Part shown: positions 1 through 64,000 of the stretch, piece after piece
Layout of the letters: every line of letters starts with the position of its first letter
How positions within the stretch are numbered: the first letter of the stretch is position 1
NCBI GenBank assembly: GCA_937921305.1
Contig: CAKZSU010000005.1
Location: forward strand, 74,740 to 138,739
Reading direction: 5' to 3'
Source of the DNA: an uncultured Patescibacteria group bacterium
GTDB lineage: Bacteria > Patescibacteriota > Microgenomatia > UBA10105 > UBA927
Length of the DNA stretch: 64,000 bases
Program-made: the position numbers and the translations under genes
The notes under the pieces: model-generated
Database searches by the model: none
Told to the model about the DNA's origin: nothing
The model's input: the letters and a program-made list of their open reading frames with translations, nothing else

Positions 1-549
1 CGTACAAATGTCGCGCAAGTGTTCGATGCCGGGATTCTTGCTCTTCCATGGACATTGTTTCTCATCATGATTGGAGAATTCTTGCATGGAGGAGAGATTG
101 GAAAGCCGACAACATCGTTTCTTGGTGTTCGATTTCCCGGCGACGATGTAGTTCGCCATCCTGTTCATTTGTATGAGTCTTCTGTATTATTGATTGTTGG
201 CATAGTATTTTTCGTTACAATGAATCGAGCGCTTCAGGATAAGTGGCCACATGGCTTGATTGGATCTTTGTTGTTAGTCGTTTTGACGCCACTGCTTTTT
301 ATAGTTGAATTTTTTAAGATGAGCCCAGTATACTTGTACGGTATCACTATTACGCAATGGATGTATGTTGCGGTCTTTGCGCAAAGTTTTGGCATCGTAT
401 TCACAAAAGGAGGCATCTATGAACGGATTGTCTACACAATTTCTCGAAGAGGTTCAAAAAAATCTTCGGGAGGAGCTGGAGCGGATCAAGCAACGAATGA
501 ACGCGTTGAAACTTCAGGATCCGTTTCAGGATCCGGATCACGCGAATGA
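1..549 (+). CDS. integral membrane protein, 5' partial (runs off the window start); 3' end uncertain because its tail overlaps the DksA-like ORF
   Basis: The frame is open from nt 1. Several hydrophobic TM-like stretches (LALPWTLFLIMIGEFL, VLLIVGIVFFV, LLLVVLTPLLFIVEFF). The low-complexity tail after ~nt 420 may not be translated. Confidence 0.35.
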   Translation, partial: RTNVAQVFDAGILALPWTLFLIMIGEFLHGGEIGKPTTSFLGVRFPGDDVVRHPVHLYESSVLLIVGIVFFVTMNRALQDKWPHGLIGSLLLVVLTPLLFIVEFFKMSPVYLYGITITQWMYVAVFAQSFGIVFTKGGIYERIVYTISRRGSKKSSGGAGADQATNERVETSGSVSGSGSRE

Positions 550-756
550 TAACGCGGCAAGCGACACAGAAGCCAATGAAGAAGCTGGCCATGATCGAAT
601 CTCCGCGATTTTAGAAGAACTTTCAAAACAGTGGGACGTAACAGAACAAGCGTTGAAACGCATCGATGATCGTTCCTACGGCCTCTGCATTTCTTGCGGA
701 AAAGAAATAGGAGAGGAAAGGCTTCGTGTCAATCCAGCTGCCGAACGATGCGTGAC

Positions 757-775
<19 letters not shown>
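419..775 (+). CDS. DksA/TraR-family C4-type zinc-finger protein
   Basis: AAGGAGG RBS 5 nt upstream of ATG 419. Coiled-coil N-terminal half. C-terminal CxxC-N17-CxxC (CISCGKEIGEERLRVNPAAERCVTC) is typical of the DksA/TraR zinc finger. Confidence 0.65.
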
Positions 776-3539
<2,764 letters not shown>

Positions 3540-3568
<29 letters not shown>

Positions 3569-4241
3569 CATCCTCGATGTCTTGGGAAGATTCAACGCGA
3601 CTAGGTGATGGAATATACACGTGCGACGAGGTAAAAGACGGTTGATCTTTATATTTTTCTCCTCTTGCAATCTCTCGGATCAACACAGTAAGAAGATTCT
3701 TTCCTGTGGAGCGAATGATTGCTTGATATTGATTCCCCGCTTGAATATATTTGTTCAGTTTGTGCGATATGTCGTCCGGGAGAGCTCCTAAATAGGTGTT
3801 TGCGATCGTTCGTATTTCAATGCAGTGTTTTTTTACTTTCATCTGAACTTCTTGACCACAGGAGACTTGCGTAAGAACCGAGGTTGGCGCAAGTTTAATG
3901 CAGGAAACAACTTTTGTTTTTCCTGGTTCTTCAAGAAACATACGAGGGGAGGCGATTAGCATTTTTCTATTTGAAGTTTTTTGGTCTTCAAGTTTTTTGA
4001 GATTTTTTTGCGCAATTTGATTATAGGGGTCGCGCTTGAGCACTTGTTGATATGCTGTTTTTGCTTGTTCGATCTTTTCTTTTTGAAGATACGCAAATGC
4101 GAGCCGATTATACGCGTCTATGTCGTCGGGGTTTTCTTCAAGAATGTGGAGGTTGATGCGGATTGCTTCGTCCCACTGTTGTGACAATGCTGCGTTGATA
4201 GCATCGTTGGCAGACAGGGCAGGAGACGATGTATCGTTCAT
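3540..4241 (-). CDS. hypothetical protein with N-terminal TPR-like repeats
   Basis: 233-aa ORF. N-terminal TPR-like helices (AYNRLAFAYLQKEKIEQAKTAYQQVLKRDPYN). Converges on and overlaps the LCP gene by 29 nt. Confidence 0.5.
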
Positions 4242-4279
4242 AAGTGGTCAGTGTAGGAAGTTTATAGTAAAATGTCAAT

Positions 4280-4834
4280 ATGGCTGGGCATTCAAAATGG
4301 TCAAAAGTGAAACATCAGAAGTCTGTGACGGATCAAGTCAAGGCAAAATTGTTCACGAAAGCGTCGAGAGCAATTACGGTCGCGGTTCGCGAGGGTGGAG
4401 GGGTAACTGATCCAAATCAAAACGCAAAACTTCGATTGGCGATCGAGCAGGCGAGAGCGGTGAATATGCCCAAAGAAAATATAGAACGAGCGATAGCGAG
4501 GGCAAGAGGAGCGCAAGAACAACAATTAGAATCGCTTGTGTATGAGGCGTACGGACCGGAAGGCGTTGCGATGATTATCACCGCTGTGACCGATAATCGT
4601 CAGCGGACTGTCTCAGCGTTAAAAAACATTCTTAGCCATCATGGCGGGGCGCTTGTTGCTCCCGGAGGCGTGATGTTTTTATTTCAGCGGATCGTGAATA
4701 ATGCGGGAATAAATTATGAACCGTTGCATACGGTATCATTATCAGATCAAGCTCAAGAGCAATTTGATCGCCTCATCGACGCGTTAGACGATCTTGACGA
4801 TGTCCAAGATATTTTCTCTAACGCCGCGTCATGA
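4280..4834 (+). CDS. YebC/PmpR-family DNA-binding regulator (short, 184 aa)
   Basis: MAGHSKWSKVKHQK...NAKLRLAIEQARAVNMPKENIERAI and the acidic C-terminus DALDDLDDVQDIFSNA are YebC hallmarks. Shorter than the usual ~240 aa. Confidence 0.8.
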   Translation: MAGHSKWSKVKHQKSVTDQVKAKLFTKASRAITVAVREGGGVTDPNQNAKLRLAIEQARAVNMPKENIERAIARARGAQEQQLESLVYEAYGPEGVAMIITAVTDNRQRTVSALKNILSHHGGALVAPGGVMFLFQRIVNNAGINYEPLHTVSLSDQAQEQFDRLIDALDDLDDVQDIFSNAAS

Positions 4835-5685
4835 TACTGCGTATTTTTCAACTATTCAACCGATTTCAGCGTCCACATAGAGGGATAAAGGGTAGGCATG
4901 AACCGTTGTTGACGAAACGACAAGAATTCGTCTTGATAAGTTTTGCGTTGGGAATAGGTTTAATGATTACTCAATTGCTTCCAGAATATCGGTATCCAAT
5001 GGTGATTGTTCTTTCTATCGCTGCATATTTTGGAAGTGCCTTTGCGTTGCGAAAAGATCTGTCTGGAGTAGAGTTTTTTACGCTATTGATCCTCCCCACG
5101 TTATTCACCGCCGCGGTGACGCTGTTCTACTTTTTGCTTCCACTCCGTTGGATTACGCGGATTCCCGTGTTGGCATTGTACACGCTTGGGATGTACGCGT
5201 TGCTTCTCACGGAAAATATCTACAATGTCTCGGCAAATCGGACAATTCCATTACTTCGCGCCGCGCATACCATCGGGTTTTTAATTACATTGGTCACTTA
5301 TTTTTTGTTGGTTTCAACGGTTTTAGCGTTTCGATTGCACGCGATCCCAAACGCGATTCTTATTGGCGCGATTAGCGCTGTGTTGATTCTTCAGATTCTT
5401 TGGTCTATTGATCTGGAAACAGATCGGATTCAACCCAAAATTTTTCATCTCACTTCCACATTAACACTTATTTTTATGGAGCTTGCGTGGGTATTGTCTT
5501 TCCTCTCTGTGAAGTCGACGATGAAAGCGTTGTTTTTGACAACCTGTTTTTACAGCCTTGTTGGTATAGCGCAACAATATCTTGCGGAGCGCTTGTATAA
5601 GAAAACCGTTATAGAATTTTCAAGTGTTCTTATTATTGTTGGCATTGTATTCCTTTTTGCGATGAATTGGCGAGGAAATTTTTAG
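4831..5685 (+). CDS. polytopic integral membrane protein, hypothetical
   Basis: ATGA overlap with the yebC-like stop. At least 6 hydrophobic segments. No recognised family. The true start may be further downstream. Confidence 0.5.
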   Translation: MILRIFQLFNRFQRPHRGIKGRHEPLLTKRQEFVLISFALGIGLMITQLLPEYRYPMVIVLSIAAYFGSAFALRKDLSGVEFFTLLILPTLFTAAVTLFYFLLPLRWITRIPVLALYTLGMYALLLTENIYNVSANRTIPLLRAAHTIGFLITLVTYFLLVSTVLAFRLHAIPNAILIGAISAVLILQILWSIDLETDRIQPKIFHLTSTLTLIFMELAWVLSFLSVKSTMKALFLTTCFYSLVGIAQQYLAERLYKKTVIEFSSVLIIVGIVFLFAMNWRGNF

Positions 5686-5943
5686 ATAGATTTGAGGTAG
5701 GAGAGAGGACAAAGTGATATATTCTGATACAGTTATATTATAGGCCTATAAAAATGTGGATAAGTTTTCACGATATCCTATAAAAGTTTTCACGAATTGC
5801 ATACATAATCCTCATTTGATGTAGGCAGTGTTTGTATTTGATAGTAAAGAATGAAAGAAACGATGATAGAGAGATGTGTGTTGTCATGTTTGCTCGTTTC
5901 AGTATTTAGAAACACTTAGGAAAGGTGCTCTTTTCTTTAAAGT

Positions 5944-5977
5944 TCTTCAGATGTTTAACTACGTTCAGGATAACAAT
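5944..5977. repeat. copy of the dispersed CTTCAG..TTCAGGATAACA hairpin repeat family
   Basis: ttcttcagatgtttaactacgttcaggataaca; same core as copies at 6.2-6.5 kb, 8.2 kb, 13.7 kb, 16.3 kb, 36.3 kb and 62.9 kb. Confidence 0.5.
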
Positions 5978-6197
5978 GTGTACTTGCATACTAAAAAGAA
6001 GTTGCCAAGCATTGTCAAATGGTTTTGTTTTCTGCTAGGTTTACGAAATGATTGGTGGATTGTTTTAAAAACTAGCTTCAAAAGTTTATTTTTGGATTGT
6101 TAAATCAATCTAAAACTAATTTTTTGTGAAGGTGGAGAAATATATAACATAAAAAAACCGAACAAGTGTTTTTTTATGTTATTTTTCTCTTTGTCGC

Positions 6198-6507
6198 CCT
6201 GAACTCGTTCGAAGATCTGAAAGCTTGCGAAGAAATCAATACCACATCATTGCAAAATGTTGAAATAATTTCAGTATAAAATAAGGGATGTATTGCACTC
6301 TTTGACCCTTCTTCTTAATTCTGAACTCTCAATTCAGGATCCGAAGACTTGCGAAGAAACCAATACCATATCATTGCAATGAACTACATTCAGCATGATA
6401 AGAGCGTATCGTCCTGAACATGGTTCAGAATCTGGGGAGTCTCGAGGAAGGGAACGCTCTTTTTATTAGATACTGAAACACGTTCGGCATGACATAAAAT
6501 GTGTATC
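6198..6507. repeat. cluster of at least five CTGAA-loop-TTCAG hairpin repeats (followed by GATCC/CATGATA/CATGACA), interleaved with a ~45-bp direct repeat
   Basis: cctgaactcgttcgaagatctgaaag (6198-6223); ctgaactctcaattcaggatcc (6321-6342); acattcagcatgataagagcg (6386-6406); cctgaacatggttcagaatc (6413-6432); ctgaaacacgttcggcatgacataa (6483-6507). Confidence 0.6.
6214..6381. repeat. two copies of a ~45-bp direct repeat (6214-6259 and 6338-6381, ~90% identical)
   Basis: gatctgaaagcttgcgaagaaatcaataccacatcattgcaaaatg versus gatccgaagacttgcgaagaaaccaataccatatcattgcaatg. Confidence 0.7.
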
Positions 6508-6946
6508 ACAAGTTAGGAAGGGAAACGTACTCCATAATGTCGCACAATAATACTTTTACGACGTTTAAGATGAAAAAAGCGAGAGTGGACGCTTTCGTAT
6601 GATTCTTGTTGCCATTGTTTTTTTTGCCGTTTTTCCACATTTCTGGTTTTGCTTCTTGTATGGAGATTCCGGGGTAAATAATACCTTCTCTTGCGTGTTC
6701 ATCCCATATTTTGTGGCAATCAGCGCATAATCCGACGCCGTTCACGCGTTCATCAGATCCACCCATTCCTTGCGGAATAATGTGATGAATTTGCGTTTTG
6801 CATTTTTTCCCACATGCAGCACAACATCCATTCTGTTCTTGACGTATTTGATCTTTTATTTCACGAGAAAAGGCAAGGCGGGATAATTCCCATACAGTAA
6901 GAATCGTTATTCCCAAGGCAATTGGCTTTTTTAGTATTTCCTTCAT
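6506..6946 (-). CDS. HNH endonuclease domain protein
   Basis: CCAACGKKCKTQIHHIIPQGMGGSDERVNGVGLCADCH is a canonical HNH motif (Cys pairs plus HH...N...H). N-terminal hydrophobic segment. The 3' tail runs through the att-like motif at 6545-6563, so the true C-terminus is uncertain. Confidence 0.7.
   Translation of the reverse strand: MKEILKKPIALGITILTVWELSRLAFSREIKDQIRQEQNGCCAACGKKCKTQIHHIIPQGMGGSDERVNGVGLCADCHKIWDEHAREGIIYPGISIQEAKPEMWKNGKKNNGNKNHTKASTLAFFILNVVKVLLCDIMEYVSLPNL
6545..6563. repeat. left copy of the 16-bp direct repeat ATAATGTCGCACAATA (att/dif-like core)
   Basis: cATAATGTCGCACAATAATAc; identical 16-mer at 8371-8386; degenerate copies at 8451-8467, 62923-62937 and nt 7-20. Confidence 0.6.
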
Positions 6947-7290
6947 TTATTTTTCATTTGCGATTTTCGAATCGCAAAGACTGTAAGATAGTCTTCTTCG
7001 TGATCGGGGTGATATCGATGTGGGTCAAGACGATGCATTTCCATTTCAAGTCTATGTTTTGTTAATTCTGCGTATTTTCTGCATTGGAAGCATCCGCAAG
7101 TTTTCGCTCTATGTTTAGCTTCTTCACATTCCTTCCAAAGGTCTAAAAAAACTTTTTCTTCCACATCTTGAACGAATCTATTTGCTTGTTCAAGAATTGA
7201 TTGATCAATTTCTTTTGACATAGATAGATGGTTTGAATATTGAGAAGAACTATATATCGCAATATGCTGAAATGCAAGAGCTAAATTCAT
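6943..7290 (-). CDS. small hypothetical Cys/His-rich protein, apparently co-transcribed with the HNH gene
   Basis: ATGA overlap with the HNH ORF. CGCFQC motif and His-rich C-terminal region (HRLEMEMHRLDPHRYHPDHEED). No recognised family. Confidence 0.45.
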   Translation of the reverse strand: MNLALAFQHIAIYSSSQYSNHLSMSKEIDQSILEQANRFVQDVEEKVFLDLWKECEEAKHRAKTCGCFQCRKYAELTKHRLEMEMHRLDPHRYHPDHEEDYLTVFAIRKSQMKNK

Positions 7291-7296
7291 GAAGAG

Positions 7297-8191
7297 TGAA
7301 GTTGCAAGGAATCGATCATGCGCTTTGCAATAGTGTAATTTTCGGCATGTCTGCCATTTGGCTCAACAAGGATATAGACATCATTTCGATCTTTAAACAT
7401 TCTGAGCAACTCTTTCATTTCCTGTCTATTGGGGACAGCTTGATTCGTTTGACACAGTGGATTATCAAGATGATCATGAAAATCTGTACCATTATATGGC
7501 GGAATAATGTATCCAAGATTAAGAATCTTCGTCTGATGAAAGAGTTTTTTTGTTATCTGGACGACTGTTGACCATACAAGCGAGCGTTGAGTTGTCCGGA
7601 TTGTACACGCGGTGTGACCGAAGTCGTTTGCAACGGAGAATCCTTGTTGGTATTTTCGAGATTAAAAATATTGAATGGATTGTCTCGTTTATTCGGGCTA
7701 TACCAGTCATTTGTATCTCGCGATGGGATCGTTTCGATGGCAAGAATAATATTTCGCTCGTTGGCATATTCCGTGAGAATCGTGAGATTTTCAAGAAATA
7801 TCTCTTGGGCTTTTTCTTCGGGGATTGGTTCTCCTGCTGGAACGAATCGCTGTTCGTCAAGGTAAATTTTCACTGGGATACGGGTGCTTGGGTGAAATAC
7901 GACATACTGAAAGCCGTGAATGTATGCGGTATCAATCGTTTCTTTGAGTTGCGCCATTGATGGTTCAACGATAGCGTTGTTTGGAAGCGCAATGTTCGTC
8001 CATGTATGATCTGGAAGATGTCCCCAAAAATGTAAGCCAACCTTCATGTTCCGTCGTTTTAGTTCTTGAAAAAGATTGTTATATTGATCTTTTCTTAAAA
8101 TGTTGAACCATATTTCGGCGAATGGCGGGTTTGCTTTTGCAAGATCGTCAAAACTGTCTTTTTGCGGTCCAACTTTAATTCCAAGAATCAT
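7297..8191 (-). pseudogene. xylose-isomerase-like TIM-barrel (sugar phosphate isomerase/epimerase family) gene, interrupted by a frameshift at ~7645-7660
   Basis: ORF 7553-8191 carries family-like motifs (ILGIKVGP, VVFHPS, LAIETIP, NLEN) and then ends in junk-like sequence. The adjacent frame (7661-7297) is open and continues with ANDFGHTAC..DVYILVEPNGRHAENYTIAKRMIDSL. Adding 1 nt in the A-run at ~7651-7656 joins both into one ~300-aa protein. Confidence 0.5.
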
Positions 8192-8240
8192 AGAATGGTT
8201 TGTTTATTATAGCTTATTGGAATGATTGCTTGTTTGCTTG

Positions 8241-8300
8241 TTATTCAGACACGCTCAGGATGACACGTTGTTGTCACGCTGAATTCATTTCAGGATATAG
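8241..8300. repeat. two copies of the TCAG..CTCAGGATGACA / CTGAA..TTCAGGATA hairpin repeat
   Basis: ttattcagacacgctcaggatgacacg and gctgaattcatttcaggatatag. Confidence 0.55.
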
Positions 8301-8364
8301 AATCGGTTGAAAAGATTTTGTTTATCCGTAATTCTCCAGATATGGAAGAACCATCTTTTTAGTT

Positions 8365-8392
8365 TTTATAATAATGTCGCACAATATTATTC
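8365..8392. other. candidate dif/att-like site: 27-28 bp imperfect palindrome with ~11-bp AT-rich arms around a CGCAC core, containing the right copy of the ATAATGTCGCACAATA repeat
   Basis: tttATAATAATGTCGCACAATATTATtc lies 110 bp upstream of the xerC-like start. Its reverse complement matches itself at 21 of 27 positions. It also contains a perfect TATAAT. Confidence 0.45.
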
Positions 8393-8450
8393 TTCTCTAT
8401 CTATGATTTTTTCTTTTAGTTATATATCGTCGAAAACGATCATACTCTTC

Positions 8451-8467
8451 TTTAATGTCGCACATTC
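8451..8467. promoter_or_regulatory. third, degenerate copy of the TAATGTCGCACA motif, 35 bp upstream of the xerC-like start (possible operator/promoter element)
   Basis: tttAATGTCGCACAttc, followed by TTGATT and TGATAAAT promoter-like hexamers. Confidence 0.35.
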
Positions 8468-8501
8468 TTGATTTTGCTCGTCATGTGTGTCATCATGATA
8501 A

Positions 8502-9449
8502 ATGCATATGACCACATCTTCCCTTACGCTTGATGATCTTGTCCGTCAATTTTTAGAACATCTTGAGATTGAACGAAATGTTTCTCGATTAACGATTCGG
8601 AACTACGCCCATTATCTTCAACGATTTTTGACATTTCTTGGAGATCATCCCTCTATTGATGACATTACCTTTGAAAAAGTTCGGTTGTATCGTCTGTATT
8701 TGTCTCGATATGTTGACGAACACGGGTGCTCGTTGAAGCGGGTGACACAGAATTATCATCTTATCGCGCTTCGTTCGTTTTTGAAGTACTTGATGAAGCG
8801 AGATGTTCCATCGCTTGCTCCAGAAAAAATAGAACTTGCGAAGGCGGAAAGTCGAAGTCTTTTGTACTTGGATCGAGAGCAAATAGAGCGTTTGCTTGCG
8901 TCGCCGAGTATTAGCACAGAGGAAGGGTTACGAGATAAAGCGATTCTTGAGACATTATTTTCCACTGGTCTTCGCGTTTCGGAGTTGGTGTCGTTAAATC
9001 GAGATCACATTAATGTTGAACGAAAAGAATTTGGCGTAATTGGAAAAGGAAGAAAACCTCGCGTTGTGTTCCTTTCTGATCGCGCCGCGGAGTGGATCCA
9101 GCGATATCTTGCAAGCAGAACCGATGAGACGATTCCGTTGTTTATACGATATAGCGGTCCATTGCCGAAAGAACGCGATCCGAAGGGAGAGTCTCTCCGT
9201 CTATCCGCGCGAAGCGTCCAGCGGATTGTCGAGAAATATGTGAAAAAAGCGAAAGTCTCAAAAAAAATTACCCCCCATGGACTTCGTCACAGTTTCGCGA
9301 CAGATTTGCTTTCCGCCGGCGCAGATCTTCGGTCGATTCAGGAAATGCTTGGACATAAAAATGTTTCAACAACGCAGATTTATACTCACATTACGAATAC
9401 ACAGCTTCGCGAAGTGCATAAAAAGTTTCATGAACGACAGACTGCTTAA
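8502..9449 (+). CDS. xerC: tyrosine site-specific recombinase, XerC/XerD family
   Basis: C-terminal catalytic region HGLRHSFATDLLSAGADLRSIQEMLGHKNVSTTQIYTH (R..H..R..Y) and N-terminal core-binding domain; 315 aa. Confidence 0.85.
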   Translation: MHMTTSSLTLDDLVRQFLEHLEIERNVSRLTIRNYAHYLQRFLTFLGDHPSIDDITFEKVRLYRLYLSRYVDEHGCSLKRVTQNYHLIALRSFLKYLMKRDVPSLAPEKIELAKAESRSLLYLDREQIERLLASPSISTEEGLRDKAILETLFSTGLRVSELVSLNRDHINVERKEFGVIGKGRKPRVVFLSDRAAEWIQRYLASRTDETIPLFIRYSGPLPKERDPKGESLRLSARSVQRIVEKYVKKAKVSKKITPHGLRHSFATDLLSAGADLRSIQEMLGHKNVSTTQIYTHITNTQLREVHKKFHERQTA

Positions 9450-10189
9450 CGAATTTCGTAGCTGATCGTTACGGTTACCGTTACTTCTTGAGAGCCCGGT
9501 TCGATCGATGTTGGCGCATCTTTTTCCGTTATAGCGCTTCTTATCATTGGCATCGGATAGAATGGCGGATTTCCGGTGTTCTCGCTATAGTTAATGACTC
9601 TTCCCAGCTGAAATCCCGCGATTTTTGCCGCTTGTTGGGCTTTTTTGAATGCGTCTTGAAACGCCTTTTGCCTTGCTTCATCTTCTGCTTTTGATCGATC
9701 AGCGATATCAAAATTTATTCCTCCAATAGTATTTGCGCCTTGCGCGGTCGCGATGTCAATGACTTCATTGATCTTGTCCATGTCTCGGACTTTGACGAGA
9801 ATCGTCGCGTTTGCGTTGTATCCAGTTATCTTTTGAAATCTATCCATATAATCATAATTTGGATAGATGCTGTAGTTAGTTGTTTGTATATCCTTCTCAT
9901 CAATGTCGAGTTTTTTTATAGCGTCAGACACTGCGTTTATCTTTTTATTAAGATCGTTTTGTGTTTGTTTTGCTGTAGCTCCTTGCGTTTGAACGCCAAG
10001 GTTCGTGATCGCAATGTCGGGGACAACCGTAACTTTTCCTTCTCCTGTGACAGAGAATGTATCGGTTTTTTGCGTGACCACGGAGGATACAGAAAGCGGC
10101 AACGGATCCGCGAATTTAGTATACAGATACAGCATAGCGAAAAATATGATTGGCCATAGGAGTGTTGCCGGAATGTGTTTATTGTTCAT
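9446..10189 (-). CDS. SIMPL-domain (DUF541) secreted/membrane-anchored protein
   Basis: Signal/TM segment PATLLWPIIFFAMLYLY. DUF541-like core (...GANTIGGINFDIADRSKAEDEARQKAFQDAFKKAQQAAKIAGFQLG). Start taken at MNNKH; an upstream ATG at 10249 also exists. Confidence 0.7.
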   Translation of the reverse strand: MNNKHIPATLLWPIIFFAMLYLYTKFADPLPLSVSSVVTQKTDTFSVTGEGKVTVVPDIAITNLGVQTQGATAKQTQNDLNKKINAVSDAIKKLDIDEKDIQTTNYSIYPNYDYMDRFQKITGYNANATILVKVRDMDKINEVIDIATAQGANTIGGINFDIADRSKAEDEARQKAFQDAFKKAQQAAKIAGFQLGRVINYSENTGNPPFYPMPMIRSAITEKDAPTSIEPGSQEVTVTVTISYEIR

Positions 10190-11058
10190 GGAGTGGATCC
10201 TCCTTTTTGAAGAATTATACATGCTTGCGTAACATTTTGCATAAGGCACGCAACAGTAATTGGCCCTACCCCTCCTGGAGTCGGTGTATAATATCGAGCT
10301 TTGTTGTGAATATCATCTTCATCATAATCTCCGTAGAGCGTTTCATTATTTTGTTTTATTAACCCTACAGAAATAAGTATGCTTCCTTCTTTCATGTTTT
10401 GTGATTGAATCGTGTGTCGTTTTCCCACACAGGAAATGAGAATATCCGCGGTTTTTATGATTGTCGTCGGAGAATGCGTTGATCGGTCGATCCCTATATA
10501 CGGGATGCCATGACGGTTAAGCAAAGATCTTATGGGCGCTCCTGCGGTTTCTCCCTTGCCAATAACAACGATTCGTTGCGATCGAAGCCATGCATGGGTA
10601 TTAGGAAACCATTGTTTATATTCATGTTGATAAATATGGTCAAGGATAGTGAAGACTGCTGTTGCGGATGGAGGAGTATGAGGCGATGTTGGTGTAAACC
10701 CGTCAACATCTTTCAATGGATTAATCGTGTTGACAATGCTTGTCCGTTCATTAGTTGACCATGATGGTAATGGTCGTTGGACGATGATTCCGTGAATGGT
10801 ATTGTCTTCATTTGCTTTTTGTATGTCAGAGCGAATCACAAGCGGCGATGTGTGTTCAGAGTATTGGTAAATATCGCAGGATATGCCGACCTGCTCCGCT
10901 GCGTGTTGTTTTTGCAGGATATAAGAGCGTGATGATGAATTGTTTCCAAGAAAGAACACGAGTAGTCTCGGGTGGATTCCTTGTTCTTGTATATCGCGGG
11001 TAAGACGAGTAAGAAGAGTATCCGCTATCGCTTTGCCGTCGATTCTTATTGCCTTCAT
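10186..11058 (-). CDS. folD: bifunctional methylenetetrahydrofolate dehydrogenase/cyclohydrolase
   Basis: VIGKGETAGAPI...PGGVGPITVACLMQNV and the N-terminal FolD signature; 290 aa. Confidence 0.9.
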   Translation of the reverse strand: MKAIRIDGKAIADTLLTRLTRDIQEQGIHPRLLVFFLGNNSSSRSYILQKQHAAEQVGISCDIYQYSEHTSPLVIRSDIQKANEDNTIHGIIVQRPLPSWSTNERTSIVNTINPLKDVDGFTPTSPHTPPSATAVFTILDHIYQHEYKQWFPNTHAWLRSQRIVVIGKGETAGAPIRSLLNRHGIPYIGIDRSTHSPTTIIKTADILISCVGKRHTIQSQNMKEGSILISVGLIKQNNETLYGDYDEDDIHNKARYYTPTPGGVGPITVACLMQNVTQACIILQKGGSTP

Positions 11059-11087
11059 TCATGTATTATACTACGATTTTTGAATCC

Positions 11088-13589
11088 TTAGATGAGCGGT
11101 GGCTGTTGGTCGTTTCGAGAAGAAGGAGCGATGCAGGTGGCGGATGCGATTGTGTCGCTTCCGCTTTGAAATCTCATGAGGATCACTCCAGATGTCGCTC
11201 TGCCGAGACTTGGGATTGACGCGATGGGAAGTTTCACAACTTGCCCTTTTGTTGAAGTGATGATGACGCTTTCTGTTCCGATCGGGATAAGTTGCGACAC
11301 GGCAACTTTTCCTGTTTTATCTTTCACCGCTGCTACTTTGACGCCTTGCCCTCCTCGTTTTTGTTTTGGAAAGTCTTCAATTGGGGTTTTTTTACCTATC
11401 CCTTTCTCCATAATTGTGAGAAACTCAAGATGTTTTGCGTCTTTTGGCGCGATGTCAAGCGAGACCACATAATCGCCTTCTGAAAGCAAGATACCTCGTA
11501 CACCCATGGTGTCTCGCCTTGTTGCGCGGACTTCTTCTTCGTTAAATCGAATTGCTTTGCCGTCGTGCGTGACAAGGATGATATCGTCTGTTCCTGAGCT
11601 TAGTTTCGCCCATGAGAGCGCGTCTCCTTGTTCAAGTTTTATCGAGACAAGTCCGGATCTGCGAATGTTTTCGTATTCTGATAGATGCGTTTTTTTCACC
11701 GTGCCGTTTTCTGTCGCCATGAAAATATGCGCGTTCTTGCTATGCTGTTGGGGATTGTAGGTTAAGACAGATGTGACGCGTTCGTCTGATTCAATGTTGA
11801 TGAGATTCACGATAGCTTGTCCTTTGGATTGTCTGGACGATTCTTGAATATCCCATACGCGAATTTGATAGACTTTTCCTTTATTTGTGAAGAAGAGGAT
11901 ATTATCGTGAGTTTGGGAGGAGATAATTCGTTCTATGCCGTCTTCTTCTTTTGTCGTCATGCCGACGACGCCCTTCCCTCCTCGTTCTTGGGTTTTGAAG
12001 GTTGATTTTGGCATCCGTTTAATATATCCCGACGATGTCATGGTGATAATGACGCTTTCGTTTGGAATAAGTTGTTCGTCGCTGAATTCTCCAAGTTTGT
12101 GAGGAAACACGCGGGTTTTTCTCGCGTCTCCGTATATTTCTTTAAGTTTTTCGAGTTCTTCTTTGATGACGATAAGCATCTTGTGCGGGTGTGCGAGGAG
12201 ATCTTCTAAACGAGCAATGATTTTTCGCACCATGTCGAGTTCATCCTCTATTTTCTTTCGTTCCAGTGCGGCAAGTCGTCGAAGTTGCATATCCAGAATT
12301 GCTGTTGCTTGAATTTCTGAGAGATTGAATCGGTTCATCAATTGTTCTTTGGCTTTTTCGGCGTTTTCGCTTTTTCTGATAATGTTGATAACTTCATCGA
12401 TATGGTCAACCGCTGTTTTTAATCCTTCGAGAATGTGCTCTCGCGCTTTTGCTTCTTTAAGTTCAAATTCTGTTCGCCGTTTGATAACAAGGACGCGATG
12501 TTTCAGGTATTGTTCAAGAATAAGCGGGAGTGTCAATGTCTGCGGCGTGTTGTCAACTAACGCGACCATATTGACGGGAAATGTGGTTTGCAGCGCCGTA
12601 AGTTTGTATAAATTGTTGAGAATTTGCTTTGGCTTCGCGTCTCGTTTGAGCTCCACGACGACGCGAATGCCATGACGATCGGATTCGTCGCGGAGATCGC
12701 TGATGCCTTCAATTTTCTTGTCTTTCACGAGATCGGCGATTTTCGCGACGAGCTGCGCTTTATTGACTTGGTACGGAAGTTCAGTAATGATGATCGCGGA
12801 TTTTCCGTTGCCTATTTCTTCGATTTCCGCTTTGCCTCGAACAGGAATTCTCCCCTTTCCCGTCGCGTAGGCGCGCTTGATTTCTTCTTTGTCAAAGATT
12901 ATGCCCGCGGTTGGAAAATCCGGTCCTTGAATATGCTGCATGATCTCATCGAGTGTGATGTCAAAAGACATTTGAAAATCTTGTTGAATGGTCGTTTTTG
13001 AGATGACGGCAATAATTGCGTCGATGACTTCGGAAAGATTATGCGGGGGGATTTTTGTCGCCATACCAACAGCAATACCTTCCGATCCCATGAGAAGGAG
13101 ATTGGGAAGTTTTGCTGGAATGAACATTGGTTCGTCGATCGTGTTGTCAAAATTTGGCGCAAATACGACTGTATCTTTTTCGATGTCAACAAGCATTTCT
13201 TCCGCGATTCTTGAGAGTCTACATTCGGTATATCGCATTGCCGCTGGGGGGTCGCCGTCGATCGATCCGTAGTTTCCTTGCCCGTCAATCAGCGGGTATC
13301 GCATAGAGAAATCTTGCGCGAGACGAACGAGCGCTTCGTACACTGGCGCGTCGCCATGAGGATGGAATTTTCCAAGCACTTCCCCAACAACTTTCGCGCT
13401 TTTTGTGTACTTTGCTGAGTGATAGAGCCCCATTTGATGCATGGCGAAGAGAATGCGTCGATGCACGGGTTTCAACCCGTCTCGGACATCGGGGAGCGCC
13501 CTCGCGACGATGACGGACATCGCGTAGTCGAGATAGGATTTTTGCATTTCTTTTGTTATTTCTGTTTGGATGACTTTTCCTATGTCCAT
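11088..13589 (-). CDS. gyrA: DNA gyrase subunit A
   Basis: N-terminal [27 protein letters not shown]...HPHGD. GyrA-box-like QERGGKG. 833 aa with beta-pinwheel repeats. Confidence 0.95.
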
Positions 13590-13639
13590 AAAAAATGAAC
13601 CTTTTTGCTTGTTTTTATGTAATGATTATGCCCACTTTA

Positions 13640-13740
13640 TCTCAGGATGTAAAAACCTTATAAAAAGGTCTCTGCTTGCAACTCATCATGTCTTGAATCA
13701 TGTTCAAGATGACAGAGAGACGCATCAGGATGGCTATCAT
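13640..13740. repeat. three copies of the hairpin/GATGACA repeat family between gyrA and ppa
   Basis: tctcaggatgtaaaaac; tcttgaatcatgttcaagatgacagag; catcaggatggctatcatg. Confidence 0.5.
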
Positions 13741-13749
13741 GTTATGAGT

Positions 13750-14253
13750 TTATACCATGCTCGCTTGAATGCTCGCGATCGCTTCATCCTTTCCCTTCCA
13801 CTCTCGCAGTTTCACCCATTTACCCGGTTCGAGATCTTTGTAGTGTTCGAAAAAGTGTTTCATTTTATCTTTCATCGCTTGCGGAATATCAGCAATATCT
13901 TTATATGAGCCAAATACAGGATCGATTTTTTCTGTCGGCACGGCGATGATTTTCGTGTCTACCCCTTCTTCGTCTTCCATTTCAAGCAATCCAATCGGAA
14001 CAGACGGAATCATAACGCCGGGTAGAAGTGGTTTGTCGCATAAGACAAGCACATCAATGGGATCACCGTCATCCGCGTGCGTTTCTGGAATGAATCCATA
14101 GTTAAACGGATAAGAAAACGCGGTGAACATGAATCGATCCACGACAATGACGTCGTGTTCTTTATCGAGTTCATACTTGACCGAGCTTCCTGCTGGGATT
14201 TCAATGCAAACATTGACTTGGTGTGGGGCTTTATTACCTCTGGTAAGATTCAT
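13750..14253 (-). CDS. ppa: inorganic pyrophosphatase (family I)
   Basis: 167 aa; canonical soluble-PPase motifs (EIPAGSSVKYE, DGDPIDVLVL). Confidence 0.9.
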   Translation of the reverse strand: MNLTRGNKAPHQVNVCIEIPAGSSVKYELDKEHDVIVVDRFMFTAFSYPFNYGFIPETHADDGDPIDVLVLCDKPLLPGVMIPSVPIGLLEMEDEEGVDTKIIAVPTEKIDPVFGSYKDIADIPQAMKDKMKHFFEHYKDLEPGKWVKLREWKGKDEAIASIQASMV

Positions 14254-14302
14254 AGATACCTCCTTTTTGTATAAAAAAATCCATGGTTTCTATATACCAT
14301 AT

Positions 14303-16237
<1,935 letters not shown>

Positions 16238-16290
16238 TTATGACATTCTAAAGGAGAAAATGTGTGTTTGTCTAGTGTCGGATAGGTGTA

Positions 16291-16450
16291 TGTCATCCTG
16301 AACTCTCTCTGTCATCCTGAATTTGGTTCAGGATCTTGGGTATTAGATGATGAGCTGTAAAGTGGCAAATATTTTTAGAATCTCTGCTAGATGCTGAAAC
16401 GAGTTCAGCATGATAATGGATGAATCCTAAGATGCGTCCGGTATGACAAT
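16291..16450. repeat. cluster of hairpin repeats (TGTCATCCTGAA x2, TCCTGAA-TTTGG-TTCAGGA, GCTGAAACGAGTTCAGCATGATA, GGTATGACA) between gyrB and pilC
   Basis: tgtcatcctgaactctctctgtcatcctgaatttggttcaggatcttggg. The 24-mer tgctgaaacgagttcagcatgata is identical to 62869-62892. Confidence 0.6.
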
Positions 16451-16462
16451 AATGAAATTTTT

Positions 16463-17677
16463 TTACTGAATCTGCGTTGTTAACGAATAAATCGGCGTAA
16501 TGATGGAGAATACAATAAATCCTACCCCAAGCCCCAACACAACCATAATAATTGGTTCAATGATTGTCGTCAGATTTTTGACCATGTATTCAGATTCTTT
16601 CTCAAAATATGTCGATAATTTCTCGAGTGTTTCGTCGAGTTTACCCGTCTCCTCCCCAACTTTGATCATTTGCGAGACAATAACTGGAAACAGCTTGTCA
16701 TATTGGGCAAAGGTTTCTCCTATAGAAAATCCTTTTTCGATTTTTTTCGAGATCTCAGAGAGTGCGTCTCGATACAACGCGTTTCCCAATGAGTTTTTGA
16801 GGAATGACAATCCTTCAAGGATGTGAATGCCTGATGAAATCAGCATACCAAATGTTCTTGCAAACTCTGCAAGAATGACGCTTTTTTGCAATTGTCCCCA
16901 CACTGGAATACGAAGTATCGCGGCATCTATTATTCGTTCTCCTATGGGAGTTTTTTTCCATTGTTTTACTCCGTATGCACCACCGATTGTTGCAAGAATC
17001 ATAAGCCACCACCAGCGCCTGAATAGGTTTGAAACAGAGACAAGAAGTCTTGTGGCAAACGGCAATTGAATGCCAAAATCGTTGTACATGTCCGTCAACT
17101 TTGGGATAACAACGGTCATCATGATAAAAACAACAACAATCATGCCAATGATGATGATCAATGGGTATATCATGGCGCTTTTGACTTTTGATCGAAACTC
17201 TCGCTCTTTTTCAAGCGTTTCCGCAAGACGCGTAAGTACGCGGTCAAGCGTTCCCGACGCTTCTCCAGATCGAATAAGCGCAATATAAACTTTTGAAAAT
17301 ACGTGAGAATGTCGTTCAAGCGCGTTAGCGAGGTTTCCTCCTCCAATCAGATGTTGTTCTATATCAAGAAGCATCGACGCCGTGCGTTGATTGTCTGTTT
17401 GAGATCGAATAATTGCTATGCTTTCTGTCAGCGAGAGTCCTGCGGTAAGAAGAGACGCTAATTGCCTCGTAATATTCACGATTTCGTTAAACGAAACTTT
17501 CTTGAGTTTATGCTTTATCAATTCTAATGTTATTGTTTCAGATTTTGGAGAGAGATGAACGATAAATACTTGCTTCTCTCGAAGAAGTTTCAGTGCGGTT
17601 CTTTGATCTGGCGCTTCGACGAGCCCACTTAGCGTTTGTCCTTGTTGATTTTTTGCTTTATAAGTAAAAATACGCAT
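16463..17677 (-). CDS. pilC: type IV pilus assembly platform protein PilC (GspF family)
   Basis: 404 aa, two GspF-like repeats with three TM helices. N-terminus MRIFTYKAKNQQGQTLSGLVEA. Confidence 0.85.
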   Translation of the reverse strand: MRIFTYKAKNQQGQTLSGLVEAPDQRTALKLLREKQVFIVHLSPKSETITLELIKHKLKKVSFNEIVNITRQLASLLTAGLSLTESIAIIRSQTDNQRTASMLLDIEQHLIGGGNLANALERHSHVFSKVYIALIRSGEASGTLDRVLTRLAETLEKEREFRSKVKSAMIYPLIIIIGMIVVVFIMMTVVIPKLTDMYNDFGIQLPFATRLLVSVSNLFRRWWWLMILATIGGAYGVKQWKKTPIGERIIDAAILRIPVWGQLQKSVILAEFARTFGMLISSGIHILEGLSFLKNSLGNALYRDALSEISKKIEKGFSIGETFAQYDKLFPVIVSQMIKVGEETGKLDETLEKLSTYFEKESEYMVKNLTTIIEPIIMVVLGLGVGFIVFSIITPIYSLTTQIQ

Positions 17678-17695
17678 AGAAATTAGGCGTGATTC

Positions 17696-18751
17696 TTAAT
17701 AGGTTTTTATCAATCTTGCCAATTCTTCTGGTTTTACGGCGTATCGCATCGCTGTTTCTATGGTAATACTTCCTTCCTTTATTTTTTTCGCGAGCGACAT
17801 TTCCATGGTCATCATCCCAGACTCTACAGATGTTTGAATAATATTATCGATAAGGTGCGTTCTCCCCTCTCGTATTGTCGCGCGAACTGCCGGTGTTCCG
17901 ATAAGAATTTCAGCGGCCATTGTTCTATCGCCGGTTATTGTTGGGATGAGTCGCTGGGAAATCACTGCTTCCAATGTGTTTGACAGTTGAAGTCGTATCT
18001 GCGGCTGTTCGTGTTCTGGAAATACTCCTACGATGCGATCTATTGTTTGGCTTGCCGAATTTGTATGAAGCGTGGCAAAGACAAGATGTCCGGTCTCGGC
18101 TATGGTAAGGGCTGCTTGAATCGTTTCAAAATCCCGCATCTCGCCAATCAGCGTGATATCAGGATCTTCTCGTAGTGCGCTTCGCAATGCGATATTCCAT
18201 GAGTGCGTGTCATTGTTCATTTCCCTTTGGGAGATAATGGATTGTCCTTTAGGATAGATAAATTCTATCGGATCTTCGATCGTGATAATATGCGCTGATC
18301 GCGATTGGTTGATTTCTTGGATCATTGAGGCAAGCGTTGTTGATTTTCCGTGTCCTGTCGGTCCGGTGACAAGAATAAACCCTTGGTGAAGTTTTACAAA
18401 TTCATGACATATTGGCGGGAGACCGAGTTCTTGCATGGATCGAATATTTTGTTGAATGTATCGGAAAGTGCCAGCAATCGTTCCTCGTTGATAATACACA
18501 TTTGCTCGAAATCTTCCCGCGTTTGTTGAATACGCAAAATCTATTTCTCTATTTGTTTCTAGAAGGTTTTTTTGATCTTCTGAGAGAATCGGGAAAATAA
18601 TAACTTCAAGATCTTGCGGAGACATGGGTGGTATATTGGGAAGTGCAAAAAGTCTTCCTGCAATTCGAACCATGGGTGGATAGTTGGCAAGCAAATGGAG
18701 ATCAGACGCGTTCCGTTTTATAGTTTCTGAAAAGAGATCTAATATAGTCAT
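17696..18751 (-). CDS. pilT: type IV pilus retraction ATPase PilT
   Basis: Walker A GPTGHGKST, IITIEDPIEF, His box. 351 aa, typical PilT length. Confidence 0.85.
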   Translation of the reverse strand: MTILDLFSETIKRNASDLHLLANYPPMVRIAGRLFALPNIPPMSPQDLEVIIFPILSEDQKNLLETNREIDFAYSTNAGRFRANVYYQRGTIAGTFRYIQQNIRSMQELGLPPICHEFVKLHQGFILVTGPTGHGKSTTLASMIQEINQSRSAHIITIEDPIEFIYPKGQSIISQREMNNDTHSWNIALRSALREDPDITLIGEMRDFETIQAALTIAETGHLVFATLHTNSASQTIDRIVGVFPEHEQPQIRLQLSNTLEAVISQRLIPTITGDRTMAAEILIGTPAVRATIREGRTHLIDNIIQTSVESGMMTMEMSLAKKIKEGSITIETAMRYAVKPEELARLIKTY

Positions 18752-18761
18752 GTTCCCCCCC

Positions 18762-20525
18762 TTATTCTTCCGCGACGCGAAGCACTTCTTCTATGGTTGT
18801 TATTCCTTTTAAGACCTTGAGAAATCCATCTTGTTTCATTGTTAACATACCTTCTTCAATTGCCGTTTTTTCTATCTCTGTCGCTGACGCTCGAGAGAGT
18901 GTAAGATGAATAATGGCGTCTGTGACTGGGAATACTTCAAAGATTCCTATCCTTCCCGAATATCCTGTGCCGTTACAAGTTTTGCATGTCACATTATTGA
19001 CGACTCCTGTCCCTTTATATAAGGATAGCGGTTGATCTTTAGGGAGATACGATCCTATTGTTTGTTCGAGAGCGTTTTTCGTTTCTTCTGGCGGCGAATA
19101 TGGCGATTTGCATTCAGGGCATATTTTCCTTGCGATGCGTTGCGCCACAACAAGATTAATCGCTGAAGACACGAGAAATGGTTCTATGCCGAGATCAATC
19201 AATCGTGGGATGGCGCCCGCTGCGTTGTTTGTGTGCAGTGTTGAGAACACAAGATGGCCAGTAAGCGCTGCTTGAATTCCGAGTTCTGCTGTTTCTTGAT
19301 CGCGAATTTCTCCGACGAGAATAATATTTGGGTCTTGCCGAAGAAAGGCTCTGAGTCCGGTCGCAAAGGTCAGTCCCGCCGTGGGACTGATTTGTACCTG
19401 ATTAATTCCTTCTATTTCATATTCAACAGGATCTTCCAGGGTTAAAATATTGACTTTTGTGTTATTAATTTTTGAGAGCACGGAATATAATGTGGTTGTT
19501 TTTCCTGACCCTGTGGGTCCAGTGACAAGAATTACTCCATGAGGACGCCTTATATGTTCTTCGAGTCTTTTGAGTCCAAGTCCAGTTAATCCAAGTTCTG
19601 TTAACGGAGGAATGCCTCCTGATTTTTGTAAGAGTCTCATGACGATTTTCTCTCCGTGAATCGTAGGAAGCGTTGAAACACGAAGATCAACCTCAAGATT
19701 GCCCATTTTGAAGTTAAATCGTCCATCTTGGGGAATTCGTTTCTCATCAATTTTCATATCTGAGAGGATTTTAATACGCGATACGACTCCTTCATGGAGT
19801 CTTCGAGGGAGCGAAAGCCGTTCTTGTAAAATGCCATCTACTCGGAATCGAACGCGCGTATCGCCTTTTTGCGGTTCAATATGAACATCCGATGCGCGAA
19901 TGCGAATCGATTGTTCAAGGATTGATGAGACAATTTGAGCGATCGGCGCTTCTCGAATGACTTCCCCAAGATGTCCAGCTTCGTATGTTTTTACTTGTAT
20001 ATCAGCTCGCTCTTTCAGCGCTTCCGTGACATTCGCCGTAATATTTTGTTGATACAACGACTCAATTGCCTGTTTTACTTCTTGTTCTGTGGAAAAATAT
20101 GGAACGATGCGTTTGCCTGATTTTTTTTCGAGGAATTCAATGACTTGAAAATCAAGCGGGTCTGCCATCGCGACATGAAGTTCATTTTTTTCTTCAATAA
20201 ACTGAAATGGAACGAGAATGTATTTTTTGCTAACTGGTTCAGGTATATATGTGGCTATATCAGAAGATATGGCTTTTCCTGAAAGACTGACAAAAGGAAT
20301 ATTGACGGATTTTGCTCTCGCTTTTGCGATATCAACAGGAGTAACAATTCTTCGTTTCAAAAGGATGTCTTCAATGGTTTCTCCTGTGGCCAACGATTCT
20401 GTGGATAGTTGATTTGCTATATCTTGAGAAATTTTCCCCTCTGACACAAGGATGGAGAGAATGTGTTGTTGCACGGCAGGCATATGTACAATCATAAAAT
20501 GTTTGTAGCTTGACAGCAAGAACAT
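18762..20525 (-). CDS. pilB: type IV pilus assembly ATPase PilB (GspE family)
   Basis: N-terminal T2SSE_N-like domain. Walker A GPTGSGKTT, LTLEDPVEYE, tetracysteine CPECK...C..C motif. The start may be an internal ATG (20495 or 20483). Confidence 0.85.
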   Translation of the reverse strand: MFLLSSYKHFMIVHMPAVQQHILSILVSEGKISQDIANQLSTESLATGETIEDILLKRRIVTPVDIAKARAKSVNIPFVSLSGKAISSDIATYIPEPVSKKYILVPFQFIEEKNELHVAMADPLDFQVIEFLEKKSGKRIVPYFSTEQEVKQAIESLYQQNITANVTEALKERADIQVKTYEAGHLGEVIREAPIAQIVSSILEQSIRIRASDVHIEPQKGDTRVRFRVDGILQERLSLPRRLHEGVVSRIKILSDMKIDEKRIPQDGRFNFKMGNLEVDLRVSTLPTIHGEKIVMRLLQKSGGIPPLTELGLTGLGLKRLEEHIRRPHGVILVTGPTGSGKTTTLYSVLSKINNTKVNILTLEDPVEYEIEGINQVQISPTAGLTFATGLRAFLRQDPNIILVGEIRDQETAELGIQAALTGHLVFSTLHTNNAAGAIPRLIDLGIEPFLVSSAINLVVAQRIARKICPECKSPYSPPEETKNALEQTIGSYLPKDQPLSLYKGTGVVNNVTCKTCNGTGYSGRIGIFEVFPVTDAIIHLTLSRASATEIEKTAIEEGMLTMKQDGFLKVLKGITTIEEVLRVAEE

Positions 20526-20541
20526 TTTTCATCATGATAAT
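20510..20541 (+). promoter_or_regulatory. candidate sigma70-like promoter for the major pilin gene (TTGACA ... GATAAT)
   Basis: TTGACA at 20510-20515 and TGATAAT at 20535-20541. The ~20-nt spacing is longer than optimal. It lies in the very short pilB/pilin divergent region. Confidence 0.25.
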
Positions 20542-20563
20542 AGAAGTATAAGTTTGTAAGCAT

Positions 20564-21091
20564 ATGAAAAAATTAAATAAGCGAAGCAAGTCGAACGAAA
20601 AAGGATTTACTCTCGTTGAGCTTTTAATTGTTATCGCGCTTTTGGGAGCATTAATCGCTGGTATTCTTATTTCTTTAGACCCGCTTGAACAAACGCGGAG
20701 AGGGCAAGATACAGCCTTGCGGAACACGGCATCTGAATTTTTTAATGCGTTGAATCGATATTACGCAACAAAAGGAACATTTCCTTGGGGAAATAACACG
20801 ACATTTTCAGGGCAAACCTTGAATTCAAGAATGTCAGACATAAACACTCTTATAGATTCTGGTGAATTAAAAACGAATTTTATGCAAAGAGCTGGTAGCC
20901 ATGTAAATAAGATTTATATAACATCAAATACCCCTACCGATCTTTCTGTGTGTTTTCAGCCGGTTTCAAAATCTATGCAAAAAGATTCATTAACAATTTA
21001 CGATATGAATGGATCTTCCGAGAACGCGTCATCGTGCAAGTCTCAGACGACAGGATCTAGCGGAACAAATTGTTACATGTGTCTTCGGTAA
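20564..21091 (+). CDS. type IV (major) pilin with prepilin-peptidase cleavage/N-methylation site
   Basis: KGFTLVELLIVIALLGALIAGI class-III signal (G-1, E+5). C-terminal Cys pair (SCKS...NCYMC). First gene after the pilB divergent region. Confidence 0.8.
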   Translation: MKKLNKRSKSNEKGFTLVELLIVIALLGALIAGILISLDPLEQTRRGQDTALRNTASEFFNALNRYYATKGTFPWGNNTTFSGQTLNSRMSDINTLIDSGELKTNFMQRAGSHVNKIYITSNTPTDLSVCFQPVSKSMQKDSLTIYDMNGSSENASSCKSQTTGSSGTNCYMCLR

Positions 21092-21135
21092 AATGAATTC
21101 TTAATTTTTCTTCTTGTGATACGCTTATATGTAGC

Positions 21136-21903
21136 ATGGATACTACTATTCTTTTTTCTTCGCTTCTAGGAATATATGGAGGGTTCATTGGTTCGTTTTT
21201 GGGTGTTATTATTGATAGGCTCCCAGAAGGACGGTCTATTTTTTGGGGAAGATCTCAATGTGATTACTGCAAGAAGACGCTGCGATGGTTTGAGTTGATT
21301 CCTGTTTTCTCTTTTATTATTCAGCTGGGAAAGTGTCGTCGATGCAAAAGGCGATTGTCATTCAAATACCCTTTGATAGAAATTTGTTCAGCGATTCTTT
21401 TTGTATTTGTTTGGTTTTTTGTTGATTTTTATCTTCTTTTGTATATTCCCGCGGTGATTGTCGCATCTTCTCTATTAGTGATTGTATTCATAGACACGCG
21501 TCATATGATTATTCCGGATTCTCTTCTTGTTGTTGGCGTGATTGGAACGACTATATATCATCTGATCCGTCTTCAGTCGATATATTCGATAGTCTTGAAT
21601 CATCTTACAGCAGGAATTCTTTCTTTCTTTTTGTTTTATGTGTTATGGGAAATTACTCGAAGAAAGGGGATTGGATTTGGCGATGTTAAATTAGTGTTTC
21701 TTTTAGGATTTATAACAGGATTCCCTTCGGTTATTGTTGGTATCTATCTTTCGTTCTTGACGGGTGCATTGGTTGGACTCATACTCTTACTTAGTAGAAA
21801 GAAAACAATGAAAAGCCCTGTGCCGTTTGGGCCGTTTTTGATAGTTGGCGCAGTGGTTTCCCTATTAATTGACCCAAATATCCTTATCAAACTTTTTTTA
21901 TGA
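21136..21903 (+). CDS. pilD: prepilin peptidase (A24 family) PilD
   Basis: N-terminal CxxC..CxxC zinc motif (CDYCKK...CRRCKRR) and a polytopic membrane domain carrying the catalytic Asp motifs. Confidence 0.85.
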   Translation: MDTTILFSSLLGIYGGFIGSFLGVIIDRLPEGRSIFWGRSQCDYCKKTLRWFELIPVFSFIIQLGKCRRCKRRLSFKYPLIEICSAILFVFVWFFVDFYLLLYIPAVIVASSLLVIVFIDTRHMIIPDSLLVVGVIGTTIYHLIRLQSIYSIVLNHLTAGILSFFLFYVLWEITRRKGIGFGDVKLVFLLGFITGFPSVIVGIYLSFLTGALVGLILLLSRKKTMKSPVPFGPFLIVGAVVSLLIDPNILIKLFL

Positions 21904-22301
21904 AGTATCGTGGATTTACTTTAGTTGAACTTCTCATCGTTATTTCTTTAATCGGGATTCTTTCTCTTGCAGGATTGTCTTCATATATGAACGCGCAACG
22001 TGTCGCGCGGAATAGTAAACGAATGTCTGATCTTAAAGCGATTCAAAACGCGTTAGAATCGTATTTTGCGCAGGCTGGATCATATCCAAATTCTTCATCG
22101 TGCGACCCGGGAGCCGTCCATCTTCCTGGTGGCATTCCTCGAGATCCTCAAACAAAGTCGCAGTATGTGCCATCTCGCTGCACTGATTCGGAGTACTGTT
22201 TTTGTGTTGAGTTAGAGCCGGGAACAACGGGAAACGCCTCATCCAATAATTGTTCAAACTTTACGCCAGGATCGTATTTTTGCGTTAATCAATTACAATA
22301 A
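21900..22301 (+). CDS. pilin-like protein (prepilin-type N-terminal cleavage/methylation domain)
   Basis: RGFTLVELLIVISLIGIL signal. GspG-like middle (NSKRMSDLKAIQNALESYF). Confidence 0.75.
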   Translation: MKYRGFTLVELLIVISLIGILSLAGLSSYMNAQRVARNSKRMSDLKAIQNALESYFAQAGSYPNSSSCDPGAVHLPGGIPRDPQTKSQYVPSRCTDSEYCFCVELEPGTTGNASSNNCSNFTPGSYFCVNQLQ

Positions 22302-22314
22302 TGTTATGTGTTTT

Positions 22315-22758
22315 ATGAAAAGAACGCGTGGTTTTACATTGCTTGAAGTGTTAGTTGCCACAGTCATTATTATTCTTCTTACCACTGTTGGAGTCGCGTC
22401 GTACGCAAATATTTCAAAACGGTCGAGAGATGCTCGGCGGTCAAGTGATATCGAACAATTGCGATCTGCGTTAGAAATGTATCGATCGGATTTTGGAAAT
22501 TATCCAAATGTCGGAGGAGGATCGTGGGTGTCTGTATCGAATCTAAACGGCGTATTGGTTCCAACATATATTCAACGCATTCCCTCTGATCCAAGAGGAA
22601 CCACGCATCCGTATCAATACAGAGCGACGAATCAAAGCGGTGGTCGATATTACGGGTACTGTCTTTCTTTGCGATTGGAGTCACAATCTGGGGAAAACAA
22701 TTGCGGTTCGATAACGCTTCCAAATAGCGATTACAATTATGGTCTCAGGCATCCGTAA
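22315..22758 (+). CDS. pilin-like protein (prepilin-type signal)
   Basis: RGFTLLEVLVATVIIILL; GspG-like SDIEQLRSALEMY. Confidence 0.7.
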   Translation: MKRTRGFTLLEVLVATVIIILLTTVGVASYANISKRSRDARRSSDIEQLRSALEMYRSDFGNYPNVGGGSWVSVSNLNGVLVPTYIQRIPSDPRGTTHPYQYRATNQSGGRYYGYCLSLRLESQSGENNCGSITLPNSDYNYGLRHP

Positions 22759-23218
22759 AGGATTTTCTCTCATTGAACTGCTTATCGCGTCTGGCATAAT
22801 TTTGACCATTACGGGGCTTGCGATATCAAATTATGGCTCTTTTGCTGATACCCAAAGGATTCGACAAGCGGGAAAAACTTTGCAAAATAATCTTCATTTT
22901 ATCCAAAACAGAGCGATTGCTTCTGTAAAACCAAGAGAATGCGATCAAAACAATCCGATTCTTGCGTACAGAGTTTCGTTTACAGAGAACGCGTACACCT
23001 ATGTTCCTGTGTGTTCGAATGGCATTCTTCAAAACGCGAACGCAACAATTGTTCTTCCTGATCGCATCACATTTTCCCCTCCTCCTTCCTCATTTGATTT
23101 TTTAGTGTTAACAGGAAAACCCACAAGATCAGTCACGATGACGATTACGAATGGAATCAAACGATATGAGATTCGCGTGACGGAGAGCGGATCGATAGAA
23201 GATCTAGGGTTTCAGTAA
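22739..23218 (+). CDS. minor pilin-like protein
   Basis: KGFSLIELLIASGIILTI prepilin signal. Confidence 0.65.
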   Translation: MVSGIRKGFSLIELLIASGIILTITGLAISNYGSFADTQRIRQAGKTLQNNLHFIQNRAIASVKPRECDQNNPILAYRVSFTENAYTYVPVCSNGILQNANATIVLPDRITFSPPPSSFDFLVLTGKPTRSVTMTITNGIKRYEIRVTESGSIEDLGFQ

Positions 23219-23223
23219 TATAT

Positions 23224-23664
23224 ATGAATGTGATGGATTTAAAGGGACAAACATTTGTGGAAATTATTATTATTGTTGCTCTTGTTATTGTGGTTATTGC
23301 CGCTTTGGTTGCAAGCGGAACGTTTTCTCTTCGATTAACGAGTTATAACAAATTGAGAAATCAAGCGATCAAATATGTTCAAGAAGGAATAGAATTGGCG
23401 CGAAAAGAACGCGATGATAGCTGGGGGACGCTTGTCTCGATGGCGCAACCATCTCCTCGTCGATGGTGTGTAGATAAATCAAGAACATGGTCTCAAGCTT
23501 CGTCTGATTGTTCAATAAATATAGACAATATTTTTTCAAGATCGATCCAATTGTCATACGATCCTCTTACACAACGCGTAATAGTGCTTGTCAGCGTGTC
23601 ATGGAAAGAAGGATCGGAGATGCGGACTAGCAAAGCGGAGACCATACTTACAAAATGGAGATAA
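23224..23664 (+). CDS. minor pilin-like protein with atypical prepilin signal (GQTFVE)
   Basis: KGQTFVEIIIIVALVIVVIAALVA. Glu at +5 is retained; the hydrophobic helix follows. Confidence 0.5.
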   Translation: MNVMDLKGQTFVEIIIIVALVIVVIAALVASGTFSLRLTSYNKLRNQAIKYVQEGIELARKERDDSWGTLVSMAQPSPRRWCVDKSRTWSQASSDCSINIDNIFSRSIQLSYDPLTQRVIVLVSVSWKEGSEMRTSKAETILTKWR

Positions 23665-23667
23665 CGA

Positions 23668-24207
23668 ATGAATAAAGGATTTAGTTTAATCGAGATTCTT
23701 ATTACAATTGTTATATTGGGAGGAATAACAGTGATTTTATCGCAATCATTTTTTTCTCTTTCTCGATCTTCGTTTCGATCAGACGCCATGAAGCAGATAA
23801 AACAATCTGGGAATTTCGCGTTGCAGACAATTGAAAAAATGATTAGAGAAAGCGAAGCTGTTGTAAGCGTTTGCGATGGTAATCCTATTTCAAATAAAGA
23901 ACTTCTTCTTATAAATCGCGAGGGGTCTCAAACGCGTCTTCATTGCGCATCTGATATGATGGAAGGTGGCGCGATTATGAGAATTGCCTCAACAAGCAGC
24001 TCAGCAACACAGTATTTGACGCCAACATATGTAACGCTTGGCGGAAATACCTGTGAGTCTTCTTCGTTAGAATTTTCGTGCATTGCTTCTTCTCGATTTG
24101 TTCAATCAGTTCAAGTGAAGTTTCGTCTTTCTCCTGTAGGGATACAAGAGCAACCTATCGAATCGTCAAGTATTGAATTTCAAACAACGGTTAATGTGCG
24201 AAAATGA
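23668..24207 (+). CDS. minor pilin-like protein
   Basis: KGFSLIEILITIVILGGITVI prepilin signal. Confidence 0.7.
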   Translation: MNKGFSLIEILITIVILGGITVILSQSFFSLSRSSFRSDAMKQIKQSGNFALQTIEKMIRESEAVVSVCDGNPISNKELLLINREGSQTRLHCASDMMEGGAIMRIASTSSSATQYLTPTYVTLGGNTCESSSLEFSCIASSRFVQSVQVKFRLSPVGIQEQPIESSSIEFQTTVNVRK

Positions 24208-25037
24208 ATGAATCACGACAATCAGGTCAAATTCTTCTTATTACTTTGTTAGTTCTTGTCGTGCTTATCACGATAGGATTGGCGTTGATCGGTCGAGTTC
24301 GTATCGACACGACGATGACGACAGACATTGAGGAATCGTTGAGAGCGTTTAGCGCCGCGGAAGCCGGAGTGGAAGAAGCGTTAAAAAGCGGCGTTGTGCG
24401 ATCGCAACCAGTTCAGTTGAGCGATGTTCCAGCGTCTTATACAACGCAAATAAACACTATCAATGCCGCAACAAGTTATTACAAATTTCCTCGCGTTTTA
24501 TCTCAAGGGGAGGTGGAAACATTTTGGCTGATCAATCATGACGAGAATCAGACACGTCAAGAGATTCCTACGTATACGCGAGACAGAATTACTCTTTGTT
24601 GGAGAGGAAAGCAAGGAGAAACTCCCGCGTTATCAATTGCTTTGATGTACAAGCGAGGGGCACAGTATCTTGTTGCGAGAGCAGCGATTGATCCAAATCG
24701 AGATCGAGACAACAATTTTTCCGCTCCTGATAGTTTTGGGAGTGGTTGTGGACAACCGAATGTGTTCATAAAAGAGATTCGTTTTTCAGATTTTTCTCCA
24801 TCGATTAATCCAACCACCGATATACTTATATTTATTCGACTTCGTTCGTTCTACGCCGACGCGTTTCTGTTTGTTGATGGAGGCGGATTTTCACTGCCAA
24901 ATCAAGGGAATGTTATTATATCGACTGGAACCACAGGGAGCGGTGTTGCAAGGAAAATCGTTGTGGTTCGACCATTTCGAGCGCCGCGAGGAATATTTGA
25001 CGCGGCGATTATAAGTCAGACTTCTTTTTCCAAATGA
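24204..25037 (+). CDS. PilX-like pilus tip/minor pilin protein
   Basis: N-terminus QSGQILLITLLVLVVLITIGLALIG resembles the PilX_N domain. 277 aa, the largest of the pilin-like genes. Confidence 0.5.
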   Translation: MNESRQSGQILLITLLVLVVLITIGLALIGRVRIDTTMTTDIEESLRAFSAAEAGVEEALKSGVVRSQPVQLSDVPASYTTQINTINAATSYYKFPRVLSQGEVETFWLINHDENQTRQEIPTYTRDRITLCWRGKQGETPALSIALMYKRGAQYLVARAAIDPNRDRDNNFSAPDSFGSGCGQPNVFIKEIRFSDFSPSINPTTDILIFIRLRSFYADAFLFVDGGGFSLPNQGNVIISTGTTGSGVARKIVVVRPFRAPRGIFDAAIISQTSFSK

Positions 25038-25055
25038 TCATGGTACACTAAAATT

Positions 25056-26078
25056 ATGCAGACACTTTTGGGACTAGATATTGGTTCACATACAATGAAA
25101 ATTGTCGAGCTTAAAAAGCAAGGCAACACTGCGTATACGCTATTAACCGCCGCGTCAGCTCCGACACCACCAAAAGTTATCGGTACTACCCCAGAGTTTG
25201 AAATTGAATCATTCGCTCAGTCTATCCAAAAATTTATCAAAGACGCAAAGGTAAAATCTAGATCTGTGCATATCGCTCTTCCAGAATCTCAAGTGTTTAC
25301 AAGGGTGATCGAGGTTCCGCAGTTGTCTCGTCAAGAACTAGCGTCATCTCTTAAATGGGAAGCGGAACAATATATTCCACTTCCGCTTGATCAGGTCAAT
25401 ATGGACTTTGCGATACTAAGGGAAGCGAAAGATACAATGAATAACATGATGCAAGTATTGTTGGTTGCCGCGCCAAAGACATTGATTGACAAATATGTCT
25501 CATTTCTTGAGCTTGCCGGTCTTGCCGTTGTTAGCGTGGAGACAGAAATAATTTCTGCGACGCGAGCAATTCTTCCTATGGTCAGTAATACAAAAACTGC
25601 GATTCTCGTGTCTCTTGGAGCGCAAACAACGGACTTGGCGATTCTTCGAGATGGCGTGATTGCGTTTACCCGATCAATCAGCGCCGGAGGCGAAGCGTTG
25701 TCTCGCGCGTTAGTGCAAATTCTTGGGTTTAAGCAACATCAGGCGGAAGAATTTAAGAGAACATATGGATTAAATAAGCAGCATCTAGAAGGAAGAATTG
25801 TTGAAGCGGTAAAGCCGATTATGGATACGATTATTAGCGAGATTAAACGATCGCTTGTGTTTTATCAAGAAAAGTATAAAACAGATCAACTTGATCTCTT
25901 GATTCTTTCTGGAGGAACGGCAAAATTGCCGGGAATTGTTGCCTATATGAAAGAATATGTTGGAGTTGATGTTCAAATTGCGAATCCGTGGATAGGGATA
26001 CAGAGAAATCAGCAATTTGCGTTTCTTGACGCCGAAGCTCCAATGTTTACTGTCGCTGCCGGCTTAGCGCGATTGTAA
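25056..26078 (+). CDS. pilM: type IV pilus assembly protein PilM (actin-like ATPase fold)
   Basis: LGLDIGSHTMKIVEL...LVSLGAQTTDLAILRDG...ILSGGTAKLPGI; 340 aa. Confidence 0.85.
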   Translation: MQTLLGLDIGSHTMKIVELKKQGNTAYTLLTAASAPTPPKVIGTTPEFEIESFAQSIQKFIKDAKVKSRSVHIALPESQVFTRVIEVPQLSRQELASSLKWEAEQYIPLPLDQVNMDFAILREAKDTMNNMMQVLLVAAPKTLIDKYVSFLELAGLAVVSVETEIISATRAILPMVSNTKTAILVSLGAQTTDLAILRDGVIAFTRSISAGGEALSRALVQILGFKQHQAEEFKRTYGLNKQHLEGRIVEAVKPIMDTIISEIKRSLVFYQEKYKTDQLDLLILSGGTAKLPGIVAYMKEYVGVDVQIANPWIGIQRNQQFAFLDAEAPMFTVAAGLARL

Positions 26079-26095
26079 CCGTTGGTGATCGATAT

Positions 26096-26647
26096 ATGAA
26101 TCGTGGTATCGCGATAAATCTTTTTCGACCAACCTCTCGCTTCTCTGATCAAGAACGTGCGTTGTTTCGAAAACTTCGCATATATAGCGCGATCGTTCTT
26201 TTTTTCATAATCGCGTTAAGCGCGTTTGTGGCGATTGCATATCTTGCGGGGGCCACGCAGTATTCTCGATTAGAAGAAGAGCGAGCGTTTCTCGCAAAAT
26301 CAGTGTCAGCGCAAGCGAAAAAAGAAATTCTATTACTCTCATTTCAAGAGAGAGTACCTGTCGTTCAACAGATTATGAAGAATCAACAACCTCTTGATAA
26401 TTTGCTTGGTTCTTTGGCAGAAATCGCGTCTCCTTTAAGTATACAAACAGTATCTTTTAACAAAGAACATAATTATCAAGTGCAGACAACGATCACTACG
26501 GATTCACTGGAGGAAATGCAAGAGATTATTGGTCGCGTGTTACAAAAAACAGAAGAGCGCGATATTCATAGCCCATATATTCAATCGTTGTCGATTGGAG
26601 GCAATGGGAAAGTGGAGGCGATTCTTCGATTTGCACCAATATTGTAA
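26096..26647 (+). CDS. pilN: PilN-like pilus assembly protein
   Basis: Single N-terminal TM helix followed by a coiled-coil. Sits between pilM and the pilO-like gene. Confidence 0.55.
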   Translation: MNRGIAINLFRPTSRFSDQERALFRKLRIYSAIVLFFIIALSAFVAIAYLAGATQYSRLEEERAFLAKSVSAQAKKEILLLSFQERVPVVQQIMKNQQPLDNLLGSLAEIASPLSIQTVSFNKEHNYQVQTTITTDSLEEMQEIIGRVLQKTEERDIHSPYIQSLSIGGNGKVEAILRFAPIL

Positions 26648-26667
26648 TCTCGTATGAGAAATATAGT

Positions 26668-27417
26668 ATGATTCGATACAGACGAACATTACAAAAGTAT
26701 CAACCATATATTCTTCCGATAGGGATATTTGTCTGTTCTATTCTTTGGTGTTTTTTATTTATCGTCCCATTTATTCAAAGAACCATTGAACTTTTTCGCG
26801 ATGTTAATGTTGTCAGATCTCATGTAGAAAAACTTCAGGAAAAATCGTCTGTTTTGGCAACTATCGATGAGCTTCAATTTGAAAATCAGCTAAACATCTT
26901 GACCTCTGCCGTGCCGATCGAACCGTCATTGGCGACAATTCTCATAACATTAGAACAAATCAGTGAACGCTCCGGCGCTCAGTTGATTTCATTCACAATT
27001 GAGTCATCAGAATCATTGGCAACGCAGTCGGGATCTCTTGAAGAGCAAAAAGATCGATCAAAAGGACAGGGGACTCAGTTGCCATTTTCGGTTGTTATTG
27101 GCGGATCGTTTGAGCAAATTCAAACATTTTTGCGATTTGCCCATACTGTGAGACGATTTTTTTCTATTCATGGCGTGAGAGCGCAGTTAAATGAAGATGA
27201 TAATCAGCTTCGAGCAACATTGTCCGTTGACGCCTTTTATCTTCCTTTATCAAAGAAACATCAGCAAGAAACGTTGCGACCGATAACAGATGAAGAGTAC
27301 GCAATCCTTTCAAAAGTGCAGGAATATCAAGATATGGGAAATATTCAGTTGGGAAGCGCCGATGTGTTGCCAAATACTCCTCTTGAAGGCAGAGCTAATC
27401 CTTTTTCTCTGGAATAA
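26668..27417 (+). CDS. pilO: PilO-like pilus assembly protein
   Basis: N-terminal TM helix and a coiled-coil. Last gene of the pilMNO block. Confidence 0.5.
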   Translation: MIRYRRTLQKYQPYILPIGIFVCSILWCFLFIVPFIQRTIELFRDVNVVRSHVEKLQEKSSVLATIDELQFENQLNILTSAVPIEPSLATILITLEQISERSGAQLISFTIESSESLATQSGSLEEQKDRSKGQGTQLPFSVVIGGSFEQIQTFLRFAHTVRRFFSIHGVRAQLNEDDNQLRATLSVDAFYLPLSKKHQQETLRPITDEEYAILSKVQEYQDMGNIQLGSADVLPNTPLEGRANPFSLE

Positions 27418-28051
27418 CGGGCGCTTTATTCGTTGTCCTCCATGCGTCGATTTGTTTGTGGTTTCCTGACAAAAGAATATCTGGTACTTTCATGCCTTTA
27501 TATTCTGGAGGTCTTGTGTACTGAGGATATTCAAGGAAGTTATCGGTAAATGACTCATCGTGTGTCGCTTCTGAATCAAGAACACCAGGGAGAAGTCTTG
27601 TGACGCTATCAACAATAACCATCGCTGGTATTTCTCCTCCAGTCAAGACATACTGCCCTATTGAGAGCGACTCATCGACAAGAGATCGAACCCGTTCGTC
27701 TACCCCTTCGTAGTGACCGCATAGAAGAATGATATGATCATATGACGTTAATTTTCTAGCAAGTTCTTGTGTGTAGTATCTCCCTTTAGGATCAAGGAGA
27801 ACCGTGATCGTTTTTGTATCATTCGTTTTAATATGCGTTAATGCTCTATCGATGATATCGACGCGCATAATCATTCCCTTTCCGCCTCCATATGGACGAT
27901 CATCAACAGATTTATGTTTATCTGTTGCGAAGTCTCGAGTGTTAACAATTGCAATGTCGATGATCTGTTGTTCTTTCGCCCGCTTGATAATCGATGCGTC
28001 AAACGGACCGGTGAACATTTCGGGAAAGAGGGTAAGTATTGTATACTTCAT
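27395..28051 (-). CDS. trmD: tRNA (guanine37-N1)-methyltransferase
   Basis: ILTLFPEMF...DRPYGGGKGMIM and SPOUT-knot motifs. Confidence 0.9.
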   Translation of the reverse strand: MKYTILTLFPEMFTGPFDASIIKRAKEQQIIDIAIVNTRDFATDKHKSVDDRPYGGGKGMIMRVDIIDRALTHIKTNDTKTITVLLDPKGRYYTQELARKLTSYDHIILLCGHYEGVDERVRSLVDESLSIGQYVLTGGEIPAMVIVDSVTRLLPGVLDSEATHDESFTDNFLEYPQYTRPPEYKGMKVPDILLSGNHKQIDAWRTTNKAPVIPEKKD

Positions 28052-28278
28052 TCCGCGATAGCGACATCTACGTAGGTGTGTTGTTTGATCGCCATGATTT
28101 TGATGAGGTCTCGAATCGCTCGAATGATTCTTCCTTGCTTGCCAATAATTTTTCCTATATCTTCTTGCGCCGCATGAATAACAAGGATCGTTTTGTGTTC
28201 GTGTTGTTGTTCTTCTACAGAAAGCGCGTCTTTGTTTTCAACAATGTGCTCGAGGATGTAGAGAAGCGTATCTTTCAT
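28048..28278 (-). CDS. KH-domain RNA-binding protein (YlqC/UPF0109 family)
   Basis: 76 aa; IGKIIGKQGRIIRAIRDLI is the KH GxxG loop. Conserved position between rpsP and trmD. Confidence 0.75.
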   Translation of the reverse strand: MKDTLLYILEHIVENKDALSVEEQQHEHKTILVIHAAQEDIGKIIGKQGRIIRAIRDLIKIMAIKQHTYVDVAIAE

Positions 28279-28281
28279 ACA

Positions 28282-28518
28282 TTACGATGCTTGATGTTGT
28301 AAAAGTTTCTTTACTGCTTCGGTAAGTTGCGCGCCAACAGATTGCCAATACGAAATTCGTTCTGTATCAATTTTTATAATTGGCGGTTTTACTGTCGGGT
28401 CATAAAATCCGAGAATCTCTTTTGCTTTTCCGTCGCGTTTTTTTGATTCATCGATCGCGATGATGCGGTATTTTTTCTTATTTTTCGTTCCTGTTTGCGT
28501 GAGACGTATTTTTAGCAT
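28282..28518 (-). CDS. rpsP: 30S ribosomal protein S16
   Basis: MLKIRLTQTGTKNKKKYRIIAIDESKKRDGK...YWQSVGAQLTE. Start taken at the internal Met of the longer ORF. Confidence 0.85.
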   Translation of the reverse strand: MLKIRLTQTGTKNKKKYRIIAIDESKKRDGKAKEILGFYDPTVKPPIIKIDTERISYWQSVGAQLTEAVKKLLQHQAS

Positions 28519-28531
28519 ACTGTTGATTCTA

Positions 28532-29242
28532 TCATCTTCTTCCCATCTTCTCAAGGGCGTTTGCGGCCGCTTGTTGTTCTCCTTCCTGCTTTGATTTGCC
28601 GACGCCTGTTCCGAGAATTTTATCTCCCACTAATACTTCAATCCAAAATGTTTTATTGTGATCTGGGCCTTCGGATTTTGCCACGCGGTATGTCGGAGAC
28701 ATTTTTGATTCTTGTTGCACGATTTCTTGAAGAAGACTTTTAAAATCGATGTATGATTTTGTTTCAATGATGTGTTGCGCTTTTGGGAGGATGTATCGTG
28801 AGAGAAACGATCGCGCCTGTTCTATCCCCTGGTCTAAATAGATTGCGCCAAGCAAGGCCTCAAAGCAGTCTGCAAGTAATGAATGGTTTCTTCTTCCTCC
28901 GGATTCTTCTTCTCCTTTGCTTAACATCAGAAGATCTCCGAGATGAAGGGATTCCGCGACGTCCGCGAGACTTTTTGTTTTGACAAGGCTTGATCGGATG
29001 TTTGTAAGTGTTCCTTCGGCAAGGTTGGGATATTGGGTATATAAAAATTCAGAAGTAAGAAGTGAGAGAACGGCGTCGCCAAGAAATTCAAGTCGTTCAT
29101 TTGATTGCTTGATGTGACGGGCTTCATTGAGATATGAACGATGATAAAACGCTTGGTTCAAAAGCGATACATCATGAAATGATATGCCGATGGTTTGTTG
29201 CAATTCGTCAAGCGTTATAGTGGTCTCCTGTTGGTTGTTCAT
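28532..29242 (-). CDS. rnc: ribonuclease III
   Basis: ERLEFLGDAVLSL signature plus C-terminal dsRBD. Confidence 0.9.
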   Translation of the reverse strand: MNNQQETTITLDELQQTIGISFHDVSLLNQAFYHRSYLNEARHIKQSNERLEFLGDAVLSLLTSEFLYTQYPNLAEGTLTNIRSSLVKTKSLADVAESLHLGDLLMLSKGEEESGGRRNHSLLADCFEALLGAIYLDQGIEQARSFLSRYILPKAQHIIETKSYIDFKSLLQEIVQQESKMSPTYRVAKSEGPDHNKTFWIEVLVGDKILGTGVGKSKQEGEQQAAANALEKMGRR

Positions 29243-29594
29243 TGTTCAGTTCTTTCATGACTGCTCCCAACGCGCCGTTGATAAACGCCGGGCTGCTCGG
29301 ATTGCCAAACGCTTTTGCTAATTCGATCGCTTCATCAATGATGACTTTTGGTGGTTCTTTTTGTTCTATCACCAATTCATAAATCGCTAAACGAAGAATG
29401 CTAAGGTCGATTTTTGCTATGCGATCAATCGGCCATTCAGGAGCGACACGTTGAATTATGGCGTCTATGCGATTTAGCGATGAAACGATTGGTTCTATGA
29501 CTGCTTCTGGTGTATGTTCTTGGAAGCTGTGCGCGAATAATTTTTGCATGAGGGTAATTCTTCTCTGGTGTCGTGGATCTTGCGGGGTTTTCAT
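29208..29594 (-). CDS. nusB: transcription antitermination factor NusB
   Basis: RHQRRITLMQKLFA...DRIAKIDLSILRLAIYEL...AIELAKAFG...FINGALG. Confidence 0.7.
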   Translation of the reverse strand: MKTPQDPRHQRRITLMQKLFAHSFQEHTPEAVIEPIVSSLNRIDAIIQRVAPEWPIDRIAKIDLSILRLAIYELVIEQKEPPKVIIDEAIELAKAFGNPSSPAFINGALGAVMKELNNEQPTGDHYNA

Positions 29595-29669
29595 GCTCCT
29601 TCGTGCAACAATTAGCGTTCGCGTTTCATGACTTATGAAGGCATAAAGGAACGCCCACTGTTGACGACT

Positions 29670-29852
29670 TCATGCTTTTGCAATTTTTTCTCCTTTGTAG
29701 ATGAGATATCCGTCTTGCATATATGCCCTATGAGGGAGATGCAACGGTTCATTGCCTTTTCCTTTTGTGACAGTTGGTAACGAAAGTTTGATTGCCGCTT
29801 TTCGTTTTCCGCCTCGTCGTGTTGAATGTCTTCGTTTTACTAATGGAGCCAT
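29670..29852 (-). CDS. rpmF: 50S ribosomal protein L32
   Basis: 60 aa; KRRHSTRRGGKR...PLHLPHRAYMQDGYLIYKGEKIAK aligns with the L32 pattern (KKSRSRR...HLRHHIT.DGYYRGRKV). Confidence 0.65.
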   Translation of the reverse strand: MAPLVKRRHSTRRGGKRKAAIKLSLPTVTKGKGNEPLHLPHRAYMQDGYLIYKGEKIAKA

Positions 29853-29861
29853 GCGTATCTC

Positions 29862-31907
29862 CTAATCATGAATTTCTCCTATTATAGCTTTTTTTATTCG
29901 CTCTCTCAAGTGGGGAATGGTTAAACAGTCTGGGTCGTTCTGCATGAGATCTTCCGCGGCGCGTTTTGTTTGTTCTAATAAGTGTGTGTCTCCAAACGAG
30001 GCTATTTTTAATGTTGGAAATCCGTGTTGTCTAACGCCAAACACATCTCCAGCTCCTCGGAACAACAAGTCAAGATCAGCTAATTCTGGACCATTGTGGA
30101 TCGTTTCCATGGCTTTTAATCGTTTCAATGCTCGTTCATCTTGACTTTCTGTGAAAAGCAAGCAGTATGATTGCTTCTGCCCTCTTCCAACGCGTCCGCG
30201 CAATTGATGGAGTTGACTTAAGCCAAATCGTTCTGCGGTTTCAATAACAATAATTGTGGCGTTTGGAATATCGATGCCCACTTCTACAACCGGCGTGGCG
30301 AGAAGAATGTGGTGCTTTTTCTGAAGCATATCCGTGAGCACCGCGGTTTTTTCTTTTGGTTTCATGTTCCCGTGGAGCAGTCCAATCGAGAATTCTGAGA
30401 ATATGGTTTTAAGTTTTTCGTACTCTTTTTTTACCGCTTTCACATCGGCAAGCGTTTCTGATTCCGATTCTTCTATTAACGGACAGATGATAAACACTTG
30501 GCTATCGGTTTCTTTGATTTGTTTTTTTATCCATTCATAGGCGTTTTCTCGTTTTTCATTGGGGACAAGCCATGTTTTTATGGGTTTCCGTCCTGACGGC
30601 ATAGAAAGTAAAAAGCTCACATCAATGTTTCCTAAAAATGTTTTTGCGATCGTTCGAGGGATCGGCGTTGCCGTCATCGTGAGAAAATGGGGAACGATTG
30701 TTTCGTGTTGTTTCAGAAGCTTAGTTCGTTGTTTGACACCAAATCGATGTTGTTCGTCAATGACGATCAAGCCGACATTCCCAAGTATGTCTTGGTTTGT
30801 CAGTAGCGCGTGTGTTCCAACGATGATTCTATGATCGTCGCTAAACATATCGATTGTTGATGTATTTCCTGTGATGAGATCAATTTTTATATCAAATGAT
30901 TTAAATATGGACGAAAGCATTTTGTGATGTTGTTCTGCAAGAATCTGCGTGGGCGCCATGAGGACAGAGGAATACCGATGTTTCCACAGAAGATACATGG
31001 CAAACGCGGCGATAACCGTTTTTCCCGATCCCACATCGCCAATGATTAATCGATTCATCGGGACGTTTTTTGAAAGATCGTCTGAAATGTCTTGGATGAC
31101 ACGTTCCTGATCGGGAGTAAGTGAAAATGGCAACGCATGTTTGAATTGATCGATATCATCGTGATGAATAGAAAGCGCGATTCCCTTTTCTGATGTTTCT
31201 CTTTGTCGTCGCAACGCCTGAGATATAACATGGAGTTCAAGGAGTTCATCAAACGCAAGCCGTCGCTTTGCTTCTTTCGCATCTTCAAGCATTTTTGGAA
31301 AATGGACACGTTGAATCGCGTCTGAAAGCGTCATAAGGTTATAAGATGATTGAATATGTTCTGGAAGATAGTCGGTGATTTCGTCTGCTAGCTCTGTCAA
31401 TAACGCGTAAACTTTCTCTCTCAACCATGTGGAAGTGATGCCTTCGGTTTCCGGATAAATTGGCACGATCCGTCCTGTGTGAAGATTGAGGTTTTCCGAT
31501 GATTCGCGTTCGAATGTGGGGTTTGAGAGGACAATCCTTTTTCCAAACCACGAGACCGTTCCAGAAAAATTTCCTTTGTTGCCTTCTCGAATGACGCGAA
31601 GAAGATACTGTTGGTTGAACCAAATAATTGTCATAATCCCAGTATTATCTACGACTTTCCCTTCAATAATTTTCTTCCCATACTTTGTGACGAAAAACTT
31701 CATGGAAAGAACGGTGCCGTAAATCGTGATAGTTTCTCCCAGTTGCGCTTCGGCGATTGGAGTAATCAAAGAGTAGTCTTCGTAGCGAAATGGAAAATGA
31801 TAAAGCATGTCTTTTACTGTATGTATGCCAAGTCGTTTGAGCAACTCCGCTCGTTTCTTCCCTACTGATGAAAGTGCTTCGATAGGCGTGGTGAGAGATA
31901 GTGTCAT
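29862..31907 (-). CDS. recG: ATP-dependent DNA helicase RecG
   Basis: Wedge/OB N-terminal domain. Helicase motifs GDVGSGKT, DEQHRFG, TATPIPRT, QLRGRVGRG. 681 aa. Confidence 0.9.
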   Translation of the reverse strand: MTLSLTTPIEALSSVGKKRAELLKRLGIHTVKDMLYHFPFRYEDYSLITPIAEAQLGETITIYGTVLSMKFFVTKYGKKIIEGKVVDNTGIMTIIWFNQQYLLRVIREGNKGNFSGTVSWFGKRIVLSNPTFERESSENLNLHTGRIVPIYPETEGITSTWLREKVYALLTELADEITDYLPEHIQSSYNLMTLSDAIQRVHFPKMLEDAKEAKRRLAFDELLELHVISQALRRQRETSEKGIALSIHHDDIDQFKHALPFSLTPDQERVIQDISDDLSKNVPMNRLIIGDVGSGKTVIAAFAMYLLWKHRYSSVLMAPTQILAEQHHKMLSSIFKSFDIKIDLITGNTSTIDMFSDDHRIIVGTHALLTNQDILGNVGLIVIDEQHRFGVKQRTKLLKQHETIVPHFLTMTATPIPRTIAKTFLGNIDVSFLLSMPSGRKPIKTWLVPNEKRENAYEWIKKQIKETDSQVFIICPLIEESESETLADVKAVKKEYEKLKTIFSEFSIGLLHGNMKPKEKTAVLTDMLQKKHHILLATPVVEVGIDIPNATIIVIETAERFGLSQLHQLRGRVGRGQKQSYCLLFTESQDERALKRLKAMETIHNGPELADLDLLFRGAGDVFGVRQHGFPTLKIASFGDTHLLEQTKRAAEDLMQNDPDCLTIPHLRERIKKAIIGEIHD

Positions 31908-32041
31908 GAGAAGTATTGTACTATTAGTTTTTTACAATCCGCCAAAGAAGAATGGCAACAGAGAGCTTAAGACAAGAGAAAGGGATGCAATAATGACGAT
32001 GACAGTCCAAAATTTTCTATGTTTTCTAACAAAATCCATAT

Positions 32042-33226
32042 TTATGCTACTATTTTACCAGCTTTTTTCTTTCCGACAACAATAATATCTCCTGATTTAA
32101 ACGCATGTGGCGTCGCATGATTGCTCACGCTGGCATTGTTGATTGAGACTGCTCTCTGCGCGATAAGTCGTTTCCCCTCGGATTTGCTTTCAATAAGACC
32201 GAGAGAGAGCAATTGTTCAACGATTGTTTCTCCGGAAATATGAGAGAGTGGATATTCTGGGAGATCCGCGGCAAGAAAGTTTTTTTCTTGAACGCGAAGC
32301 TCAAATTGCCGTTGCGCTTCTTTTGCTTCGTTTTCTGTGTTGAATTGTTTCGTCAGCTCAAATGCGAGCCGTTTTTTCCATGCCAGTGGATCTTTTCGAA
32401 TATTATCTGCTGATACTAATTGATCTGTAAGAAGATGAAAACATGGAGCGATCGCGTCGTCTCCAAGACTCATAATTTTCGCGTAAAAGTCATTTGGCTG
32501 GTCAGTAAGACCAATCACATTTCCTTCAGTTTTTCCAATCTTATTGCCCTTCGCGTCGGTGAGAAGCGGCACGGTTATGACAAATTTTTCTTTTTGTTTC
32601 ATGATGCGCATGAGTTTTCTTCCCATCATCATGTTAAATAATTGATCTGTTCCGCCGATTTCAACATCAACATCCATTGCGACAGAATCATACCCTTGCA
32701 GGATTGGATAGAGAAATTCATTCATGTAGAGTTCCTGGCCTTCTTTGACTCGTTTTTGAAACATGTCTCGTTCAATAACTTGTTGATAGGTTAAATAATG
32801 CGCGAGAGAGACAAATTCTACCGCGTTCATCGAGCCAAGCCACGTGCTGTTATATAGAATCTCCACTGGATTCTCGCCGTCAAATCGGAGGATTTTCCCA
32901 GCTTGCTCTTTGTATTGTTCCGCGTTTTTGATCACTTCTTCCCGCGTGAGGAGTTTTCTTGCGGTTGTTTTTCCCGATGGATCGCCAATTACTGCCGTCG
33001 CGTCGCCGATAAGAAAAATGACATGGTGTCCAAGATCTTGAAACTGTCGAAGTTTTCGGATGGCAACTGCGTGCCCAATGTGAAGCTGGGGGCCTGTAGG
33101 ATCGAATCCTTGGTACACGCGAAGTTTTTTCCCAGAACGGAGAAACGCTTCGAGTTTTTGTTTGCTCGGATAAATTTCCTCTATTCCTTGTGAAAGCAAC
33201 AGATCAATTGCGTCCATATGATGCAT
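32042..33226 (-). CDS. tyrS: tyrosyl-tRNA synthetase
   Basis: HIGH-type motif (PQLHIGH), KMSKS-like (KIMSLGDD), C-terminal S4-like domain. Confidence 0.9.
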   Translation of the reverse strand: MHHMDAIDLLLSQGIEEIYPSKQKLEAFLRSGKKLRVYQGFDPTGPQLHIGHAVAIRKLRQFQDLGHHVIFLIGDATAVIGDPSGKTTARKLLTREEVIKNAEQYKEQAGKILRFDGENPVEILYNSTWLGSMNAVEFVSLAHYLTYQQVIERDMFQKRVKEGQELYMNEFLYPILQGYDSVAMDVDVEIGGTDQLFNMMMGRKLMRIMKQKEKFVITVPLLTDAKGNKIGKTEGNVIGLTDQPNDFYAKIMSLGDDAIAPCFHLLTDQLVSADNIRKDPLAWKKRLAFELTKQFNTENEAKEAQRQFELRVQEKNFLAADLPEYPLSHISGETIVEQLLSLGLIESKSEGKRLIAQRAVSINNASVSNHATPHAFKSGDIIVVGKKKAGKIVA

Positions 33227-33249
33227 ACTATATCATACATCTGTAAAGT

Positions 33250-35862
33250 ATGCGTAGTTTTTACGATATATTTCAAGAAAAATGGAGTCGTCGGAGGACG
33301 CCGATTCAACAACGCATCACCATTCTTCGCATTTTGACATTTATCGCTATCGCGTCGTTATTCCTTATTCTCTCTTCTTTCTTTGTTCTTCTTGGAGTGT
33401 TTGCATGGTACGCGCGAGATCTTCCTCGTCCAGATAAAGTGAAACGGCTTGATGGCGTGTCAACGATTATTTATGACCGCAATGGGAAGACATTGTATGA
33501 TATTTACAAAGATGAACATCGCATTCCCGTGAATCTTGACGATGTTCCTTTGGCGCTAAAGCAAGCGACTATCGCAATCGAAGATAAAGATTTTTATACC
33601 CATCAAGGATTGTCGTTTCCGGGTATTGCTCGTGCCATGGTGGGCATGATTCTCTTTCGCAATTATTCCTGGGGTGGCGGTTCGACGCTCACGCAACAAT
33701 TGGTAAAAAATGTGTTGTTAAACAATCAGCAAGTGTTGTCTCGAAAGATCAGAGAAGCGATTCTTGCGATTCAAATTGAGCGAAAATATTCAAAAGATGA
33801 AATTTTAACGATGTATCTTAACGAGGCGCCATACGGCGGTCCGGCGGTTGGCGTCGAAGCCGCGGCACAGTATTTTTTTGGAAAAAGCGTGAAAGAACTT
33901 ACCTTTCTTGAATCAATCGTTCTTGCCGGTCTTCCGCAGGCTCCAAGCAGATATAATCCGTTTACTTCTCAAGAAAAGTTATGGATTGGGAGAGCAGAAC
34001 ATGTGCTTCGACGAATGCGTGAAGATGGACATATCACGCCGCAAGCGGAAAAAGAAGCAAGAGAACAACTTCCCTTGCTTTCTTTTCGCAAAGAAGACAC
34101 AAGTTTTAAGGCGCCTCATTTTGTGTTGTATGTAAGAGATCAGCTCATTCGACAGTTTGGCGCCGAGCGTGTTGAAACGGGAGGACTTCGCGTGACAACG
34201 ACTCTAGATCTTGATTTGCAGGAACAGGCGGAAACAATTGTAAAAGAAGAGGTGAATAAGCTTCAACGACTTCGTGTCTCAAACGGTGCCACGGTTGTTC
34301 TGAATCCAAAAACAGGCGAAATTTTGGCGATGGTCGGAAGCAAAGACTATCATGATGCCAGCGAATCGGGAGGATTTAAATTTAATGTGGTGACGCAGGG
34401 GCTTCGACAGCCGGGTTCGACGATCAAGCCAATTATTTACGCTGCAGCCTTGCGAAAGGGATATACGCCAGCGACGGTTTTGATGGATGTTGACACGAAG
34501 TACCCTTCAGGCGATCCGAATAAACCTGAATATAATCCAAAAAATTATGATGGTAAGTTCCGCGGTCCGATGCATCTTCGGAACGCGCTTGGGAATTCGA
34601 TTAACACGATTGCCGTGAAAGTGACCGCGTTGGTTGGAGTGCGACAATCTCTGCAGTTGGCGTTTGATATGGGACTCAAGACGCTTGAACCAACGCAACA
34701 AAATTTGTCTCGCTTTGGCTTATCAATCGCTCTTGGTGGCGGGGAAGTGTATTTGTTGGATCTTGCGAGCGCGTTTGGCGTGTTCGCGACAGGCGGTCAG
34801 CGCGTTGATCCTGTTGCTATTTTGAAAGTGGAAGATATTAATGGAAAAGTGCTCTACGAATACAAACCTCCGCACCCAAAGCGCGTTCTTTCTGAAGATA
34901 TTGCATATCTCATTTCCGATATACTTTCTGATAATTCGGCTCGGCGTGATGTGTTTGGCGAACGATCGCTTCTTGTGATTCCCAACTATACCGTTGCCGT
35001 AAAAACAGGGACAACAGACGATAAGCGAGATAATTGGGCTATTGGCTACACTCCGTCGGTTGTTGTTGGCGCGTGGGTTGGCAATAATGATAATTCACCG
35101 ATGCATCCATCACTTGCGTCGGGTATTACCGGTGCGTCTCCAATATGGAACAGATTGATGACCGCCGCGCTTAAAGGGAAAAAGGACGAGTCATTCTTAA
35201 AACCAGACACGATTATCGAAATGGAGATTGATAGTCTGACGGGTGGACTTCCTATCGAAGGGTATCCAACGAGAAAAGAAAAATTTATTAAAGGCACAGA
35301 GCCGAAGACGATTTTTCTTATCGCGCAACGGTTGAAAGTGTCCATACAAGATGAATCTAAGTTAGCTAACCCGGTTGATATCGCAAAAGGCGAATATAGA
35401 GAACGATTATTTTTTGTGTTCAAAGAAGACGATCCGGTTTCCACTGATGGAAGAAATCGGTGGCAAGAAGCGATTGACGCATGGGCAAACGCGCAAGTTG
35501 ACCCGAAATTTAAGCCGCCGAGGGAAACGCAAACTATCACAGATCCGATTGTGATTATTATTCGCGAGCCAAGCGATATGAGCAGAATCAACAGCAATAC
35601 CGTTCGAGTGAGAGCGGATGCGACGGCAGAGAAAGAGGTGAGAAAAATTGAAGTATTTTTGGATGATGTGTTAATTCGCGATGCGAACGGGAGGACATTT
35701 TCTGATGATATTGAAATATCAAACGGTTCTCACAGAATTCGTGTTCGAGCAACCGATGTGGATGGCCGAACAGCAGAACGAACAGTCAAAATAGGAATCA
35801 ATCAAGAGTATTCCGATAGTCCCTTGCCAACGCCGACAGTAACGCCGTCTCCTGCTCCATAA
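33250..35862 (+). CDS. class A penicillin-binding protein (transglycosylase + transpeptidase) with C-terminal Ig-like extension
   Basis: GT51 motifs (IAIEDKDFYTHQG, GGSTLTQQLVKN). Transpeptidase SxxK (GSTIKP), SxN, KTG (KTGTT). 870 aa. Confidence 0.85.
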   Translation: MRSFYDIFQEKWSRRRTPIQQRITILRILTFIAIASLFLILSSFFVLLGVFAWYARDLPRPDKVKRLDGVSTIIYDRNGKTLYDIYKDEHRIPVNLDDVPLALKQATIAIEDKDFYTHQGLSFPGIARAMVGMILFRNYSWGGGSTLTQQLVKNVLLNNQQVLSRKIREAILAIQIERKYSKDEILTMYLNEAPYGGPAVGVEAAAQYFFGKSVKELTFLESIVLAGLPQAPSRYNPFTSQEKLWIGRAEHVLRRMREDGHITPQAEKEAREQLPLLSFRKEDTSFKAPHFVLYVRDQLIRQFGAERVETGGLRVTTTLDLDLQEQAETIVKEEVNKLQRLRVSNGATVVLNPKTGEILAMVGSKDYHDASESGGFKFNVVTQGLRQPGSTIKPIIYAAALRKGYTPATVLMDVDTKYPSGDPNKPEYNPKNYDGKFRGPMHLRNALGNSINTIAVKVTALVGVRQSLQLAFDMGLKTLEPTQQNLSRFGLSIALGGGEVYLLDLASAFGVFATGGQRVDPVAILKVEDINGKVLYEYKPPHPKRVLSEDIAYLISDILSDNSARRDVFGERSLLVIPNYTVAVKTGTTDDKRDNWAIGYTPSVVVGAWVGNNDNSPMHPSLASGITGASPIWNRLMTAALKGKKDESFLKPDTIIEMEIDSLTGGLPIEGYPTRKEKFIKGTEPKTIFLIAQRLKVSIQDESKLANPVDIAKGEYRERLFFVFKEDDPVSTDGRNRWQEAIDAWANAQVDPKFKPPRETQTITDPIVIIIREPSDMSRINSNTVRVRADATAEKEVRKIEVFLDDVLIRDANGRTFSDDIEISNGSHRIRVRATDVDGRTAERTVKIGINQEYSDSPLPTPTVTPSPAP

Positions 35863-35910
35863 AAGATTTTATATTGATAACACTCATAAAATGAATTGCA
35901 AGGAGAGAGG

Positions 35911-36222
35911 TTAATTTTGCGAGAGTTGTTGATCTTCAAGTATAGAGATCCGTTGTTCGTGATCTTCAAGTTGATCAGTGTGCTCTGATACGCGTCCAGA
36001 AAGAAGGGTTTGTTCTTCATCTACTTTTCTATATAAGCTAAAAAATGCATCTATTTTTTCAAAGATTTCATTTCTAAAAGCGCGTAACTTCTCTTCCAAC
36101 TTCTCTTCCAACTTTTGCTCTAACTTTTCTTCTAACTTTCTTTCGATAAGCTCTTCGATAATCGCGATATCTTTTTTAGTTAACATAATTCTACCATAGA
36201 ACTGATATCCGTTGTCTGTCAA
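35911..36222 (-). CDS. hypothetical coiled-coil protein with (EEKLE)n low-complexity repeat
   Basis: KLEEKLEQKLEEKLEEKL is encoded by a 15-bp tandem DNA repeat at ~36060-36130. Confidence 0.4.
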   Translation of the reverse strand: MTDNGYQFYGRIMLTKKDIAIIEELIERKLEEKLEQKLEEKLEEKLRAFRNEIFEKIDAFFSLYRKVDEEQTLLSGRVSEHTDQLEDHEQRISILEDQQLSQN

Positions 36223-36317
36223 TGACAGAAATATGAGAGGATTATTTTGGGTTGTGTTTTGTTGCGCTAAATATGTTTCAGCATCTAAGCGGTTGGGAAA
36301 AAATTATTTCTTTTAGA

Positions 36318-36357
36318 AAGTTCTCAGATCTTAAAATACATTCAGGATGACAGATAG
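36318..36357. repeat. copy of the hairpin/GATGACA repeat (ttctcagatcttaaaatacattcaggatgacagatagc)
   Basis: Shares TTCAGGATGACA with the other copies. The tcagatc portion resembles the 6211-6220 copy. Confidence 0.5.
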
Positions 36358-36387
36358 CAAAATGAGGAATTCCTTATCCTTCTTTAT

Positions 36388-38301
36388 TTAATCATTTGCA
36401 ACCGGTTCACGAACAGAATTGTTGAATTGGATATTGAAGCGGTTCACGATGCTGCGAATGAGATCTTCTCGGATTGGTCGCGTTTCTTCTGTCGAGATCG
36501 ATTTTGTTCGCTCTTGATACACAACGCGGAACGTCCGCTTGTTTTCATACGCGTCAAGAAGCGTCGCGTCCACGAGAAGCGGATGAAACGATCGAATCAT
36601 TTCGAGGATGTCTCCTGTTTTTGTGTCTGGATTCACAAGAAATGAGATATCTTCAATGATTGGCGGATGCGGAGGCGCGATGATATAAGGCTTTACTTCC
36701 GCTTTTTTTGCCACAAGAAGTTCATCAAGCGAATATTCGACAGCAAAGATTGTTGATTCGATTTGTTGAATGCGCGTGGTGTCCATTTGAATTCCAAGGT
36801 ATTCTGAAAACGCTTCAATGGTGCCCTTGAGATCAAAGTAAGAAATCGGCCGCGGCGTTTTTCCGTAGGATCGAGTGTCTATGACGCCAGTCATCACGAT
36901 GCCAAGCCGTCGTTCTTCTGTGTATGTGCCATTGTTGTTGAAAAATACGTTTCCAAGTTCAAAAATTGCAACCCGTTCCATTCGTTCATTGAGTAATCGT
37001 TTGGCGTAGTTGATGAGGTTTGGTATAAGCGAAGGGCGAAGCGTTGCCATTGCGGGGTCTGGCGGATTTTCGAGGTGAATCGTTGACGGATCATGTATCG
37101 TGGGAACGAATGATGAGGTAATTACCTCATTGAGGTGAAGCTTCACAAGAATGTCTCGAATGTCATCTTCTTGTTTTATGCGTGGTGATGTTTGTTCCGG
37201 CGGAATTTCTCCATTGAGTAGCATTGGGTGGATTGCTTCGTATCCATGAATGCGAAGTATCTCTTCAACGAGATCTGCCGATCCTTCGATATCTGTTCGA
37301 AAGGTCGGAACAGTGACAAGAAACCGATTAGATTCTGAGTGGACAGAACATCCGAGGCGTTCCAAGATTTCTCTTTGGGTAGATGGCGGAATAGCAAGTC
37401 CGCTGAGCCGTTCTGTTTCTGTTATTGGAAGGTCTATGCTTGGTGCAGTCTTTGGCGTTGGATAATAGTCTACGACATTCGATGTCGCTTCGGCGTTTGC
37501 GTGGCGTTTGAGGAGGAAGAGCGCTCGAGCCAGAGCAAATGATGTCTCATGTGGATCGAGATGTTTTTCAAGTCTTGTTCCCGCTTCTGTTCGAATACCA
37601 AGTCGCCTGCTTGTTCGTCGAACACTTGCATAGTTATAGACTGCGGCTTCAAGCAAAATTTCTTTTGTTATTTTTGTCGTTCCTGATGTTCTGCTTCCTA
37701 CAAGGGTGATTGCTTGAGGAGACTGTTCGTCAGCAAGCGTGAGATCTTCCGTGGAAAGTGTGATGGTTTCTCCCATGAATGTTGTCATTTGTTCTTTGTC
37801 TTTTGCTCTCCTGACAACAAGGTGGTTGCCTTGAAGCGCGTGCAGATCAAACGCATGAATCGGGATGCCGGTTTCAATCATGACATAATTTGTGATATCC
37901 ACCACATTATTAATCGATGTCATGCCATATAACGCGAGGCGTTTTGCAAGCCATTCTGGCGACGGTCCAACGCGGACAGTTGCAGTAAAGGCGGTAAACC
38001 GATGGACAAGATCCGGGGCTTCAACGGTAATAAGTGTTGATTTCGGATCTCCATTCGGTAACAACTCAACTTCTGGAAGACGAATCGGCGTGTTCCACGC
38101 CGTGCCTATGTCTCTTGCGATACCAATCAATCCAAAGAGATCTGCCCTGTTTCCTCGCAATTCTAAGTCAATGACGGTTTCTCCATTGGTATTAATCGTT
38201 TTATCGAGCATATGCCCGATCATTGTGAGTCGATGCGTGAACTCATGAAAATCCGATGGCAGACTGACATAGTCAGAGAGCCATGAGAGCGGCACATTCA
38301 T
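36388..38301 (-). CDS. pheT: phenylalanyl-tRNA synthetase beta subunit
   Basis: MNVPLSWLSDYV N-terminus, B3/4 and B5 domains, 637 aa (compact form). Confidence 0.9.
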   Translation of the reverse strand: MNVPLSWLSDYVSLPSDFHEFTHRLTMIGHMLDKTINTNGETVIDLELRGNRADLFGLIGIARDIGTAWNTPIRLPEVELLPNGDPKSTLITVEAPDLVHRFTAFTATVRVGPSPEWLAKRLALYGMTSINNVVDITNYVMIETGIPIHAFDLHALQGNHLVVRRAKDKEQMTTFMGETITLSTEDLTLADEQSPQAITLVGSRTSGTTKITKEILLEAAVYNYASVRRTSRRLGIRTEAGTRLEKHLDPHETSFALARALFLLKRHANAEATSNVVDYYPTPKTAPSIDLPITETERLSGLAIPPSTQREILERLGCSVHSESNRFLVTVPTFRTDIEGSADLVEEILRIHGYEAIHPMLLNGEIPPEQTSPRIKQEDDIRDILVKLHLNEVITSSFVPTIHDPSTIHLENPPDPAMATLRPSLIPNLINYAKRLLNERMERVAIFELGNVFFNNNGTYTEERRLGIVMTGVIDTRSYGKTPRPISYFDLKGTIEAFSEYLGIQMDTTRIQQIESTIFAVEYSLDELLVAKKAEVKPYIIAPPHPPIIEDISFLVNPDTKTGDILEMIRSFHPLLVDATLLDAYENKRTFRVVYQERTKSISTEETRPIREDLIRSIVNRFNIQFNNSVREPVAND

Positions 38302-38304
38302 AGA

Positions 38305-39321
38305 TTACTCCTTGTACATAATATCGCCGTTGTAAAGGGATCGGATATCGTTGATTCCGTATCGTTGCATAACAATTCGATCTAATCCCATTCCCCACGC
38401 GAATCCGCTGATAACGCTTGGGTCGTGTCCCACGCGTCGTAACATGTTTGGATGAATCATGCCAGCGCCGAGCATCTCGATCCATCCTCTTCCCTTGCAT
38501 ACCGCGCATCCTTTTTTCTTGCAAAACGCGCAAGAAATGTCGACGCCGACGCCGGGTTCAACTTCCGGGTAGTATTTACAACGAAATCGCGTTTCTCGAT
38601 CGTTGCCAAAGAATTTTTTTATAAATGTGTCCAGTGTTCCTTTTAAGTGCGCCATGGTGATGTCTGTTCCTACGGCAAGTCCTTGATATTGATAAAACAT
38701 AATATTATTTGAGGCGTTGACATTTTCGTATCGATAGACTTTGCCGGGAATGACAAATCGATAGGGAGGCGTAAAGTCTTGAAGGATATGCGCCTCCACT
38801 GACGAGGTATGAGTTCTCAGGATATACGGAGAATCTTTGAGATGCAGCGTGTCTTGCAAATCTCTTGCCGGATGATCAAGAGGAAGATTGACGCGGTCGT
38901 AATTGTACTCGTCTGTTTCGATTTCTGGTCCGTCGTATACAGAGAAGCCCATGTATTTGAAAATCTCATTCATTTCATGAATGACGATTGTTGTTGGATG
39001 ATAATGACCGATGGTAGGACGGTGTCCTGGCATTGTCATGTCAATATTAGACAGGTTGTCTTCTTTTTCCTCTTGCTTTTCATCGATTGCATATTCGATT
39101 GCGCGTTTTGTCTTGTTGAGTAGTTGTCCAGCTGTTGCTCGGTCTTCTTTTGGAAGCGTTGCAATAAATTTCGATAGTTTCGCAAATTTGCTTTTTGGTC
39201 CAAGCAGTGTATGTCGGAGTAGTCCTTTTTCTTGTTCTGATTGGTGGATGTATGTAATTGCGTCTTGTTCGAGTGTTTGCAATGACTGAATAAGACGTTC
39301 CAGTGAAAGCGTTTGGTTCAT
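38305..39321 (-). CDS. pheS: phenylalanyl-tRNA synthetase alpha subunit
   Basis: Class II aaRS motifs (HPARDLQDT, FRCKYYPEVEPGVGVD, GAGMIHP). Confidence 0.9.
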   Translation of the reverse strand: MNQTLSLERLIQSLQTLEQDAITYIHQSEQEKGLLRHTLLGPKSKFAKLSKFIATLPKEDRATAGQLLNKTKRAIEYAIDEKQEEKEDNLSNIDMTMPGHRPTIGHYHPTTIVIHEMNEIFKYMGFSVYDGPEIETDEYNYDRVNLPLDHPARDLQDTLHLKDSPYILRTHTSSVEAHILQDFTPPYRFVIPGKVYRYENVNASNNIMFYQYQGLAVGTDITMAHLKGTLDTFIKKFFGNDRETRFRCKYYPEVEPGVGVDISCAFCKKKGCAVCKGRGWIEMLGAGMIHPNMLRRVGHDPSVISGFAWGMGLDRIVMQRYGINDIRSLYNGDIMYKE

Positions 39322-39399
39322 AAGACACTATTATACTATATTATTATATGGCATCCACTGAGATGGAGATGATGAAAAAATATGAATAGAGCGATACTT

Positions 39400-39747
39400 T
39401 TATCGAAGTTTTTCTACGATGGCTTGAAAGGTTTTTGGAGATTCAACGATGAGATGCGCAAGCATTTTTCGATCGAGTTGAATGTTCGCGTCTTTCAGTT
39501 TCTTGATGAATACGCTGTATCTCATTCCCTGCTGTTTCACCGCTTCGGAGATTCGTACGATCCACAGTTGTCGGAAATTTCGTTTTCGTTGTTTTCGTCC
39601 TGCAAATGCGTATTCACTAGCGTGAAGATGCGCTTCTGTTGCGACTTTGATCAGTCGCCGTTTAGTCATGCGATATCCTTTGTTCGCTTTTAAGATTTTT
39701 TTATGTTTTGCGTGTGAAGTGACGCCTCGTTTTACTCTCATATACAA
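39400..39747 (-). CDS. rplT: 50S ribosomal protein L20
   Basis: RVKRGVTSHAKHKKILKANKGYR...RRNFRQLWIVRI. Confidence 0.9.
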   Translation of the reverse strand: MYMRVKRGVTSHAKHKKILKANKGYRMTKRRLIKVATEAHLHASEYAFAGRKQRKRNFRQLWIVRISEAVKQQGMRYSVFIKKLKDANIQLDRKMLAHLIVESPKTFQAIVEKLR

Positions 39748-39935
39748 ATCTCCTGTTTAATCATGGTTGCAAATTTTGTGTTCGTCAGGACTTTTGGAGC
39801 GTCTTGTCTTCTCTGTCTTGCTTTGCTTTTCTTTCGTCGAAGATGCCTCGCTCCTTTTGTTCGATGAATCACTTTTCCTGTTTTTGTAACCTTAAATCGT
39901 TTCGCCGCGATTTTTCGTGTTTTTAGTTTTGGCAT
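39738..39935 (-). CDS. rpmI: 50S ribosomal protein L35
   Basis: MPKLKTRKIAAKRFKVTKTGKV...RHLRRKK. Confidence 0.85.
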   Translation of the reverse strand: MPKLKTRKIAAKRFKVTKTGKVIHRTKGARHLRRKKSKARQRRQDAPKVLTNTKFATMIKQEICI

Positions 39936-39939
39936 ATTA

Positions 39940-40482
39940 TTAATTTTTTTTATCTCTCGCCATAATGGCGGTGATCATTCTCCCCTCCATACGTGGCTCT
40001 CGAACAATTTTAACATGCTCAAGCTGTCGTATAAACTGATTGATAACGCTAAATCCAAATTCTTTTTTTGTCACTTCTCGTCCTTTAAAGAGTAATGTAA
40101 TCTTTACTTGATTGCCTTGTTCTAAAAATTCTTTCGCTTGTTTTAGTCTGGTCTGAAGATCGTTTTGCGCGATAAATGGTCGCAATCTGATCTCTTTAAC
40201 GCCGACATTTTTTTGCGTTTTTTTCGCTTCTCGTTCTTTTTTCGCCTCTTGATACTTAAATTTTTTATAATCGATGAGTTTTGCCACCGGAGGATTGGCG
40301 TTCGGCGCTATTTCTACCACATCAACATTTCGTTCTTTCGCCTTTTGTAGGGCTTCTAGTTTACTGACTACTCCGATTTGCTTTCCGTCTTCGTCAATAA
40401 TACGGAGCGTCGGACTCGTGATTTGATAGTTGACGCGATAAAAAAATTTTTGCTGAACTGGTTTTTTATGTTGTATTCTCAA
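39940..40482 (-). CDS. infC: translation initiation factor IF-3
   Basis: NYQITSPTLRIIDEDGKQIGVVS...VDVVEIAPNANPPVAKLIDYKKFKY. ATGA overlap with the thrS stop. Confidence 0.85.
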   Translation of the reverse strand: MRIQHKKPVQQKFFYRVNYQITSPTLRIIDEDGKQIGVVSKLEALQKAKERNVDVVEIAPNANPPVAKLIDYKKFKYQEAKKEREAKKTQKNVGVKEIRLRPFIAQNDLQTRLKQAKEFLEQGNQVKITLLFKGREVTKKEFGFSVINQFIRQLEHVKIVREPRMEGRMITAIMARDKKN

Positions 40483-42239
40483 TCTTCCGATGCTAGTCGC
40501 TTCATGAATGCCTCAAGCGTCATCGCCTTGAGGTCTCCATGATCTCGACTTCTCACAGAAATTGTATGTGAGGCGACTTCACGATCTCCTATTATACCTA
40601 AATAAGGAACTTTTTGTAAAGTGTGCGTTCGTATTTTTGCTTGCATCGGGTAGTCTTTGTCATCGACAAGAACACGATGCCCTTTCTCTTGAAGCGTTTT
40701 GGCGTAAGTTCGCGCATGATTTACGTGCTTTTCAGAAATTGGGATAAGAACAACTTGAATTGGCGCCAGCCATGTGGGAAACGCTCCGCCATAATGTTCG
40801 ATAAGAAACGCGATGATTCGTTCTATCGCGCCGATAGACGAACGGTGGATGACAACTGTTTCCTCCTCTTTTCCTTGTTCATTAATGTAAGTGAGATGAA
40901 ACCGTTTTGGCATGACAAAGTCGTACTGTACAGTGAACGCGGTATCTTCTTTTTCGTTCGCATTTTGCATTTGGATGTCGATTTTTGGTCCATAAAACGC
41001 CGCTTCTCGTTTTGCTTCAAAATATTCGGCGGATCGCTCTTGAAGGACTTCTCGAAGAATATTCTCCGCGAAGTCCCATGACGCGTCATCTTTGTAGTAT
41101 TTTTTTTCATCTGCTCGATTGCCGAGGGATAAACGGTATCGATAGTGTTTCCCTTGTTCAAGCCCAAGTTTTTTGCAGACGAAGTCAATCAAGTCAAGTA
41201 CAGCATGCGCTTCGCTTTTCGCTTGCGATGGTCTGCAAATGATATGCGCGTCGGCAAGACAAAAGGTTCGCACGCGAAGAAGCCCCATAAGTTCTCCCGA
41301 TTGTTCGTATCGATAGAGTTGGGCGAGTTCCGCGAATCGAATAGGAAGGTCTCGATAACTATGTTGTTCGCTTAGATATAATTCAAAATGATGCGGGCAA
41401 GTCATGGGGCGAAGCATGTATTCTTCGTCGTCAATGACAATTGGGGCGTACATTGAATCTTTGTAGTACGGATAATGTCCAGATTTTTTATAGAGCGCGA
41501 GGTTTGCGATATCTGGCGTATAGACATGCAAGTACCCTCGTTTTAGTTCCTCGTCCACGATAAATCGTTCAAGAATTCTCCGAATGGTCGCTCCTTTTGG
41601 GGTGAACATTGGCAATCCTTTGCCGACCGTTTCTGAAAAAGTGAACAGTCCGAGTTCTTTTCCAAGTTTTTTGTGATCTCGTTTTTTCGCTTCTTCAAGC
41701 TGACAAAGATACGCATCTAGTTCTTCTTTTGTTGGAAAACATGTGCCGTAGATCCGGGTTAACATGGGATTTTTTTCATTCCCTCGCCAATACGCTCCGG
41801 CAATAGAGAGGAGCTTAAAATGCTTCAATTCTTCGTTTGGTCTTTTGCAATGACCTCCTTTGCACAGATCCCAATAGTCTCCGGATTTATAAAAAGTTAC
41901 GAGCTTTTTCCCTTGCTCTGAAAATTCATCAATCAGTTCATGTTTATACGGATTATTGGGAAACTCTTGCTTCGCTTGTTCAGCGGCGAGTTCGTGTCGT
42001 TCAAACGATGTCCATGTTGAGACAATTTCTCGCATGGTTTCTTCAATTTTTAGGAAATCCCGCTCCGAGATTGGGTGCTCAAATTCAAAATCAAAATAAA
42101 ATCCATTGTCTATCGCCGGTCCGATGGCGCGTTTCGTATTTGGCCAGAGTTTCATCACCGCAGACGCGAGCAAATGCGCGCAAGAGTGGCGAAGATTTGC
42201 AAGATACTCGTCTTGCGGTGGTTGCTGTTGTTTCGTCAT
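40479..42239 (-). CDS. thrS: threonyl-tRNA synthetase (short form lacking the N-terminal TGS domain)
   Basis: Editing-domain HxxxH (RHSCAHLLA), class II core, C-terminal anticodon-binding domain; 586 aa. Confidence 0.9.
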   Translation of the reverse strand: MTKQQQPPQDEYLANLRHSCAHLLASAVMKLWPNTKRAIGPAIDNGFYFDFEFEHPISERDFLKIEETMREIVSTWTSFERHELAAEQAKQEFPNNPYKHELIDEFSEQGKKLVTFYKSGDYWDLCKGGHCKRPNEELKHFKLLSIAGAYWRGNEKNPMLTRIYGTCFPTKEELDAYLCQLEEAKKRDHKKLGKELGLFTFSETVGKGLPMFTPKGATIRRILERFIVDEELKRGYLHVYTPDIANLALYKKSGHYPYYKDSMYAPIVIDDEEYMLRPMTCPHHFELYLSEQHSYRDLPIRFAELAQLYRYEQSGELMGLLRVRTFCLADAHIICRPSQAKSEAHAVLDLIDFVCKKLGLEQGKHYRYRLSLGNRADEKKYYKDDASWDFAENILREVLQERSAEYFEAKREAAFYGPKIDIQMQNANEKEDTAFTVQYDFVMPKRFHLTYINEQGKEEETVVIHRSSIGAIERIIAFLIEHYGGAFPTWLAPIQVVLIPISEKHVNHARTYAKTLQEKGHRVLVDDKDYPMQAKIRTHTLQKVPYLGIIGDREVASHTISVRSRDHGDLKAMTLEAFMKRLASED

Positions 42240-42277
42240 ATAATGCTCCTTATTATATCCATGATTGTATGATCAGA

Positions 42278-42532
42278 CTAGCTGGATGTTCTATCTTTCG
42301 CGTAAAACTTAAGATGATCTTTATCCTTGACCTTTTGTAATTCTGGTATTGCCATGGACGCGACATCGAGCCATGATTTCTCCGGATACAATTCCTTGTA
42401 ATAATCGATTACGCTCATTGCCTCGTTTCCTTTTTGAGGATCGGCAAAAAACATAACCGTGTTTGTGGTCGGATCATATACAACATCATCTGACCAATGC
42501 ACAATGTGGCTCATAAGATGTTCCTTTCTCAT
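42278..42532 (-). CDS. small hypothetical protein
   Basis: 84-aa ORF, no recognised family. The start is probably the internal ATG (MSHIV), preceded by AAGGAA. Confidence 0.4.
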   Translation of the reverse strand: MRKEHLMSHIVHWSDDVVYDPTTNTVMFFADPQKGNEAMSVIDYYKELYPEKSWLDVASMAIPELQKVKDKDHLKFYAKDRTSS

Positions 42533-42587
42533 CTCTCCGCTTCTTTGTTGGAGAGATGTGTCGTGGGTCTTTTTAGAAGGGAAAACC

Positions 42588-42637
42588 TACCACACCGCTC
42601 CCCAACGAGGAGTGGGAGCAAATCTGTTTTGTGGTAG
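42588..42637. other. nested GC-rich hairpin in the divergent intergenic region (possible 5' leader structure)
   Basis: CTACCACAccGCTCCCcaacgaggagtGGGAGCaaatctgttttgTGGTAG: outer 8-bp and inner 6-bp stems. Confidence 0.3.
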
Positions 42638-42714
42638 CAAGAAGACGATGCGAATTTCGCATATAGTTTTACTATAGAGTATACAAAAGAAAAAGTAAAG
42701 AGTATCGTAGAAGT

Positions 42715-44193
42715 ATGAGAACGGTTCGCGTTGTATTCTGGGTAATCATGGGGTGTTCCCTTGTCGCGCTTCTTTTGACGGTTATTCGCAGCGGATATTG
42801 GTATCAACTTGATAATGACGAGTACTACCATAGTCAGCTTGTGTATCTTATGAATCATGGACAACAGATCTATTCGTCGTTTTATACCTTTTATTCTCCT
42901 CTCTTTTATTGGCTTCTCCAGCCAGTATTTCATATTGTTGGGTACACAATAGAGATATTGTATGTAAGTCGAATTGTAATGATTGTGCTGTTTCTTCTTC
43001 GATTATTTATTCTATTTCTATTGATTGGGTCTGTGTTTTCTTGGAAATCCGCGTTATTTGCGTCGTTTTTCCTTCTTCTTGATCCATTTACCGTTATGAC
43101 GGGTATGCAGATTCGTCCTGATTCATTGATGCTTTTATTATTCACTGTTGCGTTGTTTCTGTATGCGCGTGCGAGAAAGCGAGAGCAAGCGTGGTTTTAT
43201 TTTGCTTCGGGCGTGTTTCTTGCGTTATCGTTGTTTTCCTTGATAAAAATCATTCCAAGCGTTGTTGTGTTTCTTCTTGTTGTTTTCATTTCTGCGGTAA
43301 TGAGAAAGAGACTTACGCGGGAAGGGATGTTGTTTTTAGGATTTGCTCTTACGCTTTCGCTTCTATGTGCGATCACGATGGCGCTTGGGATATTTCCTCA
43401 GATGATTCAACAGACGATTATCGATCCGTTGACGGTGTTTACCCTATTTCTTTACCCTGTTCCGTATGGGTTTTTTCTTCGAGAAGGAAACATGTGGATC
43501 TATGGTCCGGAGAGTCGATCATTGTCATGGGTGTTTGCGCAGTTGTTTCTGCCGTTGGCTGGTATTGGGATGTACGGGGCGTTTGAACTGGTGAAAAAGC
43601 GTGAGACATCCGTTTTTGCTCGAGACATCCTTCTTATTCTGCTTGGATCAATGATTGGGCAGTGGCTTTGGTTGATTACTGTCCCATCGATTTTTCTTCA
43701 GTATTATCTTCCAATTCATTGGATTGTCGCGTCGCTGGGAGGTATCGCTGTGGCTTCTCTTTTTGAGGGAAGATCTTCTCAACGATCGTCAATCATATGG
43801 CATAGTGTTGCGTGTGGGATTGTTCTTTTATTTGTGTATGGGGGTATACAGACAAATGTGTTTCGAAGCGGTATTCGATCTACAGACGCGTTTCATCGGA
43901 TTCGTTCTATGTGGATCACCGTGCCAAAAAATGAAGCTGTGTTTCCAAGTATATTATTTCGTCCGATTGTATATCCTCCAACGCCGTATTACACAATCTA
44001 TCCAGGAGAGCTTTCTTCTGAAGTGTTGGGTAGATACCCGTCTGTTCGCCAAGTGTTGGAAGAGAAAAATGTTCGATATGTCTATAATCACACAACTGTT
44101 CTTTCAAGTTTGTCGCAAGAAGATCAAGCATATATTCGGTTATGGTATGTTCCAAGTAAGATTGATGACGAGATATTTATCAGAAAGCGTTAA
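42715..44193 (+). CDS. GT-C fold glycosyltransferase, GT39/ArnT-like (PMT_2) membrane protein
   Basis: About 12 TM segments. First-loop acidic motif YQLDNDEYYHSQ resembles the DE motif of the ArnT/PMT family. Confidence 0.55.
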   Translation: MRTVRVVFWVIMGCSLVALLLTVIRSGYWYQLDNDEYYHSQLVYLMNHGQQIYSSFYTFYSPLFYWLLQPVFHIVGYTIEILYVSRIVMIVLFLLRLFILFLLIGSVFSWKSALFASFFLLLDPFTVMTGMQIRPDSLMLLLFTVALFLYARARKREQAWFYFASGVFLALSLFSLIKIIPSVVVFLLVVFISAVMRKRLTREGMLFLGFALTLSLLCAITMALGIFPQMIQQTIIDPLTVFTLFLYPVPYGFFLREGNMWIYGPESRSLSWVFAQLFLPLAGIGMYGAFELVKKRETSVFARDILLILLGSMIGQWLWLITVPSIFLQYYLPIHWIVASLGGIAVASLFEGRSSQRSSIIWHSVACGIVLLFVYGGIQTNVFRSGIRSTDAFHRIRSMWITVPKNEAVFPSILFRPIVYPPTPYYTIYPGELSSEVLGRYPSVRQVLEEKNVRYVYNHTTVLSSLSQEDQAYIRLWYVPSKIDDEIFIRKR

Positions 44194-44693
44194 GTTTTGA
44201 AGATATACACATGAGCATCTTTGTTTTCCGCGACAATAGGCCAATTCGGAAACACAAAACTGTTGGAAACAATCGTTGTTCCTGGTTTTGTTTCCTTTTT
44301 GAGTTTTCTTCCAAGCGCTTCCATCTTCCATGGAAGAAGATAGACAAAAATAATATCTGCGTCGGAAAGATTTGTCCGCCAGAAATCGCTCCATCGCGCG
44401 TGAACGCGCGTATTTTTTGAGAGAATTGCTCGAAGATTTGTGTATAGGACCAATAAAGGATTTATTTCAATGCCAATAATCTTCTTTCCTCCCTTTTTGC
44501 TTGCTAAAAAGAGTAATTTCCCGTTTCCGGATCCAAGATCGTAAATAACGCTGTCGTTTTTTATATTCGCGAGATCAATCATCTGTTTTGCGGTGTCATT
44601 TTTTGATGGAACAAACGGCGCTCCGGTGATAAAGGCGATAAGCAAGAAAAAGATGAATATGCCAAAGACGATATGAATGAACAAAGGAATCAT
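44190..44693 (-). CDS. membrane-anchored class I SAM-dependent methyltransferase
   Basis: N-terminal TM helix. Motif I-like VIYDLGSGNGKL and downstream GIEINP. Confidence 0.65.
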   Translation of the reverse strand: MIPLFIHIVFGIFIFFLLIAFITGAPFVPSKNDTAKQMIDLANIKNDSVIYDLGSGNGKLLFLASKKGGKKIIGIEINPLLVLYTNLRAILSKNTRVHARWSDFWRTNLSDADIIFVYLLPWKMEALGRKLKKETKPGTTIVSNSFVFPNWPIVAENKDAHVYIFKT

Positions 44694-44738
44694 GAGGATG
44701 ATTATAGTCGTGAATGATTTTGATATACAAGATATGTC

Positions 44739-44768
44739 TTGACGATTTGTCTATTTTTTCGATATCGT
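44739..44768 (+). promoter_or_regulatory. candidate promoter for the repeat-protein gene (TTGACG-N18-TATCGT)
   Basis: TTGACG 44739-44744; TATCGT ~44763-44768. Confidence 0.3.
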
Positions 44769-44901
44769 AATATCTACGTTGTTAAGAAGTAACAACAAAA
44801 GAATCCAATGCTGCCCAATATTTTATACACTATCTGAATCTTTACCCAATTCAATAGTGTATTTTTTGTGGCAAAAATATTTGCGAAGGGAGGTGAATTA
44901 C

Positions 44902-45528
44902 ATGATCTATCACACAGCAACATCGATGATGGTCGTTACATCTGTCGCCTTGACATTGGCGATTGTTCCTCGCGTCCTTGCGTCGTCTCATCCAGAGGTG
45001 ACGGTAAGCGGAAACGGCGCTGGTTCAACGCAGCATGTAACCGTCGATGTATCATCGAATGAATCTGTTCATCAGTCAAATAATACGATGGTAATGACAA
45101 TCCAAACAGCGCATTCATCCACTGGCGGAAATAGCATTGCGGGATCTACCGGCAACGGTGGAAACAGCGTCATGACTGGTAATGCGATGTCTGAAAATAC
45201 CGTTTCTGTCAAAACCGGAGAAAATGTCGTGATGACAGGTTCATGTGGATGTCAGCCTGCTAGTATGTCTGCAAATGTGTCGGGCAACGGTGCAAATTCC
45301 AAAACAACGGTCAAGATGTCAAGAGCATCTACGCGAACTGCGACACAGCGAATGCGAACGCAGGTCTACAATGACCAGCAAGCGAAAGCAAAGACAGGAA
45401 ATAACCAAGTGAAAAATGCGACTGGATCTGGCATGAACACGGTTGAAACAGGGTCCGCGATGACCACCAACCATGTGTCTGTCGAATCTGGAAGCAATGT
45501 CCTTGGCGACCACATGATGGGAAATTAA
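44902..45528 (+). CDS. secreted Asn/Thr/Gly-rich repeat protein (paralog family A, short)
   Basis: GGAGG RBS 7 nt upstream. Signal-like N-terminus. Repeats of SGNGA/TGNA..V..TG with a SCGC Cys pair. Confidence 0.6.
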   Translation: MIYHTATSMMVVTSVALTLAIVPRVLASSHPEVTVSGNGAGSTQHVTVDVSSNESVHQSNNTMVMTIQTAHSSTGGNSIAGSTGNGGNSVMTGNAMSENTVSVKTGENVVMTGSCGCQPASMSANVSGNGANSKTTVKMSRASTRTATQRMRTQVYNDQQAKAKTGNNQVKNATGSGMNTVETGSAMTTNHVSVESGSNVLGDHMMGN

Positions 45529-45546
45529 TAACTGTTTCCCTTTCCG

Positions 45547-45580
45547 CCTCTCCTCACATCGGTGAGGGGAGGTTTTTTAT
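45547..45580. terminator. rho-independent terminator (bidirectional hairpin between convergent genes)
   Basis: CCTCTCCTCAC-atcg-GTGAGGGGAGG followed by TTTTTT; the sortase stop overlaps the T-run. Confidence 0.8.
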
Positions 45581-46149
45581 TGGTTTGGTTTCGCAATGAC
45601 CACAAGCCGTTTGCTATCCAAAAAACCTGAGCAGGTAAATAGCGTAAGACGATTGTCTTGCGTTTTATTGACGACATACACATCTGTAGGGAACACTTCT
45701 CGAATTTCTTCAACTTTGTAGCGATGCCAGTGATGACGGGTAAGGACATAAATATCTCTTCCAATCGCGATGTGCTTGAGTGGAAGAAACAGTCCTTCTC
45801 GTGCGTGTGCGAAGATAACAGTATTTCCGACTGTTCCGGGCGGCGCAGAGCCTAGCCCAAACGACGCCGTATATTCCGACACTTCCCAATAGCCATTGTG
45901 CAATTTTGATGAAACAACAGGAATGTCAATGTTTAGGCTCGGAATAATGATACGTATTGGTTGCTTGTCATCTTCTGATGGCATGGTGAATGTGGTGTCA
46001 GCCCGGATGGGAGCTTCATTCATGGAAACATTGATAAAGAGATTTGTTATATGCGGGGCGCTAATAAGCAATATGCCAAGCAATAGGAATAATATGCCGA
46101 TTTTTTTTGATCGAGAGAGCGAGATGAGTATTTTTTTTATTCGTAGCAT
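45577..46149 (-). CDS. sortase-family transpeptidase (class E-like), membrane-anchored
   Basis: N-terminal TM (ILFLLLGILLISAP), His motif VIFAHAR, active-site TLFTCSG, conserved Arg downstream. A longer ORF extends to 46290. Confidence 0.75.
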   Translation of the reverse strand: MLRIKKILISLSRSKKIGILFLLLGILLISAPHITNLFINVSMNEAPIRADTTFTMPSEDDKQPIRIIIPSLNIDIPVVSSKLHNGYWEVSEYTASFGLGSAPPGTVGNTVIFAHAREGLFLPLKHIAIGRDIYVLTRHHWHRYKVEEIREVFPTDVYVVNKTQDNRLTLFTCSGFLDSKRLVVIAKPNQ

Positions 46150-46247
46150 AATGAGAGGAAGCTTTGTTAATCCGTCAAAAAAGAGTAAGAGCCCTGAAGC
46201 GGAAGGCGGTTTCGTGTGCGGAACAGATAGAAAGGTAATGGGACGAC

Positions 46248-46847
46248 TTATTCTTTTTTGCCGAGTAGCGCGCTTCCGATGAAGAGGCATAGGAATCCGC
46301 CAATCGAGGAAAAAAGAGAAAAGGAATTTACGCTACTTGTTGCGGCAAGTCCTTTCACTTCCCCTCCTCCAATTCCTCCATGTTGGGTGCTTCCGTTTGA
46401 CCCGTGAGATGATTGCGATTCATGTGGTTGAGATTGTTGGGATGAAGATGTTGGCAATGGGGTCGATGCTGGTTGAGGCGTGGTTTTTGGCGTTCCTGTG
46501 GGCGAGAGAAGAAGTGTTGGTTTTGGTTTTCTTGTCGATCCGATTACATTGGTATTTCCTTGATTAGTGATATTAATGTTGACATTCGCGTTTCCTGTTT
46601 GAATTGTTGTATTGCCGTTGGTATTTCCTGACGCGCTGTTGTTTCCTGTGTCGGCATTCGCGGTAATGGTGTTATTGATCTGAAGTGTGTTATTTTGTTG
46701 GATGCTTCGCGTTGGTTGATGTTCAATCGATACGGTATTTGATGAATTCGCGCTATTCTGTTGAATTTCTACTGTTGCAGCATATCCGGTAGTTATCGCA
46801 AGAAGAGTGATGATAAGAAGAGATAGTATTCGGTGTATAAGATTCAT
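46248..46847 (-). CDS. surface repeat protein (paralog family A) with sortase-type sorting signal
   Basis: Signal peptide; one Asn/Thr repeat unit; Pro/Thr/Ser linker. C-terminal LAATS motif, then a hydrophobic segment and a GKKE tail. Confidence 0.6.
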   Translation of the reverse strand: MNLIHRILSLLIITLLAITTGYAATVEIQQNSANSSNTVSIEHQPTRSIQQNNTLQINNTITANADTGNNSASGNTNGNTTIQTGNANVNINITNQGNTNVIGSTRKPKPTLLLSPTGTPKTTPQPASTPLPTSSSQQSQPHESQSSHGSNGSTQHGGIGGGEVKGLAATSSVNSFSLFSSIGGFLCLFIGSALLGKKE

Positions 46848-46887
46848 ATATGCCGTAAGGCAGGTAAAAAGAAGTAGAGTAGGCAGA

Positions 46888-49134
46888 TTATGCTTGATTT
46901 TTTTGTGTCATCTTTTTAAGAATGAATAGAATTATACCAATTGGTATGAGAAAAATCAACCACGCGAGGTTGATTCGCACGACGCGTTTTCCCGCTACGA
47001 TTGGCGTTATCGTTGCTTCCGGTGCGTCGATCGTTGAAAATCCATTGATTTCGGCGTTTTCTTCTTCCATAATTATGGTGTTTGAATGTAGCGCTTCTCC
47101 ATTCGTTGTGCTTCTCGATGCTCGTTGAACGGTAGATCGACGCGTTAAGCGAATGATTCCATCAGGCAATTTTTCTTGCGATGATGTAGTTGTGACAGAT
47201 GCGATTGTGGTAGTATTTGTATTGTTTGAACTTTGCGATGAAGAATCAACTGTGATTGAGACAGTTGCGTTTGTTCCTCCGAGAGCGAGAGATTGCTCTT
47301 GCGTCTGATTCTCGGTAATCGTTTGAGTTTGTTTCTTGTGCCCTGGAGCGATAAAGTCTCCAATCCAGCTTCCGAATACATTGACAACCGTGACAAAGAG
47401 TCTTCCTGTCCCCGTAATATTGTTGTTCACAAAATTTACCATGTTGGCGATAATGTTCGCGTCTCCGGTAACGATGGATGAATTTCCTCCGGTGTTGTTG
47501 TTTGCTTGGTTTGTTCCTGTATTAGCTGAAAGATTCAGTGTATTTTTAACAACTGCAGTGTTTGTCTGTGTTGTTGTTTGATTTGATTCATTATCTATTG
47601 TTGTGGTGTTTATTGAATTTGCGCTGTTTCCTGTCGTTGCGATAATGTTGCCGTGTTCGTCAGTGGCGACAAGAAATCCTTCGGATCCAGCGATGTTCGA
47701 TCCATTTCCTCCAATAATTCTTCCTATCCATTTTCCGGCTTCATTTATGATAACGAGCCAAAAGTTTCCATCAGTGATGTTGCTGTTTGCAATATTTACA
47801 ACATTCGCGTCGATGTTTGCGTTTCCTGTGATTACTCTATTATCTCCACTTGTGTTTCCTGTGGTTTCATTGTTTCCAGTTTGGGCATTGAGAATTAATG
47901 TATTTTCTATGATGGCGTCGTTTGATTGGATTGTCGTATCGGTTGTCGATGTGTTGATAGCTGTTGTATTGGTTGAGTTCGCTCCATTATTTGCGGTGCT
48001 GATCGCAAGAGGTTGTTCTTCGCAACACGGTGCCATCATGAGATATTCTTCTGGAAAAATGATATCTCCTACGAGATTTCCATAAATATTGACAACGCCG
48101 TATAGCACATTTCCTTGAATGTTATTGTTTGCAAATGTCAGTAGGTTCGCCGATACATTTGCGTTTCCTGTATAAATGACACTTTCTCCACCTGTGTTTT
48201 CGCTTGACATGTTGTTTCCAGAATTTGCCGAAAGGGTTAGTGTGTTTCCAATAGTCGCGTCATTATTTTGGAATGTCGTGTCGTTTGAACTGTTTGTTAT
48301 GGTTGTGATGTTTGTCGAGTCTACGCCGTTTCCGTGTGTTTGACCTATTGTTCCACCTTGATTACATCCAGAGACGCATGAAGGAGCGAATTGAAGAACA
48401 ATATCTCCTCGATGATCATCGGCAACGGTAAATTCAGAGACCATCACGCCGTCGACATTGGTGTTCATAGAAGTTATAACCGTGCCTGACACATTGGCGT
48501 TTCCTGTTTTAATGAAGCTATTACTGACATTTCCTGATGCGCTGTTATTTCCTGTCGTTGTTGATTGATTGAGGTCGGTATTAACTGCTGCTGTATTATC
48601 TTGGATCATTGCTGATGATGGTTGATTATTTATTAATGTCGTGTTTTTTGAGTCTGCGTCGTTTCCTGTGGTTGCGATAGATCCTGAATAATGTTCATTG
48701 CTTTGTGTTCCAGCGTATTGATTCGAATTTCCTGTTGTTATGACGATCGATTCACCTGTCGCATCTCCGGTGATAATTCTTGTCTCTCCATTTTGCTGAG
48801 ATGGTTGTGTATTTGTTGGTTGAGATTGATTGTTTTGTTGCGTTGATTGCGTTGAAGAATCTTGCGACGGTGTTGGTTCTGGTGACGATGAGCGATCTTG
48901 TCTGCGTTCTCTGGGTGTCGGCGTTGGTTCTGGTGTTGGAGAGGCATCTGATAGGGTTGGCGTTGATGGGGCGTTTGGCGCTGTTGGCGACGATGGCGAT
49001 TGCGGAGGTGTTGGAGGTTCTGGGGAAGCTGGAGCAGTCGGTGCCGATGGGGGTGTTGGAAATTCTTGCGCTCCTACTGGAAGTTGTCCAAGAAATAATG
49101 CGATGACAAGAATACTTGTAATGATTTTTTTCAT
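46888..49134 (-). CDS. large cell-surface protein: Pro-rich N-terminal linker, four ~95-100 aa Asn/Thr/Gly repeats, C-terminal TM anchor
   Basis: Signal peptide MKKIITSILVIALFLGQLPVGAQE. PTPPSAPTAPASPEPPTPP linker. Repeats TxNxTxxxQxNxAxVxNTLxLxAxTGxNxAxxNTGGxSxIxTGxANxxAN with Cys pairs (SCVSGC, PCCEEQ). C-terminal LAWLIFLIPIGIILFILKK. Confidence 0.65.
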   Translation of the reverse strand: MKKIITSILVIALFLGQLPVGAQEFPTPPSAPTAPASPEPPTPPQSPSSPTAPNAPSTPTLSDASPTPEPTPTPRERRQDRSSSPEPTPSQDSSTQSTQQNNQSQPTNTQPSQQNGETRIITGDATGESIVITTGNSNQYAGTQSNEHYSGSIATTGNDADSKNTTLINNQPSSAMIQDNTAAVNTDLNQSTTTGNNSASGNVSNSFIKTGNANVSGTVITSMNTNVDGVMVSEFTVADDHRGDIVLQFAPSCVSGCNQGGTIGQTHGNGVDSTNITTITNSSNDTTFQNNDATIGNTLTLSANSGNNMSSENTGGESVIYTGNANVSANLLTFANNNIQGNVLYGVVNIYGNLVGDIIFPEEYLMMAPCCEEQPLAISTANNGANSTNTTAINTSTTDTTIQSNDAIIENTLILNAQTGNNETTGNTSGDNRVITGNANIDANVVNIANSNITDGNFWLVIINEAGKWIGRIIGGNGSNIAGSEGFLVATDEHGNIIATTGNSANSINTTTIDNESNQTTTQTNTAVVKNTLNLSANTGTNQANNNTGGNSSIVTGDANIIANMVNFVNNNITGTGRLFVTVVNVFGSWIGDFIAPGHKKQTQTITENQTQEQSLALGGTNATVSITVDSSSQSSNNTNTTTIASVTTTSSQEKLPDGIIRLTRRSTVQRASRSTTNGEALHSNTIIMEEENAEINGFSTIDAPEATITPIVAGKRVVRINLAWLIFLIPIGIILFILKKMTQKNQA

Positions 49135-49253
49135 ATGTGTATTAGGTTTTTCAAATACATAAAATAAATGGTATGCGTATATGCCATTTCTTGTATGTAT
49201 TTGATTTTCATTCGTCAAAAATGTTTTGGTATTTTATTAATTAATCGATCAGT

Positions 49254-49301
49254 TGTGTAGGGTGCTTTGTGGAAGTGACGACACAAAGCAAACCCTACAC
49301 A
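49254..49301. other. long (~18 bp stem) imperfect hairpin just downstream of the 49314-50531 gene
   Basis: TGTGTAGGGTGCTTTGTG-gaagtgacga-CACAAAGCAAACCCTACACA; no T-tract. Confidence 0.4.
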
Positions 49302-49313
49302 GAGATCATTTGA

Positions 49314-50531
49314 TTATCTGGCAAACAGGTGAGCAAAGCTCCAGTGCCATTCAATCATTGGCCATGTCCAATTGCTTCCGCCGAAAACATTTAAGTTTCC
49401 AGTGTTAGACACTTCTGTGTGTGACCATGCGTAGCCTGTCATAACAGATGGATCATCTCCAGCTGCGACTGTGTTATACATGGCGTCATTCTCTCCGCTT
49501 TTTGCGTCAGAGTCAGCCAAGTTTGTTAATACGGCTACATTTCCTGCTTCATCTCCTTGGAAGACTTCCATGTCGCCTCCGAGCGTTACTCTGATACGAT
49601 TGTCAGAGTCTGTCCCGTTTTCCGCAACTTTTGCTTCCACATCCATGAGACAACCGCAGTCGATGTCTGCTGCATTGAAGTTGACCATATTGTCGATGCC
49701 AACCATGGTTTTTGCATTCCCTGTGTGAATTTGTACTTCACCACCGGTATTGTCATTGGCTCTATTTGCTCCTGTTCTTGCGTTGGACGCGACAGCGTTC
49801 AGGACATCAGCCATGTTGTCTTGAACGATGGTTGCATCTCGGCCAATTTCTAATCGGATTTCGTTATTGCTTCGAGAACCATTTCCCATAATTCTCGCCG
49901 ATACGGATCCGCGTTGGTGACCTTCTCCTCCGACAACCGCGACATTCGCGTTTGCTGTTGTAGAGATTGTTACATTTGTCGAAGCATCACCGGTTCTGAC
50001 TGTTACGTCACCGCCGGTATTGCGTCTGGCATCGTTTTCCCCTGTTCTCGCTTCGGATTCAACAGTGTTCGTCACAACTGCTTCATTATTCTGGAATACT
50101 TGGGTTTCGCTTCCTCGTTTTCCATTGCCGACTTCTACTCTGTTATCAGAGCTTGAGCCGTTTCCGGAGATTCGAACGTCGAGGTCTTCCGCTTCACAAC
50201 AGTCGACTTTCGCCATATTGTTATTGAGCTTGTTTTCGATTGTTGTGTTGCTTCTCGCGTCACCGGTTTTAATCATGACGTCCCCGCCCGTATTATCGTT
50301 GGCTCGATTTCCTCCAGTTGAGGAATTGTTGGATACCGCGTTGGTAACAATTGCAGAATTGGACTGGACGACGGTTGTTCTGTTGGACTGTTCCACTCTG
50401 ATCACATTGTCAGAGCTTGAACCGTTTCCGGTAATGGTAAGTTCAGCGGCAACCGCCATTGGCGAAAGTCCGCTCAGAGCCGTTGATCCCGCGGCAAGGA
50501 CAGCGATGATTTGTCGTTTTAATTGTGTCAT
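49314..50531 (-). CDS. secreted repeat protein (paralog family A), ~4 tandem ~90-aa repeats each with a Cys pair
   Basis: Signal peptide MTQLKRQIIAVLAAGSTALSGL. Repeats ITGNGSSSDN..V..NN.A.V.N.V...A.TG.N.A..NTGG.V.I.TG.A with DCCEAED / DCGCLMD. Confidence 0.6.
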   Translation of the reverse strand: MTQLKRQIIAVLAAGSTALSGLSPMAVAAELTITGNGSSSDNVIRVEQSNRTTVVQSNSAIVTNAVSNNSSTGGNRANDNTGGDVMIKTGDARSNTTIENKLNNNMAKVDCCEAEDLDVRISGNGSSSDNRVEVGNGKRGSETQVFQNNEAVVTNTVESEARTGENDARRNTGGDVTVRTGDASTNVTISTTANANVAVVGGEGHQRGSVSARIMGNGSRSNNEIRLEIGRDATIVQDNMADVLNAVASNARTGANRANDNTGGEVQIHTGNAKTMVGIDNMVNFNAADIDCGCLMDVEAKVAENGTDSDNRIRVTLGGDMEVFQGDEAGNVAVLTNLADSDAKSGENDAMYNTVAAGDDPSVMTGYAWSHTEVSNTGNLNVFGGSNWTWPMIEWHWSFAHLFAR

Positions 50532-50630
50532 GATTTCACCTCCTTTCGTTTTTGGATTTCCGCCTATTATAGCGGATATGCCACTTCGATCCGTTTTCTT
50601 GTACCTTCTGCCCATAGATTTGGTATGTAC

Positions 50631-50698
50631 AAAAAAACGGAGGCTTCTATATTTGAATACAAACGATATTTATCGTAATTCAAATGCAGAAGCCTCCG
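50631..50698 (-). terminator. rho-independent terminator for the DUF2292 gene (minus strand)
   Basis: CGGAGGCTTCTATATTTGAAT...ATTCAAATGCAGAAGCCTCCG long hairpin, followed on the minus strand by TTTTTTT. Confidence 0.65.
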
Positions 50699-50791
50699 TG
50701 TACGGTCAGCTTACTTTTAGTATAGTTTTATATAGTTTGTTTTGTACAGATCAACATTAACTCAATTTTATGCTGTTGTCAACAGGGAATT

Positions 50792-51004
50792 TTACCCGTT
50801 TCTAACGACTCCATTCTTCTTTCGTTTTTTCGATGATTCCTGCATATTTTGAAGTGTTTTTTTTATATTTCTCACCGTGATTTGCGTTACAATGTTGTCT
50901 TGAACATAAATCTCTACGCTTCCGTATGGGCTTACTCGTTTGAGCGCGTTTGCGATTTCAGCTAGTAGGGCTTCAGAGATCGTCTGAGTTGAATATTGAT
51001 CCAT
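50792..51004 (-). CDS. DUF2292 (YezD-like) small protein
   Basis: 70 aa; LAEIANALKRVSPYGSVEIYVQDNIVTQITVRNIKK matches the YezD pattern (L..I...L....YGSV.I.I.D..V.QIE). Confidence 0.6.
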   Translation of the reverse strand: MDQYSTQTISEALLAEIANALKRVSPYGSVEIYVQDNIVTQITVRNIKKTLQNMQESSKKRKKNGVVRNG

Positions 51005-51015
51005 ATGCGAGGTTC

Positions 51016-51615
51016 TTAAAATATTACTTCTATGGATTCTTTTTCTCCACTTATTTCTCCAACTTTTAGCACAATATTCATGTCTGTATCATTGATTGGA
51101 AATCCAAGTCGGGTTATTTTTGTTGATATTGGTTGAATGTTGACGGGATCGTTGTGAATGTCCGCAGCAAGGAGTTCCTGCTCGTTTCCATTTAATGTTA
51201 AGCGAACATAATCTCGAGCTCGAAGGTCGATTGCTTTGTCGTAGTCATTGATCAGTTTGATGGTGAAAATAAGGAATGTCCTTCCGCTCACTGCGGTTGC
51301 TTTTGATCCTTGGACGATGATCTCGTCTCGAAGTTCCGCGTTTTCAATAATATATTTGATTTTTGTTACTTCTTTTCCTTTTTCATTCCGAATTGGAAAC
51401 GAAAATTCCTTGTTAATCGCTACAGACGCTTTTGGTCCTTTAATTGTTGTTCGTGTGTCTTGCGGAGTCTGAGATTTTGATGACGCGGAGATCATACGTC
51501 CGGAAATGATCACAATCCCGCCAATGAATAAAAGAAGCAACCCGATAGGGATAAATTGTTTTACTCCCTTTTTTCTTTTTTGTGAAGATGTTATTTGCTC
51601 GTGACTTTCTTTCAT
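51016..51615 (-). CDS. membrane-anchored hypothetical protein, possibly DUF4352-like
   Basis: TM helix FIPIGLLLLFIGGIVII followed by a beta-rich extracellular domain. An upstream in-frame ATG at 51744 overlaps a terminator hairpin, so the internal start is preferred. Confidence 0.45.
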   Translation of the reverse strand: MKESHEQITSSQKRKKGVKQFIPIGLLLLFIGGIVIISGRMISASSKSQTPQDTRTTIKGPKASVAINKEFSFPIRNEKGKEVTKIKYIIENAELRDEIIVQGSKATAVSGRTFLIFTIKLINDYDKAIDLRARDYVRLTLNGNEQELLAADIHNDPVNIQPISTKITRLGFPINDTDMNIVLKVGEISGEKESIEVIF

Positions 51616-51744
51616 TGTTGCCAATCTTTTTGTTAGGAAATATCTGATAGAGGGAATGAACGATGATACATCTCTTGCGATGTATTGAGGATGTTGTATT
51701 GTGTTTGTAGCGATTTTTGAGGTTTTAGATAGTCTTTTACTCAT

Positions 51745-51773
51745 AAAAAAAAGCCCTCACATGATGTGAGGCA
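51745..51773 (-). terminator. rho-independent terminator (minus strand) after the 51843-52427 gene
   Basis: GCCCTCAC-atgat-GTGAGGGC, followed on the minus strand by an 8-T run. Confidence 0.75.
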
Positions 51774-51842
51774 GTCAATGAAAGAATGGTGCAATACTAT
51801 CATTTTAAAAAATATTCTGTCAAGAATAAAAAATGAAAATTT

Positions 51843-52427
51843 TTATAGATATGGCTCGCCTTGTTCTATGCGTATATGAATATCTTTGTTGTTGCTGTTG
51901 TTTTTTGTTTGTGTTACGCGAATTGTTGTCGAGGATTCTTGCGGTTTTTTTGTTATTTCAATCGTAAGTGTTGTATTGTCTTTTTCCGCACCAAGTTTAT
52001 TCACGACTGTTCCGTTCGTGTTTGTTTTTGCGAATGTTTTGGATCGATACCCGTTTGTTTGAATGTATTGTTCATACCATGTTGTGATAATTTCCGGCGT
52101 ATCGTTACCTTGGAGGATAAGTGATTGTTCTGACGAAGAGATAATCTTGCTGTTCGGATAAAAGAAATCATTGAGCGATTGAGGCTTCTCGGGTTTTGTT
52201 GGATGTGTCGTTGGTGTTGAGAATGGCGTTTGTGTTGAAGAGAGATGCTTGGTTGGTTGTTGAGTCAGAGTTGCTGTGGGAGATGATTCTTCTTGCGTTG
52301 GCGTGCGTTGATCTGTTGCCTCCTGTATTTTTTGATTTATTGTTGTGTTTTCTCGCAATGATTGTCGCGTGAGAAGCGCTCCGGAAAGAAACACTGCAAT
52401 AACAATAAGAATAATTGCAGAATGCAT
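51843..52427 (-). CDS. membrane-anchored hypothetical protein with Thr/Pro/Gln-rich linker
   Basis: TM helix MHSAIILIVIAVFLSGALL, TPTQEESSPTATLTQQPT linker, C-terminal globular part. Confidence 0.45.
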   Translation of the reverse strand: MHSAIILIVIAVFLSGALLTRQSLRENTTINQKIQEATDQRTPTQEESSPTATLTQQPTKHLSSTQTPFSTPTTHPTKPEKPQSLNDFFYPNSKIISSSEQSLILQGNDTPEIITTWYEQYIQTNGYRSKTFAKTNTNGTVVNKLGAEKDNTTLTIEITKKPQESSTTIRVTQTKNNSNNKDIHIRIEQGEPYL

Positions 52428-52576
52428 ATATCGAATTATCTTAGAGGATGATTGCGATGAAGGCAAGTGGTCGAAGTTTAAACAAGATAAGACATCAAGA
52501 CAAGATCTTGCAAGAAGATGCTAAACCGAGTTTAGCATGACAGACGGTAAGCTTCATGGTGTAAAATTATCTTTCT

Positions 52577-53227
52577 ATGTCTGAACGATTGCGATTCCAT
52601 GATGTTCTTACCCTCTCCCCGATTGAGATTCGCTATGTCGCTTCTTGTCATCCGTTCTCTGATCGTCCAGGAATCGAGGCATGTCGAAGTATGAGCGGTT
52701 GTCTTCGGTCCTATGTTGTATCTTCTCCTCAAGCATCGTTGACAGTTTCTCTTGCTGATATTGCTGAGCCGTATCCGCATTTGACTCGTCTCGCGCGATC
52801 TGGACTATTTCAAAAGATATCTCCTCAAGCATATTTTGAAGGAGTTTCGTTTCCTTCTGCAGAATCTTCACTTGTGTTTCACAATCCCGGCTTGTATCTT
52901 TTCGCGAAACGGGCAATCCGTCAACGATTGCCTCCGGAAGTGTTGCGCTCAATTGTTGATCATATAGACGGATGTTCGGTAAAACCAGCATATCGAGATG
53001 AGCATAGTCGATGGATTCAGACGACTTATGGCTCTACAAGATTGATTGCCGTTGATCTTTCGTTTTTAACTCATGATGATCACTCCACACCATTTCTTCT
53101 TACGCATGGATATGCTGCTGATGGTAATCATTGCGCGATTCGGTATATTTCAGAGGAAGAATATAATATGTTTCATGCATGGTTTATGGAGAGAAAAAGA
53201 TTATCTCTGTTAATAAAAAGTAAATAA
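52577..53227 (+). CDS. hypothetical protein; coding strand ambiguous because a 127-aa ORF lies antisense
   Basis: 216-aa ORF with T-rich third codon positions, like neighbouring genes. No family recognised. Confidence 0.4.
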   Translation: MSERLRFHDVLTLSPIEIRYVASCHPFSDRPGIEACRSMSGCLRSYVVSSPQASLTVSLADIAEPYPHLTRLARSGLFQKISPQAYFEGVSFPSAESSLVFHNPGLYLFAKRAIRQRLPPEVLRSIVDHIDGCSVKPAYRDEHSRWIQTTYGSTRLIAVDLSFLTHDDHSTPFLLTHGYAADGNHCAIRYISEEEYNMFHAWFMERKRLSLLIKSK

Positions 53228-53260
53228 TCTTTAATTACATCATATAATTGGAATACCTAC

Positions 53261-54679
53261 ATGAATAATCGAATAATAGTATTGAAGCGTTTCATTCTGA
53301 TTGATATTCTTGCTTGTGTCGCAACGGGGCTTTTTATTTTTGCTGGGACAATGGTATCGCTCCATCGATTTTGGCAATATGAAGTGTTTTATTATAATTT
53401 TGGGATTTTTGATCAAGCAATTTGGCATGTTTCTCGATTCCGTCCACCAATTATCGAGCATTTATTGGTTGGCGGAAAACCACTGTTCGCTGATCATTTT
53501 GATGTGAGTATTCTGCTTCTTGCGCCGTTATTCTGGATAACAGACAGAAGCGAGATATTGTTAGTTGCGCAAGCGGTGTTTACTGGTCTTGCTGGATTGA
53601 TTATTTATGCGATTGGCGTTCATGCGCTTCGCGATAAGCTCATGGCGTTGGCGATTTTGCTCTGTTACTTTTTCTTTGTTGGCATTCAAAGCGCGGTAAT
53701 TACTGATTTTCATGATCTTACGGTCATGACCCTTCCTTTAGCGCTGACTTTTTGGGCGATTGTGAAAGGTCATTTGAAGACATTTTGGTTGTTTTTTTTG
53801 ATCACCATAGGATTTAAGGAAGTAACAGTATTGCTTGGCATCAGCATCGCGTTGTTTCTTATCATGTATCGTCCATCTTGGAAGATTCATGGGGTGATTG
53901 CGATCGTTTTCTCCCTTACGTGGGGAGCGCTTACATTTAAGGTATTGATTCCTTATTTTTCTGGTGGGATCTATTTGCATCAACCCGTGTTTCCGGAAAC
54001 GATTGGAGGGAAAATTTCGGCGTTGTGGGATCATCCGTTGAAACGGACTACCGTTTGGTATAGTTTGCTCCAATTTGGATTCTTGCCGATCTTTTTTCCC
54101 GCGATGTGGTTTGCTATCGTGCAAGACTATGTGGTCCGTTTTCTTCCTAAGTTTGTTGAAACGCGATGGTCGCTCGGGCTTCAGTATAATGCGCCGGTAT
54201 CGGTCTTGCTTGGCGTCGCATCTGTGTTTGGGTATGCGTTGATACAAAAGCTCGTTAGGTCGTTCCGATATCTCATTGCGTTGTTTCTTGTAGGAAACGC
54301 GTTTGTGTTATTTCGATTTGTTCATCACGGACCGTTTCTTTTAGCCGTGAATCCCGCGTTTTATGAGCATACAAACAATTTCCATTTTCTTGACGAGGCG
54401 ATTGCGGTGATTCCAAAAGATGCATCGATCATGACGCAAAACAATCTTGGGGCTCGATTCACGCATCAGCGGTTTATGTATCTTCGTTTGAATTATGAAT
54501 CGTTTGCTCCTGATTATATTTTGCTTGATGCGCGAGAAGGACAAAATCCGAATAATACGCTCTTTAGCGGATCGATTGAACAAATACTAAAAAAAGTGCG
54601 GTCTGACGAGCAGTATGAACTCATTTATCATCGCGGCGATCAATACGTGTTTAGAAGACGCCCTCGTGAAGAAAAGTAA
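53261..54679 (+). CDS. DUF2079-family polytopic membrane protein (GT-C-like)
   Basis: YNFGIFDQAIWHVSRF matches the DUF2079 FD.GIFDQ signature. About 11 TM helices, 472 aa. Confidence 0.65.
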   Translation: MNNRIIVLKRFILIDILACVATGLFIFAGTMVSLHRFWQYEVFYYNFGIFDQAIWHVSRFRPPIIEHLLVGGKPLFADHFDVSILLLAPLFWITDRSEILLVAQAVFTGLAGLIIYAIGVHALRDKLMALAILLCYFFFVGIQSAVITDFHDLTVMTLPLALTFWAIVKGHLKTFWLFFLITIGFKEVTVLLGISIALFLIMYRPSWKIHGVIAIVFSLTWGALTFKVLIPYFSGGIYLHQPVFPETIGGKISALWDHPLKRTTVWYSLLQFGFLPIFFPAMWFAIVQDYVVRFLPKFVETRWSLGLQYNAPVSVLLGVASVFGYALIQKLVRSFRYLIALFLVGNAFVLFRFVHHGPFLLAVNPAFYEHTNNFHFLDEAIAVIPKDASIMTQNNLGARFTHQRFMYLRLNYESFAPDYILLDAREGQNPNNTLFSGSIEQILKKVRSDEQYELIYHRGDQYVFRRRPREEK

Positions 54680-54680
54680 T

Positions 54681-55333
54681 TTATTCTTTTGTTTTCTTTG
54701 TTAAGAAGGCTACCGCCATCCCAAGATTGAAGTATCGTTCTTTCAAAATGCGAAAGTTCGATTCAAGAATGTGTGTTCTTAGTTTTTTCGCGGTATATTC
54801 TTGAATATGCGCGTCTTCCCAGACGCCATGCCGCATGTGCGTCCACCAATGCCATACAAGGCGAAACATCCAATTCCCGAATCCATTTCTATAACCGCAT
54901 ATCCGTTTGGCGAGAGAACGCGTTGAATTTCCGATAAGACTTGATGCGGATCGATGACATGTTCAAGTATTTCGCAACAGAGCACTAAGTCTTGGGAGTT
55001 GTCCTCCAGGGGAATGGTGTGGCCATCCGCTTCAAGAAATGTGATATGCGGATAGGTTTTTTTCGCGTAGGCAATGGCTTTATCATAGACATCGATTCCG
55101 GTCGACCGAGCTTCTTGATATCGTTTCGCCACTTCGGAAAGAAACCATCCGCTTGCCGATCCAACATCAAGGATTGTTGTTGGCTTATGAGGAATTAAAG
55201 AAAGAACTGTTCGCAATTTATTGGTATGCCAAATGCGCTGCAATATGTTCCGTTGAATGCCTGTTTGGTAGTAATCTGGAGGGACAGCATCCCAGATTTT
55301 TTTTAGTTCTTCAGCAGTTGGAAGTTGATCCAT
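54681..55333 (-). pseudogene. class I SAM-dependent methyltransferase gene interrupted by a frameshift near 54875-54895
   Basis: ORF 54779-55333 has motif I ILDVGSASGWF and post-I VLCCEILEHV..LSPNGYAVIE, then a junk tail. The second frame (54681-54869) encodes a typical methyltransferase C-terminus (FRLVWHWWTHMRHGVWEDAHIQEYTAKKLRTHILESNFRILKERYFN) and stays open upstream past the other ORF's end. Confidence 0.5.
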
Positions 55334-55384
55334 TCATTAATTATCCTATAAAGGAGAAAACAACGGCAAGAAGATAATGTTTAG

Positions 55385-55458
55385 TGACCGTTGAGGGATT
55401 TGAACCCCCGACCTTTGCAATGTGAATGCAACGCTCTTACCAACTGAGCTAAACGGTC
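55385..55458 (-). tRNA. tRNA-Val (anticodon CAC)
   Basis: Reverse complement GACCGTTTAGCTCAGTTGGTAAGAGCGTTGCATTCACATTGCAAAGGTCGGGGGTTCAAATCCCTCAACGGTCA folds as a cloverleaf: 7-bp acceptor, D-loop AGTTGGTA, anticodon loop TTCACAT, T-loop TTCAAAT. CCA is not encoded. Confidence 0.85.
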
Positions 55459-55492
55459 AGGAAAGAGGATGCTTCTTGAGTATGATATCACA

Positions 55493-56113
55493 TCATCCTG
55501 TTTGCGTTGAAGGTGTTCTATCCGCGGAAAGACCAAATTTTGTCCCATGCTTTTTATACATCGCCCAATACCCTTTTCTCTTTTTTCGTTCATATGAAAG
55601 TTGGAGCCACTCTCTGCTTTCATTGACCCGTTTTCGAATCATCTGCAATACTCGTCTAAGTCTCTCAAAAAAATGAACATGATAAACTCCTGGATCAACA
55701 GGAGTCTCCATGATCGCTTTTTCGACTTCTTGATTAAGTTGCCCTATGGATTGTGCAAGTAAAAGCAGTTCTGCGCGGACTGCTTCTAATTGTTGTTTTG
55801 TTCTTCGTTCTTCTTCCGATATTTTCTCCGGAGAAAGAATGTCTGGTTTTTGGGTCATTTCACCTTTTTCTTTTGGCGAGAATGGGAATGACTCAAATGG
55901 ATTGCTGGTGAATTCTCCGGATCGAGGCGTTTGTCCAAACAACGATTGAAATCCGTCGGAAATCATTCCTTTTCCTACATCATTTTTCAATGTTTGCGTC
56001 ACACCAGTTCCCAAATCTCGGAATGCTTCGAGGATACTATCATGATTGATTGGCATTCTCGGTTTTTGGTTTGGTTTTGGTGATGATTGAAAGATATTTG
56101 TCGATTTGTTCAT
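55493..56113 (-). CDS. hypothetical protein
   Basis: 206-aa ORF: disordered Ser/Pro-rich N-terminal half, helical C-terminal half. No family recognised. Confidence 0.4.
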   Translation of the reverse strand: MNKSTNIFQSSPKPNQKPRMPINHDSILEAFRDLGTGVTQTLKNDVGKGMISDGFQSLFGQTPRSGEFTSNPFESFPFSPKEKGEMTQKPDILSPEKISEEERRTKQQLEAVRAELLLLAQSIGQLNQEVEKAIMETPVDPGVYHVHFFERLRRVLQMIRKRVNESREWLQLSYERKKRKGYWAMYKKHGTKFGLSADRTPSTQTG

Positions 56114-56128
56114 AGAGTTATTCGTACC

Positions 56129-56989
56129 CTACGCGATCTGCGCCAAAAAATCAATGGTTTTTTGTCTTCTGAGAATAGAAGCGAGGTGGTATCGTTGTCC
56201 TTCTAGCGTCTTTCGTTCTTCATCAGTTTTTGCTGTTTTAATTACTGCGTCAATATCTTCGTCGGATACGACAATGCCTTCCTTATCCGCAATTTCTTCA
56301 AGACCGAACTCTAGCTTGATAGTTTCTTCCGCTTGCTTTTCGTATTCTTTTCGGATGCTTTCGCTTGTCTTCCCTGTGGCACTCAGATATTGTTCAACGG
56401 TTAATCCAAGTGTTCGTGTTTGATCAATGAGTTGAGATAGCAATCTATTAACTTCTTGTTCTATTAAAAGTTTCGGTATTGTAATGGTGATTGCTTTACT
56501 TGTCCACTGAAGGATCTCTTCAATGTTTGGTTTTTTCTTTTGTTCTTCTTCTTTTTCTTTTTCCTGTCCTGGAAGCCAGATTTTCTTATATCTCGACGAT
56601 CGTTCTTCCGAAAGAATTTTTTTGTAGTCGAGAAGCGTCACCGTTGGTCGTTCACAAGTAGAAATGACAACGATCCAGTCTTCTCCTTCTTTTGCTTGTT
56701 TGAGTTCAATTTTTGGAGAAATAATTGGTTTAAGTTGTTCTTTTTCGATAACTTCCGTATAAACGTTTGGAAGAAGTTTTTTGATGACTTCTTCATACAC
56801 TCTTGACCGATCGATTTTTTCCTCGACCATGTGGCGAGGAGCTTTTCCTTTTCGAAATCCTGGGAGCTCTGTTTCTTTTACGATGTCGTCTACGACAGCG
56901 TCGTACACCGCTGAAACATCTGCCCATGGGATTGTTACTGTCAGTTGAATGGTGCCATCATCCTGCTTATGGAACGCGTGAGTAATCAT
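56129..56989 (-). CDS. tig: trigger factor, short form (N-terminal ribosome-binding domain plus helical arm, no obvious PPIase domain)
   Basis: PGFRKGKAPRHMVEEK is the trigger-factor N-domain signature. 286 aa versus ~430 aa typical. Confidence 0.65.
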   Translation of the reverse strand: MITHAFHKQDDGTIQLTVTIPWADVSAVYDAVVDDIVKETELPGFRKGKAPRHMVEEKIDRSRVYEEVIKKLLPNVYTEVIEKEQLKPIISPKIELKQAKEGEDWIVVISTCERPTVTLLDYKKILSEERSSRYKKIWLPGQEKEKEEEQKKKPNIEEILQWTSKAITITIPKLLIEQEVNRLLSQLIDQTRTLGLTVEQYLSATGKTSESIRKEYEKQAEETIKLEFGLEEIADKEGIVVSDEDIDAVIKTAKTDEERKTLEGQRYHLASILRRQKTIDFLAQIA

Positions 56990-57022
56990 AGGATTATTAT
57001 TTTACCATACTATAAGCTCTAA

Positions 57023-57406
57023 TTAAAGACCGAGCGGAAGGACAAGATTTGGGGGATTGAGGGAAGGATCGTCTTTTGAGAAGTCGATCAGTTTTTTTGA
57101 AAATGACGCGATGGTTTCTTCTAACGATATAAATGCGCTTGTTGTCGATATGTTCGTTTGATATCGTATTGGAGTTGGGCTTGGGGTTGGCGTAATGACA
57201 ATCGTTGTTACCTTCGATTCTTCTGGTTTTTTTGTTATCTGTTGTATGGCAATATAGGATCCGATACTAAAAAGAATTCCAATAAACAGAACGATTCCGA
57301 GGAGAATGATGGTGCGTTTTTTGTCTGTGGATTTTTGAGGTGTTGGAGTTGCTTGGGTTGAGACCGGTGATGTTATTGGTTGATTAATAATCGGTTGATT
57401 ATTCAT
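57023..57406 (-). CDS. membrane-anchored hypothetical protein
   Basis: Thr/Pro-rich N-terminus, TM helix IILLGIVLFIGILFSIGSYIAI. Confidence 0.4.
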   Translation of the reverse strand: MNNQPIINQPITSPVSTQATPTPQKSTDKKRTIILLGIVLFIGILFSIGSYIAIQQITKKPEESKVTTIVITPTPSPTPIRYQTNISTTSAFISLEETIASFSKKLIDFSKDDPSLNPPNLVLPLGL

Positions 57407-58220
57407 AAAAATAATCCTTATATTTCATCACTGACATGAGTTCTTTCATGTTTGCTATTCCTTCTTGAAATTCTTGTCTCGCTTGAATTCCTACTGACAC
57501 GACTTCCTCAAATCGTTGGTGGATATCTCTTGAATTTTCAAGCGTTTTTCTCCCTTCTTGAATGATTTGTAGTTTTTGAAGAAAGAGACTTCGTTTGTTG
57601 CTAATTCGTTGAAACCAGCGATCAAGGAGAATATGTCGATCAGTTGGAAGTTCTTGTTTTGCTTCTTCCATGAGAATTTGAGCTGCCATCATGATGCTAC
57701 TATATTCTTGTTCCAATTCTTCAAGCCGAGATTCTGTGAGTCCGATGATGATTTGACGAATCGCCACAGACATTGCGCCATATTGTCGCTCCATGTCTTG
57801 ATTTGCTTTTTCTGCGTCTTTGATTGTTGCGATAGATTCGATAAGCGACGTATGATTTTCAAGAAATTTGATATTATTGTCAATAAGCGTTTGAAACATG
57901 CTTTTATCTTTTTCGTTGACGGTTGATTCGTTTAGTCTCGCTTTAAGGAAAAGAAGATACGCTTGCAGAAGTCTTGCTCTTTGCGCCATCATTTCGCGCG
58001 TTTTGACAATCGCGGTTGTTTCAGATGTGAGTGTTTCAAATTTGAGATATTCATTTTTTGCTATGGAAAACTCGTTATATTTATCTCTATACACATTTGT
58101 TTGATAGAGATAGTCTTGATACATTTGTTGAGACGACGCATGAAGAGGAAAAGGCAAGAGGAAGAAAATAAAGAGTAGTCCTACAAAGAAAATCCATTTG
58201 CTGTTCATGGCGATAGTCAT
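57399..58220 (-). CDS. secreted hypothetical helical protein
   Basis: Signal peptide (MNSKWIFFVGLLFIFFLLPFPLHASS), then coiled-coil-rich sequence. The start may be the internal Met at 58208. Confidence 0.4.
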   Translation of the reverse strand: MTIAMNSKWIFFVGLLFIFFLLPFPLHASSQQMYQDYLYQTNVYRDKYNEFSIAKNEYLKFETLTSETTAIVKTREMMAQRARLLQAYLLFLKARLNESTVNEKDKSMFQTLIDNNIKFLENHTSLIESIATIKDAEKANQDMERQYGAMSVAIRQIIIGLTESRLEELEQEYSSIMMAAQILMEEAKQELPTDRHILLDRWFQRISNKRSLFLQKLQIIQEGRKTLENSRDIHQRFEEVVSVGIQARQEFQEGIANMKELMSVMKYKDYFYE

Positions 58221-58236
58221 CTATAATCGTAGCACA

Positions 58237-58914
58237 ATGGCATGGAAAATCAAACAGAAAGAAGAGTGTTGGAGGAGTATACTTTCGCTCTGCTCTCATG
58301 ATGAAATTCCTACCCTTCTTCTTATGTCTGGAGGATCGTCGTTGCGTGTTATGTATGATTTCTCAAAGCATATTCACACATCGCTTTCGCATGTCACGAT
58401 TGGATTTGTGGACGAGCGATTCGATCCGACGCATAGCAACTATGCCGAATTGATGACAATGTTTCCCGATGTTATGCCAACATTGGCATCGCGAGGCGCG
58501 ACATGGATTGATACGCGTCCACATAAAAAAAATGAGTCAGAGATGGCGGATTGGTACGAAAAAACGCTTTTATTATTCGCTTCTTATCGGTGGATCATAT
58601 TGTTAGGCATGGGAGCAGATGGTCATATTGCTGGCATATTCCCCGACAAAGAGGATATATTCATGAAGCGATTTGTTGCTACCAAGCGGTGGGTTGTGGG
58701 ATATGAAGCAAACACGCGTTTTTCAAAGCGATTTACTTTGACATTTCCTTCGATCTCTCGAGCGGACATAATTCTTGCGTATATTGCGGGAGAAGAAAAA
58801 AAAGACACATTGAGAACCGCGCTTTTTGATGATCTACCGCTTCATGATTGCCCCGCGTCTTTCTTCAAGAACACATCGCAACCATGCGAAATTTACACAG
58901 ATATTGTGTTATAG
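58237..58914 (+). CDS. pgl: 6-phosphogluconolactonase-like protein (NagB/Pgl family)
   Basis: LLMSGGSSL...GFVDERF and GMGADGHIAGIFP match Pgl signatures. Confidence 0.7.
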   Translation: MAWKIKQKEECWRSILSLCSHDEIPTLLLMSGGSSLRVMYDFSKHIHTSLSHVTIGFVDERFDPTHSNYAELMTMFPDVMPTLASRGATWIDTRPHKKNESEMADWYEKTLLLFASYRWIILLGMGADGHIAGIFPDKEDIFMKRFVATKRWVVGYEANTRFSKRFTLTFPSISRADIILAYIAGEEKKDTLRTALFDDLPLHDCPASFFKNTSQPCEIYTDIVL

Positions 58915-58917
58915 ACA

Positions 58918-60906
58918 TTAAGAAGTTAACGCATCAAGAAGGGTTTGTAGCTTAATATACGCGCCGCACACTAGCGAATCTGCTCCTCCATAATAGACGA
59001 TAAGATTTTCTCCTAATATCACCGTTCCGCATCCAAAGACGGTTCCTGGTCGAAGTCCTTCATGGTCATACCATAATTCAGGTTCTAGAATTGGGTGATC
59101 TAATCGGCTGATAATGTACTCTGGATGATCGAGGTGTAAAAGAACTGCTCCTAACCGATACTGTTTATCCCATCGAGAGAGCGCATGATAGATAAGCAAC
59201 CACCCTTTTTCTGTTTTGACTGGCGGACCGGCGATGCCGACTTTTTCACTATCCCATCGGTCATGACGCGGTCGCATCATGATACGACCATGAAGCCATG
59301 GTTTGTTTGGAAATGTTAGATCATCCACTGCGTCGATCCAGATTGATGGGGCGATACGATGAAAAAATACATACCGTCCATCGATTTTTTCTGGAAGCAA
59401 ACACGAATTTTTGTTGTCAATTGAGGGACTAGAAATAAGTTTTGGCATCTCCCAATTCCATCGTTTTTGAAGAAAATCATCCACTGATATTGAAGTCAGA
59501 GCGATACGGGTCGGATTGACGCCATCATATGCGGTGTATGTCATATATATTTTTTCTCCCATCTGGACAAGTCGGGGGTCTTCGCAACCGGAAAATCCCG
59601 GTCGTTTTTTTTGCTCCTCAGGAATTCTCGGGACATACACCGGTTCAGAAAGGCGTTCGTCAATATGCATGCCGTCTTTTGCCGACGCATATCCCAAAAC
59701 AGATGTATCATCGTCTCCTTGTGCTCGGTACAAGATGTGAACTCGTCCATCAAGATAGATCGCTCCGGGATTATAGGTGAATTTTGATTCCCACAGGTGA
59801 TCTTTTATCGGTGTGATAATTGGATTGTTTTCAAATCGTTCAAGTTTTACCACATGCTTGAGAATTTGGGGAACATGTGTTCGTTCCAGCTTTAATTCGT
59901 TAAGTAAGTCATCAGCATCACATAATGCGACGGCACAATAGGTATCCGCCGCGCCATAATAGAGCGATATCATATTATTTATTTTGACTGCTCCGGTGGG
60001 AAAGGTAATTTTTGGAACAACCCCATGAAGTTCGTACTCTGCCTCTGGCATAAGGAGCGGCGACGGGATGACGGATTCAATGCCTTGTGGGGTTTCGTGG
60101 TGCAGAAGCGCCACTTCAACACCAAAGACGCTGTCGCTCATGCCGTAGTTTTGGATGTACGAATAAAAAAAGAGCCAACCGTCTTGCGTTTTGATCGGCG
60201 GCGCTCCCACTTCGATATGATCAATCGGTGACCGCTGAAGCGGAATGGCGTAATTTTCAAATGTTCGATACCATTTGTCCCAAAAAGAGATAGACCACAG
60301 TTCTTCAACAGTATCAACTTGGGCGTAACAAATCCGCGATGGTGGCATATCGGTATGAACGCTGAGAAGCACAGTGACTTTTCCATTGATTCGCTCTGGA
60401 AACAGTGTCATCGCTTTCGCGTTAAATGGGGTTATTAAATATTTCTGAAAACTTTGAAAATTATCGGTGATAGCGACTGCGCATTTAATCCCCGCGGCTG
60501 TGAATGGATAGGTAGAAAGGGCTGTATAAAAAATATAGTACTTTCCTTCAAAATAGGTAATTCGCGGATCTTCGCATCCGTATTGTTCCCACTCATACTC
60601 TGGTACGATAAGTTGTCGTCGTTCGGAAAAGTGAATACCGTCGTGACTTGTAGCATAGCCAATCGTTGATAGTTCCATTTCTTTTCTGTTATGAATCGAT
60701 TTTTTCCCTTGCGCTCGATAGACCATATGATAGGTGTCCATGAAGCGAACGACAGATCCATTAAATGTTGCGACGGCTTCCCAATCGTGCTCAGGATTTG
60801 GTTTAATCAGTGGATTTGCGTTAGATCGTTTAAAGCTGATCATGCAACGGAACTCCTTTCGGTGTATAGGTGTGAACATAATGCAATCGGGTAGATCCAG
60901 TCGCAA
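58918..60906 (-). CDS. two-module GH130-like (DUF377) beta-propeller glycoside phosphorylase/hydrolase
   Basis: Both halves carry GCEDPR(I/L) and YxxYTA(Y/L) motifs (YGCEDPRITYFEGKYYIFYTAL; SGCEDPRLVQMGEKIYMTYTAYDG). 662 aa. Confidence 0.6.
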   Translation of the reverse strand: MRLDLPDCIMFTPIHRKEFRCMISFKRSNANPLIKPNPEHDWEAVATFNGSVVRFMDTYHMVYRAQGKKSIHNRKEMELSTIGYATSHDGIHFSERRQLIVPEYEWEQYGCEDPRITYFEGKYYIFYTALSTYPFTAAGIKCAVAITDNFQSFQKYLITPFNAKAMTLFPERINGKVTVLLSVHTDMPPSRICYAQVDTVEELWSISFWDKWYRTFENYAIPLQRSPIDHIEVGAPPIKTQDGWLFFYSYIQNYGMSDSVFGVEVALLHHETPQGIESVIPSPLLMPEAEYELHGVVPKITFPTGAVKINNMISLYYGAADTYCAVALCDADDLLNELKLERTHVPQILKHVVKLERFENNPIITPIKDHLWESKFTYNPGAIYLDGRVHILYRAQGDDDTSVLGYASAKDGMHIDERLSEPVYVPRIPEEQKKRPGFSGCEDPRLVQMGEKIYMTYTAYDGVNPTRIALTSISVDDFLQKRWNWEMPKLISSPSIDNKNSCLLPEKIDGRYVFFHRIAPSIWIDAVDDLTFPNKPWLHGRIMMRPRHDRWDSEKVGIAGPPVKTEKGWLLIYHALSRWDKQYRLGAVLLHLDHPEYIISRLDHPILEPELWYDHEGLRPGTVFGCGTVILGENLIVYYGGADSLVCGAYIKLQTLLDALTS

Positions 60907-62722
60907 GGAGTTCTTTTAGGAAGTCATAAAGATTTGCGGAGGCGGCACAGACAACGGTATCTGCACCTCCATAATACACAATAAGTTGATCATCTTTGAT
61001 AATTGCTCCGCAGGGATAAACAACGCCTCCCTTGAATCCTACGTTGTCATGCGGATGGTCTGGCTGAAGAATTGGTACAACAGACCGCGCGATGACTTTT
61101 GTTGGATCGTGAAGATCAAGGAGCATCGCTCCGACTTTATATCTTCCGCCGTCTTTCTCTCCCACAGCATGATAAATAAGAAGCCATCCGAAAGGCGTTT
61201 TTAGTGGTGGCGCTCCAGCTCCGACTTTTCTTGTATCCCATAATGTTCTGCTTGGTTTTATTCGATATTCTCCTTTTAAGAAGGTTTCTCCGTCAAAATC
61301 GAGGTGATCGACATAATCAAGCAAAATATTTGGATAAATTCGGTGCATGATGGCGTATTTTCCATTAATTTTCTCTGGAAAGATCACGCAGTTTTTGTCC
61401 ACAACGCCTGGCGGAGAGATAAGAATGGGCGTTTTCCAATTCCATTGCTTGGCGTGAAAGTCTTCTACTGAGATAGACGACAATGCAACGCGCGGTGGAT
61501 TTGCCCCGTCATACGCGACGTAGGTAAGGTAATATCGATCTTGAATTTTTGTTAGTCTTGGATCTTCACACCCGCCATACCCTCCACCGCCAGATTCGTA
61601 TGGACTTTTTGCTGATGCAACCGCTGCTGACCAATGTGGCATAGTGACGGGAAGTTCAAATGGCTGTGTCGGCACATAGACTGGTTCATCGGGATGATCG
61701 TCAAAGGTGAATCCATCGGCGCTTGAGGCATATCCTAACACCGATGTGTCCGTGTCTCCTATGGCGCGATACACTAGATGTACGCGGTCCTTATCATATA
61801 TCGCGGCGGCGTTAAATGTTTGTTTGCTTTCCCAGAAATTTTCTGGTCTCGGCTGAATGACTGGGTTTGTTTCAGATCGTTTTAATAGAATATTTGTAAA
61901 TTGCGTTGTTTTGGTAACCATGTGATGAAATGTAGTGTGTGTAATCGCAAATACACCCTCTCCTTCAAAATCCCAGTAGGATACAAGTTCTTTTCCGTTG
62001 TATACAATCCCTATTGGTTCAACAATTTTCCCTTCCCACCCTTGATGGTGTTCCCAGATGGTTTCTGCTTGCCATGATACTGAAAGAAGATTAGTTTTAT
62101 CAATCATCGCGCCATGGAGCGACCAATGTCTTCCGCCAAATCCTCTCGCAAAGTAGAGCAACGCGATTCCCTGATCCATGATAATTGCCGTTCCTGCAAT
62201 GTGCGACAGTGTTCCCCATTGGTCGCTTTGAGCTGGCAGTATTGGCGTCGAGTGAACTTTCCATTGGAGAAAATCTGGCGATTCTGCCACGCGAATATCA
62301 TGATTTCCAAAAAACATGGCGAATTTCCCTTGATGATAATAGTTGGGCACGATTGTTCCCGTTTCCGCAATTTCATGAATCCACCCGACTTCTTTCCACT
62401 GAATAAGATTTTTCGATAGCGCAAGATGCATTCTCCTCGGCGAATGATTCCAATCGATATATGTCATCGCAAAGACATTCCCAAGCATCGATATGCGGAT
62501 GTTGTTGATGTTTCTTACATCAACGAGATTATTATGTTTGTCTTTGATTGATGGATGCTCGTGAAATGTTTTGATCGACATGGTATCGTCTGATGAAAGC
62601 AATTGGAGCGCGCATCGTTCGCCGTCATGAACCATATAGTATAGATAGATATTTCCTTCATGATAATAGACGCCAAGCCCTCGAGAAGTGTCGGATCTTG
62701 GTGGGATAAGAATAGTGTTCAT
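60830..62722 (-). CDS. GH130-like (DUF377) beta-propeller protein with additional N-terminal beta-rich module, paralog of the preceding gene
   Basis: GGCEDPRLTKIQDRYYLTYVAYDG, FNAAAIYDKDRVHLVYRAIGDTDTSVLGYASS. 630 aa. 3' end overlaps the next gene by 77 nt. Confidence 0.55.
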   Translation of the reverse strand: MNTILIPPRSDTSRGLGVYYHEGNIYLYYMVHDGERCALQLLSSDDTMSIKTFHEHPSIKDKHNNLVDVRNINNIRISMLGNVFAMTYIDWNHSPRRMHLALSKNLIQWKEVGWIHEIAETGTIVPNYYHQGKFAMFFGNHDIRVAESPDFLQWKVHSTPILPAQSDQWGTLSHIAGTAIIMDQGIALLYFARGFGGRHWSLHGAMIDKTNLLSVSWQAETIWEHHQGWEGKIVEPIGIVYNGKELVSYWDFEGEGVFAITHTTFHHMVTKTTQFTNILLKRSETNPVIQPRPENFWESKQTFNAAAIYDKDRVHLVYRAIGDTDTSVLGYASSADGFTFDDHPDEPVYVPTQPFELPVTMPHWSAAVASAKSPYESGGGGYGGCEDPRLTKIQDRYYLTYVAYDGANPPRVALSSISVEDFHAKQWNWKTPILISPPGVVDKNCVIFPEKINGKYAIMHRIYPNILLDYVDHLDFDGETFLKGEYRIKPSRTLWDTRKVGAGAPPLKTPFGWLLIYHAVGEKDGGRYKVGAMLLDLHDPTKVIARSVVPILQPDHPHDNVGFKGGVVYPCGAIIKDDQLIVYYGGADTVVCAASANLYDFLKELLATGSTRLHYVHTYTPKGVPLHDQL

Positions 62723-62868
62723 AACAATTACCTAGAATAAATCCACCGGATTTTTACCCGATTTATATTAGTAGTATCGTGTTTCATGTCTGAATGCAAT
62801 ATGGAACTTTTGGGAATAATTGAAAAAGAATTTAGGATGGTAGGATGACGAAAATGAACGTTTATACA

Positions 62869-62894
62869 TCTTTGTCGTGCTGAAACGAGTTCAG
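62869..62894. repeat. copy of the hairpin repeat, identical 24-mer to 16393-16416
   Basis: tgctgaaacgagttcagcatgatacg. Confidence 0.6.
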
Positions 62895-63026
62895 CATGAT
62901 ACGAAATGAGGTTTTAGAATGATAAAAGAATGTCGTACAAGTAACTATGCATAAAATACTCATGATAATAGATAAATGTCTGGACAATTCTAAAAAAAGC
63001 TCGTAACATACAATTAAAGAAATCAT

Positions 63027-63416
63027 ATGCCAAGCAAAAATTATACCCTCTTTTTCATTCTTAGCGTAGGATTTGTGTTGATCACGATGGCGTTTATTAC
63101 GATTTTGGGCCAAACAACTAGCAAAGATGGTGAAGCGACAGATATTCGCGCGAAAGCGACAGTTGCGAATTCCTTAAAACTTGTTGGGAATGTTATATCG
63201 ATTGATCCATCTACTAGAACATTGGTTGTTAGTGATGTCAAATTTGAAAGTAAAAAAAATGAAACGCAAACAATGGGAACATGGACGGTAACGATAGCGG
63301 GAGATGTCAATATGACAACGATTACACCAGGAAGACAGGTGCTTATCAGCGCTGACGCTTCTACATTTAATATTACAAATAATACGATGACCGCTCTTGC
63401 CGTCTCGCCCTTGTAA
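63027..63416 (+). CDS. membrane-anchored/secreted hypothetical protein
   Basis: N-terminal TM/signal (YTLFFILSVGFVLITMAFITILG), then a beta-rich 100-aa domain. Confidence 0.45.
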   Translation: MPSKNYTLFFILSVGFVLITMAFITILGQTTSKDGEATDIRAKATVANSLKLVGNVISIDPSTRTLVVSDVKFESKKNETQTMGTWTVTIAGDVNMTTITPGRQVLISADASTFNITNNTMTALAVSPL

Positions 63417-63421
63417 ACGAA

Positions 63422-64000
63422 TTATTTTCTTTTTGTAACCTTGGAGCCTTCTGTCGTATCGATAATGTTGTACCCTCGTTGTGTTATTTCTTCTCGTATC
63501 GCGTCTGCGTCTTGGAATTTTCCTTGTTTCCGAAGTGTTTGACGTTCTTCAAGAAGGCGTATGATTTCCTCTGGAATGGGTTCATCAGTGTTTTTTTTGT
63601 CTGAAAACGCGTCTAATTTTAGTCCAAGCACGGTGTCAAAATCGAGGAGAAGATCGGCTTTGTCTTGCGGAGGAATATTTGATTTTGCTGTTTCCCAAAC
63701 AATCGAAAGCGCTTGCGGTGTGTTAAAATCGTTTGCGAGCACAGCGTCGAATCGCGTTCTGAAATCGTCGATTTTTTTGAGCTTTTCCTCTGACAATTGG
63801 TCTCGTTCGTGACGATCGGCGGTTTCTTGAATATTTTTCATATATCGTCGAAGTTCATGAAGCGCGTTTTCCGCTCCTCGAATCGCTTCCCATGTGAAGT
63901 TTAATGGTTTTCTATAATGCGCCGTGAGATAGAAATAGCGAAGCGTGAGTGGGTCTATACCCCGTTCTATCACATCTGCGATGCGGCAAAAGTTGCCAAG
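63422..64000 (-). CDS. cysS: cysteinyl-tRNA synthetase, C-terminal part (gene continues past the window end)
   Basis: LRYFYLTAHYRKPLNFTWEAIRGAENAL...DDFNTPQALSIVWE matches the CysS anticodon-binding/DALR region. Confidence 0.8.
   Translation of the reverse strand, partial: LGNFCRIADVIERGIDPLTLRYFYLTAHYRKPLNFTWEAIRGAENALHELRRYMKNIQETADRHERDQLSEEKLKKIDDFRTRFDAVLANDFNTPQALSIVWETAKSNIPPQDKADLLLDFDTVLGLKLDAFSDKKNTDEPIPEEIIRLLEERQTLRKQGKFQDADAIREEITQRGYNIIDTTEGSKVTKRK

Follow-up and report, generated by a model that had tools for sequence, protein, structure and literature searches.

The CGTC-tagged REPs described by Di Nocera, De Gregorio & Rocco (2013, BMC Genomics 14:522; PMC3733652) carry a CGTC tag, which is often TGTC and may also be CCTC, a stem of 8-9 bp that nearly always starts with the pairs A-T and T-A, a loop of 4-5 nt and a 3-nt tail with the consensus CCA. 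They occur mostly as inverted dimers, and heterodimers predominate in the family CGTC-2, whose members have an 8-bp stem and a 5-nt loop. Their distribution among species is patchy, no transposase was found to be flanked by these repeats, and many REPs were argued to be transcribed, downstream of ORFs. The superfamily includes the Neisseria element dRS3 (CGTC-1) and the Rickettsia elements RPE-6 (CGTC-1) and RPE-4 (CGTC-4). The 2013 survey of CGTC REPs comprised five phyla, CPR not being among them (PMC3733652).

For the Neisseria member, a partner enzyme has been described. SsnA, a small GIY-YIG nuclease with a single domain, binds the 28-nt NTS, of which dRS3 is a part, and cuts it in single-stranded form (Chenal et al. 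2025, Nat Commun 16:2388; PMC11893778); the tag upstream is crucial for the action of SsnA on NTS. Genes of the ssn type (single-domain GIY-YIG, cd10448) are typically flanked by such hairpins across bacteria, and recognition of the hairpin by an Ssn nuclease has been demonstrated in Neisseria (NTS/dRS3) as well as for a variant from Wolbachia (PMC11893778).

The hairpins studied here lie in a 64-kb stretch of DNA from an uncultured Patescibacteria bacterium; this whole stretch of 64,000 nucleotides is called the window. A preliminary description had noticed in it a family of CTGAA/TTCAG palindromes, for which it knew of no described element. Their anatomy is nevertheless that of the CGTC-tagged REPs, and a member of this superfamily in Neisseria has a partner enzyme (PMC3733652; PMC11893778). 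We estimate a probability of roughly 80% that the window hairpins are CGTC-tagged REPs of the family CGTC-2 in a Patescibacteria (CPR) genome, the placing in CGTC-2 being made by the published text description and one peptide. Each unit consists of [T/C]GTC, ATSCTGAA, a 5-nt loop, TTCAGSAT and C, that is, an unpaired 5′ tag, an 8-bp stem starting with AT, the loop and a short tail, the whole being strand-asymmetric. It reads on the strand opposite to that considered at first: the GATGACA or CATGATA previously taken for a tail following the palindrome is really the 5′ tag of the unit seen from the other strand (TGTCATC.../TATCATG...). A unit-bearing oligonucleotide of the CTGAA type has the sequence TGTCATGCTGAACTCGTTTCAGCATCT.

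The tag, the AT-initiated 8-bp stem, the 5-nt loop and the occurrence as multi-copy intergenic inverted dimers all agree with the CGTC superfamily. A short 3′ tail is present, mostly CT/CC-N here versus the published CCA. No gene family recurs beside the repeats at the 120 genomic loci listed, and the Pfam families checked for 42 small ORFs of the window include nothing transposase-like, in searches of limited sensitivity; this agrees with the lack of a repeat-flanked transposase in the superfamily. The geometry is that of CGTC-2, and there is also agreement with a Sulfurovum member of this family at the level of a peptide: the supplementary table gives RHSELVSGS for an intragenic Sulfurovum CGTC-2 unit (PMC3733652), and back-translation in this analysis identified this peptide as the exact product of CGTCATTCTGAACTTGTTTCAGGATC.

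The copies in the window are the following, R1 being a covariance model built from units of other genomes (see below) and fold energies being given in kcal/mol:

5945-5975, minus strand: degenerate single unit, TGTTATCCTGAA CGTAG TTAAACAT; TTCAGGATAACA with 1 mismatch.
6192-6400, both strands: two tandem copies of an inverted dimer plus spacer (direct repeat D1, 42 nt, 88% identity, spacing 124); the units, all degenerate, are 6192-6218 (plus), about 6257-6284 (minus), 6318-6341 (plus) and about 6372-6400 (minus); R1 13.9 bits at 6318-6341 and 8.7 bits at 6257-6277; exact TTCAGCATGATA at 6389-6400.
6405-6437, plus strand: degenerate unit with tag ATC; R1 15.7 bits, E=0.12.
6464-6496, minus strand: unit with eroded stem, 10 nt past the stop codon of the HNH gene; R1 28.4 bits; fold -2; partner of 6405-6437 (plus) in the third inverted dimer of the cluster.
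8243-8302, both strands: half-unit 8243-8265 (minus) and unit 8270-8302 (plus), tags inward, between a disrupted AP-endonuclease-2-like gene and xerC/D; R1 24.8 bits at 8270-8302; motif at 8254 and 8272.
13684-13716, minus strand: unit with CTTGAA/TTCAAG stem, 34 nt past the ppa stop codon; R1 26.2 bits; half-unit remnants beside it at 13641-13652 and 13722-13733.
16285-16465, both strands: four-unit block of about 181 bp, made of degenerate 16426-16450 (minus), 16385-16417 (minus), 16308-16340 (plus) and half-unit 16291-16302 (plus).
16308-16340, plus strand: best-preserved unit, left partner of an inverted dimer with tags outward; TGTC tag, stem ATCCTGAA/TTCAGGAT, loop TTTGG; R1 43.6 bits, E=1.8e-8; RNA fold -10.
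16385-16417, minus strand: TATC-tag unit, right partner of the same dimer, 46 nt past the pilC stop codon; stem ATGCTGAA/TTCAGCAT, loop CTCGT; R1 36.6 bits; fold -8.7, z=-3.5.
36322-36354, minus strand: unit with eroded 3′ arm, 34 nt past the stop codon of gene 36388-38301; R1 26.9 bits; fold -2.6.
52512-52544, minus strand: unit with compensatory stem ATGCTAAA/TTTAGCAT, between divergent genes; R1 35.6 bits; fold -8.7, z=-5.0.
62869-62901, minus strand: TATC-tag unit between divergent genes; stem ATGCTGAA/TTCAGCAC, loop CTCGT; R1 22.1 bits over 62878-62896; fold -8.8.

These copies are arranged singly, as inverted heterodimers that associate a CC-type stem with a GC-type stem, and as a BIME-like cluster. 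Four inverted dimers are present, one at 16308/16385 (CC-type with GC-type) and three within 6192-6496; the first two of the latter constitute a 124-bp tandem duplication, and it is this stretch that forms the BIME-like cluster. The best units carry the tag TGTC, three have TATC, and the loops are TTTGG, CTCGT and CTCGG. A TATC tag, a GC-type stem and a CTCGT loop are found together in three copies (16385, 62869 and about 6372-6400), a coincidence of sequence features which suggests that these arose by copying within the genome.

The motif CTGAA-N(3-7)-TTCAG is observed 7 times in the window versus 0.45 expected from dinucleotide-preserving shuffles, and a count of 7 was reached in none of 100 shuffles. 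Likewise, the 12-mer TTCAGSATGAYA with at most one mismatch occurs 15 times versus 1.76 expected, the shuffle maximum being 5. R1 gives 8 matches at E<0.01, which all fall in non-coding DNA, although this accounts for only about 9% of the window (about 91% is ORF-covered); the weaker matches 6405-6437 (plus) and 6318-6341 (plus) are intergenic as well. Copies are spread over seven separate intergenic regions. Given this enrichment and the matches to a model built from foreign units, all non-coding, the hairpins are real and not chance occurrences.

Several points of the preliminary description are borne out by these data. The family is present where it had been located and is strongly enriched there, as judged from the counts above shuffles and the R1 matches, and the statement that all copies are intergenic is true of the eight significant copies; the sole exact CTGAA-N-TTCAG match within a gene (47526-47538) has no tag and is a chance match. 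Within the window, neither a chance-level frequency nor an equal occurrence in coding sequences, either of which had been named as speaking against the family, was seen. As for the six or more units announced in 5944-6507, two are exact CTGAA-N-TTCAG palindromes but the four or five others are degenerate, with one at E<0.01, two at E 0.1-0.35 and the rest half-units. Six other regions had also been announced: the five listed are all confirmed, and a sixth one, 52512-52544, was missed because its compensatory CTAAA/TTTAG stem escapes the pattern used.

The 820-bp gap 5686-6505, which holds the cluster, is bordered by a DUF5656 gene on one side and a small HNH-endonuclease gene on the other, and its description as non-coding stands, the only ORF in it being a doubtful one of 75 aa. 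Rfam returned only a tRNA for the whole window at the gathering threshold, and for 5600-6600 with an E-value threshold it gave sub-threshold noise only and no known RNA family. This spacer is near-identical in five other assemblies of the same organism (L001-L005), with a single variable position that is G in the window and in L004 and A in L001, L002, L003 and L005; being near-identical, these assemblies are uninformative on covariation or mobility. The HNH gene itself (6506-6946), considered as a candidate for the partner enzyme of the hairpins, has two matches only in 5.8 billion proteins, and its family matches are generic.

The unit is widespread in other genomes. A scan of 185,579 species genomes for CTGAANNNNNTTCAGSATGAYA yielded at least 120 loci, from which 91 distinct foreign units were aligned, anchored only on GTCA...YGAA.....TTCR, and used to build R1. 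Across these 91 units, 98% of stem cells are paired; the figure falls to 88% for shuffles and to 19-47% if the partner is slid. Four pairs covary (UA/CG, CG/GC/UA, UA/CG and, at the loop base, C-G/U-A). Of the 91 units, 89 have AU at pair 7-27; at pair 8-26, 78 have UA and 9 have CG. In addition, 180 of 205 anchored units have a 3′ triplet, left free by the scan pattern, that pairs completely with the 5′ triplet. These alignments show the hairpin to be preserved from genome to genome through compensatory changes. GTC is preceded by T in 168 and by C in 28 of the 205 units from other genomes, the 3′ tail after the stem is C-T-N in 143 and C-C-N in 33, and the 5-nt loops include CTTGT, TTTAT and CTCGT among others. 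These genomes also contain 61 inverted pairs, mostly of mixed types.

Nearly all of the 120 genome loci listed carry strong copies. Among these matches are Alpha- and Gammaproteobacteria, Bacteroidota, Ignavibacteria, Spirochaetes, Elusimicrobiota, Nitrospirota, Melainabacteria, many CPR classes and a Nanoarchaeota MAG (DPANN-labelled), so that the CTGAA-type unit is found in more than a dozen phyla among the matches listed and, besides, in viral-classed contigs. Examples of genomes rich in CTGAA-type units are the Rickettsia endosymbiont NZ_OZ032142, Salegentibacter CP051246 and the Gracilibacteria contig JAXLZO010000001. A near-identical 26-nt sequence extends from CPR to Proteobacteria, the DPANN-labelled MAG and viral-classed contigs of 55-57% GC, and some of the viral-classed contigs (IMG/VR) carry 8-10 copies, all in one orientation. 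At the 120 loci listed, neither ORFs bracketed by units nor gene families recurring beside them were found. A literature search with the exact sequence returned unrelated eukaryotic primer matches only.

Comparison with relatives gives information on orthologous sites. GyrB homologues with names put the organism in Patescibacteria, near Candidatus Gottesmanbacteria, and two relatives (L126 and L127; GyrB identity 86% and 90%) share the gene order pilB-pilT-pilC-gyrB-ppa-gyrA. The pilC-gyrB spacer is 246 bp long here versus 71-78 bp in these relatives, and the surplus of about 181 bp is exactly the four-unit block. Similarly, the ppa-gyrA spacer has about 120 extra bp including the unit 13684-13716, which are missing in the relative L127 according to the alignment. 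The covariance-model search that the preliminary description had advised for related genomes detected strong copies in other genomes but none at E<=0.01 in the 40 kb examined of these close relatives, where, up to E=1, only one 12-bit match (E=0.65) appeared. At the borders of the 181-bp block, comparison with the empty sites of the relatives showed no visible target-site duplication. These alignments fit an insertion of the four-unit block, or a recent spread, in this lineage; alternatively, the difference may reflect loss in both relatives and not gain here. The initial likening to a REP/BIME-type dispersed palindrome holds, since tag, stem, loop, inverted dimers, clustering, intergenic site and presence/absence at orthologous positions all fit.

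Most window copies are in poor condition. Of 10 window units, only 4 have fold energies under -8 kcal/mol (-8.7 to -10), the others ranging from -2 to -7.6, and R1 scores in the window are 22-44 bits versus mostly 40-51 bits for copies in other genomes. With stems eroded and tags mutated in most of them, the copies are most readily interpreted as what is left of an earlier burst.

Could such hairpins be substrates of an Ssn nuclease? The published search pattern for Ssn-related motifs (SRM), HGTCWYN(0-2)YYVSBRHN(0-5)WNVSBRGN(0-2)RNCYNB matches 0 of the 91 units and no site in the window, while the canonical NTS taken as a control does match. No GIY-YIG gene was detected in the window using regular expressions, tblastn, an HMM from 121 GIY-YIG proteins and Pfam on the 42 small ORFs, and the flanks of 9.4 kb and 8.5 kb (82 kb examined in all) contain neither such a gene nor further units. 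Over some 0.85 Mb surrounding the 120 genomic copies listed, no GIY-YIG gene adjoins a CTGAA-type unit.

A sister hairpin is found beside such genes. In Mucilaginibacter (L079), a 110-aa GIY-YIG gene has a sister-hairpin dimer (TGTCATTCTGAACGCAGTGAAGAATC) on each side; a protein search with this GIY-YIG sequence gave close relatives only. A metagenome scan yielded 80 loci with relatives of this gene, 71 of them evaluable, and at 56 of these 71, hairpins with the 5′ half TGTCATSCTGA (GTCAY-N-C[TCG]GA) stand on either side of the Bacteroidota-type single-domain GIY-YIG gene. The density of flanking hairpins is 5.6 per kb near the GIY-YIG gene versus 0.41 per kb away from it. The flanking hairpins of the 80 metagenomic loci are of the sister type, and in none of them of the CTGAA type. 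The CTGAA type is found next to such a gene in an IMG/VR contig (L326/L328; L326 is IMGVR_UViG_3300045988_146177), in which a cluster of at least 6 CTGAA/CCGAA-type units follows a 97-aa GIY-YIG gene at a distance of less than 40 bp. The encoded protein is single-domain (Pfam E-value 3.8e-17) and shares 38% identity with the L079 protein. The 14-kb locus gives 14 model matches at E<=0.1, corresponding to 11 distinct units and three opposite-strand matches; it is a single example, with units on one side of the gene only.

Given the shared anatomy and this contig with a gene abutting a unit cluster, it is reasonable to infer an Ssn mechanism for the CTGAA-type hairpin. The suggestion of the preliminary description that the palindromes serve as binding sites for a nucleic-acid-binding protein is compatible with this, as Ssn nucleases bind and cut the sister hairpins. 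According to this scheme, the units would spread as selfish miniature DNA, and a small single-domain GIY-YIG nuclease of the Ssn family would recognise the single-stranded DNA hairpin via the tag and the stem base. The few intact hairpins lying just past stop codons may incidentally act as RNA 3′-end hairpins. It is possible, though unlikely, that the CTGAA-type (CGTC-2) hairpin constitutes a separate CGTC branch with a dedicated, horizontally travelling enzyme, either of a distinct Ssn clade like that of L326 or of another type. This reading would be consistent with the failure of the SRM search to find the unit, with the lack of a neighbouring nuclease or transposase at about 120 sites, with the wide occurrence of a near-identical sequence and with the co-oriented copies of viral-classed contigs. 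If it were true, a strand-specific role in replication or defence evasion would be possible in phage genomes.

Several rival explanations were weighed. The units could be RNA 3′-end hairpins that terminate transcription or shield mRNA from exonucleases and are selected at gene ends. Four of them indeed lie 10-46 nt past stop codons, all in the sense of the upstream gene, RNA folding of the intact units gives -8.7 to -10 kcal/mol, and REPs have been argued to be transcribed downstream of ORFs (PMC3733652). However, an orientation of 4 out of 4 has a p of only about 0.06, most of the gene-end copies have no stem left and fold at only -2 to -2.6 kcal/mol, and 3 of the 8 significant units are located between divergent gene starts. 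The characteristics of intrinsic terminators are lacking too: stems are A+T-rich, no T-run follows the units, as had already been remarked for most of them, and the terminator scan passes over them. Moreover, relatives do not have units at the same gene ends, and what is kept across phyla and in contigs of 55-57% GC is a specific sequence, not any hairpin. We therefore find this explanation doubtful for the family as a whole; a role at RNA 3′ ends is possible for the few intact copies, but it leaves the conservation of the sequence, the tag, the copies on the promoter side and the decay without explanation.

An origin from a conventional MITE or insertion sequence, of which the units would be ends or remnants, mobilised by a DDE or a RAYT/IS200-type Y1 transposase, would account for the inverted TGTCAT...ATGACA ends that bound the pilC-gyrB block, and classical GTAG REPs are moved by RAYTs (PMC3733652). 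Yet the tag here is not GTAG, the block ends display no visible target-site duplication, no transposase-like gene shows up among the Pfam families checked for the 42 small ORFs of the window or in the flanks (pre-computed Pfam), no gene family recurs beside the 120 genomic copies listed, and the 2013 survey did not find a transposase flanked by CGTC repeats (PMC3733652), which makes such an origin improbable. Operator sites of a transcription factor of the organism itself, forming a palindromic regulon motif, would also be palindromic, intergenic and sometimes placed between divergent promoters, but half of the copies are downstream of genes, the tag is strand-asymmetric, and tandem clusters and dimers have variable spacers. 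Compensatory stem substitutions preserve a structure and not a recognition sequence, the identical unit is present in more than a dozen phyla among the matches listed and in viral contigs, and it is missing in close relatives that have the same genes; neither a co-occurring regulator gene nor conserved motif positions upstream of orthologues were seen. An operator function thus appears highly improbable. Finally, the matches might be produced by base composition or by a single local duplication, and a 124-bp tandem duplication does make up some of the 5944-6507 cluster, but dinucleotide-preserving shuffles never reach the observed counts, copies occupy seven intergenic regions, and a foreign-trained model finds them, leaving practically no credit to this explanation. 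A reading as DNA-uptake sequences was also tried and set aside, the unit being neither species-specific nor present in coding DNA.

Considered as CGTC-2 REPs, the hairpins belong to an already described repeat family, and the new points are modest. They concern a CPR/Patescibacteria host for CGTC-2 REPs, a distribution far wider than the five phyla of 2013, including viral-classed contigs, and the fact that the published Ssn-motif pattern misses this abundant hairpin type, so that surveys of Ssn-hairpin pairs probably underestimate its frequency. CPR bacteria rely on taking up DNA, and in Neisseria the related hairpins modulate transformation; a working pair of Ssn enzyme and hairpin in CPR, if it exists, would be worth knowing. 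The copies of the window look like decaying remnants.

The GTAG REPs, BIMEs and REPINs of E. coli and Pseudomonas resemble the units described here as tagged hairpins of 20-35 nt that form inverted doublets and clusters in intergenic DNA, and whose active form is probably a single-stranded DNA hairpin. They differ from them by the tag, which is [T/C]GTC here and not GTAG, and by their association with a RAYT (Y1 HUH) protein: no RAYT/Y1 transposase gene was seen in the window (Pfam families of the 42 small ORFs) or in the flanks (pre-computed Pfam), and in those members of the superfamily whose partner enzyme is known, this is a GIY-YIG nuclease. The Rickettsia elements RPE-4 and RPE-6 correspond to CGTC-4 and CGTC-1, and a Rickettsia endosymbiont locus (L050) has CTGAA-type units beside them. 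RPEs are described as longer elements, often inserted in frame within genes, whereas the window copies are all intergenic. With dRS3/NTS of Neisseria, a member of the same superfamily (CGTC-1), the units share a CGTC/TGTC tag ahead of a hairpin that starts with AT, and a grouping near variable genes. The enzyme gene of that system usually has hairpins of its own on either side, whereas no ssn gene was detected in the 82 kb examined here. Stem and loop sequences differ, with CTGAA-N5-TTCAG here versus TTCCCGCG-N4-CGCGGGAA in Neisseria. As to the CGTC-2 REPs themselves, tag, 8-bp AT stem, 5-nt loop, a short tail, mostly heterodimeric inverted dimers, intergenic location, patchy distribution and absence of a flanking transposase are common to both, while the CPR host, the CT/CC-N tail instead of CCA, the three TATC tags and the mostly decayed state of the copies are particular to the window.

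The 820-bp spacer (5686-6505) and the genes that follow it carry several features besides the CGTC-tagged hairpin repeats (REP units, also called CTGAA-type).

Features of the window around the 820-bp spacer
5762-5795: direct repeat AAGTTTTCACGA, two copies at a spacing of 22 bp, both with CCTATAAAA in front
6136-6190: inverted repeat of 23 nt with A/T runs
6506-7290, minus strand: HNH endonuclease (146 aa) and the preceding 115-aa ORF
6535-6546, 8372-8383 and 8453-8464, all plus strand: exact copies of TAATGTCGCACA
7311-8194, minus strand: AP_endonuc_2 gene (xylose-isomerase-like TIM barrel), frameshifted

The HNH endonuclease is an orphan, matched among 5.8 billion proteins only by itself and by one fragment (79% identical), and the 115-aa ORF preceding it could be assigned to no family. 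Because REP clusters lie on either side of the two genes, and the GC content of this stretch is lowest there, they may constitute an inserted cassette. Next to them, a frameshift near 7646-7649 splits the AP_endonuc_2 gene, both frames of which match the intact orthologue (302 aa) of the related locus L126 with 68-70% identity each. In this relative an MGDG-synthase gene stands between xerC and the AP_endonuc_2 gene; it is missing from the window, where the junction is taken up by REP units (8243-8302). Between pilC and gyrB, a third relative (L130, GyrB identity 84%) has two additional genes, one a 126-aa ORF and the other coding for a YibE_F protein (L130 8439-9946); the lineage therefore has a recurrent insertion site at this junction.

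As for the other repeats, TAATGTCGCACA occurs three times in the window against 0.29 copies expected, and may serve as a local operator or promoter. All three copies are found less than 2 kb apart, in the surroundings of the HNH / AP-endonuclease block and upstream of xerC/D; the HNH ORF contains the first one, in its 3′ end. The 23-nt inverted repeat looks like a bidirectional terminator. The direct repeat AAGTTTTCACGA is located in the left part of the spacer, which is free of units.

Within the unit itself, loop bases 1 and 4 co-vary among 91 distinct units from other genomes, as C-G in 57 and U-A in 26 (alignment columns 15 and 18). This implies a ninth pair, which would reduce the loop to 2 nt with one base bulged out; for a free hairpin such a geometry is sterically odd, and the covariation may reflect protein recognition.

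Ssn proteins are single-domain GIY-YIG single-strand nucleases that cut sister hairpins. The only case found of a CTGAA-type hairpin adjoining an Ssn-like gene is the 14-kb IMG/VR locus L326 (IMGVR_UViG_3300045988_146177), in which a 97-aa single-domain GIY-YIG gene (550-843) is directly followed by a cluster of at least six CTGAA/CCGAA-type units (884-1060). The covariance model built on other genomes' units gave 14 matches there at E<=0.1, corresponding to 11 distinct units and three opposite-strand matches to the same hairpins.

Near-perfect CTGAA-type units are also present in two contigs of 55-57% GC classed as viral, ten in IMGVR_UViG_3300028845_000195 (L249 and L227) and eight in IMGVR_UViG_3300010223_000008 (L242 and L270). 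They occur singly, on one strand throughout, with a conserved ATCTCGTC-like tail. Their arrangement is unlike that in cellular genomes, where the units form inverted dimers.

Follow-up and report, generated by a model that had tools for sequence, protein, structure and literature searches.

The window, the whole 64-kb stretch of DNA analyzed here, comes from an uncultured member of the Patescibacteria and carries one gene for a Xer-family tyrosine recombinase (xer), the only tyrosine recombinase found among the ORFs scanned. To its left lie, in order from the far side, a DUF5656 gene, a 28-bp dif-like site, and three minus-strand genes for an HNH endonuclease, a Cys/His-rich protein, and a frameshifted TIM-barrel protein (Table 1). 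Pfam and tblastn searches confirmed the gene content that a first-pass annotation of this DNA had given for the segment between two copies of a repeat. The 28-bp site sits at a point of gene convergence: DUF5656 and, on the right of the site, the minus-strand genes have their 3′ ends towards it, and a position between converging 3′ ends is one in which no promoter is needed.

Table 1. Features of the xer locus, with positions counted from the first nucleotide of the window
Feature	Position	Strand	Details
28-bp dif-like core site	6537..6564	+	ATGTCGCACAA-TAATAC-TTTTACGACGT
Left arm, ATGTCGCACAA	6537-6547	+	Part of the 28-bp dif-like site
Centre, TAATAC	6548-6553	+	Part of the 28-bp dif-like site
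Right arm, TTTTACGACGT	6554-6564	+	Part of the 28-bp dif-like site
HNH endonuclease ORF	6506..6946	-	Pfam HNH, E = 3e-7; phage HNH PHROGs, E = 3.6e-11
Cys/His-rich ORF, 115 aa	6943..7290	-	Accompanies the HNH gene
AP_endonuc_2 (xylose-isomerase-like TIM barrel) pseudogene	7299..8191	-	One frameshift near 7646-7650
Upstream xer-proximal half-site, ATGTCGCACAATA	8374..8386	+	Left arm and start of centre, without right arm
Promoter-proximal half-site, ATGTCGCACATTC	8455..8467	+	Probable Xer operator
Xer-family tyrosine recombinase, 315 aa	8502..9449	+	Alternative start at 8508 gives 313 aa

The xer product matched Pfam Phage_integrase (E = 3.5e-44) and has a SAM-like N-terminal domain. Aligned with XerD (1A0P), it shows the catalytic R-K-H-R-H-Y set in the motifs GLRVSE, GKGRK, HGLRHS, LGHKN, and QIYTH, and so has all the residues of an active tyrosine recombinase (R, K, H-x-x-R, H/W, and Y). 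Its NCBIfam scores of 251.3 bits for XerD (cut-off 329.6) and 248.9 bits for XerC (cut-off 335.15) were below both equivalog cut-offs, and the XerA model gave 219.8 bits against a cut-off of 220. With 127 bits against the XerS model (cut-off 267) and 47 bits against XerH (PDB 5JJV), the protein falls outside the XerS and XerH families and is closer to XerC, XerD, and XerA; its second-best PDB match was the Pyrococcus XerA-type protein 4A8E. Among 8000 scored matches, the best 120 shared ~70% identity with the xer product, and the named ones among these were Patescibacteria. Our genome comparisons covered 80 loci, each from a different assembly. The protein is probably a single Xer-type tyrosine recombinase, and it is highly conserved in Patescibacteria.

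The repeat is a 16-mer, ATAATGTCGCACAATA, with two perfect plus-strand copies at 6534-6549 and 8371-8386. The first-pass annotation recognized this pair and placed the right copy correctly, but its left copy, given as 6546-6561, was misplaced. Similarity between the two perfect copies continues over ~24 nt (21/24 identical) before they diverge. A third copy with three mismatches, TTAATGTCGCACATTC, occupies 8452-8467, leaving 34 nt to the xer ATG at 8502. Taken alone, the window holds 3 matches at up to 3 mismatches where 0.88 are expected, a count reached by 3 of 100 shuffles. This excess is small enough to suit a chance repeat, or AT-rich low-complexity similarity without function. Exact conservation at one syntenic position in more than 140 independent genomes or contigs speaks against chance, and we give that explanation a negligible probability. 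The significance of the repeat is modest inside the window and overwhelming with comparative data.

The left copy belongs to the 28-bp site, which has an 11-6-11 layout and thereby the two inverted ~11-bp arms and 6-8-bp central region of a dif-type site. The arms are symmetric at 8/11 positions here and at 9-10/11 in relatives, compared with 4-6/11 when the same arm comparison is applied to two-recombinase dif sites; arms this nearly symmetric suggest one protein rather than two. With a weight matrix, positions 6537-6564 scored 46.9 of a maximum of 47.9, and near-identical sites were detected in ~30 Microgenomates genome loci (scores 23-48), whereas the top score in shuffles of the 64 kb was 8.4. 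The 24-nt core was exact in 120 metagenome contigs, at one copy per contig. In non-coding DNA from 22 genomes, information content was high across the 28 bp only, centre included, and dropped sharply outside. Some relatives carry paired changes in the two arms (cTTCG...CGAAg in L027 and L033, aTTTCG...CGAAAt in L060), as would be expected if a single protein reads both.

Each of ~145 loci (up to 21 kb) had a single 28-bp site, as did ~75 kb of the source organism, and all contexts with enough flank represented the same locus, with the site between DUF5656 and xer. DUF5656 lay to the left of the site in 62/63 metagenome contigs with enough flank, and xer to the right in 41/44. The gene was downstream on the same strand in 71/72 metagenome contigs (median distance 1.1 kb), and in every Microgenomates genome locus where the site was detected (~30), it was upstream of xer on the xer strand. 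The distance between the two ranged over ~0.25-5.5 kb across loci, often with genes between, and is ~1.9 kb in the window. The site is thus genetically linked to its recombinase gene, and a link between dif and the recombinase gene has been put forward as a feature that may typify single-recombinase Xer systems (PMC5357621). The first-pass comparison with XerS/difSL and XerH/difH, a dif-like site linked to a single Xer-type gene, is borne out in this respect. When Parcubacteria and Saccharibacteria were searched with the Microgenomates matrix, no full site adjoining xer was found, only half-sites.

Site variants from Shapirobacteria and L060 agreed with E. coli dif at 18/28 positions in register (permutation p <= 1e-4). 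The window site agreed with B. subtilis dif at 16/28 (p = 0.003) and with E. coli dif at 14/28 (p = 0.02), both in reverse orientation. The resemblance is suggestive, although the sequences compared are short; the reference dif sequences were taken from PMC3025954.

Inverted arms at the 3′ ends of converging genes might also be read as RNA, either a hairpin or terminator or a stretch of some unannotated ncRNA encoded in the long gap that follows DUF5656. The arms can form a 6-7-bp stem, and the A/G difference in the right arm corresponds to a change from C-G to U-G on the minus strand. Yet the sequence folds no more stably than shuffled controls (z -0.1 to -0.8), the stem has no U-tract after it, and the would-be loop is conserved as strongly as the stem. 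The same arm also stands alone at the xer promoter, and Rfam returned no match even at a permissive threshold. We consider an RNA element very unlikely.

The first-pass annotation had looked for the dif site at the right copy, in a palindrome of 27-28 bp with a 5-6 bp core, 110 bp upstream of xer. The actual palindrome is ATAATAATGT-CGC-ACAATATTAT, 23 bp long (8368-8390), with 10-nt arms (9/10 complementary) and a 3-nt centre; the string given earlier repeats an 'AC', and 115 nt separate the end of the right copy from the ATG. We rejected this palindrome as a dif core on account of its 3-nt centre, its missing right arm, and its lack of conservation in relatives. On sequence grounds, the dif-like site linked to the single xer gene is the left copy, with its 11-6-11 layout.

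The right-hand copies instead correspond to half of the site. Scored with the left-arm matrix, 8374-8386 reached 22.3, which is maximal, and as a full site it stayed below 8. The copy at 8455-8467 scored 12.2, by score alone inside the shuffle range; it abuts a weak -35-like TTGATT (8468-8473), followed after 17 nt by CATCAT (8491-8496), and an orthologous copy, ATGTCGCACATTGTCTTGATTT, is present in L003. Across 84 Patescibacteria loci, the shared motif GTCG[CT]ACA had a density of 2.18/kb in the 270 nt upstream of xer vs 0.051/kb in the other 1.26 Mb, and this 43-fold enrichment makes autoregulation by Xer likely. Of 41 half-sites listed from metagenome loci, ~15 directly adjoin TTGACA or TTGACT. 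The motif is inverted in ~1/4 of loci and elsewhere lies upstream of the -35 box, so that it coincides with promoters but does not form a single fixed part of them. These right-hand half-sites are therefore best described as putative Xer operators, likely to mediate autoregulation of xer, and the earlier suggestion that the degenerate third copy is an autoregulatory site is plausible.

Several other readings of the motif were set aside. A generic promoter or repeat was rejected because of its background density away from xer, and a -10 box of a leaderless xer mRNA, suggested by the YACAAT that several lineages have 6-9 nt before the xer ATG, was rejected because of the inverted and upstream placements just described. 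Extra half-sites ~3.7 kb downstream of xer (L009, L010, L013, and L014) proved to be a coding coincidence inside folD. The weaker copies annotated at nt 7-20 and 62923-62937 dissolved into 1-mismatch matches to a 9-mer core, 11 of which were found where 13.9 are expected; the one at nt 7-20 lies inside the lgt coding sequence.

The half-sites also raise the question of whether the 28-mer and its partial copies are simply operators for Xer or another DNA-binding protein, with no recombination involved. Their occurrence in or beside xer promoter elements across the phylum would suit this, as would the location of the 28-bp site off the terminus (see below). The full site, however, is ~0.25-5.5 kb from xer with unrelated genes between, in a convergent 3′-end gap with no gene there to control. 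Its 11-6-11 layout, its conserved asymmetric centre, and its in-register similarity to dif are features of a recombination core, and away from xer the motif is no commoner than background, which leaves no detectable regulon. An exclusively regulatory role therefore seems unlikely.

We then turn to the segment between the site and xer. Relatives L004, L006, L021, and L026 have intact TIM-barrel orthologues of 303-307 aa in the same place, and tblastn with these recovered residues 1-181 and 189-304 of the window gene in two frames. The truncated 212-aa gene call was identical in two independent assemblies. Being intact and syntenic in those four relatives, the TIM-barrel gene belongs to the ancestral xer neighbourhood rather than to any cargo, and only the HNH and Cys/His genes are lineage-specific in the segment. 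The last ~20 codons of the HNH ORF overlap the 28-bp site in the window lineage only. One other HNH homologue was found (P0122, 79% identity, in genome L087), where the ORF stops ~110 bp before the site and the Cys/His ORF again adjoins the HNH gene. We set HNH homologues aside as a guide to mobility, since a single relative permits no statistics. The Cys/His ORF had no significant match in Pfam, NCBIfam, or PHROGs, and only sub-threshold Pfam matches.

The first-pass annotation had proposed that the repeats bracket an IMEX-type islet, and that relatives lacking the islet might keep a single motif copy. Neither idea held up. IMEX cargo is flanked by two dif-like two-arm sites, of which one can be a hybrid, and here the right copies consist of the left arm only, with no second full site in any of the ~145 loci. 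Relatives without the HNH genes retain the full site together with half-sites: in L019, L022, and L024, the full site and the xer-proximal half-sites have nothing or other genes between them. The presence of both repeat elements in such relatives, along with the ancestral TIM barrel, argues against the repeats being islet att sites. Judged from these comparisons, the right-hand repeats do not appear to be the ends of a mobile islet.

A related possibility is that the 28-bp site is mainly an attB for mobile elements, which would integrate by means of an integrase of their own or of the host Xer; what is left of such an element would then be the HNH and Cys/His genes, and the right repeats would be decayed hybrid sites. 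The DNA between site and xer does vary from 0 to at least 6 kb among genomes, and part of it is mobile: L028 has an IS200-type transposase there, and L006 another tyrosine recombinase. The window HNH resembles phage HNH families, and in L134 a phage-like block of at least 5 kb abuts the site, with exonuclease (phrog_7339, E = 1e-26), MazG-like, DUF1599, PLD-like, and HNH genes. However, in none of the ~145 loci did a second full or hybrid two-arm site bound the cargo, and half-sites occur in the cargo-free relatives named above. The order of elements, [L-c-R]...[L-c'-junk], keeps the left arm and not the right, which is the wrong product for integration. The intervening genes are mostly chromosomal (TIM barrel, trehalase, 2'-5' RNA-ligase-like protein, and GluRS). 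Pattern scans and BLAST revealed no attP-like copy in IMG/VR, INPHARED phages, or PLSDB plasmids: three viral attP pattern scans gave one partial match, L208, a chance match without the left arm, and BLAST of the site against phages and plasmids gave none. No relatives of the L134 phage genes, exonuclease included, were found in IMG/VR. As the principal role of the site, attB function is improbable; it is compatible with a dif module as a secondary use and does not replace it.

Classical dif is found in the terminus region of its chromosome, as are difSL and archaeal dif. Here, GC skew stayed above zero over the whole stretch between -15 kb and +57 kb of the 28-bp site, and positive skew on both sides means that the site is not at the terminus. 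With gene strand regressed out, the replication component of the skew was +0.12 to the left and +0.07 to the right, and it had the same sign on both sides in 21/25 site-bearing relatives. The site does not occupy the skew shift-point expected of dif. The first-pass annotation had itself counted a skew terminus elsewhere against its dif proposal, and in that respect the proposal fails. A perfect DnaA box at 5754-5762, with gyrB/gyrA nearby, led us to consider an origin of replication; this too was rejected, as there is no skew switch within -15 kb or +57 kb.

Considering all of these observations, our favored explanation, which is somewhat better than even in our estimation, is a single-recombinase Xer/dif module of the XerS/XerH/XerA kind, serving dimer resolution and subject to half-site autoregulation. 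In this view, the recombinase encoded 1.9 kb downstream would act on a core site at 6537-6564. Each nearly symmetric 11-bp arm of the site would be bound by one Xer monomer, and strands would be exchanged across the 6-bp centre TAATAC. A single-copy site at a core chromosomal location, recombining only with its sister copy or an incoming circle, points to dimer resolution, and the most likely role of the site is accordingly the resolution of chromosome dimers. Xer binding at the 8374-8386 and 8455-8467 half-sites would probably limit xer transcription. The HNH and Cys/His genes may represent a small lineage-specific insertion between the site and its old TIM-barrel neighbour, which would have decayed after the insertion; they were presumably not delivered by recombination between the repeats. 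We found no prior description of such a Xer/dif module in the literature.

The closest known systems each share part of this arrangement. XerS/difSL of streptococci and lactococci likewise has one recombinase and a linked site upstream of the recombinase gene (PMC5357621, PMC1914069), with imperfect inverted-repeat arms read by one protein. It differs in that difSL is 31 bp with an 11-bp centre, against 28 bp with a 6-bp centre here, and lies at the terminus, which the window site does not. XerS is 356 aa long, the window Xer is 315 aa and well short of the XerS cut-off, and here the site-gene distance is variable, often with genes between. XerH/difH of Helicobacter and Campylobacter also combines one recombinase with a site near its gene (PMC5357621), but XerH is very distant from the window Xer, and the difH arms (AGTTATGAAAA / AAAAGTTTGA) are unrelated to those of the window site. 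Archaeal XerA/dif resembles the window module in having one recombinase and a 28-bp site of classical layout, whereas archaeal dif has been reported from the terminus region and, in general, shows no linkage to xerA; the window site is linked to xer, in a bacterial lineage. XerA is reported to act independently of FtsK (PMC5357621), and such action would fit a site away from the terminus.

Classical XerC/XerD-dif of E. coli and B. subtilis has the same 11-6-11 layout. The centres of E. coli dif and the Shapirobacteria variant, in the comparison reaching 18/28 identity, are TGTATC and TGTATA, and the XerC and XerD models score the window Xer about equally. In contrast to classical dif, sites of the window type have nearly symmetric arms (8-10/11 vs 4-6/11), are linked to the gene, and lie off the skew shift-point. 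IMEX (CTX-phi, VGJ-phi, TLC-phi, and the gonococcal island) and Acinetobacter pdif modules are alike in having variable, sometimes mobile DNA beside a Xer site; unlike in those, the cargo here is not between two Xer sites, the second repeat being a half-site that also occurs without cargo.

A large part of bacterial diversity belongs to the Patescibacteria (CPR), nearly all of them uncultivated, and their chromosome biology has been inferred only from gene lists. A defined 28-bp target for a conserved CPR Xer would be a concrete biochemical handle, since protein and site can both be synthesized. In Microgenomates assemblies, the site also marks a single chromosomal locus sharply; genetic tools might be integrated at it, and CPR prophages could be sought there. 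More speculatively, Microgenomates and perhaps all Patescibacteria might possess a fourth single-recombinase Xer system beside the three known. It would have a xer-adjacent 28-bp dif off the terminus, act independently of FtsK/KOPS positioning, as in archaeal XerA, throttle itself through half-sites, and occasionally admit phage-like DNA at its site, a use hinted at by L134. Should complete genomes bear out the off-terminus position, the rule that bacterial dimer-resolution sites must lie where replication ends would be called into question.

The window contains a discrete two-armed 28-bp element with the layout of a dif site, in which two 11-nt arms surround six central bases, and it occurs as a single copy per locus. 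An extended-motif search found nearly the same 26 to 28 nt in about 25 Microgenomates genomes, 0.3 to 3.8 kb upstream of the Xer-family tyrosine recombinase gene (xer) and on its strand, with the consensus ATGTCGCACAA-TAATAC-TTTT[A/G]CGACGT. Using a weight matrix built from 22 Microgenomates sites, we obtained a score of 46.9 at position 6537 (possible maximum, 47.9; ceiling in shuffled 64-kb sequences, 8.4) and, in every Microgenomates locus, a single full-site match on the forward strand. A weaker reverse-strand match falls at the same position because the arms are nearly palindromic. Only the 28 bp are conserved, including the central six bases. Each arm is an inverted copy of the other; the two match at 8 of 11 positions in the window and 9 to 10 of 11 in relatives, whereas the arms of the E. 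coli, B. subtilis, and Frankia dif sites match at only 4 to 6. Both arms also change mirror-symmetrically in some compared loci (TTCG...CGAA in L027 and L033, ATTTCG...CGAAAT in L060). The Shapirobacteria site, with the centre TGTATC, is identical at 18 of 28 positions and in the same 11-6-11 register to E. coli dif, GGTGCGCATAA-TGTATA-TTATGTTAAAT (PMC3025954; permutation p ≤ 1e-4), and the window site matches B. subtilis dif at 16 of 28 in reverse orientation (p 0.003). The 28-mer has no folding advantage over shuffled sequence and lacks a U-tract, and Rfam returned no match, even at a permissive threshold.

The element is strictly linked to a conserved, catalytically intact Xer-family gene. 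An exact-pattern scan of public metagenomes identified at least 120 contigs with the site, each carrying exactly one copy. Among the listed contigs, 63 extend at least 2 kb to the left of the site, and 62 of these have DUF5656 on that side; 44 extend at least 3 kb to the right, and 41 of these have xer there. Of the 72 contigs in which xer was present, 71 carry it downstream and on the strand of the site (median distance 1.1 kb). In the one exception, L166 (Ga0233420_10003955), DUF5656, the TIM-barrel gene, and xer are oriented as usual, and only the 28-bp site is flipped. A second full site was absent from all loci examined, the only extra copies being left-arm half-sites directly upstream of xer, and IMG/VR, INPHARED phages, and PLSDB plasmids held no copy except one partial chance match.

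The recombinase shares about 70% identity with the best 120 of 8000 scored matches, of which the named ones are Patescibacteria, mostly Gottesmanbacteria. It scores 251 bits with the XerD model and 249 bits with the XerC model, both under the curated equivalog cut-offs, 219.8 bits with the archaeal XerA model (cut-off 220), and only 127 bits with the XerS model; XerH is distant (47 bits). Among solved structures, XerD (1A0P) and a Pyrococcus XerA-type protein (4A8E) are its best matches, and all of its catalytic residues align with their XerD counterparts.

Features of the xer locus and of the window (window coordinates)
Feature	Position	Strand	Remark
YebC/TACO1 gene	4280-4834		184 aa
Conserved non-coding block	5700-5800		just past the DUF5656 stop (5685)
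DnaA box TGTGGATAA	5754-5762		perfect
42-nt direct repeat	6214-6255, 6338-6379		88% identity
Hairpin-like ctgaa-N-ttcag(c/g)atga	5960-6500, 8250-8300, 16290-16415, 62875-62900		intergenic
HNH ORF	6506-6946	minus	between repeat copies
16-mer ATAATGTCGCACAATA, perfect copies	6534-6549, 8371-8386	plus
16-mer, third copy	8452-8467		three mismatches
28-bp dif-like site	6537-6564	plus	11-6-11
Cys/His-rich ORF	6943-7290	minus	115 aa; between repeat copies
AP_endonuc_2 TIM-barrel gene	7299-8191	minus	split by one frameshift near 7646-7650; between repeat copies
Half-sites	8374-8386, 8455-8467		left arm only
xer	8502-9449	plus	315 aa
AATGTCGTACAAGT	62930-62945		intergenic
ORF	63027-63416		no family match

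The first-pass annotation had started from the 16-mer repeats. Its left copy was placed 12 nt away from the actual position, and its palindrome string for the right copy duplicated two bases; the palindrome is ATAATAATGT-CGC-ACAATATTAT, with a 3-nt centre between 10-nt arms. The weak copies it listed at the window ends are one-mismatch matches to a 9-mer core, at chance frequency. The two perfect copies are alike over 24 nt (21/24) and diverge beyond. Two positions in the window, 6537 and 8374, attain the top left-arm matrix score of 22.3, and no others do. At 12.2, the copy at 8455 falls inside the shuffle range, but it has an ortholog in L003 and adjoins a weak -35-like hexamer, TTGATT. Separately, AATGTCGTACAAGT, upstream of the last ORF in the table, resembles a site arm, with a right-arm matrix score of 16.8 on the minus strand (shuffle maxima: mean 14.5, largest 21.2).

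Isolated half-sites are present at the xer promoter, and this xer-proximal motif is phylum-wide. Across 84 xer loci from Microgenomates, Parcubacteria, and Saccharibacteria, exact GTCG[C/T]ACA occurred 48 times within 270 nt upstream of xer (2.18/kb), and at 0.051/kb in the remaining 1.26 Mb, where 0.061/kb is expected by chance. Thus, the motif belongs to xer rather than being a generic repeat or promoter element. Its conserved block is asymmetric and about 14 nt long (RT-GTCGYACA-AT(A)T). Of 41 half-sites listed from metagenome loci, about 15 directly adjoin TTGACA or TTGACT. Half-site-like matches 3.7 kb downstream of xer are explained by a conserved peptide encoded within folD. In a Gottesmanbacteria clade (L009-L016, L038), the xer-proximal site, about 30 to 190 nt upstream of xer, is two-armed with one extra right-arm base (ATGTCGCACAT-CATGGA-TTGTAGCGACGT), recalling the asymmetric right arm of difSL. 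There, the full site lies about 1.1 kb away in direct orientation, and the two flank a gene for a 232-aa 2'-5' RNA-ligase-like protein.

The repeats had also been proposed to be att sites bracketing an HNH islet, a reading that comparison with relatives contradicts. Their common gene order is YebC - DUF5656 - [variable] - xer - ... - SIMPL - FolD - GyrA, and the content of the site-xer interval varies by lineage. It is empty in Shapirobacteria loci and in L019, L022, and L024, and the latter three, which have no intervening gene of at least 80 aa, still keep the xer-proximal half-sites; the repeat pair is therefore a standing feature of the locus, not an insertion footprint. Elsewhere, it holds the 2'-5' RNA-ligase-like gene (the Gottesmanbacteria clade), a TIM-barrel gene, trehalase, or GluRS and a peptidase. 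The slot of the window's HNH genes is held by an IS200-type Y1 transposase in L028 and by a second tyrosine recombinase (integrase, 338 aa) in L006. An intact TIM-barrel gene (303-307 aa) lies between site and xer in L004, L006, L021, and L026, so it is an old neighbour of xer and not cargo; the truncated call in the window is identical in two independent assemblies. A single relative of the HNH gene is known (79% identity); it comes from genome L087, where the order of site, HNH, Cys/His ORF, and 3' part of the TIM-barrel gene is as in the window. Since the L087 HNH ORF ends about 110 bp before the site, it is incidental that the HNH tail runs into the site in the window. In metagenome locus L134 (Ga0070741_10047756), phage-like genes spanning at least 5 kb directly adjoin the 28-bp site (DNA-repair exonuclease phrog_7339, MazG-like, DUF1599/phrog_1485, PLD-like, HNH); with a left flank of only 209 nt, this block may represent either a prophage residing at the chromosomal site or a site-bearing phage.

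Other features were observed nearby. At least 10 relatives share the non-coding block after DUF5656 (72-89% identity over 25-197 nt), which contains two copies of AAGTTTTCACGA besides the DnaA box; it shows no GC-skew switch and no Rfam match. The DUF5656-to-site gap (0.4-0.9 kb) is ORF-free throughout in many genomes. The hairpin-like sequences do not exceed shuffles in total count, but their copies cluster between genes. The YebC/TACO1 product is about 239 aa in relatives L004-L006, and the window gene, whose C-terminal domains are matched only partly in Pfam, may be truncated.

The expectation that the site would mark the GC-skew terminus was not borne out, as skew is positive on both sides of it. 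All 2-kb windows of the 64 kb have positive values, as does a further 8.5 kb leftward on a 565-kb contig from this organism. Because gene orientation flips near the site, we regressed per-gene skew on gene strand and side of the site; the strand-corrected replication component was +0.12 to the left and +0.07 to the right, and 21 of 25 site-bearing relatives had the same sign on both sides. A terminus is thus possible only more than 57 kb to the right, and the site lies away from the skew shift-point, around which classical dif sites are clustered (PMC3025954). In four Shapirobacteria-like loci (L032, L033, L034, L054), skew is unusually strong over 10 kb left of xer (0.32-0.46) and still 0.11-0.23 to its right.

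The off-terminus position argues against the classical dif class, not against dif-like working. Archaeal XerA has been reported active without FtsK (PMC5357621), and the present recombinase scores at the XerA model threshold. From the first-pass annotation, a dif-like site adjoining a lone xer is retained, with the copy and register corrected and the att-bracketed islet dropped. Judging from sequence, we somewhat favor the 28-bp element being a recombination site. Xer would bind both the full site and the half-sites, the full site serving as a putative recombination core for dimer resolution and the half-sites probably mediating xer autoregulation. Together, these would probably constitute a single-recombinase Xer/dif module of Microgenomates. 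Our literature search found no paper combining Patescibacteria with a tyrosine recombinase and dif. The module seems to be undescribed; it is conserved across a large uncultivated radiation and located away from the terminus.

What the first reader, a model, noticed from the sequence alone, without database searches (positions are those of the whole stretch)
44902..50531. Four paralogous secreted proteins built from an unrecognised ~90-100 aa Asn/Thr/Gly-rich repeat with a conserved Cys pair
Genes at 44902-45528 (+), 46248-46847 (-), 46888-49134 (-) and 49314-50531 (-) all carry signal peptides. All share tandem units of the form TxNxTxxxQxNxAxVxNxLxLxAxTGxNxAxxNTGGxSxIxTGxANxxAN. Each unit ends with a closely spaced Cys pair (SCGC, DCCEAED, DCGCLMD, SCVSGC, PCCEEQ). 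The largest also has a Pro-rich stalk and a C-terminal membrane anchor. I do not recognise this repeat as a named domain. A multi-paralog surface family like this is the kind of gene set expected to mediate host or particle attachment in an episymbiotic, pilus-bearing bacterium.
Basis: partly seen in the sequence, partly recalled or inferred. Interest (0 to 1): 0.65.

Follow-up and report, generated by a model that had tools for sequence, protein, structure and literature searches.

The report
Sortase-linked hairpin-repeat surface protein cluster
Four secreted proteins built from an undescribed 88-residue beta-hairpin repeat sit with their own sortase in a gene cluster conserved across Microgenomates (CPR) bacteria, and it most likely builds a wall-tethered protein layer or fibre rather than a variable host adhesin.

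Summary
Four ORFs (A 44902-45528 +, B 46248-46847 -, C 46888-49134 -, D 49314-50531 -) share an ~88-aa Asn/Thr/Gly-rich unit: D has 4, C has 4.5, A has 2, B has 1. The unit has no match in Pfam, NCBIfam, PDB sequences or PDB folds.

The order D-C-B-sortase, with A on the opposite strand, is kept in all 14 related loci. Sortase subtype co-varies 13/13 with B's motif (L[AS]ATx versus LPATG).

D is about as conserved as trigger factor. It has the strongest Shine-Dalgarno site in the window and is bracketed by strong hairpins. C, B and the sortase have no such site. A evolves fastest.

Covariation over 1667 units shows one long antiparallel hairpin per unit, with a conserved Ala/Val + Asn/Gln face. 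It is not a beta-solenoid. Cys pairs follow only 5 of 11 units.

Best reading (inferred): D, with A, is the abundant building block that assembles on wall-anchored B and membrane-anchored C. The logic resembles chaplins or curli; the domain is new. An exhaustive search finds about 3200 family clusters, all unnamed. Function is untested.

The parts
49314..50531 (-). Gene D: 405 aa with a signal peptide, four ~88-aa units, a conserved C-terminal tail and no anchor. Inferred to be the major secreted subunit.
   Evidence: Units. More than 1035 homologues of ~400 aa at 45-70% identity, all 'hypothetical' and without Pfam domains. C112, C292 and C294 are invariant in 58 sequences. Conservation is close to that of trigger factor.
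50536..50546 (-). Shine-Dalgarno site AAAGGAGGTGA, 4 nt upstream of the D start codon. It is the longest SD match in the window.
   Evidence: Only 4 of 52 window ORFs have an SD match of 8 nt or more. D orthologues have 8-11 nt matches in 5 of 7 other loci; L002 has 5 nt, and the L005 start I scored is probably an internal TTG.
50627..50703 (-). Intrinsic terminator (long stem plus U7) ending the upstream DUF2292 gene. It isolates D as its own transcription start.
   Evidence: dG -35 kcal/mol, z -6.7.
49254..49301 (-). Strong stem-loop immediately 3' of the D stop codon, with no U tract. Inferred to be an attenuator or an mRNA-stabilising hairpin.
   Evidence: dG -31, z -6.4. An equivalent hairpin occurs in all 13 other loci, with CACUUC in the loop in 11 of 14 genomes.
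46888..49134 (-). Gene C: 748 aa. Signal peptide, Pro-rich region (23-100), half-unit (101-138), four extended units (155-597), S/T/N-rich spacer, and a conserved INLAWL TM anchor (722-744) with a basic tail.
   Evidence: The C family has 359+ members of 700-800 aa at 40-59% identity. Each C unit carries a conserved hydrophobic extension (G..VVN..G.W.GD.I.P).
46248..46847 (-). Gene B: 199 aa. Signal peptide, one unit (26-102), Pro/Thr/Ser/Gly spacer, then a sorting signal.
46260..46349 (-). Sorting signal of B: LAATS (residues 167-171), a hydrophobic segment (175-196) and a KKE tail.
   Evidence: Orthologues have [EQ][VI]LGL[AS]A[TA]x or LPATG at the same place. Kyte-Doolittle 1.93. The motif co-varies with sortase subtype in 13 of 13 loci.
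45577..46290 (-). Sortase with a TLFTC active-site motif. It overlaps the 3' end of B by 43 nt.
   Evidence: Pfam PF04203, E = 1.2e-21. All NCBIfam sortase class models score below their cut-offs. The overlap with B is conserved in orthologous loci.
45546..45573 (.). 12-bp GC-rich hairpin with T-runs, lying between the convergent genes A and sortase. It is a terminator-like site.
44902..45528 (+). Gene A: 208 aa. Signal peptide, two units with a CGC after the first, no anchor, and a strong SD (GGAGGTGA). It is the fastest-evolving member.
   Evidence: Only 14 homologues were found by the word-seeded search. Identity is 32-49% where D is 45-67%. It sits on the opposite strand after the sortase in the 11 of 14 loci that extend that far.
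50792..51744 (-). Conserved upstream neighbours: a DUF2292 small protein (50792-51004) and a 242-aa single-TM protein (51016-51744). Whether they belong to the system is unknown.
   Evidence: Both are present upstream of D in nearly all loci. DUF2292 match.

Best explanation
Genes A, B, C and D plus the sortase form one conserved cell-surface module of Microgenomates (CPR) bacteria.

Shown:
- The shared ~88-aa unit is an unannotated all-beta repeat. Its core is one long antiparallel hairpin with its tip at NTGG.
- One face of the hairpin is conserved (Val/Ala alternating with invariant Asn/Gln). The other face is variable and charged.
- B is the substrate of the adjacent sortase.
- C has a C-terminal membrane anchor. 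D and A have no anchor.
- D and A carry the strong translation signals. C, B and the sortase do not.

Inferred:
- D is the abundant secreted building block.
- D, with A, assembles through unit-to-unit beta-sheet contacts onto the homologous units displayed on spacers by B (linked to the wall by sortase) and by C (membrane-anchored).
- The product is a tethered protein layer or fibre on the cell surface. The paired Cys residues staple units or subunits by disulfides.
- The organisation parallels long and short chaplins, or CsgB and CsgA. The domain is different.
For: - Repeat present in all four proteins and nowhere else in the window.
- Order D-C-B-sortase / A conserved in 14 loci from Gottesman-, Woese-, Levy-, Chisholmbacteria and unnamed MAGs.
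- B orthologues end in L[AS]A[TA]x or LPATG, then a TM segment and a basic tail. The motif type matches the sortase subtype in 13 of 13 loci.
- D identity tracks trigger factor: 67/45/54% against 75/55/57%.
- D has an 11-nt SD and A an 8-nt SD. C, B and the sortase have 5 nt or less in all 8 genomes. Only 4 of 52 window ORFs reach 8 nt.
- D is bracketed by strong hairpins, and the 3' hairpin is conserved in all 14 genomes.
- DCA on 1667 units gives the long-hairpin ladder.
- The inward face has entropy 1.46 bits, with 56% aliphatic/Ala, 33% Asn/Gln and 1% charged residues. The outward face has 3.32 bits and 36% charged residues.
- AF2 gives an all-beta model with confident unit cores (pLDDT 80-89) but poor overall confidence for the monomer (pLDDT 60, pTM 0.51).
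- Mature D and C are acidic (pI 4.5, 4.4); A and B are neutral to basic (7.9, 9.0).
- Meheust et al. 2019 (PMC6744442) report the sortase as near-ubiquitous in Microgenomates, and disulfide-forming MdbA/VKOR as enriched in CPR.
Against: - There is no experimental or expression data. Abundance is inferred only from SD strength and flanking hairpins.
- No oligomer model could be run.
- The AF2 monomer models have low overall confidence (pLDDT 59-60).
- Foldseek finds no significant match. FapC and CsgA come top only at E = 4e-3 to 2, with TM 0.05-0.27. Those hits probably reflect composition.
- Fibre and two-dimensional layer cannot be told apart.
- The role of A is a guess.
- Four conserved Cys residues are unusual for S-layer proteins.
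Confidence: 0.5

Rival explanations
1. These are host or particle adhesins. The proteins act individually as surface-displayed binding modules that attach the episymbiont to its host.
For: - Surface location, with anchored forms B and C.
- A and B evolve fast.
- CPR bacteria are often episymbionts, and the window encodes type IV pili.
- The flat Asn/Thr-rich sheet could bind glycans.
Against: - D, the largest family, is as conserved as trigger factor across class-level lineages.
- D is single-copy per locus, has a fixed architecture in 57 of 58 sequences, and has no anchor.
- It is the buried-type face of the unit that is conserved, not the exposed face.
Confidence: 0.2
2. This is a covalent sortase-assembled pilus. 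The sortase joins the Thr of B's sorting motif to a Lys of D or of another subunit, as in Gram-positive pili.
For: - A dedicated sortase overlaps B.
- D has a nearly invariant Lys, K301, at the start of unit 4.
- The best NCBIfam sortase model is class C, at 39 bits.
Against: - Only B carries a sorting signal. D, A and C do not, so no chain of subunits can be built by transpeptidation.
- The class C model score is far below its cut-off of 160.
- There are no CnaB or SpaA domains.
Confidence: 0.1
3. These are non-assembling wall proteins that bind a regular ligand (peptidoglycan or another glycan, a mineral, ice or a metal) through the ordered Asn/Thr face. The Cys pairs would bind metal.
For: - About ten invariant Asn/Gln residues per unit, on one face.
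- Weak Foldseek hits include ice-binding and beta-helical carbohydrate-active proteins.
- Vicinal CC and CxC motifs can bind metals.
Against: - Those Foldseek hits are insignificant (TM about 0.05-0.1).
- The conserved face is more than half aliphatic, which is typical of a buried interface.
- This does not explain why the same unit is needed on wall-anchored, membrane-anchored and free proteins in one operon.
Confidence: 0.15
4. The shared repeat is a low-complexity or compositional artefact, and the four proteins share no real domain.
For: The proteins are compositionally biased (Asn 10-13%, Thr 9-14%, Gly 8-11%).
Against: - The matches cover the full length of the HMM, with position-specific invariant residues.
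- There is a covariation ladder.
- An exhaustive search finds 3198 family clusters.
- Synteny is conserved.
Confidence: 0.01

Closest known systems
Chaplins of Streptomyces (ChpA-H) with class E sortases. The comparison is from my own knowledge of the family; the domain was tested here through Pfam.
   Same: - Paralogues share one assembly domain.
- 'Long' forms carry a C-terminal LAxTG-type sorting signal and are wall-anchored by a sortase.
- 'Short' forms are secreted free and assemble on the surface.
- Conserved Cys pairs are present.
- B's LAATS motif resembles LAxTG.
   Different: - No chaplin domain match.
- The unit is 88 aa and hydrophilic (Asn/Thr/Gly-rich, GRAVY -0.5), not a ~40-aa hydrophobic domain.
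- The free subunit D has four units, more than the anchored B.
- There is an extra membrane-anchored member, C.
- The host is a CPR bacterium, not an actinomycete.
Curli (CsgA/CsgB) and Fap (FapC/FapB) functional amyloids
   Same: - A major secreted multi-repeat subunit plus a homologous surface-tethered minor subunit.
- Asn/Gln/Gly/Ala/Ser/Thr-rich repeats with polar residues on the conserved face.
- FapC and CsgA are the top, though insignificant, Foldseek hits.
   Different: - No Curlin_rpt or Fap match.
- Curli and Fap repeats are ~20-35 aa strand-turn-strand coils stacked in parallel in a beta-solenoid. Here the unit is a ~55-residue antiparallel hairpin.
- No outer-membrane secretion genes are expected in a monoderm.
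- Anchoring here is by sortase.
Sortase-assembled Gram-positive pili (SpaA type)
   Same: A dedicated sortase is encoded with its substrates, and the system is linked to a disulfide-forming machinery (PMC6744442).
   Different: - The major protein D has no sorting signal.
- No CnaB or SpaA folds.
- The sortase does not reach the class C cut-off.
- A separate SpaA-like protein with a second sortase exists in L001.
Gram-positive S-layer proteins
   Same: An abundant, acidic, secreted, self-assembling envelope protein that is tethered to the wall.
   Different: - No SLH, CWB2 or other known anchoring domain.
- Tethering would be indirect, through the homologous anchored paralogues.
- Conserved Cys residues and high sequence conservation are atypical for S-layer proteins.

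Membership tests
Sortase substrate (applies to B) | N-terminal signal peptide | tested here: inconclusive
   An n/h/c pattern with GYA|A is present and conserved in orthologues. No SignalP-type predictor was available.
Sortase substrate (applies to B) | C-terminal LPXTG-like motif followed by a hydrophobic segment and a basic tail | tested here: met
   LAATS (167-171), hydrophobic segment 175-196 (Kyte-Doolittle 1.93) and KKE. Orthologues have L[AS]A[TA]x or canonical LPATG at the same position.
Sortase substrate (applies to B) | A cognate sortase | tested here: met
   The adjacent, overlapping sortase has PF04203 at E = 1e-21. Sortase subtype co-varies with motif type in 13 of 13 loci. Cleavage itself is not testable here.
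Curli (CsgA/CsgB) | Curlin repeat (Pfam Curlin_rpt), ~20-aa strand-loop-strand coils forming a beta-solenoid | tested here: not met
   No Pfam hit at E <= 1. The unit is 88 aa. DCA shows an antiparallel hairpin and no constant-separation ladder. Foldseek to CsgA gives E = 0.03-2 and TM 0.05-0.09.
Fap amyloid (FapC) | Fap repeats and structural similarity to the FapC fibril | tested here: not met
   No Pfam hit. Foldseek to 9u4u gives E = 4e-3, probability 0.51, TM 0.13/0.27 and rmsd 34 A. With the two-unit model it gives E = 0.02 and TM 0.08.
Chaplins | Chaplin domain (Pfam) | tested here: not met
   No Pfam hit at E <= 1 for A-D.
Chaplins | Anchored paralogues with a sorting signal plus free secreted paralogues sharing the same domain | tested here: met
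   B is anchored; D and A are free; all share the same unit.
Sortase-assembled pili | Major subunit with its own LPXTG signal, a pilin-motif Lys and CnaA/CnaB-type domains; a class C sortase | tested here: not met
   D and A have no sorting signal. There are no Cna or SpaA domains. The class C sortase model scores 39 bits against a cut-off of 160.
S-layer proteins of monoderms | SLH, CWB2 or another known wall-binding module | tested here: not met
   No Pfam or NCBIfam match.
Functional amyloid (generic) | Cross-beta fibre, dye binding, resistance to SDS and formic acid | not testable with these tools
   This needs purified protein.

The most novel reading that the evidence does not exclude
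The cluster encodes a previously unrecognised kind of self-assembling surface polymer that forms the core protein exoskeleton of Microgenomates. It would be built from long antiparallel beta-hairpin units with Asn/Gln ladders and small apolar stripes. The polymer would be templated and tethered by homologous units on a sortase-anchored protein and on a membrane-anchored protein. This would be a third architectural solution alongside beta-solenoid amyloids (curli, Fap) and classical S-layers.
Probability: 0.35. Interest if true: 0.8.

Novelty: new variant of a known kind. Interest (0 to 1): 0.6.

Why it matters
What CPR cell surfaces are made of is essentially unknown. Reviews note only that an S-layer has been seen in some species (PMC13293708). 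Microgenomates-enriched protein families are listed as 'primarily hypothetical' (PMC6744442).

This cluster names a concrete five-gene candidate for a core envelope structure of a whole CPR class, and it is conserved at housekeeping level. It comes with a defined domain, a defined sortase-substrate pair carrying a non-canonical motif (L[AS]ATx), and clear in vitro tests. The repeat is also a candidate for a new Pfam family: about 3200 clusters at 50% identity, none annotated.

Tried and rejected
- Pfam and NCBIfam scans of A-D gave nothing.
- A profile search of PDB sequences gave 0 hits at E <= 10.
- Foldseek against PDB, with the full D model and with a two-unit model, gave no hit at E <= 1e-3 and TM <= 0.27.
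- The second AF2 run, on a two-unit construct with a mixed alignment, was no better than the first (pLDDT 59).
With the single protein it gave only 7 loci, several with evidently wrong 'Gammaproteobacteria' titles.
- The homologue search with A gave only 14 hits.
- Cluster look-ups gave no informative names.
- Five literature searches found no description of this repeat or cluster. The archaeal sheath-protein paper reports no bacterial homologues of that family.
- The beta-solenoid expectation was rejected on covariation.
- A second DCA ladder (positions 4-14 with 45-57) involves only highly conserved Asn/Gly positions and is geometrically hard to fit within one unit. I treat it as a possible subfamily artefact or an inter-unit contact, not as established.
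- RNAalifold on the 3' hairpins recovered only the outer stem, because MAFFT misaligned the divergent inner stems. The single-sequence folds carry that point instead.
Full report
**What is there**

The sortase overlaps the end of B by 43 nt.

None of A-D matches any Pfam or NCBIfam model at E <= 1. A profile of 58 D homologues finds no PDB sequence at E <= 10.

**The repeat is real**

- An HMM made from D's four units finds 4 units in D, 4 full units plus a half-unit in C, 2 in A and 1 in B. The matches run nearly the full length of the model.
- A refined HMM finds nothing else in the six-frame translation of the window.
- The unit consensus over 1667 distinct units is ..I.GNG..S.N.....(variable)..V.Q.N.A.V.N.V.A.A.TG.N.A..NTGG.V.I.TG.A...V.V.N..N.N.A. 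About ten positions are Asn/Gln/Gly in more than 90% of units.
- In D, C112, C292 and C294 are invariant in 58 sequences.

**Shape of the unit**

- AF2 on D with 58 homologues gives an all-beta model. Unit cores have pLDDT 80-89 and overall confidence is poor (mean 60, pTM 0.51). A two-unit construct did no better.
- I ran a mean-field DCA on 1667 units (Meff 1475). Of the top 60 couplings, 18 lie on i+j = 105-109, running from pair (26,79) to pair (49,57).
- That ladder is one long antiparallel hairpin per unit, with its tip at NTGG and matching TG kinks at positions 44-45 and 61-62. It agrees with the AF2 strand pattern.
- On the first arm, the inward-facing positions have mean entropy 1.46 bits, with 56% aliphatic/Ala, 33% Asn/Gln and 1% charged residues. 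The outward-facing positions have 3.32 bits and 36% charged residues.
- Coupled cross-strand pairs include Q28-N77 and N36-N72, interspersed with Ala/Val pairs.
- A conserved face of this kind looks like a buried sheet-to-sheet interface. That last step is inference.

**The cluster is a conserved system**

- D has more than 1035 homologues in the 90% clusters, of ~400 aa and 45-70% identity over the full length. Where named, they come from Gottesman-, Ames-, Woese- and Levybacteria and 'Patescibacteria'. All are hypothetical.
- An exhaustive HMMER scan of 1.84 billion representatives with a two-unit profile finds 3198 proteins at E <= 1e-3 and 909 at E <= 1e-30. Most are ~400-430 aa. Some have 5 units, and a few are 738-1183 aa.
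- C is likewise a conserved 700-800 aa family.
- In 14 related loci the order is the same as far as each locus extends: a ~210-240 aa TM protein, a DUF2292 small protein, a gap of ~300 nt, then D, C, B and sortase, with A on the opposite strand.

**B is the sortase substrate**

- Every B orthologue ends in a motif, then a hydrophobic segment, then a basic tail.
- One-unit forms, and one three-unit form (L010), have [EQ][VI]LGL[AS]A[TA]x. The window has EVKGLAATS.
- The other three-unit forms have canonical LPATG.
- The loci with L[AS]A[TA]x (one has LSDTS) all carry a TL[FY]TC sortase that is 46-63% identical to the window's sortase. The five LPATG loci all carry a different LQTC sortase that is 29% identical or less. 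The match is 13 of 13.
- C orthologues end instead in a conserved INLAWL TM anchor with no such motif.
- D and A have no anchor at all.

**Dosage signals**

- D has AAAGGAGGTGA four bases upstream of its ATG. This is the longest SD match in the window. A has GGAGGTGA.
- C, B and the sortase have 5 matching bases or fewer in all eight genomes compared.
- Only 4 of 52 window ORFs reach 8 bases. One of the others is inorganic pyrophosphatase.
- An intrinsic terminator lies upstream of D (dG -35, z -6.7).
- A strong stem-loop lies just after the D stop codon (dG -31, z -6.4, no U tract).
- A comparable 3' hairpin follows D in all 13 other loci. The stems differ in sequence, and CACUUC sits in the apical loop in 11 of 14 genomes.

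**Rates of change**

Against L004, L006 and L007 respectively:

| Protein | L004 | L006 | L007 |
|---|---|---|---|
| D | 67% | 45% | 54% |
| Trigger factor | 75% | 55% | 57% |
| C | 55% | 47% | 48% |
| Sortase | 63% | 49% | 46% |
| B | 48% | 42% | 35% |
| A | 49% | 37% | 32% |

D behaves like a core structural protein. A and B change fastest. Mature D and C are acidic (pI 4.5 and 4.4); A and B are neutral to basic (7.9 and 9.0).

**Interpretation**

Shown:
- a new repeat domain;
- a conserved five-gene surface module;
- a dedicated sortase-substrate pair with a non-canonical motif;
- one membrane-anchored member and two free members;
- strong translation signals on the free members only.

Inferred: D, with A, is the abundant building block. 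It assembles by homotypic beta-sheet contacts onto the units that B (wall-linked) and C (membrane-linked) display on Pro/Ser/Thr-rich spacers. The result would be a tethered layer or fibre. The paired Cys residues would form disulfides; D and C each have two pairs, at equivalent unit ends.

The logic is that of long and short chaplins with their sortases, or of CsgB and CsgA. The domain, its size and its antiparallel hairpin core are different. Every membership test against chaplin, curli, Fap, SpaA-type pilus or SLH S-layer domains failed.

I put 0.5 on this mechanism. Rivals are individual adhesins (0.2), ligand-binding wall proteins (0.15) and a covalent sortase pilus (0.1). The pilus reading is disfavoured because only B has a sorting signal.

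**Literature**

Five searches found no description of this repeat or cluster. Meheust et al. 2019 (PMC6744442) report the sortase family as near-ubiquitous in Microgenomates. They also report 35 Microgenomates-enriched families as mainly hypothetical, and disulfide-forming MdbA/VKOR as common in CPR. That fits, but does not name, this system.

**Verdict**

The adhesin and solenoid interpretation is only partly supported. What is there is a conserved, sortase-linked surface-assembly module. I rate it a new variant of a known kind, interest 0.6.

Noticed in passing
window 49254-49301 (-); L001-L014 just 3' of the D orthologue: A strong stem-loop follows the D stop codon in all 14 genomes (dG -25 to -44 kcal/mol). 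The stems differ in sequence, and a conserved CACUUC motif sits in the apical loop in 11 of 14. No Rfam family reached gathering score anywhere in the window except a tRNA. It may be a conserved attenuator or stabiliser RNA element.
   Followed up: partly
L003, L009, L011, L012, L014 versus the window and L001, L002, L004-L008, L010: Two sortase subtypes exist, with active-site contexts TL[FY]TC and LQTC. They pair strictly with two sorting motifs on B (L[AS]A[TA]x, once LSDTS, versus LPATG). They also pair with one-unit versus three-unit forms of B in all loci but L010, which combines three units with LSDTS and the TL[FY]TC sortase.
   Followed up: yes
window 49314-49385 (C-terminal ~23 aa of D): D orthologues share an unanchored C-terminal tail, W..PEF.FNFN.SL...QL..LLGL, with alternating aromatic residues followed by an amphipathic stretch. 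AF2 gives it pLDDT below 50. It could be a docking or donor strand. D also has a nearly invariant Lys (K301).
   Followed up: no
window 42715-44193 (+), 53261-54679 (+), 58918-62722 (-): A PMT_2-type protein mannosyltransferase, a DUF2079 membrane protein and two GH130 mannoside phosphorylases flank the cluster. The Ser/Thr/Pro-rich spacers of B and C could be O-mannosylated. The PMT_2 gene is also next to the cluster in L004.
   Followed up: no
window 50792-52466 (-): A DUF2292 small protein, a 242-aa single-TM protein and a 207-aa Thr/Pro-rich protein lie upstream of D. They are conserved there in most related loci. Whether they belong to the system is unknown.
   Followed up: partly
window 16463-23218: A separate type IV pilus locus: PilC-like T2SSF, PilT-like and PilB-like ATPases, prepilin peptidase and three N-methyl-motif pilins.
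   Followed up: partly
L001 1-6296; L005 3910-5293: Some relatives carry a second sortase just upstream, next to a 1840-aa SpaA_2-domain protein (L001) or an fn3-domain protein (L005). This is a distinct sortase system beside the cluster.
   Followed up: no
window, all ORFs: Most genes in this genome lack a recognisable Shine-Dalgarno site. Only 4 of 52 ORFs have an 8-nt match: D, A, inorganic pyrophosphatase (13750-14253) and an ORF starting at 10189.
   Followed up: partly
P0056; L008, L009, L012-L014 record titles: Public annotation errors. One D orthologue is named 'SNF2 domain/helicase domain/RING finger domain-containing protein'. Several contigs carrying this CPR cluster are titled 'uncultured Gammaproteobacteria' or 'Pseudomonadales'.
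   Followed up: no
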